A DNA stretch of 64,000 bases from an uncultured Gemmatimonadales bacterium. Its GTDB lineage: Bacteria; Gemmatimonadota; Gemmatimonadetes; Longimicrobiales; RSA9. The stretch lies in assembly GCA_963798845.1 (NCBI GenBank), contig CAWCUS010000001.1:332999-396998 (forward strand). Reading direction: 5' to 3'. The notes beneath the pieces were generated by a model, which was not told the origin of the DNA, made no database searches, and saw only the letters and a program-made list of their open reading frames with translations. Position 1 is the first letter of the stretch. Each line of letters begins with the position of its first letter. Below, piece after piece: positions 1 to 64,000 of the stretch. Position numbers and translations under genes: made by a program.

Positions 1-599
1 AGCGCGCGGTACTTCACCGACTGGAGGAGCGATCGGGTGTCGGCGAAGCGGATGCCGTAGGCGAGGCGCATGCCGGGGAGGCCGTCGCCGCGCCCGATGA
101 AATCGGGAGAAAAGCCAGCGGTGAGGCGGGGCGCCACCTTCGCGAGGTCGCTCAGCGTGCGGAGCCCGTAGCGCTCTGCGCTCTCGCGGCGCACGGCGAT
201 GGCATACGTGTTCTGGAACCCGAGCGGAGCGAGCCACTCCACTCCCCAGCGCCGCCGGAACTCGGACCGCACGCGCCGGAGCACGACCGCCGGATCCGAC
301 GAGGGAGGCTCGCCGAGGATCGCGACCAGGCCGGTTCCCGTGTACTCCGGATACACGTCGATGGCGCCGGAGCGGAGCGCGCGAAATGCGACCTCGGTCG
401 CGCCCAGCCCGGGCCGGCGGTCGACGCGGAACCCGTCGTCCTCGAGCAGCTGCGCGAACATCTCCGCCAGCAGGTACGACTCGCCGAACGGCTTGCTGGC
501 CACGACCACGGGTCGGGCCGGGCGCGCGGCCTGGCCGGCAGCCGGCGCTGCGGCGAGCGTCGCGAGGCAGCCGGCGAGCAGGGCCGTCCTGGCCGTCAT
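1..599 (-). CDS. Glycine betaine/osmoprotectant-family ABC transporter substrate-binding protein (OsmF/OpuAC/EgtU-like); runs off the left edge
   Basis: Hand translation from ATG at 599 (overlaps the ATPase stop, ATGA): signal peptide MTARTALLAGCLATLAAAPAAG, then VVVASKPFGESYLLAEMFAQ...GLGATEVAFRALRSGAIDVYPEYTGT...LGFQNTYAIAV, typical of OpuAC-type binding proteins. Confidence 0.88.
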   Translation of the reverse strand, partial: MTARTALLAGCLATLAAAPAAGQAARPARPVVVASKPFGESYLLAEMFAQLLEDDGFRVDRRPGLGATEVAFRALRSGAIDVYPEYTGTGLVAILGEPPSSDPAVVLRRVRSEFRRRWGVEWLAPLGFQNTYAIAVRRESAERYGLRTLSDLAKVAPRLTAGFSPDFIGRGDGLPGMRLAYGIRFADTRSLLQSVKYRA

Positions 600-1336
600 G
601 CCAGCCCCGCGCGCTGGAGGAGGGCGCGCACGTAGCCGCCGTCCGCGGCAGCGCGAAGCTCGGCGGGCGTTCCCACCTGCTCGACCCGCCCCGCCCGCAT
701 CACGGCGATGCGGCCGGCGAGCCGGAACGCCTCGCCGAGATCGTGGGTGACCAGGACGCATGTGCTGCGCACGCGCTGGCGGAGGTCGAGGAACGCTTCG
801 TGGAGATCCGCCCTGGTGATGGCGTCGAGCGCGCCGAAGGGCTCGTCCATGAGGAGCACGCCCGGCCGGCCCGCCAGCGCCCGGGCGATGGCCACGCGCT
901 GGCGCTCGCCCCCGGAGAGCTCGCGTGGCCAGCGGCGGCCGTAGCGGTCCGGGGGCAGCCCCACCAGCGCGAGCGACTCTGAAGCCCTCGCGCCGGCGTC
1001 GGCGTCGCCCCGGAGCCAGGGCACCGTCGCCGTGTTGCGGACGACGGTCCAGTGGGGAAGCAGCCCGCCGTCCTGCTGGACGTAGCCGATCGAGCGGCGC
1101 AGTGCCACGGGATCGGCACAGGCGACGGGCCGTCCGCCCACCCGGACCTCGCCCGCATCCGGGGACACCATGCGGTTGAAACAGCGCAGCAGCGTGGTCT
1201 TCCCCGCCCCGCTCTCGCCCACCAGCGCCAGGCACTCGCCGGGCTCCACCTCCAGGGAGACGCCGACCAGCGCCGCCGTGCCGTCGTAGCGCTTGCCCAC
1301 GTCGCGTGCCGAGAGCGATGCCGCCGGGGCGCTCAT
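596..1336 (-). CDS. Osmoprotectant-type ABC transporter ATP-binding protein
   Basis: Walker A GESGAGKTT, IGYVQQDGGLLPHWTV, LSGGERQRV, LLMDEPFGALDAITR; start taken at MSAPAAS (1336) within ORF 596..1570. Confidence 0.92.
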   Translation of the reverse strand: MSAPAASLSARDVGKRYDGTAALVGVSLEVEPGECLALVGESGAGKTTLLRCFNRMVSPDAGEVRVGGRPVACADPVALRRSIGYVQQDGGLLPHWTVVRNTATVPWLRGDADAGARASESLALVGLPPDRYGRRWPRELSGGERQRVAIARALAGRPGVLLMDEPFGALDAITRADLHEAFLDLRQRVRSTCVLVTHDLGEAFRLAGRIAVMRAGRVEQVGTPAELRAAADGGYVRALLQRAGLA

Positions 1337-1593
1337 CAGCCCGTCCGCTCCGAAGCCGGACCCGACCGCGGGCACGCGGGTTGCCTCGTGGTCGCGGCCT
1401 CCACAGCTTCGCCCCGAGCGAGCGCTCGCACTCGAATCACGGAGACCTCCTTGGATCGTGCCGGAGCCGCACCCCTGACGGGCTCCCCGCCGTCGACGCA
1501 CCACCGCGCGGGCGGGAGATCGGGTCAACATAGGACCGGTGCCGCGGCGTCGCACTCGCCCCGCCCGCACCCGCGCACACCGGAGCTTGCGTC

Positions 1594-2550
1594 ATGCCCG
1601 ACCCGATGACGCTGGACGCAGCGAAGGCCGCGATGCGCGCGGAGGTGGCCGAGCAGCTGTCGCGTGAGCCGAGGCAGCTGTCGCCCAAGTGGTTCTATGA
1701 CCACCGGGGTTCCGAGCTCTTCGAGGCGATCACCCGCCTCCCCGAGTACTACCCCACGCGCACGGAGCGTCGGCTCCTCCATGCGGAAGCGCAGACGTGG
1801 GTCCGCGACCTGGCTCCCGGCACGCTCGTCGAGCTCGGCGCCGGGGCGGCGGACAAGACGCGGGCGCTGTTGGACGCCATGGTCCGCCAGGCGACCGGTC
1901 CGCTGGCGTTCGTGCCTGTGGACATCAGCGGCGAATTTCTGGCCGGCGTGGCGGCGTCGCTCCGCCGCGCCTACGCCACGGTGGCCGTGCATCCGGTCGT
2001 TGCGGACATGTCCCGCGGCTTCCACGTCCCCGAAAGCCTTCCCTCGCCCACGCTCTTTGCGCTGCTGGGCGGCACGATCGGCAACTTCGACGCGGGCGCT
2101 GCACGGGCCCTCCAGCGCCGGATCCGCGGCGAGATGCGGCGCGGCGACCGCTTCCTGATGGGCGTGGACCTTGTGAAGGACACGGCCATCCTGGAGGCCG
2201 CCTACAACGACCAGGCCGGGATCACGGCCGAGTTCAACCGTAACGTGATGCGCGTGCTCAATCGCGAGCTGGATGCCGATTTCGACGTGGAAGCGTTCCG
2301 TCATCGCGCCTTCTACGATGCGGATCGGGCACGCATTGAGATGCACCTGGTGGCGTCGCGCGCCACGCGGGTGACCATCCCGGGGGCCGGCTCGTTCGAC
2401 TTCGAGGAGGGCGATTCGATCCGGACCGAGATCAGCTGCAAGTTCCGGCGCGATGACGTGGAGTCCATGTTCCTGGACGCCGGGCTGCGCATGACCGAAT
2501 GGGTCACCGGTGAACCCGGCTTCGCCCTCACCCTGGCCGAGCCCGCGTGA
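1594..2550 (+). CDS. egtD: L-histidine N-alpha-methyltransferase (Methyltransf_33)
   Basis: SPKWFYD.RGSELFEAITRLPEYYPTRTE, LVELGAG, GGTIGNF, AYNDQAGITAEFN, TEISCKF. Confidence 0.93.
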   Translation: MPDPMTLDAAKAAMRAEVAEQLSREPRQLSPKWFYDHRGSELFEAITRLPEYYPTRTERRLLHAEAQTWVRDLAPGTLVELGAGAADKTRALLDAMVRQATGPLAFVPVDISGEFLAGVAASLRRAYATVAVHPVVADMSRGFHVPESLPSPTLFALLGGTIGNFDAGAARALQRRIRGEMRRGDRFLMGVDLVKDTAILEAAYNDQAGITAEFNRNVMRVLNRELDADFDVEAFRHRAFYDADRARIEMHLVASRATRVTIPGAGSFDFEEGDSIRTEISCKFRRDDVESMFLDAGLRMTEWVTGEPGFALTLAEPA

Positions 2551-2612
2551 TTGCCCGGCAAAGTCGCCCGCCGCATCTTGACCGCGGCTGTCCCGCCACC
2601 CGCTGAGCTCAC

Positions 2613-4613
2613 ATGGCCGACTTCACCGCCGTCGACTGGTTCTGGGCCGCCGCCTTCCTGCTGCTGATGGTAGGCGGGGCGTTCCTCTTCTACCGTCTCG
2701 GACGCCGCTCGGAGAGCGACTTCTTCCTGGCCGGCCGCGGTCTGCCATGGTGGCTTCCGGCCTCCTCCGTCTTCTCCACCCACACGGCGACGGACACGCC
2801 CATGTGGATCACCGGCACGGTATACGCCCACGGGCTGCGCGGGCTCTGGTACACCTTCTTCACCGCCTGGACGGCCATCGGCAGCTTCGTGTCCGCCCGC
2901 ATCTTCCGCCGCTCCCTCGCCTACACGCAGGCGGAGTGGCAGGTGCTCCGCTTCGGCGGGCTGGGCGCCGAGCTGCTGCGCGGATGGATGGCCGGCTGGC
3001 AGGTGTTCATGAACATGTTCATCCTCGGCTGGGTGGGGATCGCCATGGGCAGGGTCGGGGCGCTGGCCTTCGGCTGGCCGATCTGGGTCGGGCTGGTCGT
3101 TCCCACCTTCATCACCGCCCTCTACACTCTCGCCGCCGGCTACTGGGGCGTCGTCATGGGCGACTTCCTCCAGGGCATCGTGGCCGTCTTCGCCATCGTC
3201 CTCGTCTCGCTCGTCGGCATCGCGGCCGCGGGCGGCGGCGCCGGCGTCGTGTCAGGGCTGGATCGCCTCGGCGAGTCCTGGCGACTCGACCCGTTCCACT
3301 TCACCGGGCTCCTCAGCGGCGATTTCCCGGTGGCCTGGTTCGCCACGATGCTGGTCATCGCCGTCGTCGGCGGGTTCGGCATGGGCACCAGCATCGACTG
3401 GTACGCGGAAGCGCAGCGGATCCAGAGCGCCCGCACGGTGCGCGACGCCAGCTACGGCCTGTTTGCAGGCGGACTGGCGACGCTGGTGCGGAACGGCTTC
3501 TGGGCGGCGAGCATCGTCGCCTTCTTCGTGCTCGTGCCCGGGATGACGAACGGTGCGGAGTACGAGCTCGGGTGGTTCCGCATGGGCTTCGGGCTGCTCC
3601 CCGCAGGACTCGTGGGCGTGTTCTTCGGCGCCATCCTGGCCATCCACATGTCGACGATCTCCAGCCATCTGAACATGGGCGCGCTCTACTTCACCCGTGA
3701 CCTGTACCAGCGATACTTCCGCCCGGAGGCGGGAGAGCGCGAGCTGGTGCGGGTGGGGCGGGTGATCACTGCCGTGCTGCTGGTCGGCTCGTTCTTCTAC
3801 GGCCTGATGATGACGGAGATCACGCAGTGGCTGATCTTCGCCCTCTGGCTGATGATGGCCGGCATCTGGCTCCCCAACATCCTGCAGGTGGTCTGGTGGC
3901 GCTTCAACGCGTGGGGCTACCTGAGCGCGTGGATCGCCAACCTCGGCGTGTCCTGGCTCGTGGTCTGGGTGCTCCCCGCGTTCCACGTGATCCCGGCACT
4001 CCCAGACCACTTCCAGTTCTGGCTCCTCATGGCGCTGGGCGCCGCCGTGTTCCTTCCGGCCACACTCCTCACGAAGCCGGAGAAGATGGACCACCTGGTG
4101 CGCTATTACGTCATGACCCGGCCTCTTGGATGGTGGGGGCCGGTGCATCGCGAAGCCATGCGACAGGGGCTGATCTCGGATCATCCTTCGTCTGCAGGCT
4201 CCGTCGGTCCCAACCCGCGTTCGAGCTCGAACCCCACCGCCCCTTCGACGGGCGCCACCGCCAGGCGGCCGCTGATCCGGCGCACGTGGACGCCGAAGGA
4301 GGCGGAGGGGTGGTCGCGGGAGGACTGGATCGTGATCCTCCTCGCCCCCGTCGTCTACGCCCTCACCATGCTCGGCGTGGCGCTCGCGCTCCTGGCGCGG
4401 CCGGTGGGCTGGGCCATGCTCCTGGCCACCGTCGTCCTGGGCGCCTTCATGTACTGGGTCATCGACCCGAAGCTGCGGGCGGTGTCCGTGGAGTATGAGG
4501 AGCGCCAGTCCGGCTACCTGAAGGATCTGGAGCGCGTCCTGCGCTGGGAGGAGCCCCTCGCGGACCCGGCGACGCCGGCCGACCCGCTCGCGCCCGTCGG
4601 GGGAGGAGGCTGA
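2613..4613 (+). CDS. Sodium:solute symporter (SSS) family protein with C-terminal two-TM extension
   Basis: DFFLAGRGLPWW...STHTATDTP, YTLAAGYWGVVMGD, AQRIQSART, MSTISSHLNMGALYFTRDLY; many TM segments. Confidence 0.88.
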   Translation: MADFTAVDWFWAAAFLLLMVGGAFLFYRLGRRSESDFFLAGRGLPWWLPASSVFSTHTATDTPMWITGTVYAHGLRGLWYTFFTAWTAIGSFVSARIFRRSLAYTQAEWQVLRFGGLGAELLRGWMAGWQVFMNMFILGWVGIAMGRVGALAFGWPIWVGLVVPTFITALYTLAAGYWGVVMGDFLQGIVAVFAIVLVSLVGIAAAGGGAGVVSGLDRLGESWRLDPFHFTGLLSGDFPVAWFATMLVIAVVGGFGMGTSIDWYAEAQRIQSARTVRDASYGLFAGGLATLVRNGFWAASIVAFFVLVPGMTNGAEYELGWFRMGFGLLPAGLVGVFFGAILAIHMSTISSHLNMGALYFTRDLYQRYFRPEAGERELVRVGRVITAVLLVGSFFYGLMMTEITQWLIFALWLMMAGIWLPNILQVVWWRFNAWGYLSAWIANLGVSWLVVWVLPAFHVIPALPDHFQFWLLMALGAAVFLPATLLTKPEKMDHLVRYYVMTRPLGWWGPVHREAMRQGLISDHPSSAGSVGPNPRSSSNPTAPSTGATARRPLIRRTWTPKEAEGWSREDWIVILLAPVVYALTMLGVALALLARPVGWAMLLATVVLGAFMYWVIDPKLRAVSVEYEERQSGYLKDLERVLRWEEPLADPATPADPLAPVGGGG

Positions 4614-4614
4614 C

Positions 4615-4830
4615 ATGGACCGCGGACTCGTGACGCTGATCGGGATGAGCATCGCCTACGTGGCGTCGTTCATCGGGATGGGGCTGGCATGGTGGGCATG
4701 GCGGCGGCGCAACGACGAGCAGGCGCCCCGTACGGGCGGAAGGCAGCCCGGTCGAAGCGGGAATCATGTGGGGGGTCGGGAGCCTGTCAGCCGGCCCGCG
4801 GAGCGGAAATCGGACGGAGGCCAGGCATGA
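4615..4830 (+). CDS. Small single-TM membrane protein
   Basis: GGAGG RBS upstream, starts 1 nt after the SSS stop; hydrophobic N-terminus followed by WWAWRRR. Confidence 0.55.
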   Translation: MDRGLVTLIGMSIAYVASFIGMGLAWWAWRRRNDEQAPRTGGRQPGRSGNHVGGREPVSRPAERKSDGGQA

Positions 4831-4952
4831 ACGGGATCGCGTCCCCGCTGAGCGAAGGCCTGCTCTGGTCCTGGCTCGTCCCCACCGCCGTCTTCCTGGT
4901 GGCGGCCGGGGCGACGTGGCTGCTGTACCGAGCGTTCGCCAACCGCGGCTAG
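4827..4952 (+). CDS. 41-aa single-TM membrane peptide
   Basis: ATGA overlap with previous ORF, GGAGG RBS; MNGIASPLSEGLLWSWLVPTAVFLVAAGATWLLYRAFANRG. Confidence 0.6.
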   Translation: MNGIASPLSEGLLWSWLVPTAVFLVAAGATWLLYRAFANRG

Positions 4953-5127
4953 ACCTGCAGAGCGCCCCGGGAATCGGCCGGCTCCGCGAAGGCGGCGTCG
5001 TCCGGAGCCGCCGAAGCGGGAGCAGCCCGAATCGCGAGTGCGCGCGCAGCCGCGCCAGCGGCTGAGCGTCGAATCCACGCAGAGCGGGGTCGCGGCGCGC
5101 GCAGCGCCGCCGTGATCGACTCCCGCG

Positions 5128-6528
5128 TCAGCGGCGGCCCGGAGGCGCGCCAGCGCCCGAGGGGAACGACCCGCGCCACAGCGGATGCGCCTCCGTGTTG
5201 AACACCACCGCGTCGAAGTCCAGGGACCCGGGTGAGGCGAGGAGCCACCCGTACTTCAACGTCTCCGCGAGGAAGAAGGACTGCATTGCGTCGCTGAGCT
5301 CCATGGTGCGGACGTCCTTCACCTGGGCGAAGCCGTAGGGGGCACGCGTGTACTCGAAGATGGCGTCGAGCATGGTCCGCCCCAGGTCGCGCCAGCGCTC
5401 CTCTCCCGTGACGGTGAACAGGTAGTACGCCGACTCCAGCGCCTCAGGCCGCAGGATGTAGGCGGCGGCTGTCACGGTCATGGTGGAGTAGTCGAGCTCC
5501 TCCGGCTCCAGGCCCTTCAGCGACCACATGCGGGCGACGCTCTCCTCCAGCCGCTCCGCCCGCTCCACATCGCCGCCCAGCGCCAGGACCGCGGGGAGGA
5601 ACGCCTGCAGCGCACCGAAGCGCGTGTCGATCCGCGCCCCCGTGTCCATGTCCACCGCGCCGTACCAGAGCCCGTCGAAGCGCTCGTCGGCCTCGTAGCG
5701 GTTCACGGCGGTGACCCCTTCGTCGTACATCCGCCGCAGCTGCGGGTCATCGAACAGGATCGAGCCCTTGAGCAGGTACTCGTGCCAGGAATCGATGCGG
5801 CCGCCCACGTGCGACGCCGGTCTCTTCCACACGCCGGTCCGGACGTCGATCACCTCTCCCACGAGCCCGAGCGGGGAGCGACGCTGCCAGACCGCGTCGA
5901 TCGCGTTCCGGGCAGCGTCCATGTAGCGCGGGTCCGACGTGACGCGCGACAGAGTGCCGAACTCCAGCAGCAGCGACCCGATCTCCGCCGGATTGCTCAG
6001 CGGATCGCGCACCTCGCCCGTGCGCAGGTTGACGAAACGGTACGGCATGCCGGTCGCGGAGCGGAAGGCCGGGAGGAGCCGGTCGCCCAGGTCGGCGGCG
6101 AGCTCGAGCCAGCGGGCGTCGCCCTCCATCTCGTACGCGGTGAGCAGCGCGCCCAGGTGACGGATCGTGATCTCGAAGACCTGGACGTCCAGGTCCTGGT
6201 CGAAGTCGAGGCGTCCGAGGATCAGCTGCTTCGCCCTGGCCGCCTCAGCGTCGAGCCCCATGAGGAGCATGGTGTCGTACGCATCGACCGGAGTCATGAG
6301 GAGCGACGTGGCGTACCAGTTCCGCCCGGCGCCGGAGATGGGGCGAAGCTCGTCGTCGCCGGAGGCGCGCTCCAGATAGCCGTCCCAGGCATGGAGGAAG
6401 GCCGCGCGCACCCGCCTCGCCATGGCCGTGTCGGGCGACTGGGCCTCAACTCCGACCACGCCCGGTCCCGCCACTGCCACGAGAAGGGCGACGAGGATTC
6501 CCAACCGGCGCGGCGTCGCCCCGCTCAT
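5128..6528 (-). CDS. Glycoside hydrolase family 47 (class I alpha-1,2-mannosidase-like), secreted
   Basis: FLHAWDGY, VFEITIRHLG, AEIGSLLLEF, GRIDSWHEYLLK, LRPEALES, MQSFFLAETLKY, FNTEAHP; signal peptide from MSGATPRRLG. Confidence 0.93.
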   Translation of the reverse strand: MSGATPRRLGILVALLVAVAGPGVVGVEAQSPDTAMARRVRAAFLHAWDGYLERASGDDELRPISGAGRNWYATSLLMTPVDAYDTMLLMGLDAEAARAKQLILGRLDFDQDLDVQVFEITIRHLGALLTAYEMEGDARWLELAADLGDRLLPAFRSATGMPYRFVNLRTGEVRDPLSNPAEIGSLLLEFGTLSRVTSDPRYMDAARNAIDAVWQRRSPLGLVGEVIDVRTGVWKRPASHVGGRIDSWHEYLLKGSILFDDPQLRRMYDEGVTAVNRYEADERFDGLWYGAVDMDTGARIDTRFGALQAFLPAVLALGGDVERAERLEESVARMWSLKGLEPEELDYSTMTVTAAAYILRPEALESAYYLFTVTGEERWRDLGRTMLDAIFEYTRAPYGFAQVKDVRTMELSDAMQSFFLAETLKYGWLLASPGSLDFDAVVFNTEAHPLWRGSFPSGAGAPPGRR

Positions 6529-8279
6529 GTCCCCCCAGGTATGCCGGCGGCGTTTGCGGCGGCCCGATCGCGAACCTCGTCCTGGCGATCCTGGACTGCC
6601 TTCTCTGCCGGGCTGGAACGGAACGTCAGCCACACGTTGTCGAAGCCCATGAGATCGACCACGCTCCGCCCGGCCGCGTCATCGTAGCGGACGCTTACGG
6701 TGTCGCCGGGGCGGGTCAGGGGGAGCTCGACGGAGAGGTCGCTGGCGCCCGCGAAGACGCGGTCCTCCAGGCCCTCGAGGACCAGGTAGTACGTGGTCTC
6801 TCCGCGCCGGGTGTCCGCGGAGATGCGCAGCACCGGGGCCGTGGCGGCGGCGAGGTCCATGTCCAGGTCGGCCGCCACCACGTTTCCGCGGCTGGTGAGG
6901 CGCCGCCGGTACTGGCGCATGGCGTCGGCCACGGTCTCTCCGACGCCCACGATCTGATAGTTCTGCTGCGACACCCAGGCGTACGCCTTGGCGAGCCCCT
7001 TGTTGTCCTTCAGGATGACGAAGAACGCAGGTTGCCCGGACACGTTGTAGGGGATCGGGAATCCGGCGCGGTAGCCGGCGTTCTGCACTGCCCCCTCGGC
7101 CGACCCGCTGGCCGCCTCCTCGGTGGCGCCGGCCTGGTGGTAGAGGCGAGTCTCCTTGGTGCGGGTGTCCACGAGGGTGAAACCGATGGTGCCCTCGTCG
7201 GAGCCGACGGAAGTCATCCCCGTGTACCAGTAGCTGCGGCCGTCGTCACCGTAGACGAGCGCTGTGCCGTTCGTCGGCATGACCTGGTCCATCTCGCTCG
7301 GGTTCCACCATCCGTTGACGAGGCGGCCCCAGAGGGTCAGCTGGGAGCGGACGAAGGGCTCCGGCTGGATCCGGTCGATCCACGCCGGGGCGTCGGCGGC
7401 GTCGTAGTCCTCGATGGCGCCGGTCTGGGCGTCGACCACGACCACGCCCGTGGCGTCGTCTCCGGCGAAGCCCACGCGCTTGGCGTAGCGGGTGACCACG
7501 TAGTACGGGCGCCCGGCGTCATCGATCTCGAAGGTGTAATCGGTCAGGCCCCGGGACGTGTAGCCATGCCCGTACAGGTAGCGGCGCAGGTCGCTGCCGA
7601 ACCAGTTCCCGCCGTTGTAGAGCAGATGGATCGGCTGCCCATCCAGCCGCTGGACCATGCGGGTGTCGCGGTCGTCCGTGGCGCTCACCATGATGTAGCC
7701 GGGCGTCCCCTGCTTGCGGAACTTGAGCCACTTGAACAGCCCCGAGTGGTTGAGCGGGGCCACCCAGTACAGGCGGCCGTTCACCTGCTGGATGTTCAGC
7801 GCCCCCACGGTCACCCGGCTGCCGAGCGCCGGATCCTCGCCCAGCAGCTTGTCCGCCAGCCTCCCTGCGAGCGGCTCGTCCACCGTGCGCACCTGGGACG
7901 GGTCCACCGGCGATGTGTCCGCGGAGTAGCTCGCCGCCTTCACCTCCCCGATCAGACCGTGATAGCGGGCCGCGTGGAGCCCGACCCACGTGGTGGCCAC
8001 GGCGACGCCGAGTCCGACGACACAGATCCCAGCGAGCGCCGCGGGCCCGATCCAGCGAGGCCGCCCGGCGCTGCGCATCCGGACCAGCTCCGCGAGGAAC
8101 ACGATGAAGGTCGTGACCAGGAAGGGCCCTGCCAGGTCGGGGAAGCCCCAGGCCAGGGTGGGAGTGAAGGCGTACGCAATCGTCGCCGCCGCGACGCCGC
8201 TCAGGGCAGTGGCGCCGGGGCGCCGCGTCGCGGCGAAGGCGATCGCCGCGAAAACCAGCCCGATCAGCAGGAACGTCAT
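6525..8279 (-). CDS. Uncharacterised membrane-anchored protein (about 4 N-terminal TMs plus a large extracytoplasmic domain)
   Basis: Long ORF with hydrophobic N-terminus and plausible globular content (LYWVAPL, DYTFEIDDAGRPYYVV, PAWIDRIQP); stop overlaps the GH47 start. Confidence 0.78.
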   Translation of the reverse strand: MTFLLIGLVFAAIAFAATRRPGATALSGVAAATIAYAFTPTLAWGFPDLAGPFLVTTFIVFLAELVRMRSAGRPRWIGPAALAGICVVGLGVAVATTWVGLHAARYHGLIGEVKAASYSADTSPVDPSQVRTVDEPLAGRLADKLLGEDPALGSRVTVGALNIQQVNGRLYWVAPLNHSGLFKWLKFRKQGTPGYIMVSATDDRDTRMVQRLDGQPIHLLYNGGNWFGSDLRRYLYGHGYTSRGLTDYTFEIDDAGRPYYVVTRYAKRVGFAGDDATGVVVVDAQTGAIEDYDAADAPAWIDRIQPEPFVRSQLTLWGRLVNGWWNPSEMDQVMPTNGTALVYGDDGRSYWYTGMTSVGSDEGTIGFTLVDTRTKETRLYHQAGATEEAASGSAEGAVQNAGYRAGFPIPYNVSGQPAFFVILKDNKGLAKAYAWVSQQNYQIVGVGETVADAMRQYRRRLTSRGNVVAADLDMDLAAATAPVLRISADTRRGETTYYLVLEGLEDRVFAGASDLSVELPLTRPGDTVSVRYDDAAGRSVVDLMGFDNVWLTFRSSPAEKAVQDRQDEVRDRAAANAAGIPGGT

Positions 8280-8515
8280 CGTTCGCACCTCGTGATCCGT
8301 GTGGGTCGAGCGTCCAACCTACTGCGGGGGCGGGCGGTCCCGAAACGCCCCATGGTTCGGGTACGCCCCGCGGCGCGCCCGGCTTCAGGGGTGGCGCGAC
8401 TGCCGCGCGGCGAAACCTGCACGGCCGCATCCCCGTAGGGCTCGCAACGAAACGCGGACGGGGTCTGTCCAAGGTCGTGCCCGCGATCAGCCGCACCCGC
8501 TCCAGCCAGGGCAGC

Positions 8516-11029
8516 ATGGCCGACCTGAAGCTCGCCTTCCGTACGCTCAGGAAGACCCCGTTCATCACGGGCGTCGCGATCCTCTCCCTCGCACTCGGCA
8601 TCGGGGCCAACGCTGCCATCTTCTCCCTCTTCAACCAGATGATCCTGGCGTCGCTCCCGGTGCGCGATCCCGGACGGCTGGTGAACCTGGGGGCGCCCGG
8701 TCCGAAGCCGGGATCGCAGTCGTGCGGACAGGCTGGAAGCTGCGACCTGGTCTTCAGCTATCCGATGTTCCGCGACCTCCAGCGGGAGCAGAGCACGCTC
8801 ACGGGGATCGCCGCGCACCGTCCGTTCATGGCCAACCTGGCGCTGGCGGACCAGACCGTGGACGGGCAGGGGATGCTGGTGTCCGGGTCGTACTTCGACG
8901 TGCTCGGGCTGCGGCCTTCCCTCGGGCGGCTGCTGACGCCTTCGGACGACGAGAAGGTCGGGGCCAATTACGTCGCCGTGCTCAGCCACCGGTTCTGGGA
9001 GAACCGGTTCGGCGCCGACCCCTCCATCCTCAACCAGACCATCCAGGTGAACGGCAACGCCATGACGATCGTCGGCGTCGCCCCGGCTGGCTTCGACGGG
9101 ACCACCCTCGGCCGGCAACCCGACGTGTTCGTGCCGCTCACGATGCGCGCACAGGTCGAGCCCGCGTTCGCCAGCATGGCCGGGTTCGACGACCGCCGCA
9201 CCTACTACGCATACCTGTTCGGACGGCTGAAGCCCGGAGCCTCGGTCGAACAGGCGAGCGCCGACCTGAACCGCATCTACCACAACATCATCACGGAGGT
9301 CGAGACGCCGCTCCAGACGGGCATGAGCGATGACGCGATGGCCCGGTTCCGCGCGAAGGAGATCAGCGTGGACGACGGCCGGCGTGGGCAGAGCTCGATC
9401 CACGAGGAGACCCGCACACCGCTCCTCATGCTGCTCGGGATCACGGCCATCGTGCTGCTCATCGCGTGCGCCAACATCGCCAACCTCCTCCTCGCCCGCG
9501 CGGCCGCGCGGACGCAGGAGATGGCGGTGCGCGGCTCGCTCGGAGCCACCCGGGGCCAGCTGCTGCGGCAGCTGATGATCGAGTCGCTCCTCCTGGCCGT
9601 TCTCGGCGGGTTGGCCAGCCTGGTCGTCGCCCGCGCCACCCTGGCCGTCATCGGCTCCCTCCTGCCCGCCGACGCGATCCCCGGGCTGCGGCTCGAGCTG
9701 AGCACCGGCGTCGCGCTCTTCGCCGCCGCCCTCACCATGGGCACCGGGATCCTCTTCGGCCTCTTCCCCGCGCTCCACGCCACCCGCCACGACCTGGCGG
9801 GCACGCTGCGGGCAATCTCCGGCCAGCCCGCGGGTGCGCGGGGCGCCGCCCGGTTCCGCACCTCGCTGGTGACGGGGCAGATCGCGCTTTCCATGGCGCT
9901 CATGGTGGCCGCCGGTCTCTTCATCCGGAGCCTGGTGAACGTGAGCCGGGTGGACCTGGGGCTGCGCGCCGATCACGTGGTGACGTTCGCTATCGCACCG
10001 GCGCTGAACGGCTACCCGCCGGAGCGCAGCGGAGCGCTCTTCGCCCGCGTCGAAGAGGAGCTGGCGGCCATCCCGGGGGTGCGCAGCGTCAGCAGCGCAA
10101 TGGTCCCCCTCCTGGCAGGAAGCAGCTGGGGCAACAGCGTGTCCGTGGAGGGCTTCCAGTGGGGGCCGGACGTCGATACCGGGTCTCGCTTCAACGAGGT
10201 GGGCCCCGGCTACTTCAGGACGCTGGGCATCGCGCTCATCGGCGGTCGCGAGTTCGGCGCCACCGACGCGGCCGGTACCGCACCGGTGGCCATCGTGAAC
10301 GAGGCCTTCGCCCGGAAGTTCGGCCTGGAGCCCCGGGAAGCCGTGGGGAAGTGGATGGGCACGGGGAGCGGTCCGGAGGTCGAGCTCGACGTGCAGATCG
10401 TGGGCGTCGTGGAGGACGCCAAGTACAGCGACGTCAAGGACGAAGCGCCGCCCGTCTACTTCACGCCGTACCGCCAGGACGATCGCCTGGGCTTCCTCAC
10501 CTTCTACCTGAGCACCAGCGGCGACCCGGCCCCCGTGCTCCGCGCCGTGCCCGGGGTGATGAAGCGGATCGATCCGACACTACCGGTGGAGGAGCTGAAG
10601 ACGCTCCAGCAGCAGGTCCGCGAAAACACGTTCGGCGACCGCGTCATCGGCACCCTCGCGGCCGCCTTCGCGCTTCTCGCCACGCTCCTCGCCGCGGTCG
10701 GGCTGTACGGCGTGTTGACCTACACTGTGGCCCAGCGCACGCGCGAGATCGGGCTGCGGATGGCGCTGGGCGCGCACGGCGGGCGCCTCCGCCGGATGGT
10801 GCTTCGCCAGGTCACCGGGATGTTCATCGTCGGCGGCGTGCTGGGGCTGGTCGGCGCCTTCGGCCTGGGGAAAGCCGCGTCCTCGCTGCTCTACGGCCTG
10901 ACGGGCACGGACCCGCTCGTGATGATCGGCGCGACCGCGCTCCTCGGCCTGGTGGCGTTCGGCGCCGGCTACATCCCAGCTCTGCGGGCGTCGCGGGTCG
11001 ACCCCATGAAGGCGCTGCGATACGAGTAG
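8516..11029 (+). CDS. ADOP-type duplicated MacB/FtsX ABC permease
   Basis: DLKLAFRTLRKTP..T.VAILSLALGIGANAAIFS, LLIACANIANLLLARA..R..EMAVR..LGA, RTREIGLRMALGA, RASRVDPMKALRYE. Confidence 0.93.
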   Translation: MADLKLAFRTLRKTPFITGVAILSLALGIGANAAIFSLFNQMILASLPVRDPGRLVNLGAPGPKPGSQSCGQAGSCDLVFSYPMFRDLQREQSTLTGIAAHRPFMANLALADQTVDGQGMLVSGSYFDVLGLRPSLGRLLTPSDDEKVGANYVAVLSHRFWENRFGADPSILNQTIQVNGNAMTIVGVAPAGFDGTTLGRQPDVFVPLTMRAQVEPAFASMAGFDDRRTYYAYLFGRLKPGASVEQASADLNRIYHNIITEVETPLQTGMSDDAMARFRAKEISVDDGRRGQSSIHEETRTPLLMLLGITAIVLLIACANIANLLLARAAARTQEMAVRGSLGATRGQLLRQLMIESLLLAVLGGLASLVVARATLAVIGSLLPADAIPGLRLELSTGVALFAAALTMGTGILFGLFPALHATRHDLAGTLRAISGQPAGARGAARFRTSLVTGQIALSMALMVAAGLFIRSLVNVSRVDLGLRADHVVTFAIAPALNGYPPERSGALFARVEEELAAIPGVRSVSSAMVPLLAGSSWGNSVSVEGFQWGPDVDTGSRFNEVGPGYFRTLGIALIGGREFGATDAAGTAPVAIVNEAFARKFGLEPREAVGKWMGTGSGPEVELDVQIVGVVEDAKYSDVKDEAPPVYFTPYRQDDRLGFLTFYLSTSGDPAPVLRAVPGVMKRIDPTLPVEELKTLQQQVRENTFGDRVIGTLAAAFALLATLLAAVGLYGVLTYTVAQRTREIGLRMALGAHGGRLRRMVLRQVTGMFIVGGVLGLVGAFGLGKAASSLLYGLTGTDPLVMIGATALLGLVAFGAGYIPALRASRVDPMKALRYE

Positions 11030-11092
11030 CGCCCGGGGGATCGAGACGGGTCCGGCCCGATCCCCCTCGGCCGCCCGCCCGCGGCGCGCCGC

Positions 11093-13039
11093 TTACGCCC
11101 CGTACTGCGCCTTGAGCCGCTCCACCACGGCCGGATCCGCCAGCGTCGTCGTGTCGCCGATGGTTCGGCCTTCGGCAATGTCCTTCAGGAGGCGCCGCAT
11201 GATCTTCCCCGACCGGGTCTTGGGCAGCTCGGCGGCGAAGATTATGGTGGCAGGGCGCGCGATGGAGCCGATCTTGTCGGCGACGTGCTCGGCCAGGTCT
11301 TCCTTGAGCGTTTCGTCGACGTGCACACCCTCCTTCAACGTGACGAACGCCGCGATCGCCTGCCCTTTCAGCTCGTCCGCCTTTCCCACCACGGCGGCCT
11401 CCGCCACCGCCGGGTGGTCGACCAGGGCGCTCTCCACCTCCATGGTGCCGATGCGGTGGCCGGCCACGTTGAGGACGTCGTCCACACGACCCAGAATCCA
11501 GAAGTAGCCATCCTCGTCCTTCTTGGCCCCGTCGCCGGGGAAGTACCTGTCGTCCCACTTCGACCAGTAGGTCTGCTGGAAGCGCTCGTCGTCACCCCAG
11601 ATGGTCCGGAGCATCCCTGGCCAGGGCCGGGTGATCGCCAGGTAGCCGGCGGAGGCCGGGTCGCCCTCGTTCGTGAGGACATCCGCGCTGATCCCGGGGA
11701 ACGGCACCGTGGCGCTTCCGGGCTTTGTCGCCGTGATCCCCGGAAGCGGCGTGATCATGATCCCTCCCGTCTCCGTCTGCCACCACGTGTCCACGATGGG
11801 CGTCTTCTCCTTGCCGATGTGCTCGTGGTACCACATCCACGCTTCGGGGTTGATGGGCTCGCCCACCGTTCCGAGCAGGCGGAGGGAGGAGAGATCGTAC
11901 CCGTCGGGCCAGGCGACGCCCCAGCGCATGAACGCCCGGATGGCGGTGGGCGCCGTGTAGAAGATGGTGATCCCGTACTTCTGGACGAGCTTCCAGAAGC
12001 GGCCGCGGTCCGGCCAGTCCGGCGCTCCTTCGTACATGAACACGGTCGCACCGTTGGCCAGCGGGCCGTACACGATGTAGCTGTGCCCCGTCACCCAGCC
12101 CACGTCGGCGGTGCACCAGTACATGTCGCTGTCCTTCAGGTCGAACACGAGCCGGGTCGTGGCCGCCACGTGCGTCAGGTAGCCGCCCGTGGTATGCACC
12201 ACCCCCTTCGGCTTCCCCGTGGTCCCGGACGTGTAGAGGATGTAGAGGATGTCCTCGGCGTCCATCGGCTCCGCCGCGCACGCGGGCGAGCTGTCCTGCA
12301 TGAGCTCGTGGTACCAGTGGTCCCGGTTCGGCTTCATCTTGATCTGCGGCTCCTGTGCGATCAGCCGCCGACGCACCACCACCACGTTCTCGATGCTCGG
12401 CGTCTCCGCCAGGGCACGGTCCGCCGTGTCCTTCAGCGGGATCACCTGGCCGCGCCGGTAGCCGCCGTCCGCCGTGATCAGGAGCTTCGCTTCCGCGTCG
12501 ACGATCCGGTCGCGCAGGCTGTCCGCGCTGAACCCCCCGAAGACCACCGAGTGGATCGCGCCGATGCGGGCACACGCCAGCATGGCGATGGCCGCCTCCG
12601 GGATCATCGGCAGGTATATGGCGACGCGGTCGCCCTTCGCCACGCCGAACCCCTTCAGCACGTTCGCGAACTTCCCCACCTCACGATGCAGGTCCCAGTA
12701 CGTGTACGTCCGCTGATCCCCGGGCTCCCCCTCCCACACCAGCGCAGCCTTGTTCCGGCGGGCGCCCTCCAGGTGACGGTCGAGGCAGTTGTGCGCCACG
12801 TTGAGCTTCCCGCCCGTGAACCACTTCGCGTGCGGCGGATCCCACTCGAGCACCGTGTCCCACGGCTCGAACCAGTCCAGCTGCCGCGCCCATTCGGCCC
12901 AGAACTCCTCGGGATCGGACGACGCACGCTCGTACACGGACGCGTCGCCCGCATGCGCGTGCGACCGGAACGCCTCCGGCGGCTCGAATGTCCTGGACTC
13001 CTCCAGCAGCGCTTCCAGCGTGTGCTCGTCCGTCGCCAT
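11093..13039 (-). CDS. acs: Acetyl-CoA synthetase
   Basis: [56 protein letters not shown]. Confidence 0.97.
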
Positions 13040-13274
13040 GCAGCCTCCTGATCGCTCGGGTTTTCCCACTTCCTGCTCCACAACCTAGGCCCACCGAAGT
13101 CTCCCCGACAAACTCCGGGCCAGCGACTCCGCCGCAGCGGGACCTAAAGGTGCATCCAGCGGTTGTCCGAATCCCCGCACGCGGCTACCTTTCCATTTTC
13201 CGCCGGCTTTGGCCGGACCGTGAAGACGGGAGAGGTGGAGCTGCGTCCACGCCCCAGCAACACCGATGTGCGAA

Positions 13275-13682
13275 ATGCCAAGAAAGCCGACGAAGAAGCT
13301 GAACAAGAAACAGCTCGAGCACCTCCAGAAGAGGCTGCTGCGGGAGCGTGAGCGTGCGCTCCGGTCCCTCGGCCGCTACGACGAACTGGCCAAGTTGTCC
13401 GCGGAGCAGGCGGACTCCGACCTTTATTCCTACTCCGATCACATGGCCGACCTGGGCACGGACGCCATGGAGCGGGAGAAGATGCTGCTCTTCGCCAGCA
13501 AGGAAGGGCGCTACCTCTACCGAATCGAGGACGCCCTCCGGAGGCTGTACAAGGAGCCGGAGAATTTCGGGTTCTGTCACACGTGCGGCAACCTCATCGA
13601 TTTCGATCGGCTGGATGCGCTGCCGCACGCGCGCTACTGCATAGACTGCAAGCGCAAGGAGGAGGAAGCGGACGCGGCCTGA
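13275..13682 (+). CDS. TraR/DksA C4-type zinc-finger protein
   Basis: Coiled coil with DHMADLGTD tip; C..C and C..C (FGFCHTCGNLIDFDRLDALPHARYCIDCK). Confidence 0.9.
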   Translation: MPRKPTKKLNKKQLEHLQKRLLRERERALRSLGRYDELAKLSAEQADSDLYSYSDHMADLGTDAMEREKMLLFASKEGRYLYRIEDALRRLYKEPENFGFCHTCGNLIDFDRLDALPHARYCIDCKRKEEEADAA

Positions 13683-13704
13683 GCGGTCGGCTCCTCCCTC
13701 TCAG

Positions 13705-13742
13705 AGCGGCCCCGCCTCCCTTCTCGGAGGCGGGGCCGCTTG
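13705..13742 (+). terminator. Strong hairpin between convergent genes, probably a terminator
   Basis: Perfect 15-bp inverted repeat AGCGGCCCCGCCTCC / GGAGGCGGGGCCGCT with a 6-nt loop, just after the dksA-like stop; U-tract is weak. Confidence 0.7.
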
Positions 13743-13777
13743 GCATCGGGGGACGCTCGGTGGTGGGCGCCCGCCCT

Positions 13778-13803
13778 TCCCGGTGATCCCGGTGATCCCG
13801 GTG
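13778..13803. repeat. 9-bp tandem repeat TCCCGGTGA, about 3 copies
   Basis: Read directly from the sequence between convergent genes. Confidence 0.7.
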
Positions 13804-13813
13804 GGTGATGCCC

Positions 13814-16618
13814 TCAGTGCCCATCCGCGACTGCGGCGGCCCCCGTGTCGGGCTTGGGATCGAGCCCGAGGCCAAGGTCATTCCAGTTCAGGATGGCGTT
13901 CCAGAGGAAGCCGAAATCCACGAAATTCTGGAAGCGCTGGATCGGGTTGAAGCCGAAGAGGACGTAGTTCCCCTTGCCGACCGGGAGCGTGATGAGCGCG
14001 GGCTTGTCGGCCAGCTCTCCGGGGTTCTGAACGAGTCCGGACAGGAACAGCTGCTTGGCCGGCGCGTACTGGACGACCACGTTCTTCTCGTGGTCGTCAT
14101 CCACGACGAGGTACGGTCCGAAGCGGTGGTGCAGCGTCACATCGCTGCCGTAGCCGTACGTGAGCGGGCTCGCCGGCTGCTCCACACGTCCCTGCACCAG
14201 CGAGCCGGGAACGAACAGCCCGGGAGGGGAGGTGGTGGAGATGCCCCGGACGAGTCCCATGTCGATGGGGAGCGTGGCGGCGGAGCGAAGTCCGATGAAC
14301 GTGCCGCCCTCGTCCACGAAGTCGCGCAACGCAATCAGCCCTTCGTAGCCGATCCCTCCGGTCATGTCGGCTGTGGCGTCGGGGTACCCGAGGGAAGGGT
14401 GGTCGCTCGAGCTCTGGTACGGGAGCGGCCCATCCTTCGGGTCGATTCCCGCGAAGATCGCCCTGCCGTCCCCGCCCTGGTCGGGGAAGACGATGACGTC
14501 GTAGCGCTTCTTCAGGTCCTTCGACGCCCGCAGGCGATCGACGCCCACGTAGGCGTACGGGATACCGAACGTGTCGAACGCGTAGCGGACCCACCCCTCC
14601 TGCTGCGTCGACCGCCAGGAGTGCAGGAGCATGATGCGCGGGAGATCGAGCGCATGACGCCGAACGCCGGCCAGCACACTGTCCGGCGCGCCAAGCACAT
14701 CGGCGCCGAAGCGTCGGGCGAGCTCCTGCATGCGCGCGGCATCGGCGTCGCGGCTGCGCACGAGCCAGGCGCCGGCCGGAATCTCGGTCGAATCCAGTGC
14801 CACGGGCGCTTCCAGGACCTCCACGCGGGTGCGCCCGAGCCAGACACGGGCGGGGAGGGAGTAGGCAGAGAGGTCCGGCTTGACCAGCCACCAGTCCGGC
14901 CGCGTGCCGAGCACGGTCCCGGGCGCCGCGACCTCGTCGCCCGACGTCATCGCCATCTGCTGGATCGCCGGGTCGTCCACCGCCTCGACCGTCACGTCGA
15001 ACATGAGCGGGAACGTCCAAGCCACGTCATCGTACGGCCGCGGCGCGTCCGCCGGGAAATGCTGCACCTGCATGAGGGTGAGGATGAAATTGCGGTAGGG
15101 CTGGTCCATGCGAACCACCCAGTCGCCGGGATGGACCACTACCGTGTCCGTCGCCGCGAACGTGTCCGCGGCGGCTGCACGCGATACCTCGATCCCCTGC
15201 CGGCGCAGGAGGTCGAGCATGTAGGTCATGTTGGCGCGGTGAGGCTGGGCAGCCGGCACCACGTACGCGTACGGCTTCTCCGTGCGCCCCTTGTTCAGCG
15301 AGTTGGATGCCTTCGTCCAGTACTGCCGGAGGATCTGAGAGCGGTTCCTGGCCGACAGCGAAAGCGCCGCCAGCAGCCCCGTCTCCATGTAGTTCGTGTT
15401 GTTGCGCAGCGACCAGAGCGTGGTGTCCCGCGGCGGGAGCGGCCGGTACCACTCCACGTCCGTAGCCGAGGAGCGCAGCGTCCGCTCGCGCGTCCACGGG
15501 ACCATGTTGCCGAACGTCTCGTAGAAACGCCCGGTGGCGTTGCGTGTGTTCGTCACCCACAGCAGGTAGGTGGGGTTCCAGCCGTCGTAGAACCCGTGCG
15601 TCCAGACGCCCGGCATCCCCAGCGCCGTGAGCGAAGTCACCTCATAGTTTGCGAACCACTGCCACTCGCCGATCGTGACCGGGTCGACCGTCGCGTTGTA
15701 CGGCCCTGTCCCCGTGGACGTGTACAGGTACGGCACCGACTCGTGCAGATCGTGACCCAGCGGATAGCGCCAGTCCAGGAAGAGATCCACCAGCTCCTGC
15801 GTCAGCCGCGCCGACAGCTGCAAGCCGTCCCGGTTGTTGTCGTGCATGATGTACTTGCCCCAGTACGGCGGCCCGCGGAACGCCTTCGTCGTGTCGGCCG
15901 TCGGGTAATTCACCCGGATCCAGTCCACCACCCGGTCCCGTCCGTCCGGCTCCGCGACCGGCGTGATGAACACCACCACACTGTCGCGGATCGTCCTGAT
16001 CATCGGGTCGTCCGACACCGCGAGCCGGTACGCGAGCTCCATCGTCATCTCCGGCGGCCCCGTCTCGGTGGAGTGGAGCCCGCCCGTCATCGCGTAGACC
16101 ACCGGCAGCGTGGCAATGAGACTGTCCGCCTCCGCCGGGGACGTGCCACGCGGGTCCGCCAGAGACCGCAGCCCCGCCTTCACCGCGTCCAGCCGGGCCA
16201 GGTTCGCCTCGCTCCCGATCATCGCGACCGCCAGCCGGCGCCCCTCCTCCGTCGCGCCGAGCAGCATCCAGCGCACCCGTGGCGACGCGTCCGCCAGCGC
16301 GGAAAAGTACCCGTAGATCTCGTCCACCTTGTGCAACACCCCCGGTTGCCCGATGGCGTGACCGAAGTGGTCGCTCGGCGACGGCACAGCGGCGGCGTCC
16401 GGCAGATAATCGACCCACGCGCTCGTGTATTCCGGCATCGTGGTCCACGAACGGACCTCGCGCGTGGCTTCCGCCTCGATCGGCTGACCCCACGGCGTGG
16501 CGGCAGGGATCGCGATCGTGTCCGCCCAGCGGAACGTCTGCGGCGGCTCGGGCGCTTCCTGCGCCTGCAGCGGATGGGCGAAGGCTACGACCAGAGCCAG
16601 GACGGCAGCGTTGCGCAT
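13814..16618 (-). CDS. M14 family zinc carboxypeptidase, secreted, with C-terminal GATase-like domain
   Basis: Signal peptide; GGLHSTETG (HxxE), PDGRD, HDNNRD, HDLHES. Confidence 0.88.
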   Translation of the reverse strand: MRNAAVLALVVAFAHPLQAQEAPEPPQTFRWADTIAIPAATPWGQPIEAEATREVRSWTTMPEYTSAWVDYLPDAAAVPSPSDHFGHAIGQPGVLHKVDEIYGYFSALADASPRVRWMLLGATEEGRRLAVAMIGSEANLARLDAVKAGLRSLADPRGTSPAEADSLIATLPVVYAMTGGLHSTETGPPEMTMELAYRLAVSDDPMIRTIRDSVVVFITPVAEPDGRDRVVDWIRVNYPTADTTKAFRGPPYWGKYIMHDNNRDGLQLSARLTQELVDLFLDWRYPLGHDLHESVPYLYTSTGTGPYNATVDPVTIGEWQWFANYEVTSLTALGMPGVWTHGFYDGWNPTYLLWVTNTRNATGRFYETFGNMVPWTRERTLRSSATDVEWYRPLPPRDTTLWSLRNNTNYMETGLLAALSLSARNRSQILRQYWTKASNSLNKGRTEKPYAYVVPAAQPHRANMTYMLDLLRRQGIEVSRAAAADTFAATDTVVVHPGDWVVRMDQPYRNFILTLMQVQHFPADAPRPYDDVAWTFPLMFDVTVEAVDDPAIQQMAMTSGDEVAAPGTVLGTRPDWWLVKPDLSAYSLPARVWLGRTRVEVLEAPVALDSTEIPAGAWLVRSRDADAARMQELARRFGADVLGAPDSVLAGVRRHALDLPRIMLLHSWRSTQQEGWVRYAFDTFGIPYAYVGVDRLRASKDLKKRYDVIVFPDQGGDGRAIFAGIDPKDGPLPYQSSSDHPSLGYPDATADMTGGIGYEGLIALRDFVDEGGTFIGLRSAATLPIDMGLVRGISTTSPPGLFVPGSLVQGRVEQPASPLTYGYGSDVTLHHRFGPYLVVDDDHEKNVVVQYAPAKQLFLSGLVQNPGELADKPALITLPVGKGNYVLFGFNPIQRFQNFVDFGFLWNAILNWNDLGLGLDPKPDTGAAAVADGH

Positions 16619-16708
16619 GGCGCGTCTCCATTTCGGGGTGTGGCCGGCATCATGCGCGCCCCCGGCCGCGCGCGCAACTCGGGGGGCGGAGCGTGCGACA
16701 ACGTCCTC

Positions 16709-17056
16709 TCAGGCCCGCGCCTCCGCCACCAGCACAGGCAATTCACGCACGAATGCGCCCCGCGGCATCACCCGGTGCGCGCCAGCGCCCTCCGCGGCCG
16801 CGAGCGCCGCCTCGTTTACGTGCGGCCCGAACGCCACTACCCGCGCCGACGGGGCACGCTCCCGGACCTGCTCTATCGCCGCCACCGCCTCCCGCGCCTG
16901 CATGTCGACGAGCACCAGACGCGTGCCCCCTCCCACGTTCGCGAGCAACCCTTTCAGCGACTGCACCGCCGCGGCGCCGGGCGCAACGCTCCGGATCCTC
17001 GCCGCGAACATCAGGTCCGCCGTGAGTGCAGCCACGGCCGGTCCGTCGTTTTGCAT
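16709..17056 (-). CDS. Stand-alone receiver-like (CheY-fold) hypothetical protein
   Basis: DLMFAARI...LVLVDM...VVAFGPHV...AGAHRVMPRGAF pattern resembles atypical receiver domains; start uncertain (17056 or 17071). Confidence 0.6.
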   Translation of the reverse strand: MQNDGPAVAALTADLMFAARIRSVAPGAAAVQSLKGLLANVGGGTRLVLVDMQAREAVAAIEQVRERAPSARVVAFGPHVNEAALAAAEGAGAHRVMPRGAFVRELPVLVAEARA

Positions 17057-17093
17057 GTCTTTGTCGTTCAACGTTTTGTGTCCTTTCCGGGAG

Positions 17094-17135
17094 GAATAAT
17101 CACTATTGACAGGGCCGAGATAGGCCGGTTACGTT
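17094..17135 (+). promoter_or_regulatory. sigma70-like promoter with overlapping Fur/PerR-like operator
   Basis: TTGACA (17106-17111), N18, TACGTT (17130-17135); AT-rich imperfect palindrome AATAATCACTATT (17095-17107) overlaps the -35. Confidence 0.6.
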
Positions 17136-17142
17136 ACGCTCG

Positions 17143-17589
17143 ATGCTGAGAGCCCACGATGATCAGGACACCGACGCGCGGCTCCGGGCGGCGCTGGAAG
17201 CCAACGGCCAGCGCTTCACGGAGCAGCGGGCCGCGGTGTATCGCTACCTGCGCAGCACCGACAGGCACCCGTCCGCGGACGCAGTGTTCACGGCGGTGCG
17301 CGAGGTGATCCCCGACATATCGCTGGCGACGGTCTACAAGTCGCTGGAGACACTGGTGAGCTGCGCGCTTGCCAGCAAGCTGACGTACGGCGACGGGTCG
17401 GCCCGCTACGACGGTCGCACGGACCCGCACCCGCACGCGCGGTGCCTGTCGTGCGGCCAGGTGCGGGACCTCCCCGGGCACCTGGACGCCCACACGGTGA
17501 CGGGTCTGGGCGACATCCCCGGGTTCGAGGTCGAAGCCTACCGCGTCGAGGTAGTGGGCACGTGCGCGGAGTGCGGCCGGTCCGACTGA
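17143..17589 (+). CDS. Fur-family transcriptional repressor (PerR-like)
   Basis: RFTEQRAAV, HPSADAVF, ISLATVYKSL, RYDGRTDPHPHARCLSCG, GTCAEC. Confidence 0.92.
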   Translation: MLRAHDDQDTDARLRAALEANGQRFTEQRAAVYRYLRSTDRHPSADAVFTAVREVIPDISLATVYKSLETLVSCALASKLTYGDGSARYDGRTDPHPHARCLSCGQVRDLPGHLDAHTVTGLGDIPGFEVEAYRVEVVGTCAECGRSD

Positions 17590-17894
17590 GGTCGCCGCGC
17601 GCGTGACCGCCGGCACATGTCGGCGACACGGCCGCCGCTGGTTCAACCGGGCCAGCTCATCCGCCCCCGCTGGCGAATCCTCTCCGCCCATCCCCTTCCC
17701 CGTTCTCCCGCCCGACCCCGGGGTTCCGGCTCCTCCCGTCAATGCGCGCGCCTTTCGGCCGTTCTCGGCGCCCGGCGCGGCTCGTGCGGGGGGAGCCCGG
17801 GCGGGTCGCGTTTCCGGGGCCGCAGTATGGCGTCATGTTCACGGAAATGGCCACACCGGGTAAAACGCGCCGCCAGAACGGTCGTTGAATGCGC

Positions 17895-17973
17895 CGAATT
17901 GTGCATTTTGTACGCGACGCATGTAACAAGAAGCACAATGCCGTTGACAGAGCGGGCTGTTCGATGATATCTA
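17895..17973 (+). promoter_or_regulatory. Putative glnA promoter and upstream AT-rich regulator-binding region
   Basis: TTGACA at 17944-17949, with TG-a-TATCTA ending at 17973; AT-rich TGTGCATTTTGTAC...TGTAACAAGAAGCACA upstream in a GC-rich background. Confidence 0.45.
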
Positions 17974-18055
17974 CGTGCGTCCGTCCACGCACACCCGCAC
18001 AGCGAGGCCGTACATGGCGCAGGGGAACTCCGGAAACACGAGCACGATCGAGAGA

Positions 18056-19459
18056 ATGAGCCGAGTGACGAACGACCTGGTTCCGGACCACAAGGTCCGG
18101 CCGATGCCGGACGCGGAGACACGGCGGACGGCGGGGGCGACGAAGGAAGACGTGATGGGGATGATGGAGCGAACGGGGGTGCGCTTCCTCCGTCTCCAGT
18201 TCACGGACATCACGGGCGCGGTGAAGAACGTGGAGGTCCCGGAGAGCCAGTTCGAGAAAGCGCTGGAAGGGGACATCATGTTCGACGGCTCGTCGATCGA
18301 GGGTTTCGTCCGGATCGAGGAGTCGGACATGATCCTGAAGCCGGACTTCGACACGTTCTCGATCTACCCGTGGGGGGACGCCGACAATCGTGTGGGTCGT
18401 CTGATCTGCGACGTGTACACGTCGGACGAGAGGCCGTTCGCCGGGGATCCGCGGCAGGTACTGAAGCGGCAGATCGCGGCGGCGGCGGAAATGGGGTACG
18501 GCCTCATGGCGGGTGTGGAGGCGGAGTTCTTCCTGTTCCATCGGACGGAGGACGGGGCGCCGACGCGGCGGACGCACGACGCGGGCGGCTACTTCGACCT
18601 GGGTCCGGTGGACCTCGGAGAGATCGCGCGTCGGGACATGGTGAACATGCTGACGGCGATGGGATTCGAGGTGGAGGCGGCGCATCACGAGGTGGCGCAG
18701 GGACAGCACGAGATCGATTTCAAATACGAGGACGCGCTGACCACGGCGGACCACCTGTCGACGTTCAAGTTCGTGGTACGGAACATCGCGGTGAGGCACG
18801 GACTGCATGCCACGTTCATGCCGAAGCCGATCTTCGGGCAGAACGGCTCGGGGATGCACACGCATCAGAGCCTGTTCGCGGGAGGGACGAACGCGTTCTA
18901 CGACCCGTCGCACGAGGACGGGCTGTCGGACGTGATGCGGCACTATGTGGGCGGGATCCTCAAGCACGCGCGCTCGTTCTGCGTGGTCACGAATCCGCTG
19001 GTGAACAGCTACAAGCGGCTGGTCCCCGGATACGAGGCGCCGGTGAACGTGGCGTGGTCGCACCACAACCGTTCGCCGATGGTGAGGGTCCCGGCGCGTC
19101 GGGGCAAGGGAACGCGCCTGGAGCTGCGCATGCCGGATCCGTCGTCGAACCCGTACCTGGCCCTGGCGGTCCAGCTGGCGGCGGGGCTGGATGGCATCCG
19201 GAACGAGACGGAGCCGCCGGAGCCGGTGGACAAGAACATATTCGAGCTGACGGTGCGGGAGCGTCGGCGCTACAAGATCCAGGAGCTGCCGAAGGACCTG
19301 GGTGAAGCGGTGGGTGAGTTCCGGAAGAGCCAGCTGATGAAGGATACGCTGGGCGATCACGTCTTCCAGCACTTCATCACGGCGAAGGAGCACGAATGGG
19401 CGGACTACATCGCCCAGGTGCACGAGTGGGAGATCGACCGTTACCTGGCAGCGTACTAG
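18056..19459 (+). CDS. glnA: Type I glutamine synthetase (GSI-alpha-like)
   Basis: RFLRLQFTDITG..KNVE, MFDGSSIEGF.RIEESDM, HHEVAQGQHEIDF, ATFMPKP..G.NGSGMH, NSYKRLVPGYEAP, RLELRMPDPSSNPYLA; exact start uncertain. Confidence 0.96.
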   Translation: MSRVTNDLVPDHKVRPMPDAETRRTAGATKEDVMGMMERTGVRFLRLQFTDITGAVKNVEVPESQFEKALEGDIMFDGSSIEGFVRIEESDMILKPDFDTFSIYPWGDADNRVGRLICDVYTSDERPFAGDPRQVLKRQIAAAAEMGYGLMAGVEAEFFLFHRTEDGAPTRRTHDAGGYFDLGPVDLGEIARRDMVNMLTAMGFEVEAAHHEVAQGQHEIDFKYEDALTTADHLSTFKFVVRNIAVRHGLHATFMPKPIFGQNGSGMHTHQSLFAGGTNAFYDPSHEDGLSDVMRHYVGGILKHARSFCVVTNPLVNSYKRLVPGYEAPVNVAWSHHNRSPMVRVPARRGKGTRLELRMPDPSSNPYLALAVQLAAGLDGIRNETEPPEPVDKNIFELTVRERRRYKIQELPKDLGEAVGEFRKSQLMKDTLGDHVFQHFITAKEHEWADYIAQVHEWEIDRYLAAY

Positions 19460-19490
19460 GGCGCGCCGGGCACGGGAGCCGGGTCCGCCC

Positions 19491-20660
19491 TTACGCTCTC
19501 CGTGCCGCGGCGGCGGCGGGAGCGCTGCGAGGGACGGAGACGCGGACGCGGGATCCCTGGGTGGCCGGGTCGGAGGTGACCTGGCCACCCAGCTCCGTTT
19601 CCACGAGGGCGCGCAGCACCGACTGCTCCATCTCGACGGACACCCGCCCCTCCTCCCCCGCACCGGTGTAGGGAATCCCGTCGTCGGCGAGGATGATCTC
19701 GATGCGATCGGGTTCGGAGCGGAAGGTGGCGGCGATCTGCCCCTTCCTCCCATCGGGGAAAGCGTGGCGGAGCGCGAGCGAGCCGAGCTCGTTGACGGCG
19801 AGGGCGAGGGCGAAGCCGTAGCGCTCGGGGATGGTGTCGTCGTCGCCCGTGACGGAGATCGCGATGTCGGCGTCGGGGCGGAGCGTATTCTTGAGGCGCT
19901 GCAGAACGCGGTCGATGATCTCGCGCATCCGGATGCCGCGATAGCTGGTCTGGCGGAAGCCTTCGTAGGCGACGAGGAAGGAGCGGAGCCGGTTTTCGAG
20001 GCTGAGCAGCGCCTCGCTGGCGGAGCGTCCGGAGTCGCGAGTCCGCTCCAGCGTGACGAGCCCCATGATGATGGAGAGGTTGTTCCGGACGCGGTGATCG
20101 AGCTCTCGGAGCAGGGCCGCCCGGTCCTCGGCGTCGCGGCGGGCCTGCTCGTAGAGGCGATAATTCTGTTCGGCGAGCTCGGAAGCCTGGCGCGTCGCGG
20201 TCTGCAGCGCCCGCTCGGTGCGGTGGGCCCGCAGTCGCGAATCGATGCGCGCCCGTAGCTCGGCTACCTGGAACGGCTTGGCCACGTAGTCGTCGGCGCG
20301 CGCGTCGAACGTCCGGACCACGTCCTCCGGCGCGGTTCGGGCGGTGACCATGATGACGGGAAGGAGCGGATCGATCCGCTCTTTGATCTCCCGGCAGATG
20401 GTCCAGCCGTCGGTGCCGGGGAGCATGGCATCGAGCAGGATGAGGTCGGCTCTGTGCAGGCGGTCGAACGCCTCCTCGGCGTTGGAGGCCGCGATGACGT
20501 GATAGCCGTGGGCTTCGAGCAGGTCGGAGAGCGTGTCACGCGCGAGCGGCTCGTCGTCCACGACCAGGATCGTCGGAGGCCCTTCGGGGGCGAGGACCTC
20601 CGATGCGGGGTCGGGCCGGCTCATGGCGACGCCGGACGGGGCGGAAGCTGCAAGGGCCAC
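19491..20660 (-). CDS. Hybrid REC plus HisKA_2 histidine kinase (PdtaS/EutW-like core)
   Basis: REC: ILVVDDE..., LILLDAMLPG, DDYVAKPF; H-box LLRELDHRVRNNL; GAGGGGG RBS before GTG. Confidence 0.85.
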   Translation of the reverse strand: MALAASAPSGVAMSRPDPASEVLAPEGPPTILVVDDEPLARDTLSDLLEAHGYHVIAASNAEEAFDRLHRADLILLDAMLPGTDGWTICREIKERIDPLLPVIMVTARTAPEDVVRTFDARADDYVAKPFQVAELRARIDSRLRAHRTERALQTATRQASELAEQNYRLYEQARRDAEDRAALLRELDHRVRNNLSIIMGLVTLERTRDSGRSASEALLSLENRLRSFLVAYEGFRQTSYRGIRMREIIDRVLQRLKNTLRPDADIAISVTGDDDTIPERYGFALALAVNELGSLALRHAFPDGRKGQIAATFRSEPDRIEIILADDGIPYTGAGEEGRVSVEMEQSVLRALVETELGGQVTSDPATQGSRVRVSVPRSAPAAAAARRA

Positions 20661-20667
20661 GTCCCCC

Positions 20668-21258
20668 TCAATCCCTTTGCAGAAGCGGTGCTGCGAGCAG
20701 AATCTTCCGAGCGAGGTCGATCATTGGAGTGTTCTTGTCCTGACTGGTCTTCTGCAGGAAGCGGTAGGCGTCCTGCTCGGACATCTTGCGAGTCTCCATG
20801 AGGATCCCCTTCGCGCGCTCGAGCACCTTCCGCTCTTCCAGCTTGCTGGCCAGCGTGTCCCGCTCCTGGCGCGCCCGCATCCACTCGTCGAACCTGGCCT
20901 TCGCCACGGATATGGCCGGGGCGAGGTCGTCCGGATCGACGGGCTTGACCAGGTAGTGGAAGACGGGGGAGCGCGTGGCGTCGTCGACCGTCCGCGCATC
21001 ACTGTACGCCGACAGGATGATGATGGGGATCGGGCGTTCCTCGTGGATCTTGAGCGCAGCCTCCGGGCCGGTCATCACCGGCATGCGGATGTCCAGGATC
21101 GCCATATCCGGCCGCTTCTCCCGGGCGAGCTCCACGGCCTCCTGCCCGTTCGCGGCGGTGGCGACGATCTCGTGGCCGAGCGCTTCCAGCTGACTGGTGA
21201 GCGCCAGGTTGTGCAACGCCTCATCGTCGGCAATGAGAAACCGAAAGGACTGCGCCAT
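20668..21258 (-). CDS. REC-ANTAR response regulator (PdtaR/EutV/NasT-like RNA-binding antiterminator)
   Basis: LIADDE, PDMAILDIRMP, YLVKP; ANTAR LEERKVLERAKGILM....SEQDAYRFLQKTSQDKNTPMIDLARKI. Confidence 0.93.
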   Translation of the reverse strand: MAQSFRFLIADDEALHNLALTSQLEALGHEIVATAANGQEAVELAREKRPDMAILDIRMPVMTGPEAALKIHEERPIPIIILSAYSDARTVDDATRSPVFHYLVKPVDPDDLAPAISVAKARFDEWMRARQERDTLASKLEERKVLERAKGILMETRKMSEQDAYRFLQKTSQDKNTPMIDLARKILLAAPLLQRD

Positions 21259-21311
21259 GGAACACCACTCCGTGAAAGTGAACGCCCTGCGCCGGAACGC
21301 GTCCGTGGAAC

Positions 21312-21345
21312 AAAAAAAACGGCCCGGCTCCAGACGGGAGCGGGC
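21312..21345 (-). terminator. Intrinsic terminator in the 5' leader of the ANTAR regulator gene
   Basis: Minus strand GCCCG-CTCC-cgtct-GGAG-c-CGGGC-cg-TTTTTTTT, ending about 54 nt before the ATG at 21258; no gene upstream on the same strand. Confidence 0.72.
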
Positions 21346-21565
21346 AGGCAACACCCATTCGATCGGCCGTATCCGACAGCGCTGAAGTTGCCGGGGGCGC
21401 GATCCGCGCGCAAGAGGCTGAGGCATCGCGCCACCGGCGGGGGGCGGCCCCTGCGGCACCGGCGTCCTGACGGAGCCAGGTCCAACCCCGTACCAACTAT
21501 CATCGATGCGCAATATATTTCCGCGGTGCGGGGGGCGCGGTGTGTCGGACCGGGCGACCCCGGGC

Positions 21566-21581
21566 TGGTCCCGTCCTTGCA
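21566..21581 (+). promoter_or_regulatory. Possible sigma54 -24/-12 promoter upstream of dacB
   Basis: TGG-tcccgtcc-TTGCA has the exact GG-N10-GC spacing but lacks the CAC of the consensus. Confidence 0.35.
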
Positions 21582-21655
21582 TTTTTCATATTCGACACGT
21601 TGCGCTCATCCGCGCTGTCGCGGTCGCAGGCATCCGATATGGACGAAGCCACGGA

Positions 21656-23611
21656 ATGATCAAGCGTTTGCTCCTGCTCCTCGCCGCCGCTCTGGCGGCT
21701 CCCCCGGCCACCGCCGTCCTGCGCGCCCGACCCCTCCTCCCACCTGGTGGTTCAGCGATCTCGAGCGCGGCTCTTCCGGCGGCGACTTCGAGGGCCGGAG
21801 TGACTCGAGGGACTCCGGCCTCTCCGTCCGCGGCGGAAGCTCCGGCGGCTCGGGCCGCGGCGGTGGCGGCGGTGAGCGCGCTGTCGCAGGAGGTGGAGCG
21901 AGCGATCGTGTCGCAGCGGTGGCGAGGCGACCACTGGGGAGTGTTGGTGGTTTCGCTGGACGCCGGAGACACGCTGGTGTCGCACGAACCGACGCGGGAG
22001 CTGGAGCCGGCATCGAACCTGAAGCTGTTCACCACGGCGGCGGCGCTGCACTACCTGGGTCCGGAGTTCCGCTACACGACGTACCTGGCTGGAACGGGCC
22101 CGATGCAGCGGGGCGTGCTGCAGGGGGACCTGGTGCTGTACGGGACCGGTGATCCGACGCCCTCGGGGAAGTTCTACGAGCCGGAGCAAGGCGCGTACGA
22201 GGCGCTGGCCGACTCCCTGGTGGAGATGGGGGTGCGTCGGATCGCGGGTGACATGGTGGGCGACGGCTCCTATTTCGAGGGTCGGCCGGTGGGAAGCGGT
22301 TGGGAGATGCGGTACGTGACGCACACGTACGCCGCGCAGGGAGCCGCGCTGTCGTACAACGACAACGTGGCGACGCTGCACGTGAAGCCGGCGGACAGTG
22401 TGGGCGCGCCGCCGCGAGTGGAAGTGCTGCCCGCCGGGGCGGTGCAGCTGCGCAACGAGGCGAAGACTGTCGCGTCGGGCCGGTCGTGGATCGAGGTGGA
22501 GCGGGCGGGCTACGACGCGCCCATCGTGGTGCGCGGGCAGATCCAGCGGAGCCACGCCGGGCTCTGGCGGGCCGTGCCGGTGGTGGACCCGGCGCGCTTC
22601 GCCGCGTCGGTGATGCGGGACCTTCTGGCCGAGCGGGGGATCACCGTGGAAGGGGCGGTTCGCGCGGTGCACGACCCATCGGAGTCGCCGATCACGGGAA
22701 AGCACGTGTTCGCCCCGTCTCTGGAGAACTCCCCGGCGATCCAGGTCCTGGCGGTACACCACTCGCCTCCACTGATCGACATCATCCGGGTGATCAACCA
22801 GCGGAGCCACAACGTGTACGCCGAGGCGGTGCTGCGTACTCTGGGTCGGGTGACGGAGGGCCGCGGCTCGGTGGAAGGCGGCCAGTCCGCCGTGCACGCA
22901 CTGCTCGAGGACGTCGGCGGCGGCGCGGCTTCGATGGTGCACATGGATGACGGCTCCGGGCTTTCGCCCCTGAACCGCGTCACGCCCGCGGCGGTCATCG
23001 ACCTCCTCCGCTACATGGCGGACTCGGCCCATTTCGACGACTTCCTGACCACGCTCCCGGAAGCCGCCACGTCGCGAGGGCTGCGCCGGATGCAGAACAC
23101 GCCGGCGGCCGGCAACCTGCGCGCGAAGACGGGGACGATCGAGCATGTCTCGGCGCTCTCCGGCTATGTCCGGGCGCGAAACGGCGAGCGGCTGGCCTTC
23201 TCCATCATCAGCAACGGCGTGCCTTCCACATGGAAGGCGAAGCGGATCGAGGACCGGATCGGCGCCCGCCTCGCCGCGTTCGACCGCCCCGTCCCGGTGC
23301 GGCGTCCCATCGCCGCGGCGCCGGCGACAGGGCCGCAGACCGACCCCGCCCCGCCGCCGTCCGCGCCGGTGGAGGCCCGCGTTGCGGCGGGCGACACGAC
23401 CGCCGCCAGCGCGCCAACAAGAGAGAAGGCGGAGGCCTCGCCGGCCTCCCCGATGCCTTCGACCTACACGATCCGCTCGGGCGACACGCTGGACGGGATC
23501 GCGCACCGCTACGATCTCACGGTCGCGGCGCTGCGCCGTGCCAACCCGGACGTGAACCCGCGCCGGCTGATCCCGGGCAGGACGCTGAAGCTCCCCACCG
23601 GAACGGACTGA
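21656..23611 (+). CDS. dacB: D-Ala-D-Ala carboxypeptidase/endopeptidase (PBP4, S13) with C-terminal LysM
   Basis: PASNLKLFT (SxxK), SHN, DGSGLS..NR, KTGT; Pro/Ala linker then YTIRSGDTLDGIA.RY......L..ANP......L.PG..LKLP. Confidence 0.92.
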   Translation: MIKRLLLLLAAALAAPPATAVLRARPLLPPGGSAISSAALPAATSRAGVTRGTPASPSAAEAPAARAAAVAAVSALSQEVERAIVSQRWRGDHWGVLVVSLDAGDTLVSHEPTRELEPASNLKLFTTAAALHYLGPEFRYTTYLAGTGPMQRGVLQGDLVLYGTGDPTPSGKFYEPEQGAYEALADSLVEMGVRRIAGDMVGDGSYFEGRPVGSGWEMRYVTHTYAAQGAALSYNDNVATLHVKPADSVGAPPRVEVLPAGAVQLRNEAKTVASGRSWIEVERAGYDAPIVVRGQIQRSHAGLWRAVPVVDPARFAASVMRDLLAERGITVEGAVRAVHDPSESPITGKHVFAPSLENSPAIQVLAVHHSPPLIDIIRVINQRSHNVYAEAVLRTLGRVTEGRGSVEGGQSAVHALLEDVGGGAASMVHMDDGSGLSPLNRVTPAAVIDLLRYMADSAHFDDFLTTLPEAATSRGLRRMQNTPAAGNLRAKTGTIEHVSALSGYVRARNGERLAFSIISNGVPSTWKAKRIEDRIGARLAAFDRPVPVRRPIAAAPATGPQTDPAPPPSAPVEARVAAGDTTAASAPTREKAEASPASPMPSTYTIRSGDTLDGIAHRYDLTVAALRRANPDVNPRRLIPGRTLKLPTGTD

Positions 23612-23637
23612 CCGGCGGCGTCGCGAGCGCGCCGCCG

Positions 23638-24687
23638 TCAATCGGCGAGGAGACGGCGGGCGGAATGGAAGGAGTGGCGGAGAAAACGCTCCAGGTGGAG
23701 GTCCCCCGACAACACGTTGAGTTCCACACCGCCGTTGCCGGCGGAAGCGTGGATGATGCGGGGGCCGCCCAGGGCGAGAGCGACGTGGTTGACGCGGCGC
23801 CGCTCGGCGAAGAACAGGAGATCGCCGGGGACGAGGTCGTCCCACTCGTCTCCGGGCGACACCTCGACCCCGATGCGGACCTGCATGTCGGAGTCGCGGG
23901 GGAGCGGCAGGCCGTGGAGCCGGAACACGGACTGGACGAAGCCCGAGCAGTCCACACCGCCTGGCGTCACTCCGCCCCAGAGGTACGGCGCCCCGAGCCA
24001 CCGCCGCGCTGTGCTTGTGATGCTCTCGCCGCGGGGCGGGAACCGATCCCGGAGCCCGTCCACCGCCACCACCTCCCCCTCGCCCAGGCGGCCGGTCCGC
24101 CCGTCGGGCAGAACCACGCGGCCCGGAGCGTGCTGAAGGAAGCGCGCGCCCCAGGGCAGGCGCGCGAACGGGCGATCAGCCTCGTCGACCACGACCGCGC
24201 CGAGAGACACGAGCGGATCTCCGCCCGTGCCCCGCTCCCACGCCAGCGCCCACTCGGCGGGCCCACGCACGATGAATCCGCCGTGGACCCACCCCACGTG
24301 GCGGTCCTCGCCGCGGATTCGCCAGAAGGGGCCGCGCCGTGACAGCAGTCCGAGACGGCTCCCGAGGACGTACTGCGTGAGCTGAGTGGAGTTCATCGTG
24401 GGGCGCCGATAGACCGGGGCAATGGGCGCCCGCACGAGCGCCTCTCCGCGTTCCCCGAGCGCCGGATCGGGGAGCGTCCGGATCCGGACTTCGGCCTCGA
24501 CGCCAGCGTCGCGAAGCCGCTCCCGCAGCGTCGCTTCCGCAGCGGGGATCGTGCTGGCGCCATCCACGCGGATCCCCACGGCTCCAAGCCCGGTGCGGAT
24601 CTCGAACACGTCCAGCCGCGGGTCGGGCACCAGCTCGGCGCTGACCGACCCGGCGATCCGGCGGACTCGATCGAGGGCGTCGTCCAC
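23638..24687 (-). CDS. NlpC/P60 (C40) peptidase with SH3-like domains
   Basis: LGAPYLWGG....GVDCSGFVQ, LPRDSDMQ, PGDLLFF, HVAL, IIHAS; SH3-like W.RI...D..VGWV; GTG start inferred. Confidence 0.88.
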   Translation of the reverse strand: MDDALDRVRRIAGSVSAELVPDPRLDVFEIRTGLGAVGIRVDGASTIPAAEATLRERLRDAGVEAEVRIRTLPDPALGERGEALVRAPIAPVYRRPTMNSTQLTQYVLGSRLGLLSRRGPFWRIRGEDRHVGWVHGGFIVRGPAEWALAWERGTGGDPLVSLGAVVVDEADRPFARLPWGARFLQHAPGRVVLPDGRTGRLGEGEVVAVDGLRDRFPPRGESITSTARRWLGAPYLWGGVTPGGVDCSGFVQSVFRLHGLPLPRDSDMQVRIGVEVSPGDEWDDLVPGDLLFFAERRRVNHVALALGGPRIIHASAGNGGVELNVLSGDLHLERFLRHSFHSARRLLAD

Positions 24688-24695
24688 GCTGCGCG

Positions 24696-25013
24696 CTATC
24701 CGGCTGCGGTGCCGCCCTTCGTCCCGGGCCCACCCGCTTTCCACTGTCCGAACGGGTTGCGGGCGGCGCCCGGCGTGTCCTGGCGGAGCGCGGCCATGCG
24801 CAGGCGGCGCCTCAGCTCGAAGACGGACATGGCGCGGATGCTCCGCTCGGCGGTCATGCGGTTCTGCCAGCGGACCTCCGCGAGCATGAGATGGTGCGGC
24901 TCGTCGCCCGCGGGGTGGAGCACCAGGTACCACCGGCCGTGATGGCGCGGCGAATCCTCCTCGAGCGCGGTGGCGATCCACTCGCGCCCGTCCTCACCAG
25001 TGAAGTTCTTCAT
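24696..25013 (-). CDS. Small hypothetical protein
   Basis: ATG overlaps the upstream stop; MKNFTGEDGREW motif shared with its neighbour. Confidence 0.65.
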   Translation of the reverse strand: MKNFTGEDGREWIATALEEDSPRHHGRWYLVLHPAGDEPHHLMLAEVRWQNRMTAERSIRAMSVFELRRRLRMAALRQDTPGAARNPFGQWKAGGPGTKGGTAAG

Positions 25014-25240
25014 GCCAGTCTCTTCGGCTCCGATCGTTCGAACAGGTCGGCGAGCTCAGCGTCCGTGAGCCCGTCCAGCTCCCGGCCCGCCTCGCCTTTC
25101 GAGTCGCCGGGGAGTGGCGTCTGCCGCGGTTCGCCGGCATTGCCGGCAGCGGGGGCGAAGATGGCATAGAGCGCGCCGAAGGACTCGCGCCCGACCACGA
25201 CGTCCCAGATGCGGCCGCGGCCGTCGGTGAAGCGCCGCAC
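25010..25240 (-). CDS. Small hypothetical protein
   Basis: Starts 3 nt after the fabI stop; MRRFTDGRGRIW...LTDAELADLFERS. Confidence 0.7.
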   Translation of the reverse strand: MRRFTDGRGRIWDVVVGRESFGALYAIFAPAAGNAGEPRQTPLPGDSKGEAGRELDGLTDAELADLFERSEPKRLA

Positions 25241-25243
25241 GGG

Positions 25244-26014
25244 TCAGTACCCCAGGATGTTGTAGCCCGAGTCGACGTGCAGGACCTCGCCGGTGATCCC
25301 AGCGCTGGCGTCGGACAGGAGGAAGAGCGCGGCGCGGCCGACATCTTCCTGGCTGACGTTGCGGCGGAGCGGCGCCCGCTCCTCCACGATGTTCAGGATA
25401 CTGCGGAAGTCGCGGACGCCGGAGGCGGCGAGGGTCTTGATGGGCCCGGCGCTGACGGCGTTGACGCGGATGCCGTCGGGGCCCAGGTCGGCGGCCAGGT
25501 AGCGGAGCGATGCCTCGAGAGCGGCCTTGGCGACGCCCATGACGTTGTAGTTCTCCACGACCTTCTCGGCACCATAGTACGTCATGGTGAGGATGCTGCC
25601 GCCTTCGGCCATGAGCGGGCGCGCCTCGCGGGCCAGGTGCACGAGTGAGTAGGCGCTGATCTCCATGGCCTTGAGGAAGCCCGCGCGGCTGGTTTCCGAG
25701 AAGCGGCCGTTCAGGTCCTCGCGGTTGGCGAAGGCGATGGAGTGGACGAGGAAGTCCAGCCCGCCCCAGGTCTCGCGGATGCGGTCGAACGTCTGGCGGA
25801 CCTCGTCGTCATCGGCGACATCGCACTGAAGGACGAGCTCGGCATCGACGCTGTCTGCCAGGGGCCGGACCCGCTTCTCCAGCGCCTCCCCCAGGTAATT
25901 GAACCCGAGCTTCGCCCCCGCGGCGTGGAGGGCGCGGCTGATCCCCCATGCGATGCTGCGGTCGTTGGCGACGCCGAAGACCATCGCCCGCTTCCCTGCC
26001 ATTGAACCCGGCAT
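25244..26014 (-). CDS. fabI: Enoyl-ACP reductase
   Basis: [51 protein letters not shown]. Confidence 0.96.
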
Positions 26015-26023
26015 CCGTCCTCC

Positions 26024-26299
26024 TCAGTCGAACATCTCGTAGGCGGCATTGAGGTCGCCACGGGAATAGACGCGGAACGCCACGAGCGTCTGCGTGCGGT
26101 CCAGGCCATCCACCCGGGCGACGTGCTCGGTCACCACTTCGGCGATCTGCTCCCATTCCGGAACGCGCACAATGGCGATGAGATCCCACTCGCCCGAGAC
26201 CGAGTACACCTCCGCCACACCCTCGATTTCGGCCACCTTCCGCGCTGCGGTGGGAATCGCTTCCCGCTTCGCCCGGATCAGGACCACTGCGGCTACCAT
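26024..26299 (-). CDS. Stand-alone Lrp/AsnC ligand-binding (RAM) domain protein
   Basis: IEGVAEVYSVSGEWDLIAIVRV; no HTH; GGGAGG RBS. Confidence 0.88.
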   Translation of the reverse strand: MVAAVVLIRAKREAIPTAARKVAEIEGVAEVYSVSGEWDLIAIVRVPEWEQIAEVVTEHVARVDGLDRTQTLVAFRVYSRGDLNAAYEMFD

Positions 26300-26418
26300 A
26301 TGCCCCTCCCGTCGCGATATAGGTCGTGCCGGCGCGAAGTTAGCCGCGGCTTCCGGACGGCCGCAAGCCGCATCCCACCTTGCGACATGACGATCGGCCC
26401 GGGATCTTATTCGCCTTC

Positions 26419-27339
26419 ATGTCCGCACCCGCACTCACCCCCGCACCCGGCGCGCGCTCGATGCGGCAGGCCGAGATCGGCCTGCTCGTCATGGTCGCGC
26501 TGTGGGCCATCAACTTCCCGGTCATCAAGATCGGACTGGCGTACATACCGCCGTACGGCTTCAACGCGCTCCGCTTCCCGCTGGCCGCCCTGTTCCTGGC
26601 GGCCGTGCTTCTGGCGCGGGAAGGGCTGAGCGTGCCCGACCGCGGCGACGCGGCCAGGATCGTGGTGCTGGGCATCATCGGCAACTTCCTGTACCAGCTG
26701 CTGTTCATAGCCGGTCTGGCGCGCTCACGCGCAGGGAACGCGAGCGTGCTCCTGAACACGAGCCCGATCTACACGGTGATCCTGAGCTCCCTGCTGGGAC
26801 ACGAGCGCATCCGGACGGCCGCATGGGCCGGGATCGCCGCCACGGTGGCGGGGATCGCACTGGTGGTGGGGAGCGGGGAGGGCGGACTGCGGTTCGGCAC
26901 CGCGACCGTGGGCGGCGACCTGATGATGCTCTCGGCCGCGGCGATCTGGGCCGTCTACACCGTGGGCTCCCGGGACATGGTGCGGAAGTACGGGTCGGTT
27001 CCCGTGACGGCGTGGACGCTGTGGGCGGGCGCGGCGCTGCTGGTGGTGGCGGGGATCCCGGAGCTTCGCGGGATGGAGGGCTCGATCCCGCCGACGGCGT
27101 GGGCGAGCCTGATCTACGCCGGCTTTCTCGGGCTCGGCCTGTCGTACCTCCTCTGGTACCGGGGGGTTCACGTCCTGGGGAACACGCGCACGTCGGCGTT
27201 CGGGAACCTGGTGCCGGTGGTGACCATCCTGCTGGCGTGGCCCATGCTCGGAGAGGTCCCGAACCTCTGGCAGATCGTGGGAGCCATTGTGATCATTGCG
27301 GGCATCAGCGTGGTGCGACGGGTGACGGAAGCTGCGTGA
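26419..27339 (+). CDS. EamA/DMT family transporter
   Basis: About 10 TMs; LWAINF..IK.GL, ALRF, LLGHER, LGEVP..WQIVG. Confidence 0.9.
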   Translation: MSAPALTPAPGARSMRQAEIGLLVMVALWAINFPVIKIGLAYIPPYGFNALRFPLAALFLAAVLLAREGLSVPDRGDAARIVVLGIIGNFLYQLLFIAGLARSRAGNASVLLNTSPIYTVILSSLLGHERIRTAAWAGIAATVAGIALVVGSGEGGLRFGTATVGGDLMMLSAAAIWAVYTVGSRDMVRKYGSVPVTAWTLWAGAALLVVAGIPELRGMEGSIPPTAWASLIYAGFLGLGLSYLLWYRGVHVLGNTRTSAFGNLVPVVTILLAWPMLGEVPNLWQIVGAIVIIAGISVVRRVTEAA

Positions 27340-28629
27340 TGGGCCCCGCTACTCCGGGCCCATGGTACGTGGAGCGCGCCCGCAGCGCGCTGAGGGAGTT
27401 CGGGCTCACAGCCGGAACGCTGGGCACGACATTGGCGCAGACGGCCATGGTGGCGCTGCTCCCGATCCTGCTGGCGCGCTACACGAACTCGGCGGTCCTC
27501 ATCGGGTTCGCCATCGGCGGTGAGGGGATCGTGGCGATGCTCGTTCCCTACTGGGTCGGCGCGGCGAGCGACCACCTGTCGCCGCGGCTGGCGCAGCGCT
27601 TTGGCCGACGGACCTTCTTCCTCGTGGTCACCGCCCCGCTGATCGCCGCATCCGTGGTGGTGGCGCCTCTCCTGCACGGCTACTGGCCGATCGCCGGCGC
27701 CGCCTTCGTCTTCTTCTTCGCCCTGCACGGCTACCTCGCCCCCCTCTGGGCGCTGCTGGCCGACGAGGTCCCGCAGGAGCGGCGGGGCCGCGTGCAGGGC
27801 GTGCGCGGGGTGCTGCACGCCGTCGGGCTCGGCTTCGGACTGGTGGCCGGCGGGCTGCTCTTCGCCATTCTGGGAGCCGCTCCCGTTCGTGGTCGCGGCG
27901 GCGCTGGTGCTGGCCACCACGGCCATCACCTTCTATGCCGCACCGCGCTCGGCGACGGCCGCCCCAGCGGGGGACCCGTCGGATGTGCTGAAGGTCTGGC
28001 GTCGCCTCAGGGGTAGGCCGGCCGTGACCTGGATGCTGGTGGCGAACGCGCTCTGGACGAGCGGCGTGGACGGGATCCGCCCCTACATCTTCCTGTTCGC
28101 GACCGTTGTGCTGGGAATCACGGTCGCGCAGACGTCGCTTCTGCTCATCGTGGTGGTGGCGGGCGTAGGGCTCGGCGCACTCGCGCTGGGCTACCTGGGG
28201 GACAAGCTGGGGCATGCGAAGCTGCTGGCGGTCGGCGCCGCCATCACGGGGATCGCCATGGTCCTCGGCTTCTTCGTCCGCAGCTGGGTCCCGGCCGTGG
28301 GGCTGATGCTGTTCGCCGGCCTGGGCGCGGCGACCCAGGTCTCGCTGTCCTATCCGCTCTTCACCTCGCTCATCCCCGATCGCGCGGTCGGCCGCGACAC
28401 AGGGCTCTACATCGTGACCATCGGCGTGGGTCGTATCGTGGCGCCCGTGCTGATCGGCGCGGCCATCGACCTGGGACGCTCCACGCTCCCCGAGACGAGG
28501 GGCTATCCGTTCATGTGGCCCATCGCCGGCACGCTGACGCTGCTGGGCCTGGTGGCCCTCGCCCGGTCGATGCACCACTCGCGCCGCGCCGCTCGCCAGC
28601 GCGAGCACCCAGGAGGAACTGCCCGATGA
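27339..28629 (+). pseudogene. MFS transporter split by a 1-nt insertion near 27868 (pseudogene or sequencing error)
   Basis: N-half in the frame of ORF 26502..28016 (GAASDH...RFGRR, DEVPQERRGRVQG), C-half in ORF 27889..28629 (GYLGDKLG); deleting one T from gcc-attc-tgg restores ...LLFAI-WEPLPFVVAAALV... Confidence 0.8.
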
Positions 28630-29741
28630 GTCGAGGCACGAACGAAGACGAGCCGACTCGCCCTCCGCCTCCTCTGAGGGCCGCGGAGCGTCTGGACCCG
28701 GAGATCTTTCATCTGCCGGTGGAGCGGATGCGGAGCGGGTACTACTCGGACAAGTACTTCGTCCGCGCCCGGGAGGTGCTCCTCGCCGACGACTACGACC
28801 CCGTGGTCACGATGCAGGTGTTTCAGAAGAGGCCGGCGTGGCTGGGCGGGATGGACGAGGCGATCGCGATCCTGAAGCTGTGCCTGACCCGCGGGTACGA
28901 ATGGGCGGACCTCCTGGTGCGGGCGCTGCACGATGGGGACCGGATCGAGCCGTGGGAGACGGTGCTCGAGATCACCGGACCTTACGCCGCGTTCTCGCAC
29001 CTGGAGACGCTCTTCGTCGGGGTGCTGGCCCGGCGCACGAGCGTGGCCACCAACACCCGCAAGGTGGTGGAGGCGGCGTGGCCGAAGACCGTCATGTTCT
29101 TCCCGGCGCGTCACGACCACTGGCTGGTGCAGACCGGCGATGGCTACGCGGCCCACATAGCGGGGGCGATCGGCGTGTCCACGGACGCGCAGGCGTCGTG
29201 GTGGGGCTCGGAAGGGCTGGGTACGGTTCCGCACGCCCTGATCGCGGCCTACGCCGGCGACACGGTGCGCGCCACCGAAGCGTTCGCCCGCCACATGCCC
29301 GAGGACGTGCGCGTGATCTCGCTGGTGGACTTCGAGAACGATTCCGTCCGCACCTCCCTGGCGGTGGCCCGTGCACTGGGCAACCGACTCCACGGGGTGC
29401 GGCTGGACACGGCCGAGAGCATGGTGGATGAGTCAGTCCGGGGCGAGATGGGGGACTTCGACCCTCGTGGTGTGAACCCGCAGCTGGTCCGGAACGTCCG
29501 GGAGGCGCTGGACCGGGAGGGTTTCCAGCACGTGGAGATCGTGGCGTCCGGGGGATTCACCGCCGAGAAGATCCGCCACTTCGAGCGCCTGGGCGTCCCC
29601 GTGCAGAGCTACGGCGTGGGCTCGTCGCTTTTCAAGGAGCGCTTCGACTTCACGGCCGACGTGGTGCGGCTGGGGGGCGAGCCCATGGCGAAGGTGGGGC
29701 GGCGCTACCGTCCGAACCCGCGGCTGGAACGCGTCGCCTGA
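28626..29741 (+). CDS. Nicotinate phosphoribosyltransferase (short, QPRTase-like type)
   Basis: GYYSDKYF, FFPARHDH, GTVPHALIA, LVDFEND, GVRLDT, IVASGGF, YGVGS, DFTADVV. Confidence 0.85.
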   Translation: MSRGTNEDEPTRPPPPLRAAERLDPEIFHLPVERMRSGYYSDKYFVRAREVLLADDYDPVVTMQVFQKRPAWLGGMDEAIAILKLCLTRGYEWADLLVRALHDGDRIEPWETVLEITGPYAAFSHLETLFVGVLARRTSVATNTRKVVEAAWPKTVMFFPARHDHWLVQTGDGYAAHIAGAIGVSTDAQASWWGSEGLGTVPHALIAAYAGDTVRATEAFARHMPEDVRVISLVDFENDSVRTSLAVARALGNRLHGVRLDTAESMVDESVRGEMGDFDPRGVNPQLVRNVREALDREGFQHVEIVASGGFTAEKIRHFERLGVPVQSYGVGSSLFKERFDFTADVVRLGGEPMAKVGRRYRPNPRLERVA

Positions 29742-29839
29742 GAAGGCGGATCGATCCGCGACGGGATTCCCCGCGTGTCGCCGCGCACCCGCCAGCCGCA
29801 CCCGACCCGGTTTCCTTCCCTGGCGCAGTGGCGCGTCCG

Positions 29840-30916
29840 CTACCAGCGAGCGCGCCGACCCCGCACGTCGATGTGGATGAATGGGCCGTGGGCGCCGTTG
29901 TCGTGGTACACGCCGGCCCCCCCAACGAGTTCCGGGTGGCGCGCTTCGACGCGCTCGACGGCCCGGAGGATCACGCGGGCATCGGCGATGTCGCGCCGGC
30001 CGTCCCCGTTCAGGTCATCCATGTACCAATCGCCGTCGTTGTCGACCCAGACATCGGCGGCGTCGCCGTACTGGTGGCGGCTGAGCACCGCGCGTCCGTT
30101 CGACAGTCCCTTGCGATTGTACTGCGGAGTCCGGAACCCGCTCATGACCACCATGTGGCTCGCGGGGACGCCGCTTTCGTCCAGCCGTTCGAGGACGAGC
30201 TCGAGCTTCTCCAGGAGCCGCTCCTCCAGCGCGACGTACTTCGGCCACTCGCCGCCCTGGTCGTGCGTCAGGAACTCGCCGAGGGTGAAGTGGTCGCTGA
30301 GCCGGAGGCCCTCGTTCCCCGGAGTCACCCGGATGAAGCCGGACGGCGGCGCGTAGCGGTCCGTGCGCCCTTTCCCTTCCGTCGGCCATACGCCCATGAA
30401 GTAGCGGCCGACGTACCCCCCGTGCTTTTCCCCGAAAGGAACCCGGACCAGCAAGCGGAATTCACCGGAGAAGGCGCGGCGGGCGGCGCCATCGGTGAGC
30501 TCGAGCTCGTACACTCCGGGCTCGGAGGGGACCACCGCCCGGTCCTCCCCGTCCAGCGCTCCGCCGGTCCCGCTCCCATCGGTGTCGAACGCCGGGCGCC
30601 ACTGATAGCGGACGCCCACGGGGCGAGGCCCGTCCCAGTCCAGCGGCAGGGCCACGAGGGAGCCGGCCTCCACGATGCGGACCTGCAGCCGCCCGCTCGT
30701 GCCGTGCGCAGCGGCGTCCAGCCGCACCGCCAGCGCCCCGGAGCCGGCCGGTCTGGGGCCGTGTCGGCCGGTCGCAGACCGGGCGGGTCCGTCGGCGCGA
30801 GCGGTAGTGGAAGGACCGTCGTTCGCCATGGACGGCGTCCATGCCGTGGCGGCGCCGGCCGCCGTCAGGGCGAGCGCGGCTGCGAGCGGACGAAGGGCGC
30901 GCGCGGTTGCGGGCAT
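29840..30916 (-). CDS. Peptidase M15-family (D-Ala-D-Ala metallopeptidase-like) secreted protein
   Basis: LSDHFTLGEF, MSGFRTPQYN, SRHQYGDAAD, GGAGVY, FIHIDVRG. Confidence 0.85.
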   Translation of the reverse strand: MPATARALRPLAAALALTAAGAATAWTPSMANDGPSTTARADGPARSATGRHGPRPAGSGALAVRLDAAAHGTSGRLQVRIVEAGSLVALPLDWDGPRPVGVRYQWRPAFDTDGSGTGGALDGEDRAVVPSEPGVYELELTDGAARRAFSGEFRLLVRVPFGEKHGGYVGRYFMGVWPTEGKGRTDRYAPPSGFIRVTPGNEGLRLSDHFTLGEFLTHDQGGEWPKYVALEERLLEKLELVLERLDESGVPASHMVVMSGFRTPQYNRKGLSNGRAVLSRHQYGDAADVWVDNDGDWYMDDLNGDGRRDIADARVILRAVERVEARHPELVGGAGVYHDNGAHGPFIHIDVRGRRARW

Positions 30917-30961
30917 CGCATCTCCTTTCTGCGGTCGAGCGGTGCCGAGGCCAACCCGGCC

Positions 30962-32080
30962 TCAGCTGCTGGAGGTGATCTCGAGCAGGTCGAGCACCGG
31001 CGCCGCCGTGAGTGCGGAGCTGGCGGTGCGGACCCGCGCGAGGATCCGGAGCCGCTGGAGCGGCTCCAACTTCTTCACTTCTTCCAGGCGGTCGGGTGGG
31101 ACCGCCACGTAGACGAAGCCGGCGTCGTCGCCCGGAATGCGGGCGAGGATGAACGGCTCGCCTTCCACGAAATCGCGCCGGAAGGCCTCCGCCGTCTGCA
31201 GCGCGATGAACTGCACTGTCCATTGTACCAGCGAGCCACGATATCGGTCCGGGTCGGCCTGAAGGGTGGCCACGTCAATGGTGAGCGCGGGGCCGGCGCC
31301 GGCGGTGTCGCCGGGCGCGAGGGCCGACTCGAGCACCCAGCCCTCGACGCGCACGCGGGCCCACCTTCCCTGCCGGGCGGTCACTTCCACCGTGCCCCGC
31401 GGCCGGACGGTGGCCAGCGTGTCGCCGGACGGGTTTTGGAGCACGGCCACCGACCGGCTGCCGGTCCGAACGAAGCCGACGACCCTGCTGGCCGCTCCGG
31501 CGGCGCCATCCTGGTTCTCGTCGTCCGGCTGCCCCGGCGCGGGGGAGGTCGCCCGGGGGCGGGGGCCGGCGGTAGCTGCGGCCGCCGCACCGGTGTCCAC
31601 CGTGCGTTCGGGCGGGCGGGACGGAGCCTTGGCCGACGGCGCGCTGGCCGCAGCAATGCGCAGCGACGGCTCCCAGATCCAGCCGGCTCGCCGGACGCGG
31701 ATCCAGCGCCCGTCCTCCTCCACCCGATCGAGGCGCATCCCTTCGTGGAGGCGCGCGACGATCCGTCCGTTGCGCGTGGCCCGCAGGTTCTCGCCGCCGT
31801 CCGCCGAAACGACCAGGTCGTGGCCGGCGGCGGGCTCGCGGCGTACCGATGCGGCCCAGATCCAACCCTCCAGGGTGCCGGCGCGCCAGCGCGACTGGCG
31901 TTCGCCCACCGAGAGCTCCGCGCCCTTGCGAAGGGTGGCGAGAACGGCGGCCGATGGGGCCGCGCGGAAGTTCTCGCTGTCGGGGAGCACGGCGGCCGTC
32001 TGGCCGGCCGTGCCTGCGGCCGTCCCCAGGAGGACTGAGGCAGCGAGCACTGCCGGGGCGAACGGTCCGCAGGTCACCAC
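30962..32080 (-). CDS. Secreted protein with about 3 SH3-like repeats and a C-terminal beta domain
   Basis: Repeated ENFRAAP...LATL...W.....EGWIW, ENLRAT...WIRVRRAGWIW, GDTLATV...WARVRVEGWV; start uncertain (32080-32155). Confidence 0.72.
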   Translation of the reverse strand: MVTCGPFAPAVLAASVLLGTAAGTAGQTAAVLPDSENFRAAPSAAVLATLRKGAELSVGERQSRWRAGTLEGWIWAASVRREPAAGHDLVVSADGGENLRATRNGRIVARLHEGMRLDRVEEDGRWIRVRRAGWIWEPSLRIAAASAPSAKAPSRPPERTVDTGAAAAATAGPRPRATSPAPGQPDDENQDGAAGAASRVVGFVRTGSRSVAVLQNPSGDTLATVRPRGTVEVTARQGRWARVRVEGWVLESALAPGDTAGAGPALTIDVATLQADPDRYRGSLVQWTVQFIALQTAEAFRRDFVEGEPFILARIPGDDAGFVYVAVPPDRLEEVKKLEPLQRLRILARVRTASSALTAAPVLDLLEITSSS

Positions 32081-32227
32081 GTCGGCCAAGCCTCTGTGAT
32101 CCAGGTATTTAGAGGGTGAAAGTGGAAGGGTATGACGCCCGGACCGGACCGTCAACGCGTGAGCGGCCCTTCGCTTGCGTCCCCCCGGGGCCGATCCTAG
32201 CTTCCGCGCACCGTTGCACGCGGCCGG

Positions 32228-32989
32228 ATGAGCCGCTTTCCCGGAGCCGAGCCGATTTCCGTGAGCATGCGCTGGACCCTTGCCGCCGCCACAGCAGTGG
32301 CGAGTCTCGCTTCCGCCGCCGCACCGACGGCGGCACAGACCATCCCGTCTCCGTACGACTTCGTCGAGTCATCACAGAGCGTCCAGCTCTACGGGACGTA
32401 CATCTCCGCCGACCAGGGCACGATCGGAACCGGCCCTGCCTCGGGCCCGGCGGCGGCGTTGGGGTACACGTTGCGGATCAGCGGGCCGTTCGAGCTGGAT
32501 ACCCGGCTCACCTACTTCCCCACGACGCGCCCGGTCTACGACCTTGCGGAGCCCGCGCCGGACACGGCCACGCTGCGCGCCGACCCGACGGCCGGTCTGG
32601 AAAGTCTGGGCACGGCCGACCTGACGCTCCTCATGCTGGACGCGTCGCTGCGCTTCGATCTCACGGGCCCCCGCACATGGCACCGGCTCCAGCCGTTCGC
32701 GCTCATCGGCGTGGGCGGCGTGGTGAAGGCGAGCAGCAACAACGCGGTGGAGGAGAACCTGCCCACCGACGTGGACCTGCGCGTGCGGTTCCACGACGGC
32801 TTCACCGGCCACGTCGGCGCCGGCGTCGAGTGGCACGCGAGCGACCACCTCAGCTTGCGCTTCGACGCCCGCGACCTCCTGTGGAAGCTCCACATCCCGC
32901 AGGGCTTCATCAACCAGGGGCGCCTCATCAGCTCGGAGGAGTGGGTGCAGACCGGTCAGCTGAACCTGGGACTGGCGCTCCGCTTCTGA
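32228..32989 (+). CDS. Outer-membrane beta-barrel protein (OmpA/OMP_b-brl-like)
   Basis: Signal peptide, alternating strands (LQPFALIGVGG, GHVGAGVEW, LSLRFDARD), C-terminal LNLGLALRF. Confidence 0.82.
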   Translation: MSRFPGAEPISVSMRWTLAAATAVASLASAAAPTAAQTIPSPYDFVESSQSVQLYGTYISADQGTIGTGPASGPAAALGYTLRISGPFELDTRLTYFPTTRPVYDLAEPAPDTATLRADPTAGLESLGTADLTLLMLDASLRFDLTGPRTWHRLQPFALIGVGGVVKASSNNAVEENLPTDVDLRVRFHDGFTGHVGAGVEWHASDHLSLRFDARDLLWKLHIPQGFINQGRLISSEEWVQTGQLNLGLALRF

Positions 32990-33161
32990 CGGGAACACCC
33001 GGGGGCGCGACGAGCCGGCGCCGGCCCAGTCCTCCTTCCCCGTCCCCCGGCCTCCACGGGGCCGCCGAATGGCCGGACCTGCACAGCCGGACGCCGCACG
33101 CCTCGCCCCGGCACCGCCGTTGCGTCATTCCCCGTTCGAACCACCGAACGGAGGCAATGCC

Positions 33162-33647
33162 ATGACGCGGGACTACGAAGGCGCGATCAACCTGGACCAG
33201 ATGACGGACGAGGACGTGTGCGACCTGGTTCGGCAGCGGCTGGGCGAGGACGAGGAGTTCGACGCCGACAACGTCGAGGTGTCCATGTCCGGAGGCCGCG
33301 TGGTGGTGGACGGGCGGGTTGGAACGGAGGGGGAGCGGCAGTACGTGGACCAGACGCTGAGCGCCCTCGGAGCCACCGACTTCGACAACAACGTGGTGGT
33401 GGACGAGACGCGCCGGGCCGAGCGGTCCGAAGCGGCGGACATCGCCCGCATGGAGGACGACGCGAACCAGGCTCCGCTCGGCGAGTCCGCAAAACGGACC
33501 ACGGACAGCGCGGACCACCGCCTCGACCAGGACAGCGACGAGCTGTACGGGACGCAGGACTTGAAGAAGGCCATCGAGGAAGGCGACACCTACGTCCCGC
33601 CCACCGGTCCGGTACAGGAGGGGATCCGCGGCGACGAGAACCACTAG
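33162..33647 (+). CDS. Acidic BON-domain protein
   Basis: GGAGG RBS; TDED...VRQRL....FDADNVEVS..GGRVVVDGRV. Confidence 0.78.
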   Translation: MTRDYEGAINLDQMTDEDVCDLVRQRLGEDEEFDADNVEVSMSGGRVVVDGRVGTEGERQYVDQTLSALGATDFDNNVVVDETRRAERSEAADIARMEDDANQAPLGESAKRTTDSADHRLDQDSDELYGTQDLKKAIEEGDTYVPPTGPVQEGIRGDENH

Positions 33648-33726
33648 TCGACCGCGTGCTCCCGCCGGTGTCCCCGGGATGCCGCCACCTTGCGCGCTCC
33701 CGGGGCGGCCGTGACAATTCGCGGGA

Positions 33727-34536
33727 GTGATGAACCGCGCCCTCGTTCTCGCCCTCGTCCTCGTCTCCGCATGCGCCGGCCCCGCCGCCCGGCGGGATCG
33801 CGTCCTGCTGATCACCACGACCACCATCCAGGGGTCGGGGCTGCTGGACCGGCTGGTGGAGGCGTACAACGCGTCCCAGGACCGCTATCGCGTATCCGCG
33901 ACGGCGGTGGGGAGCGGGGCGGCGCTCGCCATGGCGAGGCGGGGGGACGCCGATCTCCTGATCACGCATTATCCGGAGGGCGAGGCCGCGTTCATGGCTG
34001 ACGGCCTGGGACAGGAGCAGGGCGCTTTCATGCGCAACGAGTTCATCCTGGCCGGACCCACGTCCGACCCGGCGGGGATCCGCGGTGACGCGGACCTCGG
34101 CCAGGCTCTGGACCGGATCGCCCGGACGGAATCCCGCTTCGTGTCGCGTGCGGACGATTCCGGGACGCACCACCAGGAGATGAAGCTCTGGTCCGGCATC
34201 GGGCGCTCGCCCTGGACGTCGCCGCCGAAGTGGTACGTCCAGTCGGGGTCCGGGATGGCCGAGACGCTGCGGGTGGCGGACGAGCTGGGCGCGTACGTGC
34301 TCACCGACGTGGCCACGTTTCGGCACCTGCGGCGGACGCTCGGGCTCGAATCCCTGGCGATCGGCGACCCGCCCGTGGGCAATCCGTACCAGTACACGCT
34401 CCCGAAGCGGCCGATGAACCCCGAGGGTGCCCGCGACCTGCTGCGCTGGCTGCTCGGCCCGGGCCAGGACGTGGTCGCCAGCTACGGCACCGAGGAGAAC
34501 GGCGAGCCGCTCTTCCACCCCGCCCGCCCCCGCTGA
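33727..34536 (+). CDS. tupA: Tungstate ABC transporter substrate-binding lipoprotein
   Basis: Lipobox LVSAC; TTTTIQGSGLL, AVGSGAAL.MARRGDADLLITH, FVSRADDSGTH..E, GSGM.ETL, Y.LTD.ATF, NPY. Confidence 0.85.
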   Translation: MMNRALVLALVLVSACAGPAARRDRVLLITTTTIQGSGLLDRLVEAYNASQDRYRVSATAVGSGAALAMARRGDADLLITHYPEGEAAFMADGLGQEQGAFMRNEFILAGPTSDPAGIRGDADLGQALDRIARTESRFVSRADDSGTHHQEMKLWSGIGRSPWTSPPKWYVQSGSGMAETLRVADELGAYVLTDVATFRHLRRTLGLESLAIGDPPVGNPYQYTLPKRPMNPEGARDLLRWLLGPGQDVVASYGTEENGEPLFHPARPR

Positions 34537-34538
34537 CC

Positions 34539-35264
34539 GTGGACCTGATCCGCGACGCGCTCGTGGAAGCGGTCCGGATGCTGTTCTCCCTGGACGGCTA
34601 CGTGGTCCGGATCGTCTGGCGCTCGATCCAGGTCTCCGGCAGCGCCATGGTCGTGGCCGTGGCCGCCGGCATCCCGGTGGGGGTTCTCCTCGGAGTCTCG
34701 CGGTTCCGCGGCCGCTCTCTCCTCGTCTCCGTGGTCTACACCGGGTTCGCGCTCCCGCCCGTGGTGATCGGGCTGTTCGTCTACCTGCTCCTTTCGCGGC
34801 AGGGCCCGCTGGGCGGGGCGGAGCTGCTGTTCCGGCCCTCCGCCATGATCGCCGCGCAGGCGCTCCTCGCCGCCCCCTACGTGGCGGGTGTGACGCTCGC
34901 GGCGGTGCAGGCCGTCCCGCCCGACATCCGTCTCCAGGCCCGCGCGCTGGGGGCCTCGCGTGCGCGAGCCCTCTGGATGCAGGTGCGAGAGGCAAGGCTG
35001 GGCGTGCTGGCCGCCGTGATCGCCGGCTTCGGCGCCGTGATCTCGGAAGTGGGCGCCGCCATGATGGTGGGCGGGAACATCGCCGGCGAAACGCGCGTCC
35101 TGACCACGGCCATAGTGCTCGAGACGGAGCGCGGGCACTTCGCCACGGCCATGGCGCTGGGCATCATCCTGCTGGCCATCGTTCTGGTCGTGAACGTGCT
35201 CCTGACGCGCGTGCAGCAGGGCCGCGGGTGGCGGGAAGCGGCGTCGGAGCGGCCGTGGGCATGA
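34539..35264 (+). CDS. tupB: Tungstate ABC transporter permease
   Basis: LPPVVIGL.VYLLLSR.GPLG, AGFGAVISEVGAAMMVGGNI.G.TRVLTTAIVLET..G. Confidence 0.9.
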   Translation: MDLIRDALVEAVRMLFSLDGYVVRIVWRSIQVSGSAMVVAVAAGIPVGVLLGVSRFRGRSLLVSVVYTGFALPPVVIGLFVYLLLSRQGPLGGAELLFRPSAMIAAQALLAAPYVAGVTLAAVQAVPPDIRLQARALGASRARALWMQVREARLGVLAAVIAGFGAVISEVGAAMMVGGNIAGETRVLTTAIVLETERGHFATAMALGIILLAIVLVVNVLLTRVQQGRGWREAASERPWA

Positions 35265-36412
35265 GCGATGTCGCCGATCTCGGCGGTGCGGCCCCCCCGG
35301 GCTCCGTGGCCCCGCCGCTCCTCGAGGCGGAGCACCTGGTCCGGCGCTACGGCGGCCGCGCCGTGGTCGACGTGGAGCGGCTGGCCGTCCATGCGGGGGA
35401 AATCCTGGCGGTGCTGGGCCCGAACGGCGCCGGCAAGTCCACACTGTTCCGCCTCCTCCTCCTGCTGGAGTCGCCCGACGCCGGCGAGATCCGCGTGGGG
35501 GGGCGCGCGGCGGGGCGACGGGACGAGGAGTCCCGGCGTCGCCTGGCCGGCGTGTTCCAGCGGCCGCAGCTGTTCACCGGGAGCGTCCGCGCCAACGTAC
35601 GTTTCGGTCTGGCCGCGACGGGGGTGCCCCGAGCCCGGCGTGACGAGCGCGTGGATCGGATGGCGGCCGAGCTGGGTCTGTCGGCGCTCCTGGACGAGGA
35701 CACGCGCCGGCTGTCCGGCGGCGAGGCGCAGCGGGTGGCGCTCGCCCGGGCGCTGGTGCTCGAGGCGGACGTCCTCCTCCTGGACGAGCCCACGGCCAAC
35801 CTGGACGTGACCGTCCGACGCCGCTTCCGCGAAGAGCTCGGCCGGCTCCTGCGACACCGTGCCGGGGCCGTGGTCCTCATCACCCACGACCCCGCGGACG
35901 CGTTCGACCTGGCCGACCGCGTGGCCGTGATGGAGGCGGGGCGGGTGGTGCAGGTGGGGACCCCCGAGGACCTGACCACGGAGCCGGCGACGCCCTTCGT
36001 CGCCGCTTTCACCGGCGCGGAGCTGCTTCTGGACGGGCGGGTGGAGGGCATGGGCGAGGGCACGCTGGACGTGCGCGTGGGCGAGACGCGGCTGGTGGTG
36101 CGCTCCCCGGAGGGGCACCTCCGGCCAGGCGACCCCGTGCACGTTCGCTACCGCCCGGAGGACGTGGTCCTCGCCCCGGTCGAGGCGACGGGCCCCAGCA
36201 GCGCCCGCAACCGCCTGCGCATGCGGGTGAGCGCCACGTCACCGGCAGGAGGAATGGTCCGCGTGCGGCTCGAAGGCCCGCTCACGCTGGCGTCGCTCAT
36301 CACCCGCGGCAGCGCGGAGCGTCTCGGGATCACGCCGGGCGCCGAAGTGACGGCGCTGCTGAAGACCGCGGCGCTCAACGTATTCCTCCCCGACGAGAGC
36401 CACGGCGGTTGA
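35261..36412 (+). CDS. tupC: Tungstate/molybdate ABC ATPase with C-terminal TOBE domains
   Basis: GPNGAGKST, LSGGEAQRVALARAL, LLLDEPTANLD; SSARN.L and ITRGSAERLGI.PG.EV.A..K (TOBE/Mop). Confidence 0.85.
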   Translation: MSDVADLGGAAPPGSVAPPLLEAEHLVRRYGGRAVVDVERLAVHAGEILAVLGPNGAGKSTLFRLLLLLESPDAGEIRVGGRAAGRRDEESRRRLAGVFQRPQLFTGSVRANVRFGLAATGVPRARRDERVDRMAAELGLSALLDEDTRRLSGGEAQRVALARALVLEADVLLLDEPTANLDVTVRRRFREELGRLLRHRAGAVVLITHDPADAFDLADRVAVMEAGRVVQVGTPEDLTTEPATPFVAAFTGAELLLDGRVEGMGEGTLDVRVGETRLVVRSPEGHLRPGDPVHVRYRPEDVVLAPVEATGPSSARNRLRMRVSATSPAGGMVRVRLEGPLTLASLITRGSAERLGITPGAEVTALLKTAALNVFLPDESHGG

Positions 36413-36443
36413 GGCGACCCGCCCCTCGCCTATATTCCGGCGC

Positions 36444-37175
36444 ATGCCCCGCGAAGTGACGGCCGTCCCCGAAGAGCCTGTGCGTCTGACCGTGAACGGC
36501 GACATCGTCGCCGCCTGGAGCTGCTCGCCCAATGCGCTGGAAGCCCTCGGCGCAGGCCGCCTCCTCTCCCTCGGCTTCGTACGCGCGCGCGATGACATCG
36601 TATCGTTGCGCGTGCCCCCTGCCGACACCGGCGTGCTGCGCATCGACGCGGAGGTGGCGGTCGAGCGCGCGGTCGGCGCGCGCGAGGAGCGGGAGCACCG
36701 CCGCATACACGGGTGTGGGCTCCGCTTCCTCCTCGAATGTCGGCCGGACCTCCTCCCGCGCCCCGACCGATCCGGGTCGGCGCCACCCGGGGGCGACGCC
36801 GCCGCCGCGCTGTTCCGCGACCTCATGGATCGGTCGCCCAGCCGGCGAGGGGCGGGCGGCCACCACACCGCGGCGGTGAGCGACGGCGAGCGGCTGCGGT
36901 ACGTGCACGAGGAGGTCGGGCGCCACAACGCCGCGGACAAGGCGATCGGCGCGGCGCTCCTCGACGGCGTCGCCCTGGAGAGGCTCGGTCTGGTCACGAG
37001 CGCCCGGATCAGCGGCGAGATGGCGGAGAAGGCCGCGCGGGCGGGACTCGCCTGGGTGGCCAGCCGCTCGGTGCCCACGACGCTGGCCGTGGCCATTGCC
37101 TCGGCGGCCGGGCTGCCCCTGCTGGCCCGGGCGACGTCGCCCGACGCGCGACTGTTCGCGCCGGAGCGGTCGTGA
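36444..37175 (+). CDS. fdhD: Formate dehydrogenase accessory sulfurtransferase-like protein
   Basis: EEPVRLTVNG, CSP..LE.L..G.L, GGHHTAA, EEVGRHNAADK.IG, SARIS.EM..KA, SRSVPT.LA. Confidence 0.85.
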   Translation: MPREVTAVPEEPVRLTVNGDIVAAWSCSPNALEALGAGRLLSLGFVRARDDIVSLRVPPADTGVLRIDAEVAVERAVGAREEREHRRIHGCGLRFLLECRPDLLPRPDRSGSAPPGGDAAAALFRDLMDRSPSRRGAGGHHTAAVSDGERLRYVHEEVGRHNAADKAIGAALLDGVALERLGLVTSARISGEMAEKAARAGLAWVASRSVPTTLAVAIASAAGLPLLARATSPDARLFAPERS

Positions 37176-37822
37176 GCCCGTTCGGCGCCATTCTGGCAGG
37201 CGGGGAGAGCAGCCGTTATGGCTCGCCAAAGGCGCTCGCCCGCGTGGGTGGCGTCCGCATCATCGAGCGCGTGGCCGGGGCGCTGCGCGTCGTCACGACC
37301 GACCTCGTGCTGCTGGCCAACGAGCCGGCGCTCTTCGACGACCTGCGGCTCCCGACCCGCCGCGATCTGCACCCTGGCCTCGGCGCGCTGGGCGGAATCC
37401 ATACCGCTCTGGCGTGGGCCCGGGAAGCCGGCCGGCCGGGTGTCCTGGCCGTGGCGTGCGACATGCCCTTCCCCTCCTCCCCCCTGCTCCGCCGCCTCGC
37501 GGAGCTGGCTTTCGGCGAGGAAGATGGGCCGCCGGAAGGCGCGCCTCGACCAGAGGCGCCCGACGTGGTCGTGCCGGAAAGCCCCGGGCGCCGGGGGATC
37601 GAGCCGCTGTTCGCCGCGTATGGCGTGCGCTGCCTGGACGCCATCGAAGCGCGCATCGCCGCGGGCGACCACCGCATGATCGGGTTCCACGCCGACGTCC
37701 GCGTCCGCCGGATCGCGCTCGCGGAGGTGGAGGCCATGGGCGACCCGGCCCGGATGTTCCTGAACGTGAACACGCCCGCGGAGCGGGAGCGGGCGGAGCG
37801 CATGGAGGAGGAGCGGGAATGA
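37172..37822 (+). CDS. mobA: Molybdenum cofactor guanylyltransferase
   Basis: GAILAGGESSRYGSPKA, GALGGIHTAL, VACDMPF, EPLFAAY, FLNVNTP. Confidence 0.92.
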   Translation: MSPFGAILAGGESSRYGSPKALARVGGVRIIERVAGALRVVTTDLVLLANEPALFDDLRLPTRRDLHPGLGALGGIHTALAWAREAGRPGVLAVACDMPFPSSPLLRRLAELAFGEEDGPPEGAPRPEAPDVVVPESPGRRGIEPLFAAYGVRCLDAIEARIAAGDHRMIGFHADVRVRRIALAEVEAMGDPARMFLNVNTPAERERAERMEEERE

Positions 37823-39147
37823 GCGGAGCAGGTGCGGGAAAGCGCGAGGTCGTCGACTGGTCCGGGCGCACTGCCGACTGGATCTCGGTGCGCGACGCTG
37901 TGGAGCGCGGGCTCGCTGCCGTGGAGCTGATGCCCCCGGAGGAGGTGGCGCTCGAGGAGTCGCTGGGGCGGGTGCTGGCCGAGGACGTGTCGTCTCCCGT
38001 GACCCAGCCGCCGTGGGACAACAGCGCCATGGACGGCTACGCGGTCCGCTCCGGCGACGTGACCGGAGCTTCAGCCGAGCGCCCGGCCCGGCTGCGCGTC
38101 GTGGACGACATCCCCGCCGGCGGCTTCCCCACCCGCCCGCTACGCCAGGGCGAGGCGGCCAGGATCATGACCGGCGCGCCCGTGCCCGAGGGCGCCGACT
38201 CCGTGATCCGCGTCGAGGACACCGACGCGGGCGAGAAGCTCGTCTCAATCCTGAGCGACGGCGACGCGCTCGGTAACGTGCGCCGGCGGGGCGAAGACAT
38301 CGTCGAAGGGGACGTGGCGCTGGCCGCCGGCGCCTCCATCGACCCGGCCGCGATGGGCGTGCTGGCCATCGTGGGACGCGCCCGCCCGCGCGTTCGCCGC
38401 CGCCCCGTCATCGCCGTTCTCTCGAACGGGGACGAGCTGGCGTCGCTGGACGAGTTCGACGACGTCATCGCCGGGCGACGCATCGTCAACTCCAACTCCT
38501 ACTCCCTCGCGGGCGCCATCGCCGCCGTCGGCGCCGTGCCCCGCCTCCTCGGCATCGCCCGCGACGACCTGGCGGACATCCGTGCAAAGCTGGAGGCCGG
38601 CTTCGACGCCGACGCCCTCATCACCACCGCGGGCGCCGCGGTCGGGGAGCATGACCGCGTCAAGGACGCGCTCGACCAGCTCGGCTACGAGCCCGACTTC
38701 TGGCGCGTACGCATGCGACCCGGGAGCCCCGCCTCCCTCGGCCGGATCCCGCGTTCCGGCCGACCGTCGCTCCCCGTGTGGGGGCTCCCGGGCAACCCTG
38801 TGTCCGCCCTCGTCACCTTCATGGTGCTGGTGCGCCCTGCGCTCCGCCGCATGGCCGGGCGAAGCGACGTCCACAACGCCACGTTCCCGCTGGAGGCCGC
38901 CGCTCCCATCCCGTCCAAGGCCGACAAGACGCACTTCCAGCGCGTCACCCTCGAGCCCGGCGACCCCTTCCCACTCGCCCGCACGACGGGCTCCCAGGGC
39001 TCCGGCATCCTGACTTCCATGACCCGCGCCGACGCCCTCTTCGTCGTGCCGGAGGGGCGCAACGGCATGGAGACCGGCGAGCGCTCCGTCGCGATCCCCG
39101 TCGTGGGCCCGGATCCCGGCTCGGAGATCTACGGGCTTCCGGACTGA
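37819..39147 (+). CDS. moeA: Molybdopterin molybdotransferase
   Basis: LGRVLAEDV, PPWDNSAMDGYA, RIMTGAPVPEGADSV, SNGDEL, GLPGNPVS, QGSGILTSM. Confidence 0.95.
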   Translation: MSGAGAGKREVVDWSGRTADWISVRDAVERGLAAVELMPPEEVALEESLGRVLAEDVSSPVTQPPWDNSAMDGYAVRSGDVTGASAERPARLRVVDDIPAGGFPTRPLRQGEAARIMTGAPVPEGADSVIRVEDTDAGEKLVSILSDGDALGNVRRRGEDIVEGDVALAAGASIDPAAMGVLAIVGRARPRVRRRPVIAVLSNGDELASLDEFDDVIAGRRIVNSNSYSLAGAIAAVGAVPRLLGIARDDLADIRAKLEAGFDADALITTAGAAVGEHDRVKDALDQLGYEPDFWRVRMRPGSPASLGRIPRSGRPSLPVWGLPGNPVSALVTFMVLVRPALRRMAGRSDVHNATFPLEAAAPIPSKADKTHFQRVTLEPGDPFPLARTTGSQGSGILTSMTRADALFVVPEGRNGMETGERSVAIPVVGPDPGSEIYGLPD

Positions 39148-39289
39148 GGCGGGACCGTCAGCCGCTGGCCGCTGAGCGTCTGTCCGGGATCGTCGACCCG
39201 GAGACCGCTGGCGGCCGGTCGCCTTGCTTCGGCGGCCGGCCCGGCCGAAGATACCGCGGACGCGCACCCCAGCCGGAGACCGATTCGCC

Positions 39290-40954
39290 ATGGCCGATAC
39301 GATCGTCCCCAAGGACTATCAGCCGCCGCTCCCCACCGACCGCCTCATCGTCCGGGAGCCGCCGGACGATGAGGCGGTCCCAATGGATGTCGTGTTCGTT
39401 GGGGCGGGGCCCGCGGGGCTGGCCGGCGCCATCGAGCTGGCGCGGCTGGTCGCCGAGGCCAACCAGGCGGGGAACGGCCCGGGGGACGTGGAGATCGCGG
39501 TGCTGGAGAAGGCCGAGAGCCTCGGTGAGCACAACCTGTCCGGCGCGGTGGTCAATCCGGGGCCGTTCCGCGCGCTCTTCCCGGACATCCCGGACGAAGA
39601 TTTTCCGTTCCGCGGTCCCGTGGAGGAGGAGCGGGTCTACGTACTGACGGAGGGCGGGGCGCGCCGCATCCCGGTGCCGCCACCGATGCGCAACCACGGC
39701 AACCGGATCGCATCGATCTCGGAGGTCGTGCGCTGGATGGGTGAGAAGGCGGAAGCGGCGGGGGTCAACCTGTTCACGGGCTTCGCTGCGGACTCGCTGC
39801 TGGTCGAGGGGGACCGCGTGCTGGGCGTCCGCACCGCCGCCACGGGGCTGAATCGGGAAGGCGAGCCGGGGAGCGGCTACATGCCCCCCACCGACGTGCT
39901 GGCGAAAGTGACCGCGCTCTCGGAGGGGACGCGCGGGCCGCTGGCGCAGGCCTACATCGGCTGGCAGCAGATCCCGTCGGAGAACCCTCAGATCTTCGCG
40001 CTGGGCGTGAAGGAGATCTGGGAGACGAAGAAGCCGCTCGAGGCCGTGATCCACACCATGGGGTGGCCGCTGCCGAGGGACGCGTTCGGCGGCAGCTTCA
40101 TGTACCCCCTGGCCCCGGATGTGGTCTCCATCGGGCTCGTCGTGGGTCTCGACTACCACGACGCGACGCTCGATCCCCACGTCCTCTTCCAGCGCATGAA
40201 GACGCACCCGATCTTCCGGGAGTACCTCGTGGGCGGCGAGATGGTCGAGTGGGGGGCCAAGACGATTCCGGAAGGCGGATACTACGCGCTGCCGAAGCGC
40301 CGGAGCGGGAACGGCGTCGTCATCCTGGGCGACGCCGCCGGCTTCGTCGACGTCCCATCGCTCAAGGGGATCCACTACGCCGTCCAGTCCGGCATCTTCG
40401 CGGCCCGCGCCATCTTCGACGCGCTGACGGCCGATGACGTCTCGGCCGCCAGGCTTTCCCGCTACGACCAGCTGGTGAACGACAGCATCATCGTCGAGGA
40501 CCTCCACCGCACGCGCAACATGCGCCTGGCGTTCAAGAGCGGCTTCTACCGGGGCGGTATGAAGGCCGGGCTAATGACGCTCACCGGCGGCCGGCTGTTC
40601 GGCGCCAGAATCGAGATGGAGCCGGACGCGGCGGCCCCCAAGCGGACCGACTCGCCCGAGCCGGCGTTCGTCCCCGACGGCGACCTGACGTTCAGCAAGG
40701 TCGATGCGGTCTTCAAGTCCGGGAACCAGACACGCGACGACATCCCGTCCCACCTCATCGCCCCCGATGACGTTCCGCCGGAGCTCGCGGACGTCTACGT
40801 CCACATGTGCCCCGCGGGCGTCTACGAGAAGGACGAGGACGGCAACCTCGTCATCAACGCGCCCAACTGCATCGACTGCAAGGCCACCGACGTGCTCGGC
40901 CCCCGCTGGACCCCCCGGGAAGGCGGCAGCGGCCCGAAATACCGAAGCATGTGA
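39290..40954 (+). CDS. Electron transfer flavoprotein-quinone oxidoreductase
   Basis: DVVFVGAGPAGLA, VLEK...GEHNLSGAV, GAKTIPEGG, GDAAGFV....LKGIHYA, C-terminal CPAGVYE...NCIDCKAT...W.P.EGGSGP.Y..M. Confidence 0.92.
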   Translation: MADTIVPKDYQPPLPTDRLIVREPPDDEAVPMDVVFVGAGPAGLAGAIELARLVAEANQAGNGPGDVEIAVLEKAESLGEHNLSGAVVNPGPFRALFPDIPDEDFPFRGPVEEERVYVLTEGGARRIPVPPPMRNHGNRIASISEVVRWMGEKAEAAGVNLFTGFAADSLLVEGDRVLGVRTAATGLNREGEPGSGYMPPTDVLAKVTALSEGTRGPLAQAYIGWQQIPSENPQIFALGVKEIWETKKPLEAVIHTMGWPLPRDAFGGSFMYPLAPDVVSIGLVVGLDYHDATLDPHVLFQRMKTHPIFREYLVGGEMVEWGAKTIPEGGYYALPKRRSGNGVVILGDAAGFVDVPSLKGIHYAVQSGIFAARAIFDALTADDVSAARLSRYDQLVNDSIIVEDLHRTRNMRLAFKSGFYRGGMKAGLMTLTGGRLFGARIEMEPDAAAPKRTDSPEPAFVPDGDLTFSKVDAVFKSGNQTRDDIPSHLIAPDDVPPELADVYVHMCPAGVYEKDEDGNLVINAPNCIDCKATDVLGPRWTPREGGSGPKYRSM

Positions 40955-40973
40955 GGGGCCCGCGGCCGTACGC

Positions 40974-41076
40974 CTGCGAGCGCAGCGAGCCCCTCTGCGA
41001 GCGAAGCGAGCCCCTCTGCGAGCGCAGCGAGCCCCTCTGCGAGCGCAGCGAGCCCCTCTGCGAGCGAAGCGAGCCC
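40974..41076. repeat. 21-bp tandem repeat, about 5 copies: CTGCGAGCG(C/A)AGCGAGCCCCT
   Basis: Read directly; fills the gap between the convergent ETF-QO and etfA genes. Confidence 0.95.
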
Positions 41077-41084
41077 TCCCCCGC

Positions 41085-42071
41085 CTACCGCGACCGTGCG
41101 CGCCTGACCTCTTCCGTCAACCTCGGGACCACCTCGAATGCGTCCCCCACGATGCCGTAATCGGCCACCTTGAAGATGGGCGCATCGGCATCCTTGTTGA
41201 TGGCGACGATGGTCTTGGCCGTGCGCATGCCGGCCAGGTGCTGGATGGCGCCGCTGATCGCCACCGCGACGTACAGCTTGGGCGCGACAGTCTTCCCGGT
41301 CTGCCCGACCTGCTCGCCATGCGGGCGCCAACCGGCGTCCACGACGGCGCGCGACGCGCCGAGCGCGACGCGGTCGCCGAGCGCGTCGGCGAGGTCCTCC
41401 AGAAGCCTCCAGTTTTCGGGCCCCTTGAGCCCGCGGCCGCCGGAGACCACGACAGGGGCCTCGGCCACGTCCGGCTTGTCGCCGGCGCTGGCCTTCACCT
41501 CGCGCACCTTCACTTTCCACGACGTCGGATCCGGCGACGACGTGACCTGCTCCACCGAGGCCTCCCCGGGCGCTTCCTGCGGCCGGAACACGTTGGCGCG
41601 CAGCGTCACCAGCCTGGGGGAAGCCTCGATCACCACCTCCGCGAACGCCTTGCCGGCGTAGACCGGTCGTGTGATCACCAGCTCGCCGCCGTCCACCTCG
41701 AGGGCCGTGGCCTCGGACGCCAGAGGCACGTCGAGCCTCGCCGCCACGCGAGGCGCCAGATCGCGGCCGGTGGCCGTCGCCGCGAAGAGGATGGCGAAGT
41801 AGTCGCCGTCTTTCGCCACGTCCGCCATCGCGGCGGCGTAGCCGGTGGCCTGGTACGCGGCCAGGTCGGCGTGCTCCACGGCCCGGATCCTGTCTGCTCC
41901 GTACGTCGCCAGAGACTTCGCCGCCTCGCCCACGCCCGCGCCGCCCACGATGGCGACGTGCACCTGGCCGCCGATGGCGTCCGCCACCTTCCGCGCGGCC
42001 GTGACCACTTCCTCGGAGACCCGCCTGAGGGCGCCGTCCCGTTGTTCCGCAACTGCCAGTACGTTTGCCAT
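41085..42071 (-). CDS. etfA: Electron transfer flavoprotein alpha subunit
   Basis: GRDLAPRVAARL, VVVSGGRG, GASRAVVDAGW....QVGQTGK.VAP.LY.A.AISGAIQHLAGM, AINKD..APIF. Confidence 0.96.
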   Translation of the reverse strand: MANVLAVAEQRDGALRRVSEEVVTAARKVADAIGGQVHVAIVGGAGVGEAAKSLATYGADRIRAVEHADLAAYQATGYAAAMADVAKDGDYFAILFAATATGRDLAPRVAARLDVPLASEATALEVDGGELVITRPVYAGKAFAEVVIEASPRLVTLRANVFRPQEAPGEASVEQVTSSPDPTSWKVKVREVKASAGDKPDVAEAPVVVSGGRGLKGPENWRLLEDLADALGDRVALGASRAVVDAGWRPHGEQVGQTGKTVAPKLYVAVAISGAIQHLAGMRTAKTIVAINKDADAPIFKVADYGIVGDAFEVVPRLTEEVRRARSR

Positions 42072-42079
42072 GTCGCCTC

Positions 42080-42823
42080 CTACAGGACTTTCGCTTCGTC
42101 GCGCAGCAGGCGGACCAGCTCCGGCACCGCGTCCGGGCCCTCGCCCACGATCTTCCCTTCCGGCCTCGCCGGCGGCTCGCTGTAGCGCCGCACCTTCAGT
42201 CGCGGGGCCGGCACGTCGGCGTCCTTCTCCGTCATCGGCTTCCGCTTCGCTGCCATGATCCCCTTGAGCGAGGGGTAACGCGGGTCGTACGGCCCCTTCG
42301 TGATGGTCACGACGGCGGGCAGCACCACCTCCACGACCTCGGTGCCGCCCTCGACCTCGCGCTGGCAGACCAGGACGTCGCCATCCTTCGCGACCTCGGC
42401 CACACCCGTGACGCACGGGAGGCCCAGGATCTCGGCCACCATGGTGCCCACCTGTCCCTGGTCGTCATCGGCAGCCTTCATCCCGAACAGCACCAGGTCG
42501 GCGCCGATCTCCTTCAGCTCGGCCGCCAGCGCCCGGGCCACGGACAGACCGTCCATGGAGCTCTCGCCGTTCAGGCGGACCGCGCTGTCCACGCCCATGG
42601 CCAGCGCCGAGCGCAGCTGCTCGCCCGCCAAGGCGTCGCCGAGCGAGACCGCCACCGTCTCGCCCTCTCCCGCCGCCTCCTTCAGCCGCAGCGCCGCCTC
42701 GACCGCGAACTCGTCGTACGGGCTCACGATGAACTTGAGGCCGCTCTCATCCACCGAGTCCCCGCTCACTCGTATGCGCGCCTCGGTGTCAGGCACGCGC
42801 TTTATGCAGATCGCCGTCTTCAA
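42080..42823 (-). CDS. etfB: Electron transfer flavoprotein beta subunit
   Basis: CIKRVPDT, SPYDEFAVEAALRLKE, ALAMG.D, REVEGG, PRYPSLKGIMAAK. Confidence 0.96.
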   Translation of the reverse strand: MKTAICIKRVPDTEARIRVSGDSVDESGLKFIVSPYDEFAVEAALRLKEAAGEGETVAVSLGDALAGEQLRSALAMGVDSAVRLNGESSMDGLSVARALAAELKEIGADLVLFGMKAADDDQGQVGTMVAEILGLPCVTGVAEVAKDGDVLVCQREVEGGTEVVEVVLPAVVTITKGPYDPRYPSLKGIMAAKRKPMTEKDADVPAPRLKVRRYSEPPARPEGKIVGEGPDAVPELVRLLRDEAKVL

Positions 42824-42881
42824 AGCCTCGTCTCCTTCTTTCTCCGGCTACGGTTTCGGGCGCAATGTAGACCGTCCCCGG

Positions 42882-42920
42882 AAACGAGAAAAGGCGGCCC
42901 CGACGCGCGCGGGCCGCCTT
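42882..42920 (-). terminator. Intrinsic terminator downstream of the small Pro/Glu-rich ORF
   Basis: AAGGCGGCCC / GGGCCGCCTT 10-bp stem, followed on the minus strand by TTCTCGTTT. Confidence 0.75.
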
Positions 42921-42945
42921 CCCTCCTGGCACCGTACTACCGGGA

Positions 42946-43143
42946 TCAGATCGGCGTCGGCTCGCCGATCTCCTCCTCTTCCTTCTCCGGGCTCCACTTC
43001 TCCGGCTTCCAGCCGGGCTCCGGCTCGTCGGAGCGTCGGGGAGCCGGCTCGTATCGCTCGGGCTCCTCCCGCGGCGGCTCCTTCGCGGGCGCGCCGGGAA
43101 TCGGCAGCGGCTTGTTCGGATCGGGTCCGGGGACCGTCGCCAT
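42946..43143 (-). CDS. Small Pro/Glu-rich hypothetical protein (65 aa)
   Basis: AGGAGG RBS, ATG at 43143, own terminator; MATVPGPDPNKPLPIPGAPAKEPPREEPERYEP... Confidence 0.6.
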   Translation of the reverse strand: MATVPGPDPNKPLPIPGAPAKEPPREEPERYEPAPRRSDEPEPGWKPEKWSPEKEEEEIGEPTPI

Positions 43144-43252
43144 ATCGGGGCCTCCTCTGATCAACAGCTCAACTCCGGATGGTCTCCCCCCTGACGTGCA
43201 CGGGCCATGCCATGTGCAGCCGGCTCCTCTCCTCCGGCGGCGTCCGCCGCCG

Positions 43253-46200
43253 TCAACCGCCCCCGATCCGCTCGAGCAAAGTCTTCACCGCAGCCTCCAG
43301 CTGATGGTCCCGCCCCAGGTACGTTTCACCGAGCGGGCGCGAGACCGCCACGTCCACGGGCCGCGGGTGCATTTCCATCACCTCGCCATCATGGGCCCGC
43401 ACCCGGGTTCGCGGCATGCGCAGCGTGGAGCCGTCCACCAGGCGAGCGCTCCACGTGTAGATGATCCACCCGGCCGTGGGCTCGCCCACCACCGGTCCCA
43501 GGTCGAGGGCGCGGAATCCCTCGGTGAAGTCCTCGGCATCGGAGAGGGAGTTCATGTCGGTCACGAGCACGGTGGGGCGCTCGAGGGAGCGCTGGCCGAG
43601 CATGCTCCGCGCGGGAACCGTCGGGTAGCCGCGCACCTCCATGGTGATGTAGCCGCGCCGGGAGAACACATCGAGCGCGTACGCGTTCACGAAGCCGCCG
43701 TTGTTGGCGCGCACGTCCACCACCACGCCCTCCTTCGCGAAGTTGGCGGCGTCCAGGTCCACCAGGAGCTGCTGGAGGGAGCCCCACCCCATGTCCGGCA
43801 TGTGGACGTAGCCCAGCCGTCCGCCGCTGATGGAGTCCACGAAGGCACGCCGCCCCTCCACCCACGCGCGGTACGCCAGAGCGCGCTCCCCGGACGTGGA
43901 CACCGGCTGCACGATCACCGCGCGCCCGTTCCGACCCTGCGCGTCCTCCACCGTCAGCGTCACGCGGTCTCCCACCGTGTTCTCCAGCAGCCGGTCGACG
44001 GCGACTCCGCGCCCCAGCGCGACACCCCCGATGTCCATCACCCGCGACCCGGCCGGGATCCCGGCCACGGCCGCAGGTCCACTCGCCAGAGCCTCGGCGA
44101 CGACGAAGCGGCCGTCCGCCAGCGCCGCGGGGTCCCAGCGCACGCCCAGCCGTCCCGTCTCCGCGTGCCCCTCCGACGGCTCGCGGTGGCCCAGGTGGCT
44201 GGCGTTCAGCTCGCCCAGCATCAGGTTCATCAGCCGCTCCAGCCCCGCCGGCGTCTGGGCCGCGGCCACGCGCGGCGCCCACGCCGTTCGGACCGCCTCC
44301 CAGTCGGCGCCGTGCAGCGCCTCATCGAAGAAGTGGTCGCGCATGTATGACCACGCTTCGTCGAACACCTCCGTCTTGTCGGCGTCGAAATCCGTCTCTA
44401 CCTCCGCGGTCGCGTCAATGGCGCGGTCCTTTCCGCCCTCCAGCTTCACGGCCCGGAGCCTGCCGCGGTCGAGGAAGAACACATCCTTGCCGTCCTTCCC
44501 GAACGCCGGCAGACCCTTCGATCCGGGAGACGACGTGAGCTGCCTCGCCACCCGCTCCCCGTCCGCGAGCGGGTCGAGGGTCCACGCGTACAGGTTCTGC
44601 TGGCCCTCTGCCTCGCCCACGAACACCAGCGTCTTGCCGTCCGGGGAGATGGCCAGCGATCCCGCGCTCACGCCCAGCGGGAGCAGCTCCAGCCGCGTCT
44701 CGATCCCGTCGAACACGATCTGCACCGGCGGCGGCGCGGGTGCGCTGGCGGCGTCCCGTTCACGGCCGCCCTTCTCGCCTCCGCGGGGCCCCGCTTCCGG
44801 CGCGAAGAGGGAGTCGAACTTCGCTTCCCGGTAGACCGGCACGCGCGGCACGAGGTCGACGCGGGCGATCCGCCCGTCCTCGGTGCGCTGCTGCGTGTCG
44901 AAGTAGAGCGCCTTCCCATCCGGAGACCACGCCAGCGACCGCCCGTTGCCGTTGGCCAGGCGACTGACGGCCCGAGCGTCCGCCGAGCCGTCCGACGGCA
45001 CCACGTAGACGTTCGTGAACATGCGGCCGTCCGTGGCGAAGAACGCCAGCCACTTCCCGTCCGGCGACCACGCCACGCCACGGGCCGCGGTGAACGGCGG
45101 GCTCCACAGCTGCGCCCGCGCCACCACCCGCTCCTTTTCCCCGTCCAGCTCCGCCACCACCAGCGCGGTCCCGTCCCGCACGAAAGCGAGCCGCTTCCCG
45201 TCGGGCGAGAAGGCGGGCGAGGCATGGTCGGCCCCTGCGCTCGACAGCGCGCGCTCGTCGCCCGTGGCGAAGTCGAACACGAAGGTGCGCACCGACCCGC
45301 CGCGACGCGACGTGTACGCCAGGCGACGGGAGTCCGCCGCCCACGTCGGCTCCGCCTCCGGCGCCACGGTCCGCGTCACGCGCCGGGCCTGGCCCCCGTC
45401 CTCCGCGGACACGGCGAAGACCTCGCCACGGGCGACGAACGCCACCTTCTTCCCATCGGGCGAGAGCGCCATGTCGGAGAAGTCGGAGGACAGCCGACGC
45501 GTCTGGGTGGACGCGCTCAGGACCTCGCCGGTGAGGGTCACCGGGACGACGGCGGCGTGCCCGCTGGCGACGTCCAGCGTCCAGATGCCGAAGTCACGCT
45601 CGAACGCCACGGTCGCGGCACCCCGGCTCGCAGTGGGCCACAGGACGCGGCCGCGGTCGAAGTTCGTGAGGGGCCGCGCGTCGTCGCCCGAGACCGACTG
45701 GAGCCAGAGGTTCTCGGCGCCCGAGCGGTCCGACATGAAGAGCAACGCTCCGCCGTCGCCGGTCCACATCGGCCACACGCTTTTCTGCCCCTCGGCCGTC
45801 ACCCGCCGGAACGATGGCGCCGCGCTCTCGCCCGGGCCCGGACGAACGAGCCAGATCTCCGACTCGTCGATGTGGCTGTGACCGTTCCGCCACCACTGCG
45901 AGAACGCCATCCGACCGCGGGCCGACACGGCCACCGTCTCGCCGTCGGGCGATGGGGCGGCGAAGAACTCGGCCTGGTACGGGCTGGCGGACACCGGGAT
46001 CGGCGTGCCCCCGCCGGCAGCCACCCGGAACACGTCGGTCATTCCGCCCAGGTCCTCCTCGCCGGACGTGAAGTACAGCCACCCGCCGTCGGGCGACCAC
46101 GCGTCGAGCGACTCCGCCCCGTCGCCCCACGTCACTCGTGACACCCGACCGCTGGCCCGGTCCAGGACGTAGAGGTCGTCGCTGCCCGCCCGGTCCGAAA

Positions 46201-46525
46201 CGAACGCCAGCCGTGCGCCGTCGGGCGAGAAGAGCGGCCGCGAGTCGTTCGCGGCGCCGGCCACGAGCCGGCTCGCCTCGCCACCGGCCGCCGGAACCAC
46301 CCAGATGTCCCCGCGCGCCACGAACGCGATCTCCCGCCCGTCCGGGCTGATCCCGGGCTGCGACAGTGCGGGCTGGGCTGCGGCCAGCGGGGCCGAGGCG
46401 GACGCGGCGGACACTGGGTGCGAAGGCGTCGGGTCGCCAGCGGCCGGGGTCCCGGACTGCGGGGCCGCGATGACAATGACCAGGGCGAGGGCGGCGGTAA
46501 GCGGCTGCACTTTGAGATCCTCCAT
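43253..46525 (-). CDS. Tricorn-like S41 protease (WD40/PD40 propellers plus PDZ)
   Basis: Many SPDG/WSPDG repeats, MLGELNASH, GYVHMPDM, DVRANNGG, SLSDAEDF. Confidence 0.92.
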   Translation of the reverse strand: MEDLKVQPLTAALALVIVIAAPQSGTPAAGDPTPSHPVSAASASAPLAAAQPALSQPGISPDGREIAFVARGDIWVVPAAGGEASRLVAGAANDSRPLFSPDGARLAFVSDRAGSDDLYVLDRASGRVSRVTWGDGAESLDAWSPDGGWLYFTSGEEDLGGMTDVFRVAAGGGTPIPVSASPYQAEFFAAPSPDGETVAVSARGRMAFSQWWRNGHSHIDESEIWLVRPGPGESAAPSFRRVTAEGQKSVWPMWTGDGGALLFMSDRSGAENLWLQSVSGDDARPLTNFDRGRVLWPTASRGAATVAFERDFGIWTLDVASGHAAVVPVTLTGEVLSASTQTRRLSSDFSDMALSPDGKKVAFVARGEVFAVSAEDGGQARRVTRTVAPEAEPTWAADSRRLAYTSRRGGSVRTFVFDFATGDERALSSAGADHASPAFSPDGKRLAFVRDGTALVVAELDGEKERVVARAQLWSPPFTAARGVAWSPDGKWLAFFATDGRMFTNVYVVPSDGSADARAVSRLANGNGRSLAWSPDGKALYFDTQQRTEDGRIARVDLVPRVPVYREAKFDSLFAPEAGPRGGEKGGRERDAASAPAPPPVQIVFDGIETRLELLPLGVSAGSLAISPDGKTLVFVGEAEGQQNLYAWTLDPLADGERVARQLTSSPGSKGLPAFGKDGKDVFFLDRGRLRAVKLEGGKDRAIDATAEVETDFDADKTEVFDEAWSYMRDHFFDEALHGADWEAVRTAWAPRVAAAQTPAGLERLMNLMLGELNASHLGHREPSEGHAETGRLGVRWDPAALADGRFVVAEALASGPAAVAGIPAGSRVMDIGGVALGRGVAVDRLLENTVGDRVTLTVEDAQGRNGRAVIVQPVSTSGERALAYRAWVEGRRAFVDSISGGRLGYVHMPDMGWGSLQQLLVDLDAANFAKEGVVVDVRANNGGFVNAYALDVFSRRGYITMEVRGYPTVPARSMLGQRSLERPTVLVTDMNSLSDAEDFTEGFRALDLGPVVGEPTAGWIIYTWSARLVDGSTLRMPRTRVRAHDGEVMEMHPRPVDVAVSRPLGETYLGRDHQLEAAVKTLLERIGGG

Positions 46526-46599
46526 CGGATCGTTTGGTCGGGCCGACGGCGGGCTGCGCGCCGGCCGGGGCGCCGGAATTCCTGGAAGCTACCCCGCGC

Positions 46600-47187
46600 T
46601 CAGCGCGACAGCCAGCGGCTGCCGCGCAAGGTGAAGCGGAGCGGGGCTTCGACAGCCCGGTTGATGCCGATGCGGGGCGTCGCCACGATCTCGCCGGGCG
46701 CCACGGACGGGGCGTCGTGGATGCTGAGCGGCGGGAGGTGGAGGGGGTGGCCATCCAGGGCGCCGGTGATTGCGAGCGCCTGTGTCAGCCGGCCCGGCCC
46801 GCGCGCCAGGTCGCGGTCGGGGGTGCCGCGTCGCCTCCGCACGAGCGACAGGTCGCCCAGCGGCTCGAGCGCCCGGATGAGCACGGCCGCCGGGAACCCC
46901 TCGCGGTCGGTGACCGCATTCAGGCACCAGTGGATGCCGTAGCTACGGTACACGTACGCCGTCCCGGGTACGCCGAACATCGCCTCGTTGCGGACGGTCC
47001 GGCCAATGCGCTCCGCAGCGTGCGACGCCGCGTCCTCCGGGCCGGTGTACGCCTCCGTCTCCACGATCCGGCCCAGCGCCTCGCCATCCACGGTGGAGCG
47101 CACGACCATCCCGATGAGCTGGCGCGCCACCTCCCGCGCCGGCCTCGCGTAGAAAGCGGGCGGCAGCGGCGCGCCGAGCTCCGTCAC
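46600..47187 (-). CDS. mpg: DNA-3-methyladenine glycosylase (AAG/MPG family)
   Basis: GRIVETEAY.GPED.ASHA, YVY.SYGIHWCLN, AVLIRALEP, GPGRL.QAL.I, PRIGI. Confidence 0.93.
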   Translation of the reverse strand: MTELGAPLPPAFYARPAREVARQLIGMVVRSTVDGEALGRIVETEAYTGPEDAASHAAERIGRTVRNEAMFGVPGTAYVYRSYGIHWCLNAVTDREGFPAAVLIRALEPLGDLSLVRRRRGTPDRDLARGPGRLTQALAITGALDGHPLHLPPLSIHDAPSVAPGEIVATPRIGINRAVEAPLRFTLRGSRWLSR

Positions 47188-47197
47188 GACCGGCCCG

Positions 47198-49591
47198 TCA
47201 GCTGCGGACGGCTTCTCCGGCGCTCGCGCTCCCCGCCGAGGTGCGCCGGCGATAGTCGCGCTGCCACGCGCTCAGCAGCCCGTCCGTACGTCGGCCGCTG
47301 CCCAGCACTTCGCGCACCCGGTCGGGGTCCGCTTCCAGGCCATTGAAAACGCGCTCGGCGCCGAACGTCTTGATCAGCGCCTCCGCCGTCTTCTGCCCCA
47401 CGCCCTGATAGCTGTTGGAGAGGTAGCGGATCACCGCGCCCTCCTCCGTGGGCAACCCCAGATCGTTCGGATCGAACCCGGCCAGCTCCGGCGCCGGCTC
47501 CGCGCCGGCCGCCGGCTCGGTGACGGCGTCCTGCTCCGTCTCGGGCTCCGCCAGGGCTTCCGTGCTCGGCCGCGACCCGGGCGCGGCCGCGCCGTTGTCG
47601 TCCGGCGAGCCTGCCGACGCCGCGGGGCTCTCCGGCCCCACCTCGGGCACCTCCACCGCCTGCGCGGGCTCACTTGCCGCCGGCGACGACTCCTCGGCCA
47701 CCTGCGATGCCGCCCCGCCGCCCGTGGCCGCACTGCCCACTACCTGGCCCGGAAGGAGCGGCGGCGGACCGTCGCTCGCGCCAGCACGGCGCCCGCCCCT
47801 GCGACCGTAGCTGCGCGGCTTCTTCTCGCCGGCGCCACCAGCCGCTGCCATCCCGGCCGGCCTGGCCGGAGCCTCCGCGTCGGCCGGCTTCTCCGTCTCG
47901 GCCTCCGTCTCGGCCTCCGGCTCTGACGGCTTCTCCGTCTCGAGCGCCGCCGGCTCGGCCGCCTCTTCGGCCGCCGGCGCCGCGGCTTCCCTCACCGTCT
48001 CCTCACGCTCCGTCGTGGCTCCGGGGCGAGCCCGGTCCTCCGCCGCGGCCGTGGCCTGCGTGGCCGGCTCCTCCCGCTCCTCCCGCTCCTCCCGCTCCTC
48101 CCGCTCCTCCCGCTCCTCCCGCTCCTGCGGCTCCTGCCGCTCTCCGCGCTCCTTGTCGCGCTCCGATCGCTGCGAGCGCTCCCGCCCGCGCGGCCGCTCA
48201 CGTGCCTCGCGTGCCTCGCTGCGCTGCTCCTCGCGGCCCCGGTCGCGCTGCTCCGGACGCGACGCAGCGGCCTGAGCGCCCCTGCGGAGACGCGCCTCGT
48301 AGTACCCGTCGGGCGACTTCTGGAGGTCGATGACCTCCACGTCGTGCGCCTGTCGGAGGAAGCGGCTGAACTTCGTGAAGCCGAGCGAGGATTCGTCCCA
48401 CCCGGACTCCAGCTCCAGCATCTGGCGCTTGATGTCCGAGTCGCGCGCCGCATCGCCGGTCTGGTTCACCAGCTTCGAGATCGCCTGCTGGAGCAGGTCG
48501 TAGCCGTGCTGGAGGTCCTCCTCCCGGCGCTCGCGCGTGGACGGGTGCGGTTTCGGCCGCTCGGTGCGGGGCGAGCGTTTCGACTCCGCTCGCGGCTCCG
48601 ACCGTGGCTCCCGCTTCGGCTCCCGCTTCGGCTCCGGCCGCGCCGTGGACTCACGCCTCGACTCCGGCTGCCCGGGCTGCTCCGGCTGCTGCTGCTCCGG
48701 CTGCGGCAGCGGTGCGGCCGCCTCGGCCCGGGGCTCGTCGCGGCGATCGCGGCGGCCACGGCCCCGGCGGCGCTCATCGCGCCGGTCGTCCCGGCTCTCG
48801 TCCCGGCTCTCCCGTTCGCCGTTCTCGTACGGCTGGACCTCGTACTGTCCGTTCTCCAGCTTCCGCAACGCAAGCCGGTTCCGGGATGCGGCTTCCGTCA
48901 GGAACTTGTTGAACTTGCTGAACCCGAGCTGGCTCTCGTCGAAATTGCTGTCCAGCTCCAGCATCACCTGCTTCAGCCGGTCGGAGCGCATGACGTCGTT
49001 CTGCGACGCCATCTGCTCCACCGCCCGCTGCGTCAGCTCCCACGGGTCCGTGCGCGACACCACGTCCTCTTCGCCCGCCTTCGTGAGACCGGTGAGGGAG
49101 GAGTAGGAGAAGTACTCGTCGCAGTTCTGGACCAGCAGGTCCGACGCCGATTCACGCAGCCCGACGCCGATGACGTACTTGCCGTACTCCTTCAGCTTCA
49201 GGACCAGGCTGCTGAAGTCGGAGTCGCCGGAAAGCAGGATGTAGGTCCCGATCTCCGGGCGAGTGAAGACCAGCTCCAGCGCATCGATGGCCAGCCGTAT
49301 GTCCGTGGCGTTCTTCTTCGAGCTGCCGTACGCCGGCGCGAAGATCAGGTCCACGCTGGCTTCGCTCAGCGGAACGATGTACTGCGCGTAGCGGCGCCAG
49401 TCCGCGTAGGCGCGCTGCACCGCCACCTTTCCCTTGATGATGTCGCTGTTGAGGAGTTCCTTCAGCTGGCGGGTGAGATCACTGCGGATGCCCATCGTGA
49501 CGTTGTCGAAATCGATGAGCAGCGCTGCGTTCGGCGCAACTTCGGGCGCGCCGGCGCCCCCACGATGAGGGGCGTTGATGAAGTTCTGCAT
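47198..49591 (-). CDS. NYN-domain ribonuclease with two LOTUS/OST-HTH domains, long disordered tracts and a C-terminal HhH-like domain
   Basis: NYN: ALLIDFDNV, RAYADW, KNATDI.LAIDA, LLSGDSDF, VIGVG, NCDEY; LOTUS-like LKQVMLELDSNFDESQLGFSKFNKFL and IKRQMLELESGWDESSLGFTKFSRFL. Confidence 0.88.
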   Translation of the reverse strand: MQNFINAPHRGGAGAPEVAPNAALLIDFDNVTMGIRSDLTRQLKELLNSDIIKGKVAVQRAYADWRRYAQYIVPLSEASVDLIFAPAYGSSKKNATDIRLAIDALELVFTRPEIGTYILLSGDSDFSSLVLKLKEYGKYVIGVGLRESASDLLVQNCDEYFSYSSLTGLTKAGEEDVVSRTDPWELTQRAVEQMASQNDVMRSDRLKQVMLELDSNFDESQLGFSKFNKFLTEAASRNRLALRKLENGQYEVQPYENGERESRDESRDDRRDERRRGRGRRDRRDEPRAEAAAPLPQPEQQQPEQPGQPESRRESTARPEPKREPKREPRSEPRAESKRSPRTERPKPHPSTRERREEDLQHGYDLLQQAISKLVNQTGDAARDSDIKRQMLELESGWDESSLGFTKFSRFLRQAHDVEVIDLQKSPDGYYEARLRRGAQAAASRPEQRDRGREEQRSEAREARERPRGRERSQRSERDKERGERQEPQEREEREEREEREEREEREEPATQATAAAEDRARPGATTEREETVREAAAPAAEEAAEPAALETEKPSEPEAETEAETEKPADAEAPARPAGMAAAGGAGEKKPRSYGRRGGRRAGASDGPPPLLPGQVVGSAATGGGAASQVAEESSPAASEPAQAVEVPEVGPESPAASAGSPDDNGAAAPGSRPSTEALAEPETEQDAVTEPAAGAEPAPELAGFDPNDLGLPTEEGAVIRYLSNSYQGVGQKTAEALIKTFGAERVFNGLEADPDRVREVLGSGRRTDGLLSAWQRDYRRRTSAGSASAGEAVRS
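48067..48126. repeat. In-frame 9-bp tandem repeat GCTCCTCCC, about 6.5 copies (encodes EER/REE repeats in the NYN protein)
   Basis: Read directly. Confidence 0.92.
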
Positions 49592-49786
49592 GTCCTCGCG
49601 TTAACCTTCCGTTCGTGTGTTCCAGCGCGAGGCCCCTCGTTGCCGAGGGCGCCGATACAGGACCGGGTGCCGGGCGACGGATGTCGGCCGGCAGCCGGGC
49701 CGCATCGTGCGGCCTCCGGACAACCGAGGAGTCCCGCGACTCGGGCCCCGGAGCCATCCGGCTCGGAGACCCGTTCCGATTGGGTC

Positions 49787-51388
49787 CTACGGTCGGCGGC
49801 TCGATTCCTCGGCGCTGACCATCCGCGCCAGCTCGACCCGCCGGACCTTCCCGCTCCCCGTCAAGGGGAACGAATCGAAGAAGCGGACCAGGTCCGGGAC
49901 CTTGAAATCCGCCAGCGCGCTCCGGCACCAATCCCTGATTTCCTCGCCGGTGATGATGGCGCCTTCGACGGGCACCACGCACGCGCAAACCTGCTCGCCG
50001 AGAACCTCGTGCGGCAACCCGACCACGGCCACGTCCATCACGGCCGGGTGGGCGTGCAGTCGGTCCTCGACTTCACGGGGGTAGACGTTGAAACCCCCGC
50101 GGATGATCAACTCCTTCCGTCGGCCCACGAGGTGGAGATAGCCCTCCTCGTCGATCATGCCCAGGTCTCCGGTCTGGAAGTACCCGGCCTCGTCGAACGC
50201 GTGGGACGTCTCCCCGGGCTGACGGTAGTAGCCTTTCATCACGCCGGGGCCTCTTACCCCGATCTCCCCAAGACTTTCCACCGGCAGCACGCTGCCGTCG
50301 AAGTCCAGGATCCTGACATCAATGGAAGGGAGCGGCTTCCCCACCGTGAACACCTTCTTCTCATCGGGGTCGCTCGGCTGCGTCATGGCCACGGTGGACG
50401 CCGTTTCCGTGAGGGAATAGGCGACGCACAGCTCCGGACACAGCTCCGCTCTGATGCGGCGGACCAGGTCATCCCCGACCGGCGCGCCCGCCACGATTCC
50501 CGCGCGCAGCGAGCTCAGGTCGTAGGACCGCTCCTCCAGCTCCCGCAGCTCGGTGATGAACACCGTGGGCACGCCGTAGTGCACGGTCGCGCGGTGCTCC
50601 TCGATGAGCGACAGCGCGGCCGCAGGCTCGAACGTCTCCTGCAGCACCAGCGTCGCGCCGGCAATCAGCGTGCCGAGAATGCCCGGGCCGAGCCCGAACA
50701 CGTGGAAAACCGTGGTGACGCCGAAGACGACGTCGTCGTGGCGCAGCCCGATGGCGTCCGCCGTGGCGGCCGCCGTTTCCAGCAGGTTGGCGTGTGTGAG
50801 GGCCACCCCCTTCGGCTTTCCCATCGTGCCGGAGGTGTAGAGGATGGCGAAGACCTCGTCCGCGGCGGTGGGGGCGGGCTCGAACGCGCGGCTCTCGCCG
50901 CTGGAGAGCAGATCTTCGAACTGGTAGATCCGGTCGTCGTACCAGAGGTCCGCCTCGCCGACCGTGACCAGGTACTGCAGCTCCGGCAGCGAAGTCAGGA
51001 AGCCCTCGAACAGCTCCAGGTAGTCCACGCCATTGAAGTCCTCGGCCGACACCACGGCCGCCGCTTCCGAGTGCCGCAGCATGTACTGCAGCTCCGGCAT
51101 CGTGTAGCGCGGATTCAGCGGGACGATCACGGCTCCGAGCTTGGCGGCCGCGAACAGCGAGATGGCGAACTCGGTCCAGTTCGGCAGATCCAGCGCGATT
51201 CGGTCGCCAGCCTCGATCCCCAGCTCCCGCAGGGACGCGGCCAGCGCCGTTGAACGCTCGTCGACCTGGCCATAGGTCAGCCTGCGGTTTCCGGAAATCA
51301 AGAAGACGCGGTCGGCGTCCTCCGCAGTCCGCGCCTCCAGCGCTTCGGCGACCGTCCTTCCCTGTATGCGCTCGACGAGCGCCATCAC
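49787..51388 (-). CDS. Long-chain acyl-CoA ligase (class I adenylate-forming)
   Basis: YTSGTMGKPKG, YSLTET, TGDLG, GRRKELIIRGGFNVYPREVE, PLTGSGKV. Confidence 0.9.
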   Translation of the reverse strand: MMALVERIQGRTVAEALEARTAEDADRVFLISGNRRLTYGQVDERSTALAASLRELGIEAGDRIALDLPNWTEFAISLFAAAKLGAVIVPLNPRYTMPELQYMLRHSEAAAVVSAEDFNGVDYLELFEGFLTSLPELQYLVTVGEADLWYDDRIYQFEDLLSSGESRAFEPAPTAADEVFAILYTSGTMGKPKGVALTHANLLETAAATADAIGLRHDDVVFGVTTVFHVFGLGPGILGTLIAGATLVLQETFEPAAALSLIEEHRATVHYGVPTVFITELRELEERSYDLSSLRAGIVAGAPVGDDLVRRIRAELCPELCVAYSLTETASTVAMTQPSDPDEKKVFTVGKPLPSIDVRILDFDGSVLPVESLGEIGVRGPGVMKGYYRQPGETSHAFDEAGYFQTGDLGMIDEEGYLHLVGRRKELIIRGGFNVYPREVEDRLHAHPAVMDVAVVGLPHEVLGEQVCACVVPVEGAIITGEEIRDWCRSALADFKVPDLVRFFDSFPLTGSGKVRRVELARMVSAEESSRRP

Positions 51389-51505
51389 GCCTCCGTCCGG
51401 AGTCCTGTACCGGCGCGCCGCGCCGCGCGACCACGCCTCCCACCCAAAAACCGCAGAAACATAGTCTGGGTGCCCAGGAGCGTCAAACGCCCCCAGGCGT
51501 GCGGA

Positions 51506-52642
51506 TTATCGGCGCCGCGAGGCCTCCAGCGCCGCCAGCACCAGGGCGTCGGGCAGCGCGTGCGTCCACTCTCCCGCACCGCCGCGCGCCGGCTCACCGG
51601 GGCGCGCCACGAGCGCGTAACGGATGGCGCCGGCCCTCGCCTTCTTGTCCGATCTCGCCGCCTTCAGCACCTTTTTCGGTTCCATCCGATCGGGCACGGC
51701 CGTGGGGAGCCCGAACGCGGCCAGCGCCTCGGCGATGCGGGCGCTCGTGCCCGCGGCCGTCACACCCTCACGCTCTCCGGCCGCCGCCTCCACCACCATC
51801 CCGATGGCCACGGCGTCCCCGTGCGAGAGCCCGTAGCCGGAGACCCGCTCCAGCGCGTGCCCCACGGTGTGGCCGAAATTCAGCACCGCGCGCTCCCCCG
51901 CTTCCAGCACGTCCCGGGCGACCACGCCCGTCTTGATCCGGACCGAGCCCGCTACCAGCGCGGCCAGCGCCCGATCGTCTCGCCGGAAGATGGCATCCGC
52001 GTCGGCCACCAGGCGATCGAGGTAGTCGACGTCGGCGATGGCGCCGTGCTTGACGGCCTCGGCGAGGCCGGCGCGCAGCTCGCTGTCCGGCAGCGTGCTC
52101 AGGAAGCGCGGGTCCACCACCACCAGGCGCGGCTGGTGGAACGCGCCGACCAGGTTCTTTCCGGCGCTCAGGTCGAGCCCCGTCTTCCCGCCGATGGAGG
52201 CGTCCACCATGGCCAGGAGCGTGGTCGGCACCTGGACGAAGGCGACTCCCCGGCCGAACGTCGCGGCGGCGAAGCCCGCCACGTCGCCGGTCACGCCCCC
52301 GCCCAGCGCGACAATGCAACCATCGCGGCCGAGGCCGAGGTCGCCCAGCGCCTCCACCAGCGCCGCCCATCGCCCAGGCGTCTTGTGCGCCTCGCCCGCA
52401 CGGAGCCGCACCGCCTCGACGGCGTGCCCGGCCTCCCGAAGACGCGACAGGACGCGCTCGCCATGGAGGTCGGCGACGATGTCGTCGCAGACCAGGACGT
52501 ACTGCTGCGCCGGGACGTGGCGGCGCACCACCTCGCCCAGCCGGTCGGCGACGCCCGCGCCGATGATGATCTCGCACCGCTCCGGCGGGCGGGGCAGCAC
52601 CAGCGACACCAGCGCTTCGCCGCCGGCGGTCTCCTCGATCAC
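51506..52642 (-). CDS. aroB: 3-dehydroquinate synthase
   Basis: ALGGGVTGDVAGFAAAT..RG, VPTTLLAMVDASIGGKTG, KNLVGAFHQP, LNFGHT.GHALE, HGDAVAIGM, DKK; GTG overlaps the ybdK stop. Confidence 0.95.
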   Translation of the reverse strand: MIEETAGGEALVSLVLPRPPERCEIIIGAGVADRLGEVVRRHVPAQQYVLVCDDIVADLHGERVLSRLREAGHAVEAVRLRAGEAHKTPGRWAALVEALGDLGLGRDGCIVALGGGVTGDVAGFAAATFGRGVAFVQVPTTLLAMVDASIGGKTGLDLSAGKNLVGAFHQPRLVVVDPRFLSTLPDSELRAGLAEAVKHGAIADVDYLDRLVADADAIFRRDDRALAALVAGSVRIKTGVVARDVLEAGERAVLNFGHTVGHALERVSGYGLSHGDAVAIGMVVEAAAGEREGVTAAGTSARIAEALAAFGLPTAVPDRMEPKKVLKAARSDKKARAGAIRYALVARPGEPARGGAGEWTHALPDALVLAALEASRRR

Positions 52643-53781
52643 TCCGCCCGCTGCTTCCGCCGACGGTCGAAGCCCGTCCCCAGCAGCGTCTCCCGAACCA
52701 GCCACGCCATCACCTCCTCGAAGGACCCCGTCTCCGCGTGCACGCGACGCAGACGATCCGCGCCGTTGCCCCGCTCCAGCATCGTCTCCACCCGCTCCAG
52801 CACCCCCAGATCCCCCACCGCCGACGCCAGCTGCGCCGCGCCGTCGAGGATCCGCCGTATCGCCGGTCGCACGCCCGTCTTCCCGCTCGGGGTCTCCGGG
52901 TCCGTGAGCGCGCCGTCCAGCCCGAACCTCGCCGCGTGCCACTCGTTCTCGGTCAGGACCTCGCGCCAGACGTCCGGGCTCAGCCCCCCGGAGCCGGGCG
53001 CCTCGAGCTCCCCTTCCGCCACGCCCATGACCACGAGCCTCGCCAGCGCGGCGATCGTGGCGGCGTCTTCGAGCCGCGGGCAGACGTCCATCGCCCGGAA
53101 CTCCAGCGTCGGATAGGAGAAGTGGGGACGCAGGCTCCAGTACACGTTGCCCCGGTCCTGGATCGCTTCGCTCCGCAGCAGAAGGCTGATGAACCTGCGG
53201 TACTCCTCGTCACTTTCGAAGCGCGGCGGCACGCCGGTGTAGGGGTACTGCCGCCACAGGATCGAACGGTACGATGCGAACCCGGTGTCCTCCGCGTCCA
53301 GGAACGGTGAGCTGGCGGAGAGCGCCACCAGGTGCGGGATGAAGCCGCGAACCTGCTCCATCAGCATCGTCCGGTCGATGCGGTCCGGCACGCCCACGTG
53401 CACGTGCATGCCGAAGATGTTGACCTCCCGGGCGATCCGGTCATGGCGCTCGACGATGGCCCGGTAGCGCTCGTCCGGGTGGATCCCCGCGCCTTCCCAC
53501 GCGCTGAACGGGTGCAGCCCCGCCGCCGCGATGTCCACCCCCTCCGCCGCGGCCGTCGTGGCCGCCTGGAAGCGCTGGCGACGGAGCTCTCCCTCCACCT
53601 CCTCCACCGTCCCGCACACCGGCGTGCCGATCTCCACGGTGGTCTCGTGCAGCTCACCGCGCAGCTCGTTCGCCCAGTCCGTGGCCAGCACGTCGGACGC
53701 GCGGCTGCGCAGCGCACCCGTGTCGGGGTCCACCAGCTGGTACTCCTCCTCCACGCCCATCGTGTATTCGTGGTTGGCCAT
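52639..53781 (-). CDS. YbdK-family carboxylate-amine ligase (GCS2, glutamate-cysteine ligase-like)
   Basis: MGVEEEYQLVD, EIGTPVC, GLHPF, FGMHVHVG, ALSASSPF, TGFASYR, YWSLRP..SYPTLEFRAMD. Confidence 0.92.
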   Translation of the reverse strand: MANHEYTMGVEEEYQLVDPDTGALRSRASDVLATDWANELRGELHETTVEIGTPVCGTVEEVEGELRRQRFQAATTAAAEGVDIAAAGLHPFSAWEGAGIHPDERYRAIVERHDRIAREVNIFGMHVHVGVPDRIDRTMLMEQVRGFIPHLVALSASSPFLDAEDTGFASYRSILWRQYPYTGVPPRFESDEEYRRFISLLLRSEAIQDRGNVYWSLRPHFSYPTLEFRAMDVCPRLEDAATIAALARLVVMGVAEGELEAPGSGGLSPDVWREVLTENEWHAARFGLDGALTDPETPSGKTGVRPAIRRILDGAAQLASAVGDLGVLERVETMLERGNGADRLRRVHAETGSFEEVMAWLVRETLLGTGFDRRRKQRAE

Positions 53782-53910
53782 GCTTCTCGGGGCTCACCGT
53801 GTCGGGTGCCGCAGGGTACGGCTCTGAGGGTTTCGGTGGCAAATGCGGGGCCCGGAGAAACAGCGAGGCGCGCGCTCCACACACGAGCCTCTTCCATTCC
53901 GAAATCGCTT

Positions 53911-54012
53911 CATTATATTCTCTTCCCGACGGAGCACAGGTGCTCAAACGGGGCGCTCCGGCCATATGACGGAACGGCTAACAACCGCGTCTCTTTGCAG
54001 GGGCGCTTTTTT
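53911..54012 (+). promoter_or_regulatory. Structured leader with intrinsic terminator and alternative antiterminator pairing (attenuator or riboswitch candidate)
   Basis: -10-like TATATT at 53914-53919; terminator GCGTCTCT-ttgc-AGGGGCGC-TTTTTT at 53987-54012; second copy of GGGGCGC at 53950-53956. Confidence 0.6.
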
Positions 54013-54032
54013 CATGGGGTACGAACGAACCG

Positions 54033-55067
54033 ATGCCGCTGAATATCGGGCTCGCGTACAATCAGAAGCCTGACCCGGAGGACGAGCCTCCCGGTACCAG
54101 GCGTCCCCTCGACGACCGATTCGCCGAGTGGGACGACCCCTCGACAATCGCGGCCGTCGAGGCTGCGCTCGCCGAAGCCGGCGATGTGATCCGGCTCGAA
54201 GCCGATGAGGACTTCCCCGCCCGCCTCCGGGCGACCCGGCCCGACATCGTCTTCAACATCGCGGAGGGGCTGAACGGCCCCAACCGGGAAGCGCACGTCC
54301 CGGCCATCTGCGAGTTCTTCGGCATTCCCTACACCGGCAGCGACCCCCTCGCCCTGGCGCTCAGCCTGGACAAGCGGCGGGCCAAGGACGTGTTCCGTGC
54401 CGCCGGGGTCCCGACGCCCGCGGGCGTGTCGGTGTCGCGGCCGGAAGAGCGGCAGCTGGCGCTGCACGTGCCGATCCCGGCCATGGTGAAGCCGCTCTTC
54501 GAGGGCTCCAGCAAGGGCATCCCCGAGAGCGCGCTGTGCGAGAGTCCGGACGACGTGCTGGCACGCGTGGACGCCGTCCTGGAGGAGTACGGCCAGCCGG
54601 CGCTCGTGGAGACCTTCCTCCCCGGCCGGGAGTTCACGTGCGCCGTGCTGGGCAACGGTGACGGCGCGCGGGCGCTCCCGCTGGTGGAGATCCGGTTCGA
54701 CGCGCTGCCGGCGGGCGCGAAGCCGATTTACGGCTACGAGGCGAAGTGGGTCTGGGACACGCCCGACCGGCCGCTCTCCATTTTCAGCTGCCCCGCGGCG
54801 GTGGATGGGGCGCTGGGGTCGCTGATCGAGGGCACTGCGGTCGCCGCGTTCACCGCGCTCGGCTGCCGCGACTGGGCCCGGGTCGACCTCCGCCTCGACG
54901 ACGCCGGGCTCCCCCACGTGCTGGAGATCAATCCGCTCCCCGGCGTCCTGCCGGATCCGGAGCAGAATTCCTGCTACCCCAAGGCGGCACGGGCGGCCGG
55001 AATGGACTACGGCCAGATGATCCGGGCCGTGCTCGATGCTGGGCTGAACAGGTACGGCCTGCGATGA
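54033..55067 (+). CDS. D-alanine-D-alanine ligase-like ATP-grasp protein 1
   Basis: VFNIAEG, GIPYTGS...L.LDK, VKPLFEGSSKGI, VETFLPGREF, YGYEAKW, ARVDLR, LEINPLPG. Confidence 0.88.
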   Translation: MPLNIGLAYNQKPDPEDEPPGTRRPLDDRFAEWDDPSTIAAVEAALAEAGDVIRLEADEDFPARLRATRPDIVFNIAEGLNGPNREAHVPAICEFFGIPYTGSDPLALALSLDKRRAKDVFRAAGVPTPAGVSVSRPEERQLALHVPIPAMVKPLFEGSSKGIPESALCESPDDVLARVDAVLEEYGQPALVETFLPGREFTCAVLGNGDGARALPLVEIRFDALPAGAKPIYGYEAKWVWDTPDRPLSIFSCPAAVDGALGSLIEGTAVAAFTALGCRDWARVDLRLDDAGLPHVLEINPLPGVLPDPEQNSCYPKAARAAGMDYGQMIRAVLDAGLNRYGLR

Positions 55068-56101
55068 GGATCGCCGTCGCCTACGACCGCGCCGCCGACG
55101 CCCGCGAGGGCGACGCCCCGCACTCCGGCCGTGACGACGCGGCCGTCCGGGACCGCCCCGCTTCCTCCCCCGCCCCCGCGCTCCCGGAGCGATCCGCCGC
55201 CGCGCCCGATGTGGCCGGGGTGCGCGAGGCGGTGGACGCCGTGGTCGAGAGCCTGGGGCGCCTCGGCCACGCCGCGTTCCCCGTCGCAGTGCACGCGCCG
55301 CTGGAGCGGTTCCTCACCCGATTGAGAGGCGTGGAGCTGGTCTTCAACCTCGCCGAGGGGCTCGACGGACGGGCGGAGGACGAGCCGCGCCTCGCCGCCC
55401 TCATGGAGCTCTCCGGGCACCCCGTCACCGGCGCGTCCTCGGACACGCTGGCGCTGTGCCGGCGCAAGGACCGGGTCAACACCCTGGCCGCCAGCCGCGG
55501 GCTGGCCGTTCCGCCCTGGGCGGTGGCCCGGCCAGGCCGGCCCGGATGCCCGCTCCCCGGCTGGACGATCTTCCCGGCCATCGTCAAGCCGGTGGACGAG
55601 GACGGGTCCGTCGGCATCCACGGGGACTCCGTGGTGGAGGACGCGCTCGAGCTCACCGCCTCGCTCGAGCGCGCGGACGGCGAGGTCCTCGTCCAGGCCT
55701 TCGTCGCCGGTCGCGAGTTCAACGTCGGCTTCGTCGGTGAAGAGGCCCTGCCGCTGGCGGAGATCGTGTTCGCCGGAACGCAGCGGGTGGTGAGCTACGC
55801 TGCCAAGTGGGCACCGGGCTCGGCCGACGACCTGTCGACCCTCCCCGTCTGCCCCGCCCGCGTCACCGCCACGTTCCACGACGACGCCGTGGCGCTCGCC
55901 CGTGAGGCCTGGGGCGCCGTGGGCGGACACGGGTACGGCCGCGTGGACCTCCGCACGAACGCAGATGGTCGGCTGAACCTGCTGGACGTCAACCCGAACC
56001 CCGACCTGGCTCCCTCCGCCGGGCTGGCGCGCATGGCGCGCGTGGCCGGCTGGGGCTTCGACGATCTGGTGGCACGGATCGTGGAGGAAGCGGTCGCATG
56101 A
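55064..56101 (+). CDS. D-alanine-D-alanine ligase-like ATP-grasp protein 2
   Basis: VFNLAEG, PVTGAS, IVKPVDEDGSVGI, FVAGREFNV, SYAAKW, YGRVDLR, LDVNPNPDL; ATGA overlap with ligase 1. Confidence 0.85.
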   Translation: MRIAVAYDRAADAREGDAPHSGRDDAAVRDRPASSPAPALPERSAAAPDVAGVREAVDAVVESLGRLGHAAFPVAVHAPLERFLTRLRGVELVFNLAEGLDGRAEDEPRLAALMELSGHPVTGASSDTLALCRRKDRVNTLAASRGLAVPPWAVARPGRPGCPLPGWTIFPAIVKPVDEDGSVGIHGDSVVEDALELTASLERADGEVLVQAFVAGREFNVGFVGEEALPLAEIVFAGTQRVVSYAAKWAPGSADDLSTLPVCPARVTATFHDDAVALAREAWGAVGGHGYGRVDLRTNADGRLNLLDVNPNPDLAPSAGLARMARVAGWGFDDLVARIVEEAVA

Positions 56102-56610
56102 CTATCAAAACCCTTCAAAACGAGATGGCGACCGTGTTGCGGGCGCTGGAGCCGGGAGACCGGCCGGCGCTCGAGCGGCTGGTCCGATCCGTGGAGCTGT
56201 TCAGCGCCGCGGAGAAGGACGTGGCGATGGAAGTGCTGGACGGATACATGGAGCACCCCGGGAAGGACTACCACGCGCTGGGCGCCTTCACCCACAGTGG
56301 CGACCTCCTGGGCTACGCGTGCTACGGCCCCACGCCGTGCACCGAGGGCACCTGGGACCTCTACTGGATCGCCGTGTCCGGGGAGTCCCGGGGCCGAGGC
56401 ATCGGAACCCTGCTGATGGAGGAGATTGAACGAAGGCTCGTCGAACAACACGCTCGACTCGTGCTCATCGAGACCGCCTCGCGCGCCGACTACGCCCCTA
56501 CCCGGGCGTTCTACGAGCGGCGCGACTACCAGGTGGTCGCACGGGTCCCGGATTTCTATGCGCCGGGCGACGATCGCGTGATCTTCGCCCGCACCTTCCC
56601 CAGCGTTTGA
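56098..56610 (+). CDS. GNAT N-acetyltransferase
   Basis: GYACYGPTP...GTWDLYWIAV...RGRGIG, IETAS...Y.PTRAFY; ATGA overlap with ligase 2. Confidence 0.9.
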   Translation: MTIKTLQNEMATVLRALEPGDRPALERLVRSVELFSAAEKDVAMEVLDGYMEHPGKDYHALGAFTHSGDLLGYACYGPTPCTEGTWDLYWIAVSGESRGRGIGTLLMEEIERRLVEQHARLVLIETASRADYAPTRAFYERRDYQVVARVPDFYAPGDDRVIFARTFPSV

Positions 56611-56624
56611 CCGACGAGAGAGAA

Positions 56625-58094
56625 ATGTCCAACTGGCAAGAGACCCTGAGGCAGAGCGTCACGACGGTAGACGATCTGATCGACCGCTTCGGTGCCGAGA
56701 ACGTGGACCGTGAAGCGGTCGAGAAGGCCATCGAGAAGTTCAACCTTCGCATCACCCCGGCCGCGCTTGCGCAGATCAAGGCGCCGGGCGACTGGGCATG
56801 GAACCAGTACGTACCCACGGGCGCGGAGAACGAGGTCGTGGACGGGATCGTCGACTCGCTGGACGAAGACGCGGACTCGCCCGTCCCGAACATCACGCAC
56901 CGCTACCCGGACCGCGTGCTGTTCCTGGTCTCGCCGGTGTGCTCCACCTACTGCCGGTTCTGCACGCGCCGACGGAAGGTGGGCGACCCGGAGAAGATCC
57001 CGCTGAACCAGTTCGACGCCGCGTTCGCATACCTGCGCGAGCATACGGAAGTGCGCGACGTGGTGCTCTCCGGCGGCGATCCGTTCATGCTGAGCGACCG
57101 GCGAATCGAGTACTTCCTCTCGACACTGCGCGCCATCCCGCACATCGAGATCATCCGAATCCACTCCCGGGTGCCCAACCACCTCCCCGAACGTGTCACG
57201 CCCGAGCTGGCGGACATGATCAGGAAGTACCACCCGGTGTACGTGAACGTGCACTTCAACCACCCGGACGAGCTCACGCCGGAGTCCATGAAGGCGCTCG
57301 GCCTGCTGGCAGACGCCGGCATCCCGCTCGGTTCCCAGAGCGTGCTGCTCAAGGGCGTGAACGACGACCCGGCGATCATGAAGCGGCTGATGCAGCGGCT
57401 CCTCGTCGCCCGCGTGAAGCCGTACTACATCTACCAGGCGGACGTGGTGGCCGGCGGCGAGCACTTCCGCACGTCCGTGCAGAAGGGGATCGAGATCATC
57501 CAGGCGATCCGCGGCTGGACTTCCGGGCTCGGCGTCCCGCACTACGTCATTGACGCCCCCGGCGGCGGCGGCAAGATCCCGATCCTGCCCGAGTACGTGC
57601 AGGCGGTCACCGACAGCGAGATCGTGCTCCGCAACTACGCGGGCGAGGAGTTCCGCTACCCGCTCCCGCAGGAGCCTGCGCGCGTCGGCAACGGGTGCGA
57701 CATCCCGAGCATCCCGAGCCGCATCGCCGCCCGCACCGCCCGCTCCGGCGGCGTCGCCGGCGCCGGCAAGAACGAGAACGGGCGGGCGCGGCACAAGAAG
57801 GCGGCGAGCGCCCAGGCCAACGCCAACCGCAGCGGCGGGGCCGCAGGCCGGTCCAGCCGCCCGTCCAATGGGAACGGCCGCAAAGCCGACCGCGCGATCG
57901 GCACGTCCGGGCCGAGCAACGGCGGCGGAAATGGCGGACCGAGGATATCCTCTGACGGCGGCGCGGGCTCGAACGGCAACCGCCAGCCCAGGACGAACGG
58001 CAACGGGCACCGGAACGGCCGCGGGAACGGCCACGCCGACCCGGCTCAGATCACCATCGAGACGCTGGGCGGCATCGTGCCGATGGACGTGTAG
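56625..58094 (+). CDS. KamA-family radical SAM lysine 2,3-aminomutase with low-complexity C-terminal tail
   Basis: ITHRYPDRVL, CSTYCRFCTRRR, VLSGGDP, HFNHP.E, QSVLLKGVND, PYYIYQAD, GWTSG, YVIDAPGGGGKIP (PLP lysine). Confidence 0.92.
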   Translation: MSNWQETLRQSVTTVDDLIDRFGAENVDREAVEKAIEKFNLRITPAALAQIKAPGDWAWNQYVPTGAENEVVDGIVDSLDEDADSPVPNITHRYPDRVLFLVSPVCSTYCRFCTRRRKVGDPEKIPLNQFDAAFAYLREHTEVRDVVLSGGDPFMLSDRRIEYFLSTLRAIPHIEIIRIHSRVPNHLPERVTPELADMIRKYHPVYVNVHFNHPDELTPESMKALGLLADAGIPLGSQSVLLKGVNDDPAIMKRLMQRLLVARVKPYYIYQADVVAGGEHFRTSVQKGIEIIQAIRGWTSGLGVPHYVIDAPGGGGKIPILPEYVQAVTDSEIVLRNYAGEEFRYPLPQEPARVGNGCDIPSIPSRIAARTARSGGVAGAGKNENGRARHKKAASAQANANRSGGAAGRSSRPSNGNGRKADRAIGTSGPSNGGGNGGPRISSDGGAGSNGNRQPRTNGNGHRNGRGNGHADPAQITIETLGGIVPMDV

Positions 58095-58110
58095 CCTCGC
58101 GGACGCGTCC

Positions 58111-58377
58111 GAGCGCTGGCGTCGGCCCGGCGGCCGGCGGAGGGTTGGCTTAGCCCGGCGGCGGCGGAGCGCTGGCCCCGGCCCGGCGGCGCCCGAGCGC
58201 TGGCCCCGGCCCGGCGGCCGGCGGAGCGCTGGCGTCGGCCCGGCGGCGGCCGAGCGCTGGCGTCGGCCCGGCGGCCGGCGGAGGGTTGGCTTAGCCCGGC
58301 GGCGGCGGAGCGTTGGCTTAGCCCGGCGGCGCCCGAGCGCTGGCCCCGGCCCGGCGGCGCCCGAGCGCTGGCGTCGG
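58111..58377. repeat. Degenerate 27-29-bp tandem array, about 9.5 units: GAG(C/G)G(C/T)TGGC-[GTCG/CCCG/TTA]-GCCCGGCGGC-[variable 4-5 nt]
   Basis: Units parsed by hand, starting just downstream of the kamA stop. Confidence 0.9.
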
Positions 58378-58563
58378 GCGGGAACCTGGCAAACGCCCGT
58401 CGTCGCCAGCCCTTCTGAGGCGCCTCGGGGGTTTCCCGCGCTATGTCCTGGAAACTCCCGAAGCGCCTCCAGCAGCCAGATCGATTGGGGGATTCCCCGG
58501 ACCAAGGGCAGGAAAGGCCCCAGACGCACCCAAACGCGCCGCGGGCACGGGAGTTCTCCGCAG

Positions 58564-58892
58564 CAGGCGGGCTCCGCCTTCGAGGCCAGGCGGGCTCCGC
58601 CTTCCCGGCGCCAGGCGGCCTCGGCCTTCGAGGCCAGGCGGGCTCCGCCTTCCCGGCGCCAGGCGGCCTCGGCCTTCGAGGCCAGGCGGGCTCCGCCTTC
58701 GCGGCCAGGCGGGGTCGGCGTTCGAGGCCAGGCGGGCTCCGCCTTCGAGGCCAGGCGGCCTCGGCCTCTGCGGCCAGGCGGCCTCGGGGCTTCCGCGCCA
58801 GGCGGCCTCGACCTCCGCGGCCAGGCGGCCTCGGGGCTTCGGCGCCAGGCAGCCTCGGGGCTTCCGCGCCCGGCGGGCTCGGCCTTCCGCGC
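58564..58892. repeat. Degenerate 23-25-bp tandem array, about 14 units, consensus CAGGCGG(G/C)CTC(C/G)GCCTTCGAGGC
   Basis: Units parsed by hand; ends at the stop codon of the convergent gene; AGGCGG-gct-CCGCCT is self-complementary. Confidence 0.9.
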
Positions 58893-60322
58893 TAGGCGCC
58901 CTCGTCCAGTCTGATGAGCGCCGGGGCCAACACGGTCGCGGGGTCGCCGCCGGCCGGGGTTTCAACGACACGGACCACGGGGCGTCCCTTGACGGTCATG
59001 CGGTCCACGGTCCCGGCCCGCCCGGGGCGGGCGGCGAGGACGCGGCGGTAGTCGGTGGCGAAGCGGTCGGCGGAGGCGTCGTCGTCCCACACGGAGTACC
59101 AGACCAGCGCCTGTCGGCCGTCGGGGCCGTCCAGGAGCGCGTAGCGGTCACCGTCCCAGCCGCGGGCGAAGTCGACGCCGGCCGCGCCCGGCCGAGCGCC
59201 CTCCCCATTCCGTGGGGCGCCGGCCGCGCCCGGCCGAGCGCCCTCCCCATTCCGCCGGGCGCCGGCCGCCCGGGGCGAACCGTCGGCGGCGGCCTCATCT
59301 CCGAGGTACTCGTCGAGGATGATGGACGTCTCGAGCTCGCCGAAATCGTTGGCGTAGGCCACGCTCCAGCCGTCGCCGGGAGCGCCCAGGTAGAGCGTGG
59401 TGGGCGCGTCGCGCGAGTCGATGAAGCGGTCCACGGGTCGCAGGACCTGCTCGGTGGACTGCGGAAGGAGGTCGCCGAAGGGGATGGGGATGTCGTCGCC
59501 CCGGCGGTGGCGAAAAAGCGCCTGCACGAACACGGCGCCGCCCATGTAGGGGAAGATGAGCGTCTCCCGGATGATGCGAGGGGCGCGCTGGAAGACGGGG
59601 TAGCGGTCGTTATGCCCCTCGATGGCCGGACGAAGGAGGCCGCGCATGTCAGGGAGGGTGCCCGGGTCGACGCGCTTGCCGGTTGCCCGCGCGGTCTGGA
59701 GGGCGGCCATGACCAGCGTCGCCTGCCCCTCGGCCGCGGCCTGCGCGGCCATCTGGCGGTCGTTGCCGCGCTCCCGCGACACCAGGGAGTCCAGGTCGGT
59801 GTACTGGTCCTGGAGCGCGTGCACCAGCTCGTGGGCGACCACCGGCGCAGCGGAGTCCGCGGCCACCCCCGCCAGCACGTAGAGCCGGTCCGACTTGGGA
59901 TCGTAGTAGCCCACCACCTGCTCGGCGTACAGCTCCAGCAGGAGCACGCGCAGGTCCATGGTGTCCGGGATCAGCCCGAGCGCGCGGTACACCCGCTCGG
60001 TCCCGCGCAGCTCCTCCGGGCCCATATCCTCGTCGAGCTGCGCGTCGATGAACGCCCGCGCGTCCGAGCGGGACTGGAGCGCGTACGCCACCGGGTGCTG
60101 CACGGGCAGCCCGCTCGCCTTGGAGATCTCCGGGACCAGCGCGTCGATCATGGCCGCGAGCCCCGCCGAGTCCAGGGGCGCCCCCGGCGTCGAGCCCGCG
60201 CGGGCGACGCCGCCGCCCGCCTCCGAGCGCTGTCGGGCCGCCGCGCCGCCCCAGCTGTCGCAGGCGGCCTGGGACAGCGCGAGGGCCGCCACGGCGACGG
60301 CCGCGATGCTACGCCCCGTCAT
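58892..60322 (-). CDS. Putative zinc metallopeptidase-like lipoprotein (HExxH)
   Basis: Lipobox-like LSQAAC; QVVGYYDP...LY, VVAHELVHALQDQY, AAEGQAT, FPY.GG..FV, PQSTEQ, GWDGDRY. Confidence 0.75.
   Translation of the reverse strand: MTGRSIAAVAVAALALSQAACDSWGGAAARQRSEAGGGVARAGSTPGAPLDSAGLAAMIDALVPEISKASGLPVQHPVAYALQSRSDARAFIDAQLDEDMGPEELRGTERVYRALGLIPDTMDLRVLLLELYAEQVVGYYDPKSDRLYVLAGVAADSAAPVVAHELVHALQDQYTDLDSLVSRERGNDRQMAAQAAAEGQATLVMAALQTARATGKRVDPGTLPDMRGLLRPAIEGHNDRYPVFQRAPRIIRETLIFPYMGGAVFVQALFRHRRGDDIPIPFGDLLPQSTEQVLRPVDRFIDSRDAPTTLYLGAPGDGWSVAYANDFGELETSIILDEYLGDEAAADGSPRAAGARRNGEGARPGAAGAPRNGEGARPGAAGVDFARGWDGDRYALLDGPDGRQALVWYSVWDDDASADRFATDYRRVLAARPGRAGTVDRMTVKGRPVVRVVETPAGGDPATVLAPALIRLDEGA
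59176..59269. repeat. In-frame 42-bp duplication (about 2.2 copies) in the metallopeptidase gene
   Basis: CGCCGGCCGCGCCCGGCCGAGCGCCCTCCCCATTCCG at 59176 and 59218; encodes (RNGEGARPGAAG..)2. Confidence 0.85.
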
Positions 60323-60935
60323 CCTGGGCCTCGCGACGCTGCAGCGCCTCGCCGTCGGGATCCTCCGGTCCCGGCAGCCCCTCGCCATCCTCGTCCTCCC
60401 GCCCCTGCAGCGCCTCGCCATCCTCGTGCTCCCGGCCCAGCAGCGCTTCGCCCCGCCCCAGCGCGCGCATCCCCGGCGTCGGCGACGCTGCGGGTTCCTC
60501 GCGCAGCGACCGTCCGGTGGCCGGGTCCAGCAACTCCGGATCCAGCTCGAGGAGCGGCACCAGCACGAAGGGCCGGTCTCGCATCCGGGGATGCGGGATC
60601 GTGAGCCCGGGGCGGTCGATCCGCCGGTCATCGTAGAGCAGGATGTCGACGTCGAGCGTGCGCGGGCCGTTGCGTACGGTCCGCTCGCGCCCGCGCTCTC
60701 GTTCCAGGCGGCGCGCCAGGACGAGCAGCGCGTCGGGCGCCAGGGCAGTGTCGACGCGGGCCACCATGTTCAGGAAGCGGGGCTGCTCCGTGTAGCCCAC
60801 CGGCTCGGTCTCGTAAACGGTCGACATGCCGGTGAGCTCGACGTCGGGCTCGCGGGCGAGGGCGCGGAGTGCGTGAGCCAGGTGACGCTCGCGCTCGCCG
60901 ACGTTGGTGCCGAGGCCGAGCCAGGCGGTGGCCAC
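60309..60935 (-). CDS. folK: 2-amino-4-hydroxy-6-hydroxymethyldihydropteridine diphosphokinase
   Basis: AWLGLGTNVG, YETEPVG...QP.FLN, LE...GR.R...NGPRTLDVDILLY, IPHPRM..R.FVL.PL. Confidence 0.95.
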   Translation of the reverse strand: MATAWLGLGTNVGERERHLAHALRALAREPDVELTGMSTVYETEPVGYTEQPRFLNMVARVDTALAPDALLVLARRLERERGRERTVRNGPRTLDVDILLYDDRRIDRPGLTIPHPRMRDRPFVLVPLLELDPELLDPATGRSLREEPAASPTPGMRALGRGEALLGREHEDGEALQGREDEDGEGLPGPEDPDGEALQRREAQDDGA

Positions 60936-60945
60936 GTCGCCGCTA

Positions 60946-61335
60946 TCAGGCGCGGCCGTAGCGGTCCTGGAGCCGGACGACGTCGTCGAGCTCGGGCGTG
61001 GACGCTTCCAGGATGTCCACGTCCGTGATCGCCGTCATGCGGTGCACCGTGCCGGGCGTGACGTGATAGCTCCCGCCCGTCTCCAGCGGCACTTCCGCCA
61101 GCGCCTCCACGCTGGGACCGGCCTCGAACTTCATGCGTCCGGTGAGCAGGTGGATGGTCTCGTCCTTCCGCTCGTGGTACTGGAGCGACAGGGCGTGGCC
61201 CGCCTTCACGTGCAGGATCTTGCCCACGTAGCGCCCGGTGTGCGCCCAGATCAGCTCATGGCCCCACGGCTTGTCCACGCGCACGGGCTGCGTCAGACCG
61301 CCCTTTTCCGCCGCCTTCCCGGCCGGCCCGCTCAT
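60946..61335 (-). CDS. Cupin-domain protein (mannose-6-phosphate isomerase-like)
   Basis: VDKPWGHE, ALSLQYH..KDET, PGTVHR, EASTPELDDVVRLQD.YGR. Confidence 0.88.
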   Translation of the reverse strand: MSGPAGKAAEKGGLTQPVRVDKPWGHELIWAHTGRYVGKILHVKAGHALSLQYHERKDETIHLLTGRMKFEAGPSVEALAEVPLETGGSYHVTPGTVHRMTAITDVDILEASTPELDDVVRLQDRYGRA

Positions 61336-62576
61336 GCGACGAACCTCACGCGCGCGAACCGCCGCTTCCCCCGGCGGAAGACCTTCTCGTCCCCTTCATC
61401 CGCTATCACCATGGCGTTCCGATCCTCCACCGAGTCTCCGTCCACGGCCACCGCTCCCTGTTCGATGAGTCGCGCCGCCTCGCTGTTCGACGACGCCAGC
61501 CCCGCCACGACGAGGACGCCGGCCACCCAAACCTGCCCGTCCTCGTGACGGACGCGCTCGTCGCCGAGCCGGACGGCGATCTCCGGCATCTCGTCCGGGT
61601 CCTCCTTCTTCCGGAAGACCTGGTCGAAGTGCGCTTCTCCCGCCTTCGCGCCATTCTCCCCGTGGTACGTGGCCGTGATCAGCCTGGCCAGCGCCCGCTT
61701 GGCCGCGTACGGCTCGTCGCCGGCGTGGCCAAGGGCGGTCTCCAGGGCGTCGCCCGTCAGCCCGCTGGCCATCCGGTACCACTCGCCGATGAGCGTGTCG
61801 GGGATCGACATGGTCTTCCCGTACATCTCCTCCGGCGGCTCCGTGAGGCCGATGTAGTTGTCGTACGACTTCGACATCTTCTGCTCGCCATCCGTGCCCC
61901 GGAGCAGCGGCATGATCAGGCAGACCTGGGGCTCCTGCCCGTATCGCTCCTGAATGGTCCTCGCCACAAGCAGGTTGAACTTCTGGTCGCTCCCGCCCAG
62001 CTCCACGTCGGCGCCCAGCGCCACCGAGTCGTACGCCTGCATGAGCGGGTACATGAGCTCCATCATGGAGATCGGGCGGTTCTCCTTGAGCCGCTTCTCG
62101 AAGTCGTCCCGTTCCAGCATGCGGGCGACCGTGTAGCCCGCCGTGAGCTTGAGGATGTCCGCCAGGTTCAGCGGTGCCAGCCACTTCGAGTTCGGCTCCA
62201 CGCGCACGCGGTCCACGTTCAGGATACGCCCCACCTGCTCCGCGTACGTGGCCGCGTTGGCCTCGATCTCCTCCGGCGACAGCGCCGGCCGGGTCTCGCT
62301 CCGCCCGCTCGGGTCCCCCACCCGGGCCGTGTAGTCGCCCACCACGAACACCACGCTGTGGCCCAGCTCCTGGAACGTGCGGAGCTTCCGCATGCTCACG
62401 GCGTGGCCGATGTGCAGGTCCGGCCGCGTGGGGTCGAAGCCCTGCTTGATGATCAGGGGCGTCCCCTGCTCCGAGCTCCGCTCCAGCTTCCGGACCAGGT
62501 CGACTTCGGGGATGATCTCCAGCGCGTCGCGCCGGATCTCGTCCATCTGCTCGTTCACGGGTGGGAACTTCGGCAC
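61332..62576 (-). CDS. tyrS: Tyrosine-tRNA ligase
   Basis: GFDPTRPDLHIGH, YPLMQAYDS, ELGGSDQKFN, KMSKS, C-terminal S4 (S.SEA.RLI.QGAV...GKRRF); GTG start inferred. Confidence 0.97.
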   Translation of the reverse strand: MPKFPPVNEQMDEIRRDALEIIPEVDLVRKLERSSEQGTPLIIKQGFDPTRPDLHIGHAVSMRKLRTFQELGHSVVFVVGDYTARVGDPSGRSETRPALSPEEIEANAATYAEQVGRILNVDRVRVEPNSKWLAPLNLADILKLTAGYTVARMLERDDFEKRLKENRPISMMELMYPLMQAYDSVALGADVELGGSDQKFNLLVARTIQERYGQEPQVCLIMPLLRGTDGEQKMSKSYDNYIGLTEPPEEMYGKTMSIPDTLIGEWYRMASGLTGDALETALGHAGDEPYAAKRALARLITATYHGENGAKAGEAHFDQVFRKKEDPDEMPEIAVRLGDERVRHEDGQVWVAGVLVVAGLASSNSEAARLIEQGAVAVDGDSVEDRNAMVIADEGDEKVFRRGKRRFARVRFVA

Positions 62577-62696
62577 GTCTCTTCCCTTCGTGCGGTCGGG
62601 GCCGCGTCCACTGCCGTTCCTCTCCGGCGCCGTCGCGCGCGCGGGTGTCGGAACCGGGGAAGGTGCCGGGACCGTGCAGGGAGTGTCAAGCCGGTG

Positions 62697-62935
62697 GGGA
62701 AGGGACGAAGGGGACGAAGGGCACGACGTTAAGGCCTGACACGAAGCCCACGAAGAGACGAAGGGAACCGGGCTCGAGCGGGCGCGAGGGCGTGGCAGGC
62801 GGCTGGGGCCCGGCAGCGTCCGGGGAAAACAGAATGGATCGCCCCGCGCGTATCCGGGCGGCGAACCATCCTGGCCCGGAATGCGGCGGGGCTGCCGCTC
62901 TTCGTGCCCTTCGACCCTACGAGCCCTTCGTGTCA
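62697..62935. repeat. Intergenic element with about 9-bp-periodic ACGAAG arms in inverted orientation
   Basis: GGACGAAGG/CACGAAG repeats at 62702-62765, and CTTCGTGCC-CTTCGACC-CTACGAGCC-CTTCGTGTCA at 62900-62935; TGACACGAAG (62737-62746) is the reverse complement of CTTCGTGTCA. Confidence 0.6.
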
Positions 62936-62991
62936 CGCCGTTCGGGCGGCCGGGCACACGCCCACATCCGCACCCGAGCCCCCCGGGCCGG

Positions 62992-63795
62992 CTACCACCC
63001 CCCCTTGATCCCCCTGAACATCAGCGGCCGCAGCCGTTTCCCCTTCTCCACGAAGTCGATGGTGTACGCCCGGATCTGCGGCCGCACCGGGCCGCCGTAG
63101 AACTCGATGGCATAGAGCTCAGCGGGCTGTACCCCGAAGAGCATCTCCTCGGGCACGCGACGATCGTCGAGGAATACCGCGGGCTTCACCACGTTGCCGC
63201 GGTACCGCAAGCACAGCTTCCACGGCAGCGCGGTATCGCATGGCACGGGGAGGTACGGGCTGCGCCACCGGGCGGCGGTCAGCGCGTCGCTCGCCCCAAC
63301 GCGCACCAGCTCCTCCCGCTCGATGGCCTTCACGGTTACCGGCGCCAGCCGCCGCCGCTCCTCCAGCCGCCTCGCCGTGACCCGGATCCGCTCGAGCTTC
63401 ACCGGCTGCGGCAGCAGGCCGATGGTGAGCATGTCCAGGTCCGCCACGCGCGTCCGCTCCTCCCAGGTGGCATACCCGAGCATCCGGATCCGCCACAGCT
63501 GCTCGCTCGCCGGCAGCCCACGCAGGAGGAAGCGGCCGTCGTCGTTCGTCACGGTGGTCCGGCCGAGCTCCGGCAGGCTCACGAGGGCGCCCGGGATGGC
63601 GGTGCCGCTCTGGATGTCCACCACGACGCCCGCGACCTCGATGGTGTCCGCCGGGATCGTGCGCTGTGCCCCGACCGCCGCCGGTGCCATGGCGAGCGCA
63701 GCCGTCGCCAGCACGGCCTGCCAGGAACGGGAGCGAGGCGATGTCGCACGGCTCGTCGCCGGTCGCCGGGTGGGTGAGGCGAGGAAGGTCAGCAT
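62992..63795 (-). CDS. Secreted carboxypeptidase-regulatory-like domain protein with TonB-plug-like C-terminus
   Basis: G.VVD..SG.AIPGALVSL.....T.TNDDGRF.L.GL......IRMLGY; V.LE.I.VTARR...I.REEL; VFLDD...AIEFY; start uncertain. Confidence 0.72.
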   Translation of the reverse strand: MLTFLASPTRRPATSRATSPRSRSWQAVLATAALAMAPAAVGAQRTIPADTIEVAGVVVDIQSGTAIPGALVSLPELGRTTVTNDDGRFLLRGLPASEQLWRIRMLGYATWEERTRVADLDMLTIGLLPQPVKLERIRVTARRLEERRRLAPVTVKAIEREELVRVGASDALTAARWRSPYLPVPCDTALPWKLCLRYRGNVVKPAVFLDDRRVPEEMLFGVQPAELYAIEFYGGPVRPQIRAYTIDFVEKGKRLRPLMFRGIKGGW

Positions 63796-63928
63796 GGCAT
63801 GGCTCCGTTCCGAACGTGGGCCCGGGCAGTCCCCGGTGTCAAGCACCACGCCGGCCGTGCCCGCGCTGGGGCGTCGGTATATCTTTGGTGTGAGCCGCAC
63901 CGTTTCCACGCCCAACCGAAGGAGGCGT

Positions 63929-64000
63929 ATGGCTCGCCAGCAGAGTCGTTCCTCGGCCCCATCCGACGCGGAGCTGCGCGCGCAGCTCGGCCCCGCCCAC
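63929..64000 (+). CDS. Start of a hypothetical protein running off the right edge
   Basis: AAGGAGG RBS, then ATG: MARQQSRSSAPSDAELRAQLGPAH... Confidence 0.6.
   Translation, partial: MARQQSRSSAPSDAELRAQLGPAH

What the first reader, a model, noticed from the sequence alone, without database searches (positions are those of the whole stretch)
52639..58094. Candidate orphan biosynthetic system: two ATP-grasp ligases, GNAT and lysine 2,3-aminomutase, divergent from a YbdK carboxylate-amine ligase
Seen: four tightly coupled genes (ATGA overlaps at 55064 and 56098, 14-nt gap before kamA), far from any dcw cluster, efp or epmA. Established: KamA makes beta-lysine; KamA plus a GNAT (AblA/AblB) makes the osmolyte N-epsilon-acetyl-beta-lysine; ATP-grasp and GCS2 enzymes form amide bonds without ribosomes. 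The KamA keeps both acidic residues that bind lysine in clostridial LAM (YQAD and YVIDAPGGGGK), whereas glutamate aminomutases replace them. Both ligases have an FN(I/L)AEG segment instead of the classical Ddl LHG..GEDG, so D-Ala-D-Ala synthesis is doubtful. Inference: the operon builds an N-acylated beta-lysine di- or tri-peptide or polymer (compatible solute, storage compound or cell-envelope modification), possibly with a gamma-glutamylation step by the divergent YbdK. I know of no characterised product for this gene combination.
Basis: partly seen in the sequence, partly recalled or inferred. Interest (0 to 1): 0.85.

Follow-up and report, generated by a model that had tools for sequence, protein, structure and literature searches.

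The report
Conserved beta-lysine ligase operon
Four co-transcribed genes (two D-Ala-D-Ala-ligase-like enzymes, an acetyltransferase and a lysine 2,3-aminomutase) form a widely conserved but uncharacterised module that most likely builds a small beta-lysine-containing peptide; the neighbouring YbdK gene is not part of it.

Summary
Four tightly packed plus-strand genes lie at 54033-58094: ATP-grasp G1, ATP-grasp G2, a GNAT and a KamA. A divergent YbdK/GCS2 gene sits upstream.

"Orphan" is wrong. Of 61 related genome loci long enough to judge, 60 have the second ligase, 53 a close KamA, 50 the GNAT and 43 all four. They come from Gemmatimonadota, Rokubacteria, Ignavibacteriota/Bacteroidota, Desulfuromonadales and Acidobacteriota.

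Natural fusions tie the activities together:
- ligase-ligase: 39 of 150 representatives;
- KamA-ligase: 108 of 120 listed clusters, some named by their sources as Thermoplasmatota, Woesearchaeota or Methanocellales;
- ligase-GNAT and KamA-GNAT forms.

YbdK occurs in 0 of 80 related loci and sits directly upstream of a bona fide aroB on the minus strand, so it is an incidental neighbour.

G1 and G2 score below NCBI's Ddl cut-offs, and a canonical Ddl lies about 105 kb away. KamA keeps both lysine-binding aspartates. The GNAT is not AblB.

Best reading: KamA makes beta-lysine, a G1/G2 heterodimer forms two amide bonds, and the GNAT optionally acetylates, giving a small cytoplasmic peptide of unknown identity. 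No paper describing the module was found. One Nostoc genome paper mentions an extra Ddl operon, with details in a supplement I could not read.

The parts
54033..55067 (+). G1: Ddl-like ATP-grasp ligase, 344 aa, with AEWD and FNIAEG motifs
   Evidence: PF07478 102.6 bits. NF002378 177.1 bits, below the cut-off of 243. Best PDB match is E. coli DdlB, E 1.6e-32. 65-90% identical relatives in Gemmatimonadota metagenome bins. Invariant F74 N75 E78 K114 K153 E193 D285 R287 N300 in 33 relatives.
55064..56101 (+). G2: paralogous Ddl-like ATP-grasp ligase, 345 aa, FNLAEG here and FNLCEG in most relatives; no AEWD motif
   Evidence: PF07478 88.9 bits. NF002378 119.4 bits, below 243. 33% identical to G1. 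ATP- and Mg-site residues K135 K175 R293 D295 N310 invariant in 16 relatives. Forms its own clade apart from G1.
56098..56610 (+). GNAT N-acetyltransferase, 170 aa; accessory member
   Evidence: PF00583 46.6 bits. Best PDB match is 2r7h 'putative D-alanine N-acetyltransferase', E 1.2e-32. Best NCBIfam match is RimI, 43 bits, below the cut-off of 86.4; no AblB model among the hits. Present in 50 of 61 related loci.
56625..58094 (+). KamA-family lysine 2,3-aminomutase. The ATG at 56625 is preferred; a TTG at 56607 is possible. Catalytic core to about residue 365 (ORF numbering from 56607), then a G/N/R-rich tail of about 130 aa
   Evidence: TIGR00238 273.8 bits, above 199.2. TIGR03820 437.3 bits, below 525.4. 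2a5h E 3.4e-114; CSTYCRFC, YQAD and IDAPGGGGK present.
53987..54022 (+). Possible leader element: GC hairpin, U6, then CAUGGGGUA just upstream of the G1 start
   Evidence: Terminator-like site (2 found against 1.9 expected, so not significant alone). The same hairpin-U5/6-CAU(A)GGGGUA arrangement lies upstream of G1 in the two closest relatives, L010 and L011. No Rfam match.

Best explanation
This is a self-contained, conserved beta-lysine ligation module. KamA, a radical-SAM and PLP enzyme, converts free L-lysine to beta-lysine. Two anciently duplicated Ddl-type ATP-grasp ligases, G1 and G2, probably work as a heterodimer; in other organisms they are one fused polypeptide. Each uses ATP to activate a carboxylate as an acyl phosphate and forms one amide bond, giving a small beta-lysine-containing di- or tri-peptide or short oligomer. 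G1 keeps the Ddl amino-group-binding glutamate and adds further acidic residues (E32, D34, E78), so it is the better candidate to bind the diamino acid beta-lysine. G2 lacks that motif and may take an N-blocked or peptide substrate. The GNAT acetylates a remaining free amine as an optional tailoring step. No exporter, regulator, resistance gene or carrier protein is conserved with the genes, so the product probably stays in the cytoplasm as a compatible-solute-like or nitrogen-rich protective metabolite. [quoted passage not shown] YbdK is an unrelated neighbour. Shown here: gene families, conserved synteny, fusions, retained catalytic and lysine-binding residues. Inferred: the order of steps, the substrates of each ligase, heterodimer formation, the identity of the product and its physiological role.
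For: (1) Synteny. Of 80 related genome loci, 61 have at least 3.3 kb downstream of G1. Of these, 60 have a second ligase, 53 a KamA above 45% identity, 50 the GNAT and 43 all four, always in the order G1-G2-(GNAT)-KamA on one strand. No other neighbour of 90 aa or more is shared across phyla. (2) Co-occurrence. In 151 sampled genomes of the phylum, 62 of 62 genomes with a close KamA orthologue (E <= 1e-147) also have G1; in the rows listed they lie about 1.5-2 kb apart on the same contig, with one exception (G047, different contigs). (3) Fusions. Of the 150 best representatives of G1, 39 are two-ligase fusions, 3 are KamA-ligase and 1 is ligase-KamA. Two are ligase-GNAT. 108 of 120 listed relatives of one KamA-ligase fusion carry both KamA and Ddl_C domains, on contigs up to 654 kb, and one cluster is KamA-GNAT. 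In 5 metagenome loci the KamA-ligase fusion is directly followed by a second ligase. (4) A quick maximum-likelihood tree (SH-aLRT support only; the careful search did not finish) puts all 'second' ligases in one clade (support 97), apart from the 'first' ligases, and taxon groupings are broadly parallel in the two sets. Pairs therefore appear to have been inherited together. (5) Both ligases keep the ATP-grasp catalytic residues. (6) Both lysine-binding Asp positions are kept in 65 and 65 of the 67 operon-linked KamAs examined; the other 2 were not covered by the alignment. (7) Complex model for G1+G2: score 0.83 against a best control of 0.00. That mark was reached by 58 of 80 solved complexes and 2 of 110 mismatched pairs. 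The runs agree in at least 93% of contacts, and the partner's pLDDT is at least 77. This pass may only reflect likeness to solved Ddl homodimers. (8) A variant operon in 8-9 of 55 metagenome loci inserts a LysA/FslC-like PLP decarboxylase and a distant MurL-like protein between G2 and KamA. These are typical small-molecule or peptide tailoring and supply enzymes.
Against: No product, substrate or phenotype is known. Substrate assignments rest on motif comparison with E. coli DdlB, and the residue roles are recalled from the literature, not tested. 11 of 73 G1-carrying genomes in the phylum sample lack a close KamA; one of these has it in two pieces and two have G1 at a contig end. 7 of 61 loci lack a close adjacent KamA. 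Beta-lysine may therefore not be obligatory in every lineage. Both ligases could instead elongate a polymer or modify a macromolecule. No osmotic-stress riboswitch or any other Rfam element was found upstream, in the window or in 8 diverse loci, so the compatible-solute role has no regulatory support. The heterodimer model cannot separate a hetero- from a homodimer.
Confidence: 0.5

Rival explanations
1. The two ligases polymerise. They would make an oligo- or poly-beta-lysine, or a cyanophycin-like branched polyamide used as a nitrogen or carbon store or as a polycation, with the GNAT capping or neutralising amines.
For: Two ligase activities in one complex or fusion recall the two activities of cyanophycin synthetase, and some ATP-grasp enzymes oligomerise amino acids (both recalled). 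Both G1 and G2 keep the FN(I/L)(A/C)EG glutamate, which could bind an amine of the same substrate. A lysine-supply-like decarboxylase in the variant operon fits high flux.
Against: No conserved hydrolase, primer-related or granule-associated gene accompanies the cassette. G1 and G2 differ at both predicted substrate sites, which fits two different reactions better than repeated elongation.
Confidence: 0.15
2. Cell-envelope modification. The Ddl-like enzymes would make an alternative dipeptide, or add beta-lysine to a peptidoglycan precursor. A Nostoc genome paper suggested this for an extra 'type 3' Ddl operon.
For: The closest solved relatives are all Ddl/VanA enzymes. [quoted passage not shown] The variant operon holds a distant MurL-like protein, 32 bits.
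Against: The KamA-ligase fusion family includes clusters that their sources name as Thermoplasmatota, Woesearchaeota, Nanoarchaeota and Methanocellales. These archaea have no murein (recalled). No mur, fts, flippase or transpeptidase gene is conserved with the cassette. The genome has its own canonical Ddl. The Nostoc paper's argument is in a supplement I could not read, and I did not verify that its operon is the same one.
Confidence: 0.12
3. Protein modification. Beta-lysine would be ligated to a protein, as in EF-P beta-lysylation or RimK/RimI-type ribosomal protein modification.
For: The only well-established non-metabolite fate of beta-lysine in bacteria is EF-P lysine-34 modification (recalled). 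This genome has no EpmA above the cut-off. The GNAT's best NCBIfam match is RimI, 43 bits.
Against: The ligases are Ddl-like, not RimK- or LysX-like. efp is about 39 kb away and no target or carrier gene of 90 aa or more is conserved nearby; smaller ORFs were not surveyed. The genome's EF-P has a KPGKGPA loop, a type reported to work unmodified in Actinobacteria (recalled). The RimI score is far below the cut-off of 86.4.
Confidence: 0.08
4. [quoted passage not shown] The two ligases would be ordinary or redundant Ddl enzymes that happen to be adjacent.
For: KamA's best equivalog is AblA-type lysine 2,3-aminomutase, 437 bits. KamA next to a GNAT is the AblAB pattern (PMC3543383 and PMC9337991, passages read).
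Against: The GNAT is absent from 10 of 61 loci that keep both ligases and KamA. It is about 170 aa and no AblB model appears among its NCBIfam hits. KamA is fused to the ligase, not usually to the GNAT, in 108 of 120 listed clusters. G1 and G2 are far below the Ddl cut-offs, while a true Ddl exists elsewhere.
Confidence: 0.05

Closest known systems
D-alanine--D-alanine ligase (DdlB, VanA family; PDB 2dln/1iov)
   Same: Same fold and closest sequence relatives (E 1.6e-32). The ATP-grasp catalytic Lys, Arg, Asp, Glu and Asn are kept. G1 also keeps the equivalents of Glu15, Ser150 and Ser281 (residue roles recalled).
   Different: Scores of 177 and 119 bits against a cut-off of 243. His63 is replaced by an invariant Glu, Tyr216 by Trp, and there is an extra invariant Arg (R287 in G1, R297 in G2). 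The genes always come as a G1/G2 pair or fusion next to KamA. The genome has a separate true Ddl.
AblA/AblB pathway for N-epsilon-acetyl-beta-lysine (methanogens and some bacteria)
   Same: A lysine-type KamA adjacent to a GNAT. Probably a cytoplasmic, amine-neutralised beta-lysine derivative.
   Different: KamA is below the AblA equivalog cut-off (437 against 525). The GNAT is not AblB and is dispensable in 10 of 61 loci. Two ATP-grasp ligases form the conserved core together with KamA.
NAGGN synthesis (Ngg: GNAT fused to an ATP-grasp dipeptide ligase, plus AsnO); recalled, not tested here
   Same: An acetyltransferase plus an ATP-grasp ligase make an N-acetylated dipeptide osmolyte without ribosomes. 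Ligase-GNAT fusions also exist in this family.
   Different: A different ATP-grasp subfamily, no amidotransferase, and a beta-amino acid building block supplied by a radical-SAM mutase.
Two-step tripeptide synthesis by fused ligases (GshF: gamma-GCS fused to a Ddl-like ATP-grasp domain); recalled
   Same: Two ligation activities in one polypeptide or complex, with a Ddl-like ATP-grasp domain used for a non-D-Ala substrate.
   Different: Here both ligases are ATP-grasp paralogues. The GCS2/YbdK neighbour is not conserved with them: 0 of 80 loci.
EpmA/EpmB EF-P beta-lysylation
   Same: A KamA-family mutase supplies beta-lysine to a dedicated ligase.
   Different: The ligase there is a LysRS paralogue acting on a protein. 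Here the ligases are Ddl-like, there is no efp linkage, and KamA scores 222 bits against the EpmB cut-off of 369.

Membership tests
D-alanine--D-alanine ligase (EC 6.3.2.4) | Score at or above the curated NCBIfam Ddl cut-offs (NF002378 243; TIGR01205 245.65) | tested here: not met
   G1 177.1 and 136.2; G2 119.4 and 103.1. The genome's other paralogue scores 334.6 and 295.6.
D-alanine--D-alanine ligase (EC 6.3.2.4) | ATP-grasp catalytic residues (DdlB K97, K144, E180, K215, R255, D257, E270, N272; numbering recalled) | tested here: met
   G1 K114, K153, E193, K238, R283, D285, E298, N300. G2 K135, K175, E218, K248, R293, D295, N310.
D-alanine--D-alanine ligase (EC 6.3.2.4) | D-Ala site residues His63 and Tyr216 (roles recalled) | tested here: not met
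   H63 aligns to E78, which is invariant. Y216 aligns to W239 in G1 and W249 in G2.
D-alanine--D-alanine ligase (EC 6.3.2.4) | Makes D-Ala-D-Ala and complements a ddl mutant | not testable with these tools
   Needs an enzyme assay or genetics.
KamA family / lysine 2,3-aminomutase | TIGR00238 cut-off, CxxxCxxC radical-SAM motif, PLP-binding Lys in GGGGK | tested here: met
   273.8 bits, above 199.2. CSTYCRFC and IDAPGGGGK are present, aligned to 2a5h.
KamA family / lysine 2,3-aminomutase | Lysine epsilon-amine-binding Asp293 and Asp330 of clostridial LAM (roles recalled) | tested here: met
   YQAD and IDAPGGGGK align to YQCD and VDAPGGGGK. Each Asp is kept in 65 of the 67 operon-linked KamAs examined; 2 were not covered.
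AblA/AblB N-epsilon-acetyl-beta-lysine system | AblA equivalog score (TIGR03820 cut-off 525.4) | tested here: not met
   437.3 bits.
AblA/AblB N-epsilon-acetyl-beta-lysine system | AblB-type beta-lysine acetyltransferase (model name TIGR03827 recalled) | tested here: not met
   No such model among the GNAT's six NCBIfam hits at E <= 0.01. The best is RimI at 43 bits.
YbdK/GCS2 carboxylate-amine ligase as part of the system | Family membership of the neighbouring gene | tested here: met
   TIGR02050 275.6 bits, above 176.4; PF04107 182 bits.
YbdK/GCS2 carboxylate-amine ligase as part of the system | Conserved linkage to the ligase/KamA cassette | tested here: not met
   0 of 80 loci at E <= 1e-5, and only three chance-level fragments at E < 5.
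EpmA/EpmB EF-P modification | EpmB equivalog score, EpmA present, linkage to efp | tested here: not met
   EpmB 222 bits, below 369.3. The best EpmA-model match is 253 bits, below 286.9. efp is about 39 kb away.

The most novel reading that the evidence does not exclude
KamA plus a paired (or fused) double ATP-grasp ligase is a previously unrecognised synthetase, found in bacteria and apparently in archaea, for a new family of beta-lysine peptides. These would be a common but overlooked cytoplasmic metabolite class: a stress protectant, a polycation or a store. The GNAT, decarboxylase and MurL-like epimerase would be lineage-specific tailoring steps.
Probability: 0.45. Interest if true: 0.75.

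Novelty: new variant of a known kind. Interest (0 to 1): 0.66.

Why it matters
Beta-lysine has few established fates in biology: an acetylated osmolyte, the EF-P modification, lysine fermentation and a few antibiotics. This module would add another.

It is conserved and easy to recognise. 1252 representative clusters match G1 at E <= 1e-30. It spans several bacterial phyla and, by source names, apparently archaea. Its product is completely unknown.

Because the core is only three or four genes and has natural single-polypeptide versions, the question can be tested directly by heterologous expression and mass spectrometry. It would also correct the widespread automatic name 'D-alanine--D-alanine ligase' for thousands of proteins.

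Tried and rejected
YbdK as a pathway member: rejected. It occurs in 0 of 80 loci, and aroB lies directly downstream of it on the minus strand.

A mycosporine-like link through the neighbouring dehydroquinate-synthase homologue: rejected. That gene is a true AroB, 345.9 bits against a cut-off of 305.

Riboswitch control: no Rfam match at E <= 1 in window 52000-60000 other than two chance-level miRNA hits. There was nothing but two tRNAs in 8 diverse loci.

Leader folds for the window, L010 and L011 are not more stable than shuffles; z is -1.1, -0.4 and -1.1.

Other conserved neighbours: only lineage-specific housekeeping genes such as an FAD oxidase, ThyX, thiolase, EF-G and RecG. That clustering used ORFs of 90 aa or more, so small conserved ORFs were not examined.

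ESM Atlas: it returned only 'D-alanine--D-alanine ligase family' clusters and no functional lead.

Expression: no RNA holder was listed. Three DNA runs came from one study, the best holding 0.28 of the sampled words.

The complex model passed, but it may reflect likeness to solved Ddl homodimers. I did not test homodimers because the cap is one job.

The careful tree did not finish. The quick tree (SH-aLRT only) was used. Two own-genome Ddl paralogues were long-branch rows, and one (L002) fell inside the 'second ligase' group with uncertain placement.

Taxon grouping was mine, from record titles. I placed 'Bacterium HR33' (L052) and a 'Bacillota' bin (L058) with Gemmatimonadota, and a 'Synechococcus' bin (L059) with the Ignavibacteriota/Bacteroidota group, because of sequence similarity and shared neighbours.

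Literature: searches used terms that cannot match the printed form '2,3-aminomutase', so their zero hits mean nothing. The effective searches were made, and they found no paper describing this gene combination. The ATP-grasp amidoligase survey by Iyer and colleagues (2009, recalled) was not held, so I cannot say whether it mentions this neighbourhood. The supplement of PMC5987646, which may show a like operon, is closed.

The counts include one unpublished genome (G057); removing it would change each tally by one.

Full report
**What is there**

The window is high-GC, 0.65-0.78 around the locus. The closest protein relatives carry source names of Gemmatimonadota and Longimicrobiales metagenome bins.

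Four plus-strand genes are packed without room for internal promoters:
- G1, 54033-55067;
- G2, 55064-56101;
- a GNAT, 56098-56610;
- KamA, from 56625 (ATG) or 56607 (TTG) to 58094.

There are ATGA start/stop overlaps at 55064 and 56098, and a 14-nt purine-rich spacer before the KamA ATG. A 380-aa GCS2/YbdK gene lies divergently at 52639-53781. Pfam and NCBIfam confirm every family assignment.

**The individual proteins**

KamA aligns to the solved Clostridium lysine 2,3-aminomutase (2a5h) at E 3.4e-114. It keeps the CxxxCxxC cluster motif, the PLP lysine in GGGGK, and both aspartates that bind the lysine epsilon-amine in that enzyme (residue roles recalled). It passes the KamA family model (273.8 against 199.2). 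It falls below every equivalog cut-off: AblA 437 of 525, glutamate mutase 373 of 650, arginine mutase 306 of 600, EpmB 222 of 369. A G/N/R-rich tail of about 130 residues follows the catalytic core.

G1 and G2 are 33% identical paralogues. Their closest solved relatives are all Ddl or VanA enzymes, with DdlB best at E 1.6e-32. They score 177 and 119 bits on the Ddl model, whose cut-off is 243. A third paralogue about 105 kb away scores 334.6 and is the genome's real Ddl.

Both ligases keep the ATP-grasp catalytic lysines, arginine, aspartate and asparagine. Mapped on the DdlB alignment:
- G1 has Glu in place of His63 (invariant E78 in FNIAEG).
- G1 has Trp in place of Tyr216.
- G1 has an extra invariant Arg (R287).
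- G1 has an N-terminal AEWD motif whose Glu I take, by motif position, to be the Glu15 equivalent. This is inference.
- G2 shares the FNLxEG Glu and the extra Arg, but lacks the AEWD motif and the Ser281 equivalent.

The GNAT's best solved relative is 2r7h, an uncharacterised structural-genomics protein deposited as 'putative D-alanine N-acetyltransferase' (E 1.2e-32). Its six NCBIfam hits include no AblB model.

**It is not an orphan**

A pattern scan of one genome per species found 586 stretches that encode a relative of G1. The best 80 were fetched.

| Feature | Loci |
|---|---|
| Loci with at least 3.3 kb downstream of G1 | 61 of 80 |
| Second ligase adjacent | 60 of 61 |
| KamA above 45% identity | 53 of 61 |
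| GNAT | 50 of 61 |
| All four genes in the window's order | 43 of 61 |
| Both ligases and KamA but no GNAT (nothing within 8 kb even at E < 5) | 10 of 61 |
| No close adjacent KamA (two of these carry a 29-33% identical KamA-family gene instead) | 7 of 61 |
| G1 alone | 1 of 61 |

By record titles the loci are Gemmatimonadota, Rokubacteria, Ignavibacteriota/Kryptonia/Bacteroidota, Desulfuromonadales, Acidobacteriota and Wallbacteria.

All-against-all clustering of the ORFs of 90 aa or more found nothing else shared across phyla. YbdK was in 0 of 80 loci. In the window, YbdK sits immediately upstream of a true aroB on the minus strand.

In an even sample of 151 genomes of the phylum, 73 have G1. 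All 62 genomes with a close KamA orthologue are among them, and in the rows listed the two genes lie about 1.5-2 kb apart, apart from one genome where they are on different contigs. Eleven G1 genomes lack a close KamA. The sampled genomes of the window's own order and family lacked the cassette.

**Fusions**

A full HMMER search of 1.8 billion representatives gave 1252 proteins at E <= 1e-30. Among the 150 best:
- 39 are two-ligase fusions;
- 3 are KamA-ligase;
- 1 is ligase-KamA;
- 2 are ligase-GNAT.

I gave Pfam 20 of the 150; the rest were classified by BLAST against the window's proteins.

A search with one KamA-ligase fusion listed 120 clusters. Of these, 108 carry both KamA and Ddl_C domains and one is KamA-GNAT. 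Source names include Thermoplasmatota, Methanocellales, Woesearchaeota, Nanoarchaeota, Spirochaetales and Clostridia, and the contigs reach 654 kb.

In five metagenome loci the fusion is directly followed by a second ligase, so the trio persists in another gene order.

The quick tree (SH-aLRT support; the careful search did not finish) puts all 'second' ligases in one clade (support 97), apart from the 'first' ligases, with broadly parallel taxon groupings in the two sets. This suggests an old duplication whose two copies are inherited together.

The complex model places G1 against G2 with a score of 0.83, against a best control of 0.00. That mark was reached by 58 of 80 solved complexes and 2 of 110 mismatched pairs. 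The runs agree in at least 93% of contacts, and the partner's pLDDT is at least 77. Ddl homodimers are solved, so this pass may be likeness rather than evidence for this particular pair.

**How it most likely works**

Shown: the families, the linkage, the fusions and the retained residues. Inferred: everything below.

1. KamA makes beta-lysine from free lysine.
2. G1 has three conserved acidic residues around the first substrate site, which suits a diamino acid. It probably activates or accepts beta-lysine.
3. G2 lacks the amino-binding motif and performs a second, different ligation, perhaps on the N-blocked or dipeptide product.
4. The GNAT neutralises a remaining amine where it is present.

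No exporter, resistance gene, regulator or carrier of 90 aa or more is conserved with the cassette. This fits an intracellular small molecule better than an antibiotic or a siderophore.

A variant operon in 8-9 of 55 metagenome loci adds two genes. One is a LysA/FslC-like PLP decarboxylase (160 bits on lysA, cut-off 298; 107 bits on the N-citrylornithine decarboxylase model). The other is a distant MurL-like protein (32 bits). Both are supply or tailoring functions of small-peptide pathways.

The physiological role, as a compatible solute or nitrogen-rich protectant, rests on analogy with acetyl-beta-lysine and NAGGN (recalled). It has no regulatory support here.

**Rivals**

- A polyamide product cannot be excluded.
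- A peptidoglycan role was suggested for an extra Ddl operon in lichen Nostoc (PMC5987646, passages read, supplement unseen). It fits poorly with the fusion family's presence in clusters named as wall-less or murein-free archaea, and with the lack of mur-gene linkage.
- Protein modification is disfavoured. The ligases are Ddl-like, efp is unlinked, and the EF-P loop is KPGKGPA.
- 'AblAB plus bystander Ddl' is contradicted by the fusions and by the dispensable, non-AblB GNAT.

**Novelty and verdict**

With the effective searches, I found no paper describing KamA with paired Ddl-like ligases. A key survey paper and one supplement could not be read.

I rate this a new variant of a known kind: non-ribosomal amide synthesis by ATP-grasp ligases fed by an aminomutase. 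It is real, conserved and uncharacterised.

Noticed in passing
window 53987-54022; L010 about 7950-7990; L011 about 7950-7990: A GC hairpin, then U5-6, then CAU(A)GGGGUA sits 15-25 nt upstream of the G1 start in the window and its two closest relatives. The upstream gene in the window is divergent, so this is not that gene's terminator. It could be a leader attenuator or part of the ribosome-binding region.
   Followed up: partly
window 58111-58377, 58564-58904, 59176-59269: GC-rich tandem repeat arrays lie directly downstream of kamA: 28 nt x 9.5, 23/48/71 nt x 5-14, and 42 nt x 2.2. No Pfam-recognisable gene covers them.
   Followed up: no
window 57700-58094: KamA carries a G/N/R-rich, probably disordered C-terminal tail of about 130 residues that is absent from the clostridial enzyme. 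Open frames of relatives vary from about 358 to 700 aa, so tails seem lineage-specific.
   Followed up: no
L098, L099, L109, L110, L114, L117, L118, L119 (L108 partial): A variant operon has the order ligase - ligase - 442-aa distant MurL-like protein - 456-aa LysA/FslC-like PLP decarboxylase - KamA. It is absent from the window and from the 80 genome loci.
   Followed up: partly
L129 3505-7125; also L128, L130, L135: Another arrangement has the order divergent ligase - Acetyltransf_3-type GNAT - G1-like ligase - short divergent KamA-like radical-SAM protein (35-39% identical), next to an IleRS-type tRNA synthetase and a U32 peptidase.
   Followed up: partly
G000:C4:21607-22221 (L002): A third Ddl-like paralogue in the same genome (PF07478 about 101-105 bits, about 35% identical to G1 and G2) lies beside a DUF932 gene. 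In the quick tree it falls on a long branch inside the 'second ligase' group, with uncertain placement.
   Followed up: partly
window 47198-49591 (-): A 797-aa protein has an N-terminal NYN nuclease domain and an OST-HTH/LOTUS domain. The next gene, at 49787-51388 (-), is an acyl-CoA synthetase.
   Followed up: no
phylum sample: The cassette was not found in the sampled genomes of the window's own order (0 of 18) or family (0 of 1). It is common in two other families of the class (57 of 71 and 14 of 31). Metagenome proteins 80-90% identical do exist. This suggests patchy retention or transfer.
   Followed up: no

Follow-up and report, generated by a model that had tools for sequence, protein, structure and literature searches.

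A conserved terminator-like element and likely transcription attenuator in the leader of a Ddl-like/GNAT/KamA operon in Gemmatimonadota

We analyzed the 251-nt gap between a minus-strand carboxylate-amine ligase gene and a plus-strand operon that encodes two Ddl-like ligases, a GNAT and a KamA-family aminomutase. With somewhat better than even confidence, we read this stretch as the 5' leader of the operon, working as a transcription attenuator. It carries a putative stop signal between a promoter-like block and the first gene. Dozens of related bacteria have retained this signal, so it probably holds down expression of this beta-lysine operon. A first-pass annotation of the sequence had proposed a regulatory switch. 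A dedicated 5' leader with a conserved intrinsic-terminator-like element does make a regulatory (attenuator) role likely, but the three-part layout of competing helices that was proposed with it is unsupported. The genes at the locus, in the coordinates of the window (the whole 64,000-nt stretch that was analyzed), are as follows.

52639-53781, minus strand: YbdK/GCS2-type carboxylate-amine ligase gene, divergent neighbor of the operon
54033-55067, plus strand: Ddl-like ATP-grasp ligase, operon gene 1 (Pfam, NCBIfam)
55064-56101, plus strand: second Ddl-like ligase, operon gene 2 (Pfam, NCBIfam)
56098-56610, plus strand: GNAT, operon gene 3 (Pfam, NCBIfam)
56607-58094, plus strand: KamA-family radical-SAM aminomutase, operon gene 4 (Pfam, NCBIfam)
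54033-58094, plus strand: the whole controlled operon, four genes

The operon genes are joined by start/stop overlaps (ATGA, ATGA and TTGA). The genome is 4.26 Mb in size with 70.5% G+C, and the nearest relatives of the first ligase among named records are Gemmatimonadota or Longimicrobiales MAGs. The upstream neighbor of the operon is a divergent GCS2 gene here, and GCS2, ThyX, DHQ synthase or others elsewhere. Because this neighbor is divergent in the window and variable in other genomes, we assign the terminator element to the operon's own leader. On the GCS2 side of the gap, the block GTGGCAAATGCGGGGCC (53836-53852) is common to the window and the loci G001, L007, L009 and L010. Its minus-strand reading (..CATTTGCCAC.., with GTACCCT about 18 nt on) resembles a promoter of the divergent GCS2 gene.

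The following elements were located in and around the leader, all on the plus strand.

53888-53919, plus strand: promoter-like block CCTCTTCCATTCCG, with a -35-like CTTCCA (53891-96), a 17-nt spacer and a -10-like TATATT (53914-19), from the sequence
53925-53952, plus strand: the originally annotated P1 hairpin, CCCG..GAGC-ACAGGT-GCTC..CGGG, in the RNAfold minimum-energy structure
53930-53960, plus strand: comparative P1, CGGAGC (53930-35) with GCTCCG (53955-60), from RNAalifold and pair counts
53960-53969, plus strand: conserved single-stranded box GGCCATATGA / GGCCAUAUGA, containing AUG 53966, from invariant alignment columns
53966-54073, plus strand: open frame from AUG 53966, 35 codons and a stop, crossing the terminator and entering the ligase gene out of frame, from ORF reading
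53975-53986, plus strand: conserved linker CGGCTAACAACC / CGGCUAACAACC, directly 5' of the terminator, from the alignment of close leaders
53987-54012, plus strand: intrinsic-terminator-like element, an 8-bp stem (53987-94/53999-54006), loop TTGC and U-tract (54007-12), from sequence, scan and covariance model
54016-54020, plus strand: Shine-Dalgarno-like (SD-like) GGGGT, 12 nt 5' of the ATG, from the 16S 3' end

The terminator had been noted from the sequence before, and it is indeed present, ending 20 nt before the ATG (54033), and strongly conserved in relatives. It reads GCGTCTCT-TTGC-AGGGGCGC at 53987-54006, followed by T6 at 54007-12. Its 8-bp stem, including 5 G-C pairs and two G-U pairs, closes a 4-nt loop with a modest folding energy of -10.0 to -10.3 kcal/mol. 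The U-tract is separated by 3 nt from the SD-like GGGGT. The 16S rRNA of the same genome has the 3' end ..GGATCACCTCCTTTCT / ..GGAUCACCUCCUUUCU, which identifies the purine block past the U-run as a ribosome-binding site. This SD behind the terminator is kept in all three terminator-bearing clades, with a mean duplex energy of -6.9 kcal/mol in clade A (the window type) and -10.1 kcal/mol in clades B and F.

Taken by itself, the window sequence stays within chance. The leader fold has a z-score of -1.57, with 13 of 200 shuffles folding equally well, and a terminator scan found 1 site in 2 kb where 0.8 are expected. We place the terminator above chance because it is rare in the genome and because relatives keep the hairpin and U-run with compensatory changes. 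T6 runs number only 67 on both strands of the 4.26-Mb genome, in which U-runs are strongly avoided; T5 followed by CATRGG occurs once in the genome, and no second copy of the leader was found there. About a dozen of the 85 genomic sites with a hairpin and T5 fall 8-120 nt past the end of a predicted ORF, which suggests that the organism uses canonical terminators. Six further sites in the genome, all outside the window (C1:32856, C1:175337, C5:137935, C6:218265, C6:474449 and C3:33451) have a GC hairpin and T5-7 lying 3-66 nt upstream of predicted ORF starts. These may be leader or intercistronic terminators, with gene calls that are crude (GC3 filter).

We profiled the upstream regions of orthologous ligases, which were detected in 35 of the 73 genomes searched from the same family. 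Genome contigs and metagenome contigs contributed a further 80 loci each, and 190 loci had a ligase match. Dropping 21 loci with short upstream DNA or an unaligned N-terminus, along with 12 duplicates, left 157 unique loci. One row in the counts (L017) comes from a genome flagged as unpublished; the identical stretch occurs in the public L045, and its removal changes nothing. A terminator was called when a hairpin with a dG of -6 kcal/mol or lower ended at most 2 nt from a run of at least 4 T and at most 40 nt from the start codon. By this definition, a hairpin with a U-run (T4-T7) lies 13-40 nt before the ligase start in 75 of the 157 loci, 4-5 of which (L064, L065, L082, L104, L166) look like promoter-region artefacts. 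The counts by ligase identity to the window are as follows.

Identity of at least 75%: terminator in 8 of 8 loci
Identity of 62-75%: terminator in 26 of 30 loci
Identity of 60-62%: terminator in 3 of 7 loci
Identity of 57-60%: terminator in 13 of 26 loci
Identity of 54-57%: terminator in 22 of 46 loci
Identity below 54%: terminator in 3 of 40 loci

The terminators fall into three sequence types with one order throughout: hairpin, U-run, 1-3 nt and a strong SD.

Clade A (window type): GCGYCUCC..GGAGRCGC, U5-6, CAUAGGGGU
Clade B: GGCUCGUC..GACGGCC, U6, GUAGAGG
Clade F: GGACCGC..GCGGCC, U6, GUAGGAGGU

The stems differ by clade, CCCCUC/GAGGGG being another form, and the hairpin-U-run-SD order is constant. 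Conservation is tightest in the lower stem, the U-run and the SD directly behind it. A covariance model (R1) built on 16 clade-A sequences matched only the terminator position, with 32 loci at E<0.01 among the 38 clade-A loci searched; outside clade A, the best match among 178 unique loci had an E-value of 0.3. Across 32 clade-A leaders, 93.5% of stem cells are paired, double changes occur in 6 of 9 pairs and none of 500 shuffles scores as high, in an alignment that was fitted to the model structure and so favors pairing. An independent MAFFT/RNAalifold alignment of 8 sequences gave double changes in 3 of 8 terminator pairs. Comparison of homologous leaders, which had been suggested as a check with the original annotation, thus found the terminator conserved with compensatory changes. 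The window and a same-genus relative share 81% identity in the leader (89 of 110 positions), 67% at the third codon positions of the ligase and 70% in the upstream intergenic DNA. In L088, L096 and L100, the conserved ligase N-terminus is preceded by CTGCCAATAAGAATCGGA, with no in-frame ATG, GTG or TTG near the SD, and a CTG start codon seems likely.

Orthologous loci also carry other control devices. A sigma-54-type -24/-12 motif (YGGC-N7-TTGC/A) was found 45-171 nt before the start in 26 of 157 loci, compared with 1 of 157 in the reverse-strand control. A leader terminator occurs in 0 of these 26 loci, so the terminator and the sigma-54 promoter look like alternative devices. The presence of a sigma-54-type promoter in loci without the terminator suggests that the operon is conditionally expressed. 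One example of the motif is TGGCATCGCTCTTGC, and the loci include L059, L072, L081, L090, L098, L105 and 20 more. The two top entries of the list, L121 and L032, have the motif farther upstream, where it may be due to chance.

In nine loci that we term clade E (L062:2880-3012, L085, L056, L053, L049, L060, L146, L050 and L058), the operon has a leader of about 130 nt without a terminator. This leader has a closing helix (CGAUG/CGUCG), the hairpins CUCC-NNCA-GGAG and GGAGC-N7-GCUCC, and no Rfam match. RNAalifold found almost no covariation in it (1 of 28 pairs), because the sequences are so similar. The clade-E loci have no obvious ATG, GTG or TTG start ahead of the conserved RIGFAFN codons. 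The window leader and the clade-E leader appeared to have CCAAUAGGAAG and GAACGGCU in common, but we rejected homology between them, as a model of the clade-E leader (R2), searched against 93 sources, matched the nine clade-E loci and not the window. The operon therefore carries three upstream devices within one phylum: a leader terminator, a sigma-54-type promoter and the leader of about 130 nt. Given the changing upstream neighbor, we assign each of these devices to the operon itself.

Transcription of the window leader would most likely start a few bases past TATATT, at about 53926-53930. The -10-like box is present at 53914-19, where it had been annotated, and the block CTTCC(A/C)TTCC .. 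TAnnnT recurs upstream of clade-A leaders by inspection; a consensus sigma-70 scan did not call it. A minus-strand reading of the -10 box (TATAAT) was rejected, since TAnnnT on the plus strand is the better fit across all clade-A loci and the upstream gene varies in orientation. Reiterative transcription of the pyrG type was also rejected, as inspection of clade-A leaders showed no G-run at the predicted start sites. In clades B, C, D and F, and at window positions 21490-21520 on the minus strand, ATTGCGC or ATTGTGCG is followed after about 17 nt by TAnnnT (TATCTT, TACCTT, TATACT). By inspection, this form looks like a general housekeeping promoter of the phylum, and the clade-A operon instead has CTTCC(A/C)TTCC at -35.

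The annotation had read the leader as a self-contained RNA switch. In that proposal, P1 (53925-52) acts as an anti-antiterminator, GGGGCGC (53950-56) pairs with GCGUCUC (53987-93) as an antiterminator that competes with the terminator, and a ligand or protein that acts on P1 tips the balance. All of its segments exist in the window: CCCG/CGGG (53925-28/53949-52) flank GAGC-ACAGGT-GCTC (53932-45), and GGGGCGC is identical to the terminator 3' arm (54000-06). In both the window and G001, 53950-56/53987-93 is moreover the strongest duplex that the 5' arm can form with upstream sequence (-11.9 kcal/mol; z -1.72 and -1.16). The minimum-energy fold also allows 53950-60 to pair with the terminator 3' arm, which makes alternative folds physically feasible. 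However, relatives keep neither P1 nor the alternative pairing. Among eight close relatives, 72.7% of the cells of that P1 are paired, with 1 compensatory cell and 186 of 500 shuffles doing equally well, and the antiterminator has 73.8% paired, no compensatory change and 500 of 500 shuffles equal.

The same comparison favors a different P1, one that uses 53955-60. We aligned the eight closest leaders (the window, G001 (locus L006), L116, L115, L007, L009, L010 and L008), and RNAalifold, with no structure supplied, returned two helices, the terminator and the comparative P1 (53930-35/53955-60). In this P1, 95.3% of cells are paired, with two-sided changes in 4 of 6 pairs; when the terminator is included, 96.3% are paired and 7 of 14 pairs have double changes. 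The earlier hairpin sits in an insert of about 20 nt inside the comparative P1 that is found only in the window and G001. The two helices are incompatible and compete. Downstream of the comparative P1, the box reads GGCCAUAKGA in 7 of the 8 close relatives and GGCCACAAGA in G001; it has two matches in the genome, of which the other lies in a coding-looking stretch, so that it is single-copy as a leader element. The window, G001, L007 and L115 all have the linker in the form CGGCTAAC.ACC, and it too is single-copy in the genome.

Because alignments are weak in gappy regions, we added an alignment-free test, in which, for each of 36 clade-A leaders, the strongest pairing of upstream sequence with the terminator 5' arm was set against 200 dinucleotide shuffles. 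No excess complementarity to the 5' arm was detected (mean z +0.27, with 0 of 36 leaders at p<=0.05), in a test that helices of at most 4 bp would escape; the window's own antiterminator duplex had a p-value of 0.08. Some clade-A leaders have only about 20 nt ahead of the terminator, which also argues against a self-contained switch, and we consider that reading very unlikely. Upstream leader length ranges from 19 to 135 nt in the 36 clade-A leaders with an assigned -10 box. The covariation of the comparative P1 and the kept box belong to the eight close relatives, and nothing like them is seen across the 36 leaders as a set. As a group, upstream leaders folded no better than shuffles (mean z -0.38, with 2 of 32 at p<=0.05), and the stretch from the U-run to the start codon had no excess structure of the kind an SD-sequestering hairpin would give (mean z -0.27, n=73).

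The leader had been described as resembling no known riboswitch class, and the Rfam searches agree. A scan of 53300-54500 gave no leader match at E<=10, its three chance-level matches all lying outside the leader, and 20 orthologous loci gave 0 matches at gathering score.

A fit to an ANTAR-type hairpin had also been proposed. ANTAR targets are defined by two tandem hairpins with hexaloops that have A at position 1 and G at position 4. A phosphorylated REC-ANTAR regulator would bind such a two-hairpin leader RNA and block the terminator. The part of the proposal that stands is that the window has one A1/G4 hexaloop hairpin (ACAGGU), in the originally annotated local hairpin, and an ANTAR protein (about 20668-21257, minus strand), one of two in the genome, the other being on another contig. 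Yet a second hexaloop hairpin, which should overlap the 5' arm of the terminator, is absent from the window, and the eight close relatives do not retain the single one. In 36 clade-A leaders, one A..G.. hexaloop hairpin occurs in 11 and the defining tandem pair in 1. The ANTAR gene lies 33 kb from the operon, beside a response-regulator/HisKA_2 sensor protein and glutamine synthetase; no ANTAR gene was found among the operon neighbors examined, and the absence of an Rfam match at E<=10 also speaks against this mechanism, which we regard as highly improbable. The REC-ANTAR gene (ATG at about 21257, minus strand) has its own leader of about 190 nt (window 21257-21520), behind a TTGCGC/TAnnnT-type promoter-like site. 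It contains a GC hairpin followed by U8 at about 21310-21345, which may be a second leader terminator in the window; the two-hexaloop ANTAR motif was not found in this leader.

Translation could instead be coupled to attenuation, as in pyrBI, pyrE and ampC. A ribosome starting at AUG 53966 would follow RNA polymerase over the terminator and prevent the hairpin, and read-through would reflect translational capacity or the charging level of some tRNA. Mechanisms of this type work by translation or ribosome binding beside the terminator and require no antiterminator helix. In the window, the 35-codon frame that starts at AUG 53966 runs across the terminator. By inspection, the box in 7 of the 8 close relatives has an AUG (AUAUGA; AAGAUGG in G001) or AUAGGA followed by AUG or GUG within 0-8 nt, and the G001 frame ends in UGAUG on the ligase start. 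The frame, its length and its peptide nevertheless differ among relatives, and L007 has no start codon. ATG frames crossing the terminator occur in 18 of 36 leaders, compared with 16.5 expected from dinucleotide shuffles (sd 2.2, P 0.34), and 16 of 36 leaders have no ATG frame of at least 6 codons. No SD-like sequence precedes AUG 53966 (-4.1 kcal/mol, versus -4.0 in shuffles), and clade-A leaders are not enriched in ampC-like SD-like sites upstream of the terminator (mean z +0.27). On inspection, at least one short clade-F leader (L165) lacks any ATG, GTG or TTG ahead of the terminator. We therefore consider translation coupling unlikely. In L016, L019 and L021, a common AAUGAAACG / AAUGGAAAG lies about 7 nt past the -10 box, at the predicted transcription start; in L016 and L021, a frame (MKR...) opens there, crosses the terminator and closes immediately ahead of the ligase start, at the UAG within CAUAUAGG. 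A leaderless leader frame may exist in this subgroup.

The tests for a sensor by complementarity to the 5' arm, structure between SD and start, leader fold, crossing frames and SD-like sites were negative, which speaks for a constitutive element. The terminator would then act as a set point, reducing expression of the operon and yielding a free leader RNA of about 85 nt, or the hairpin and U-run would be a stabilizer or insulator that keeps the strong SD accessible. A hairpin with a U-tail is the usual 3' end of small RNAs, and the tightest conservation, in the lower stem, the U-run and the adjoining SD, is consistent with these roles. On the other hand, a GC hairpin with U5-6 before a gene is costly unless termination is wanted, and U-runs are strongly avoided in this genome. 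The sigma-54-type promoters of orthologous loci without the terminator suggest conditional expression, and the close subgroup keeps an unpaired box upstream. A purely constitutive role thus seems to us a minority prospect, about as doubtful as translation coupling.

In the attenuator reading that we favor, a short 5' module would be made first, consisting of the comparative helix P1, the box GGCCAUAUGA and the linker CGGCUAACAACC. RNA polymerase would next meet the terminator (stem 53987-54006, U6 54007-12), 3 nt ahead of the ribosome-binding site. By default, most transcripts would end at about 54010-54013, so expression of the operon would depend on read-through. We infer that read-through would be set by an occupant between the box and the terminator 5' arm, not by a conserved competing RNA helix. 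This occupant would keep the hairpin open and could be a bound protein, a ligand-stabilized small fold of the P1/box module or a ribosome from AUG 53966. A bound protein or a small ligand-stabilized fold of the P1/box module is a tentative choice for the sensor within this reading, and we hold it with clearly less than even confidence. A little more doubtful still is the bolder proposal that the P1 / GGCCAUAKGA / CGGCUAAC module and the terminator form a lineage-restricted sensor RNA of a new type (a very small riboswitch or a protein-binding leader) that gates an orphan beta-lysine peptide-ligase cassette.

If that proposal is true, one physiological signal would be read by several unrelated mechanisms (the terminator in 75 of 157 loci, sigma-54 in 26 of 157 and the 130-nt structured leader in nine loci), and a comparison of the devices might uncover this signal as well as what the cassette does. 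Four-gene cassettes of this make-up (KamA aminomutase, two Ddl-like ligases and GNAT) are widely distributed, and identifying the inducing signal would lead directly to their function. If the terminator is constitutive, the finding is an ordinary one. The leader offers a clean experimental handle: it is single-copy, and its strong, covarying terminator immediately precedes the ribosome-binding site. Gene regulation in Gemmatimonadota is almost unexplored, and a validated attenuator there would be a useful reference; a literature search at the level of abstracts turned up no account of a leader or riboswitch for this operon or this phylum.

The leader belongs to no Rfam family, is not an ANTAR substrate and is not a demonstrable leader-peptide attenuator. 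It is like the ANTAR-regulated leaders targeted by EutV, NasR and AmiR in having a leader terminator, one A..G.. hexaloop hairpin and ANTAR genes in the genome, but it lacks the hexaloop pair, its single hairpin is unconserved and the regulator gene is unlinked (33 kb). It is like the Escherichia coli pyrBI, pyrE and ampC attenuators in that a frame from upstream crosses the terminator, in the window and most close relatives; unlike them, it conserves neither start nor SD nor peptide, has such frames no more often than shuffles and lacks an evident upstream U-rich pause region. In comparison with terminator-type riboswitch and leader-attenuator platforms, for which we take the lysine riboswitch (Rfam RF00168) as the example, there is no match to an aptamer model and no conserved mutually exclusive helix, and the upstream leader is conserved only in about eight close relatives and shrinks to about 20 nt. 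The overall order is nevertheless that of these platforms: promoter, untranslated leader, GC hairpin with U-tract, SD and first metabolic gene. Like them, it occurs as one copy per genome before one operon, here with a covarying terminator stem. As for the cargo rather than the leader, the operon has a KamA-family aminomutase and a GNAT in common with the AblA/AblB (KamA/YodP) pathway for N-epsilon-acetyl-beta-lysine, and differs from it by two additional Ddl-like ATP-grasp ligases.
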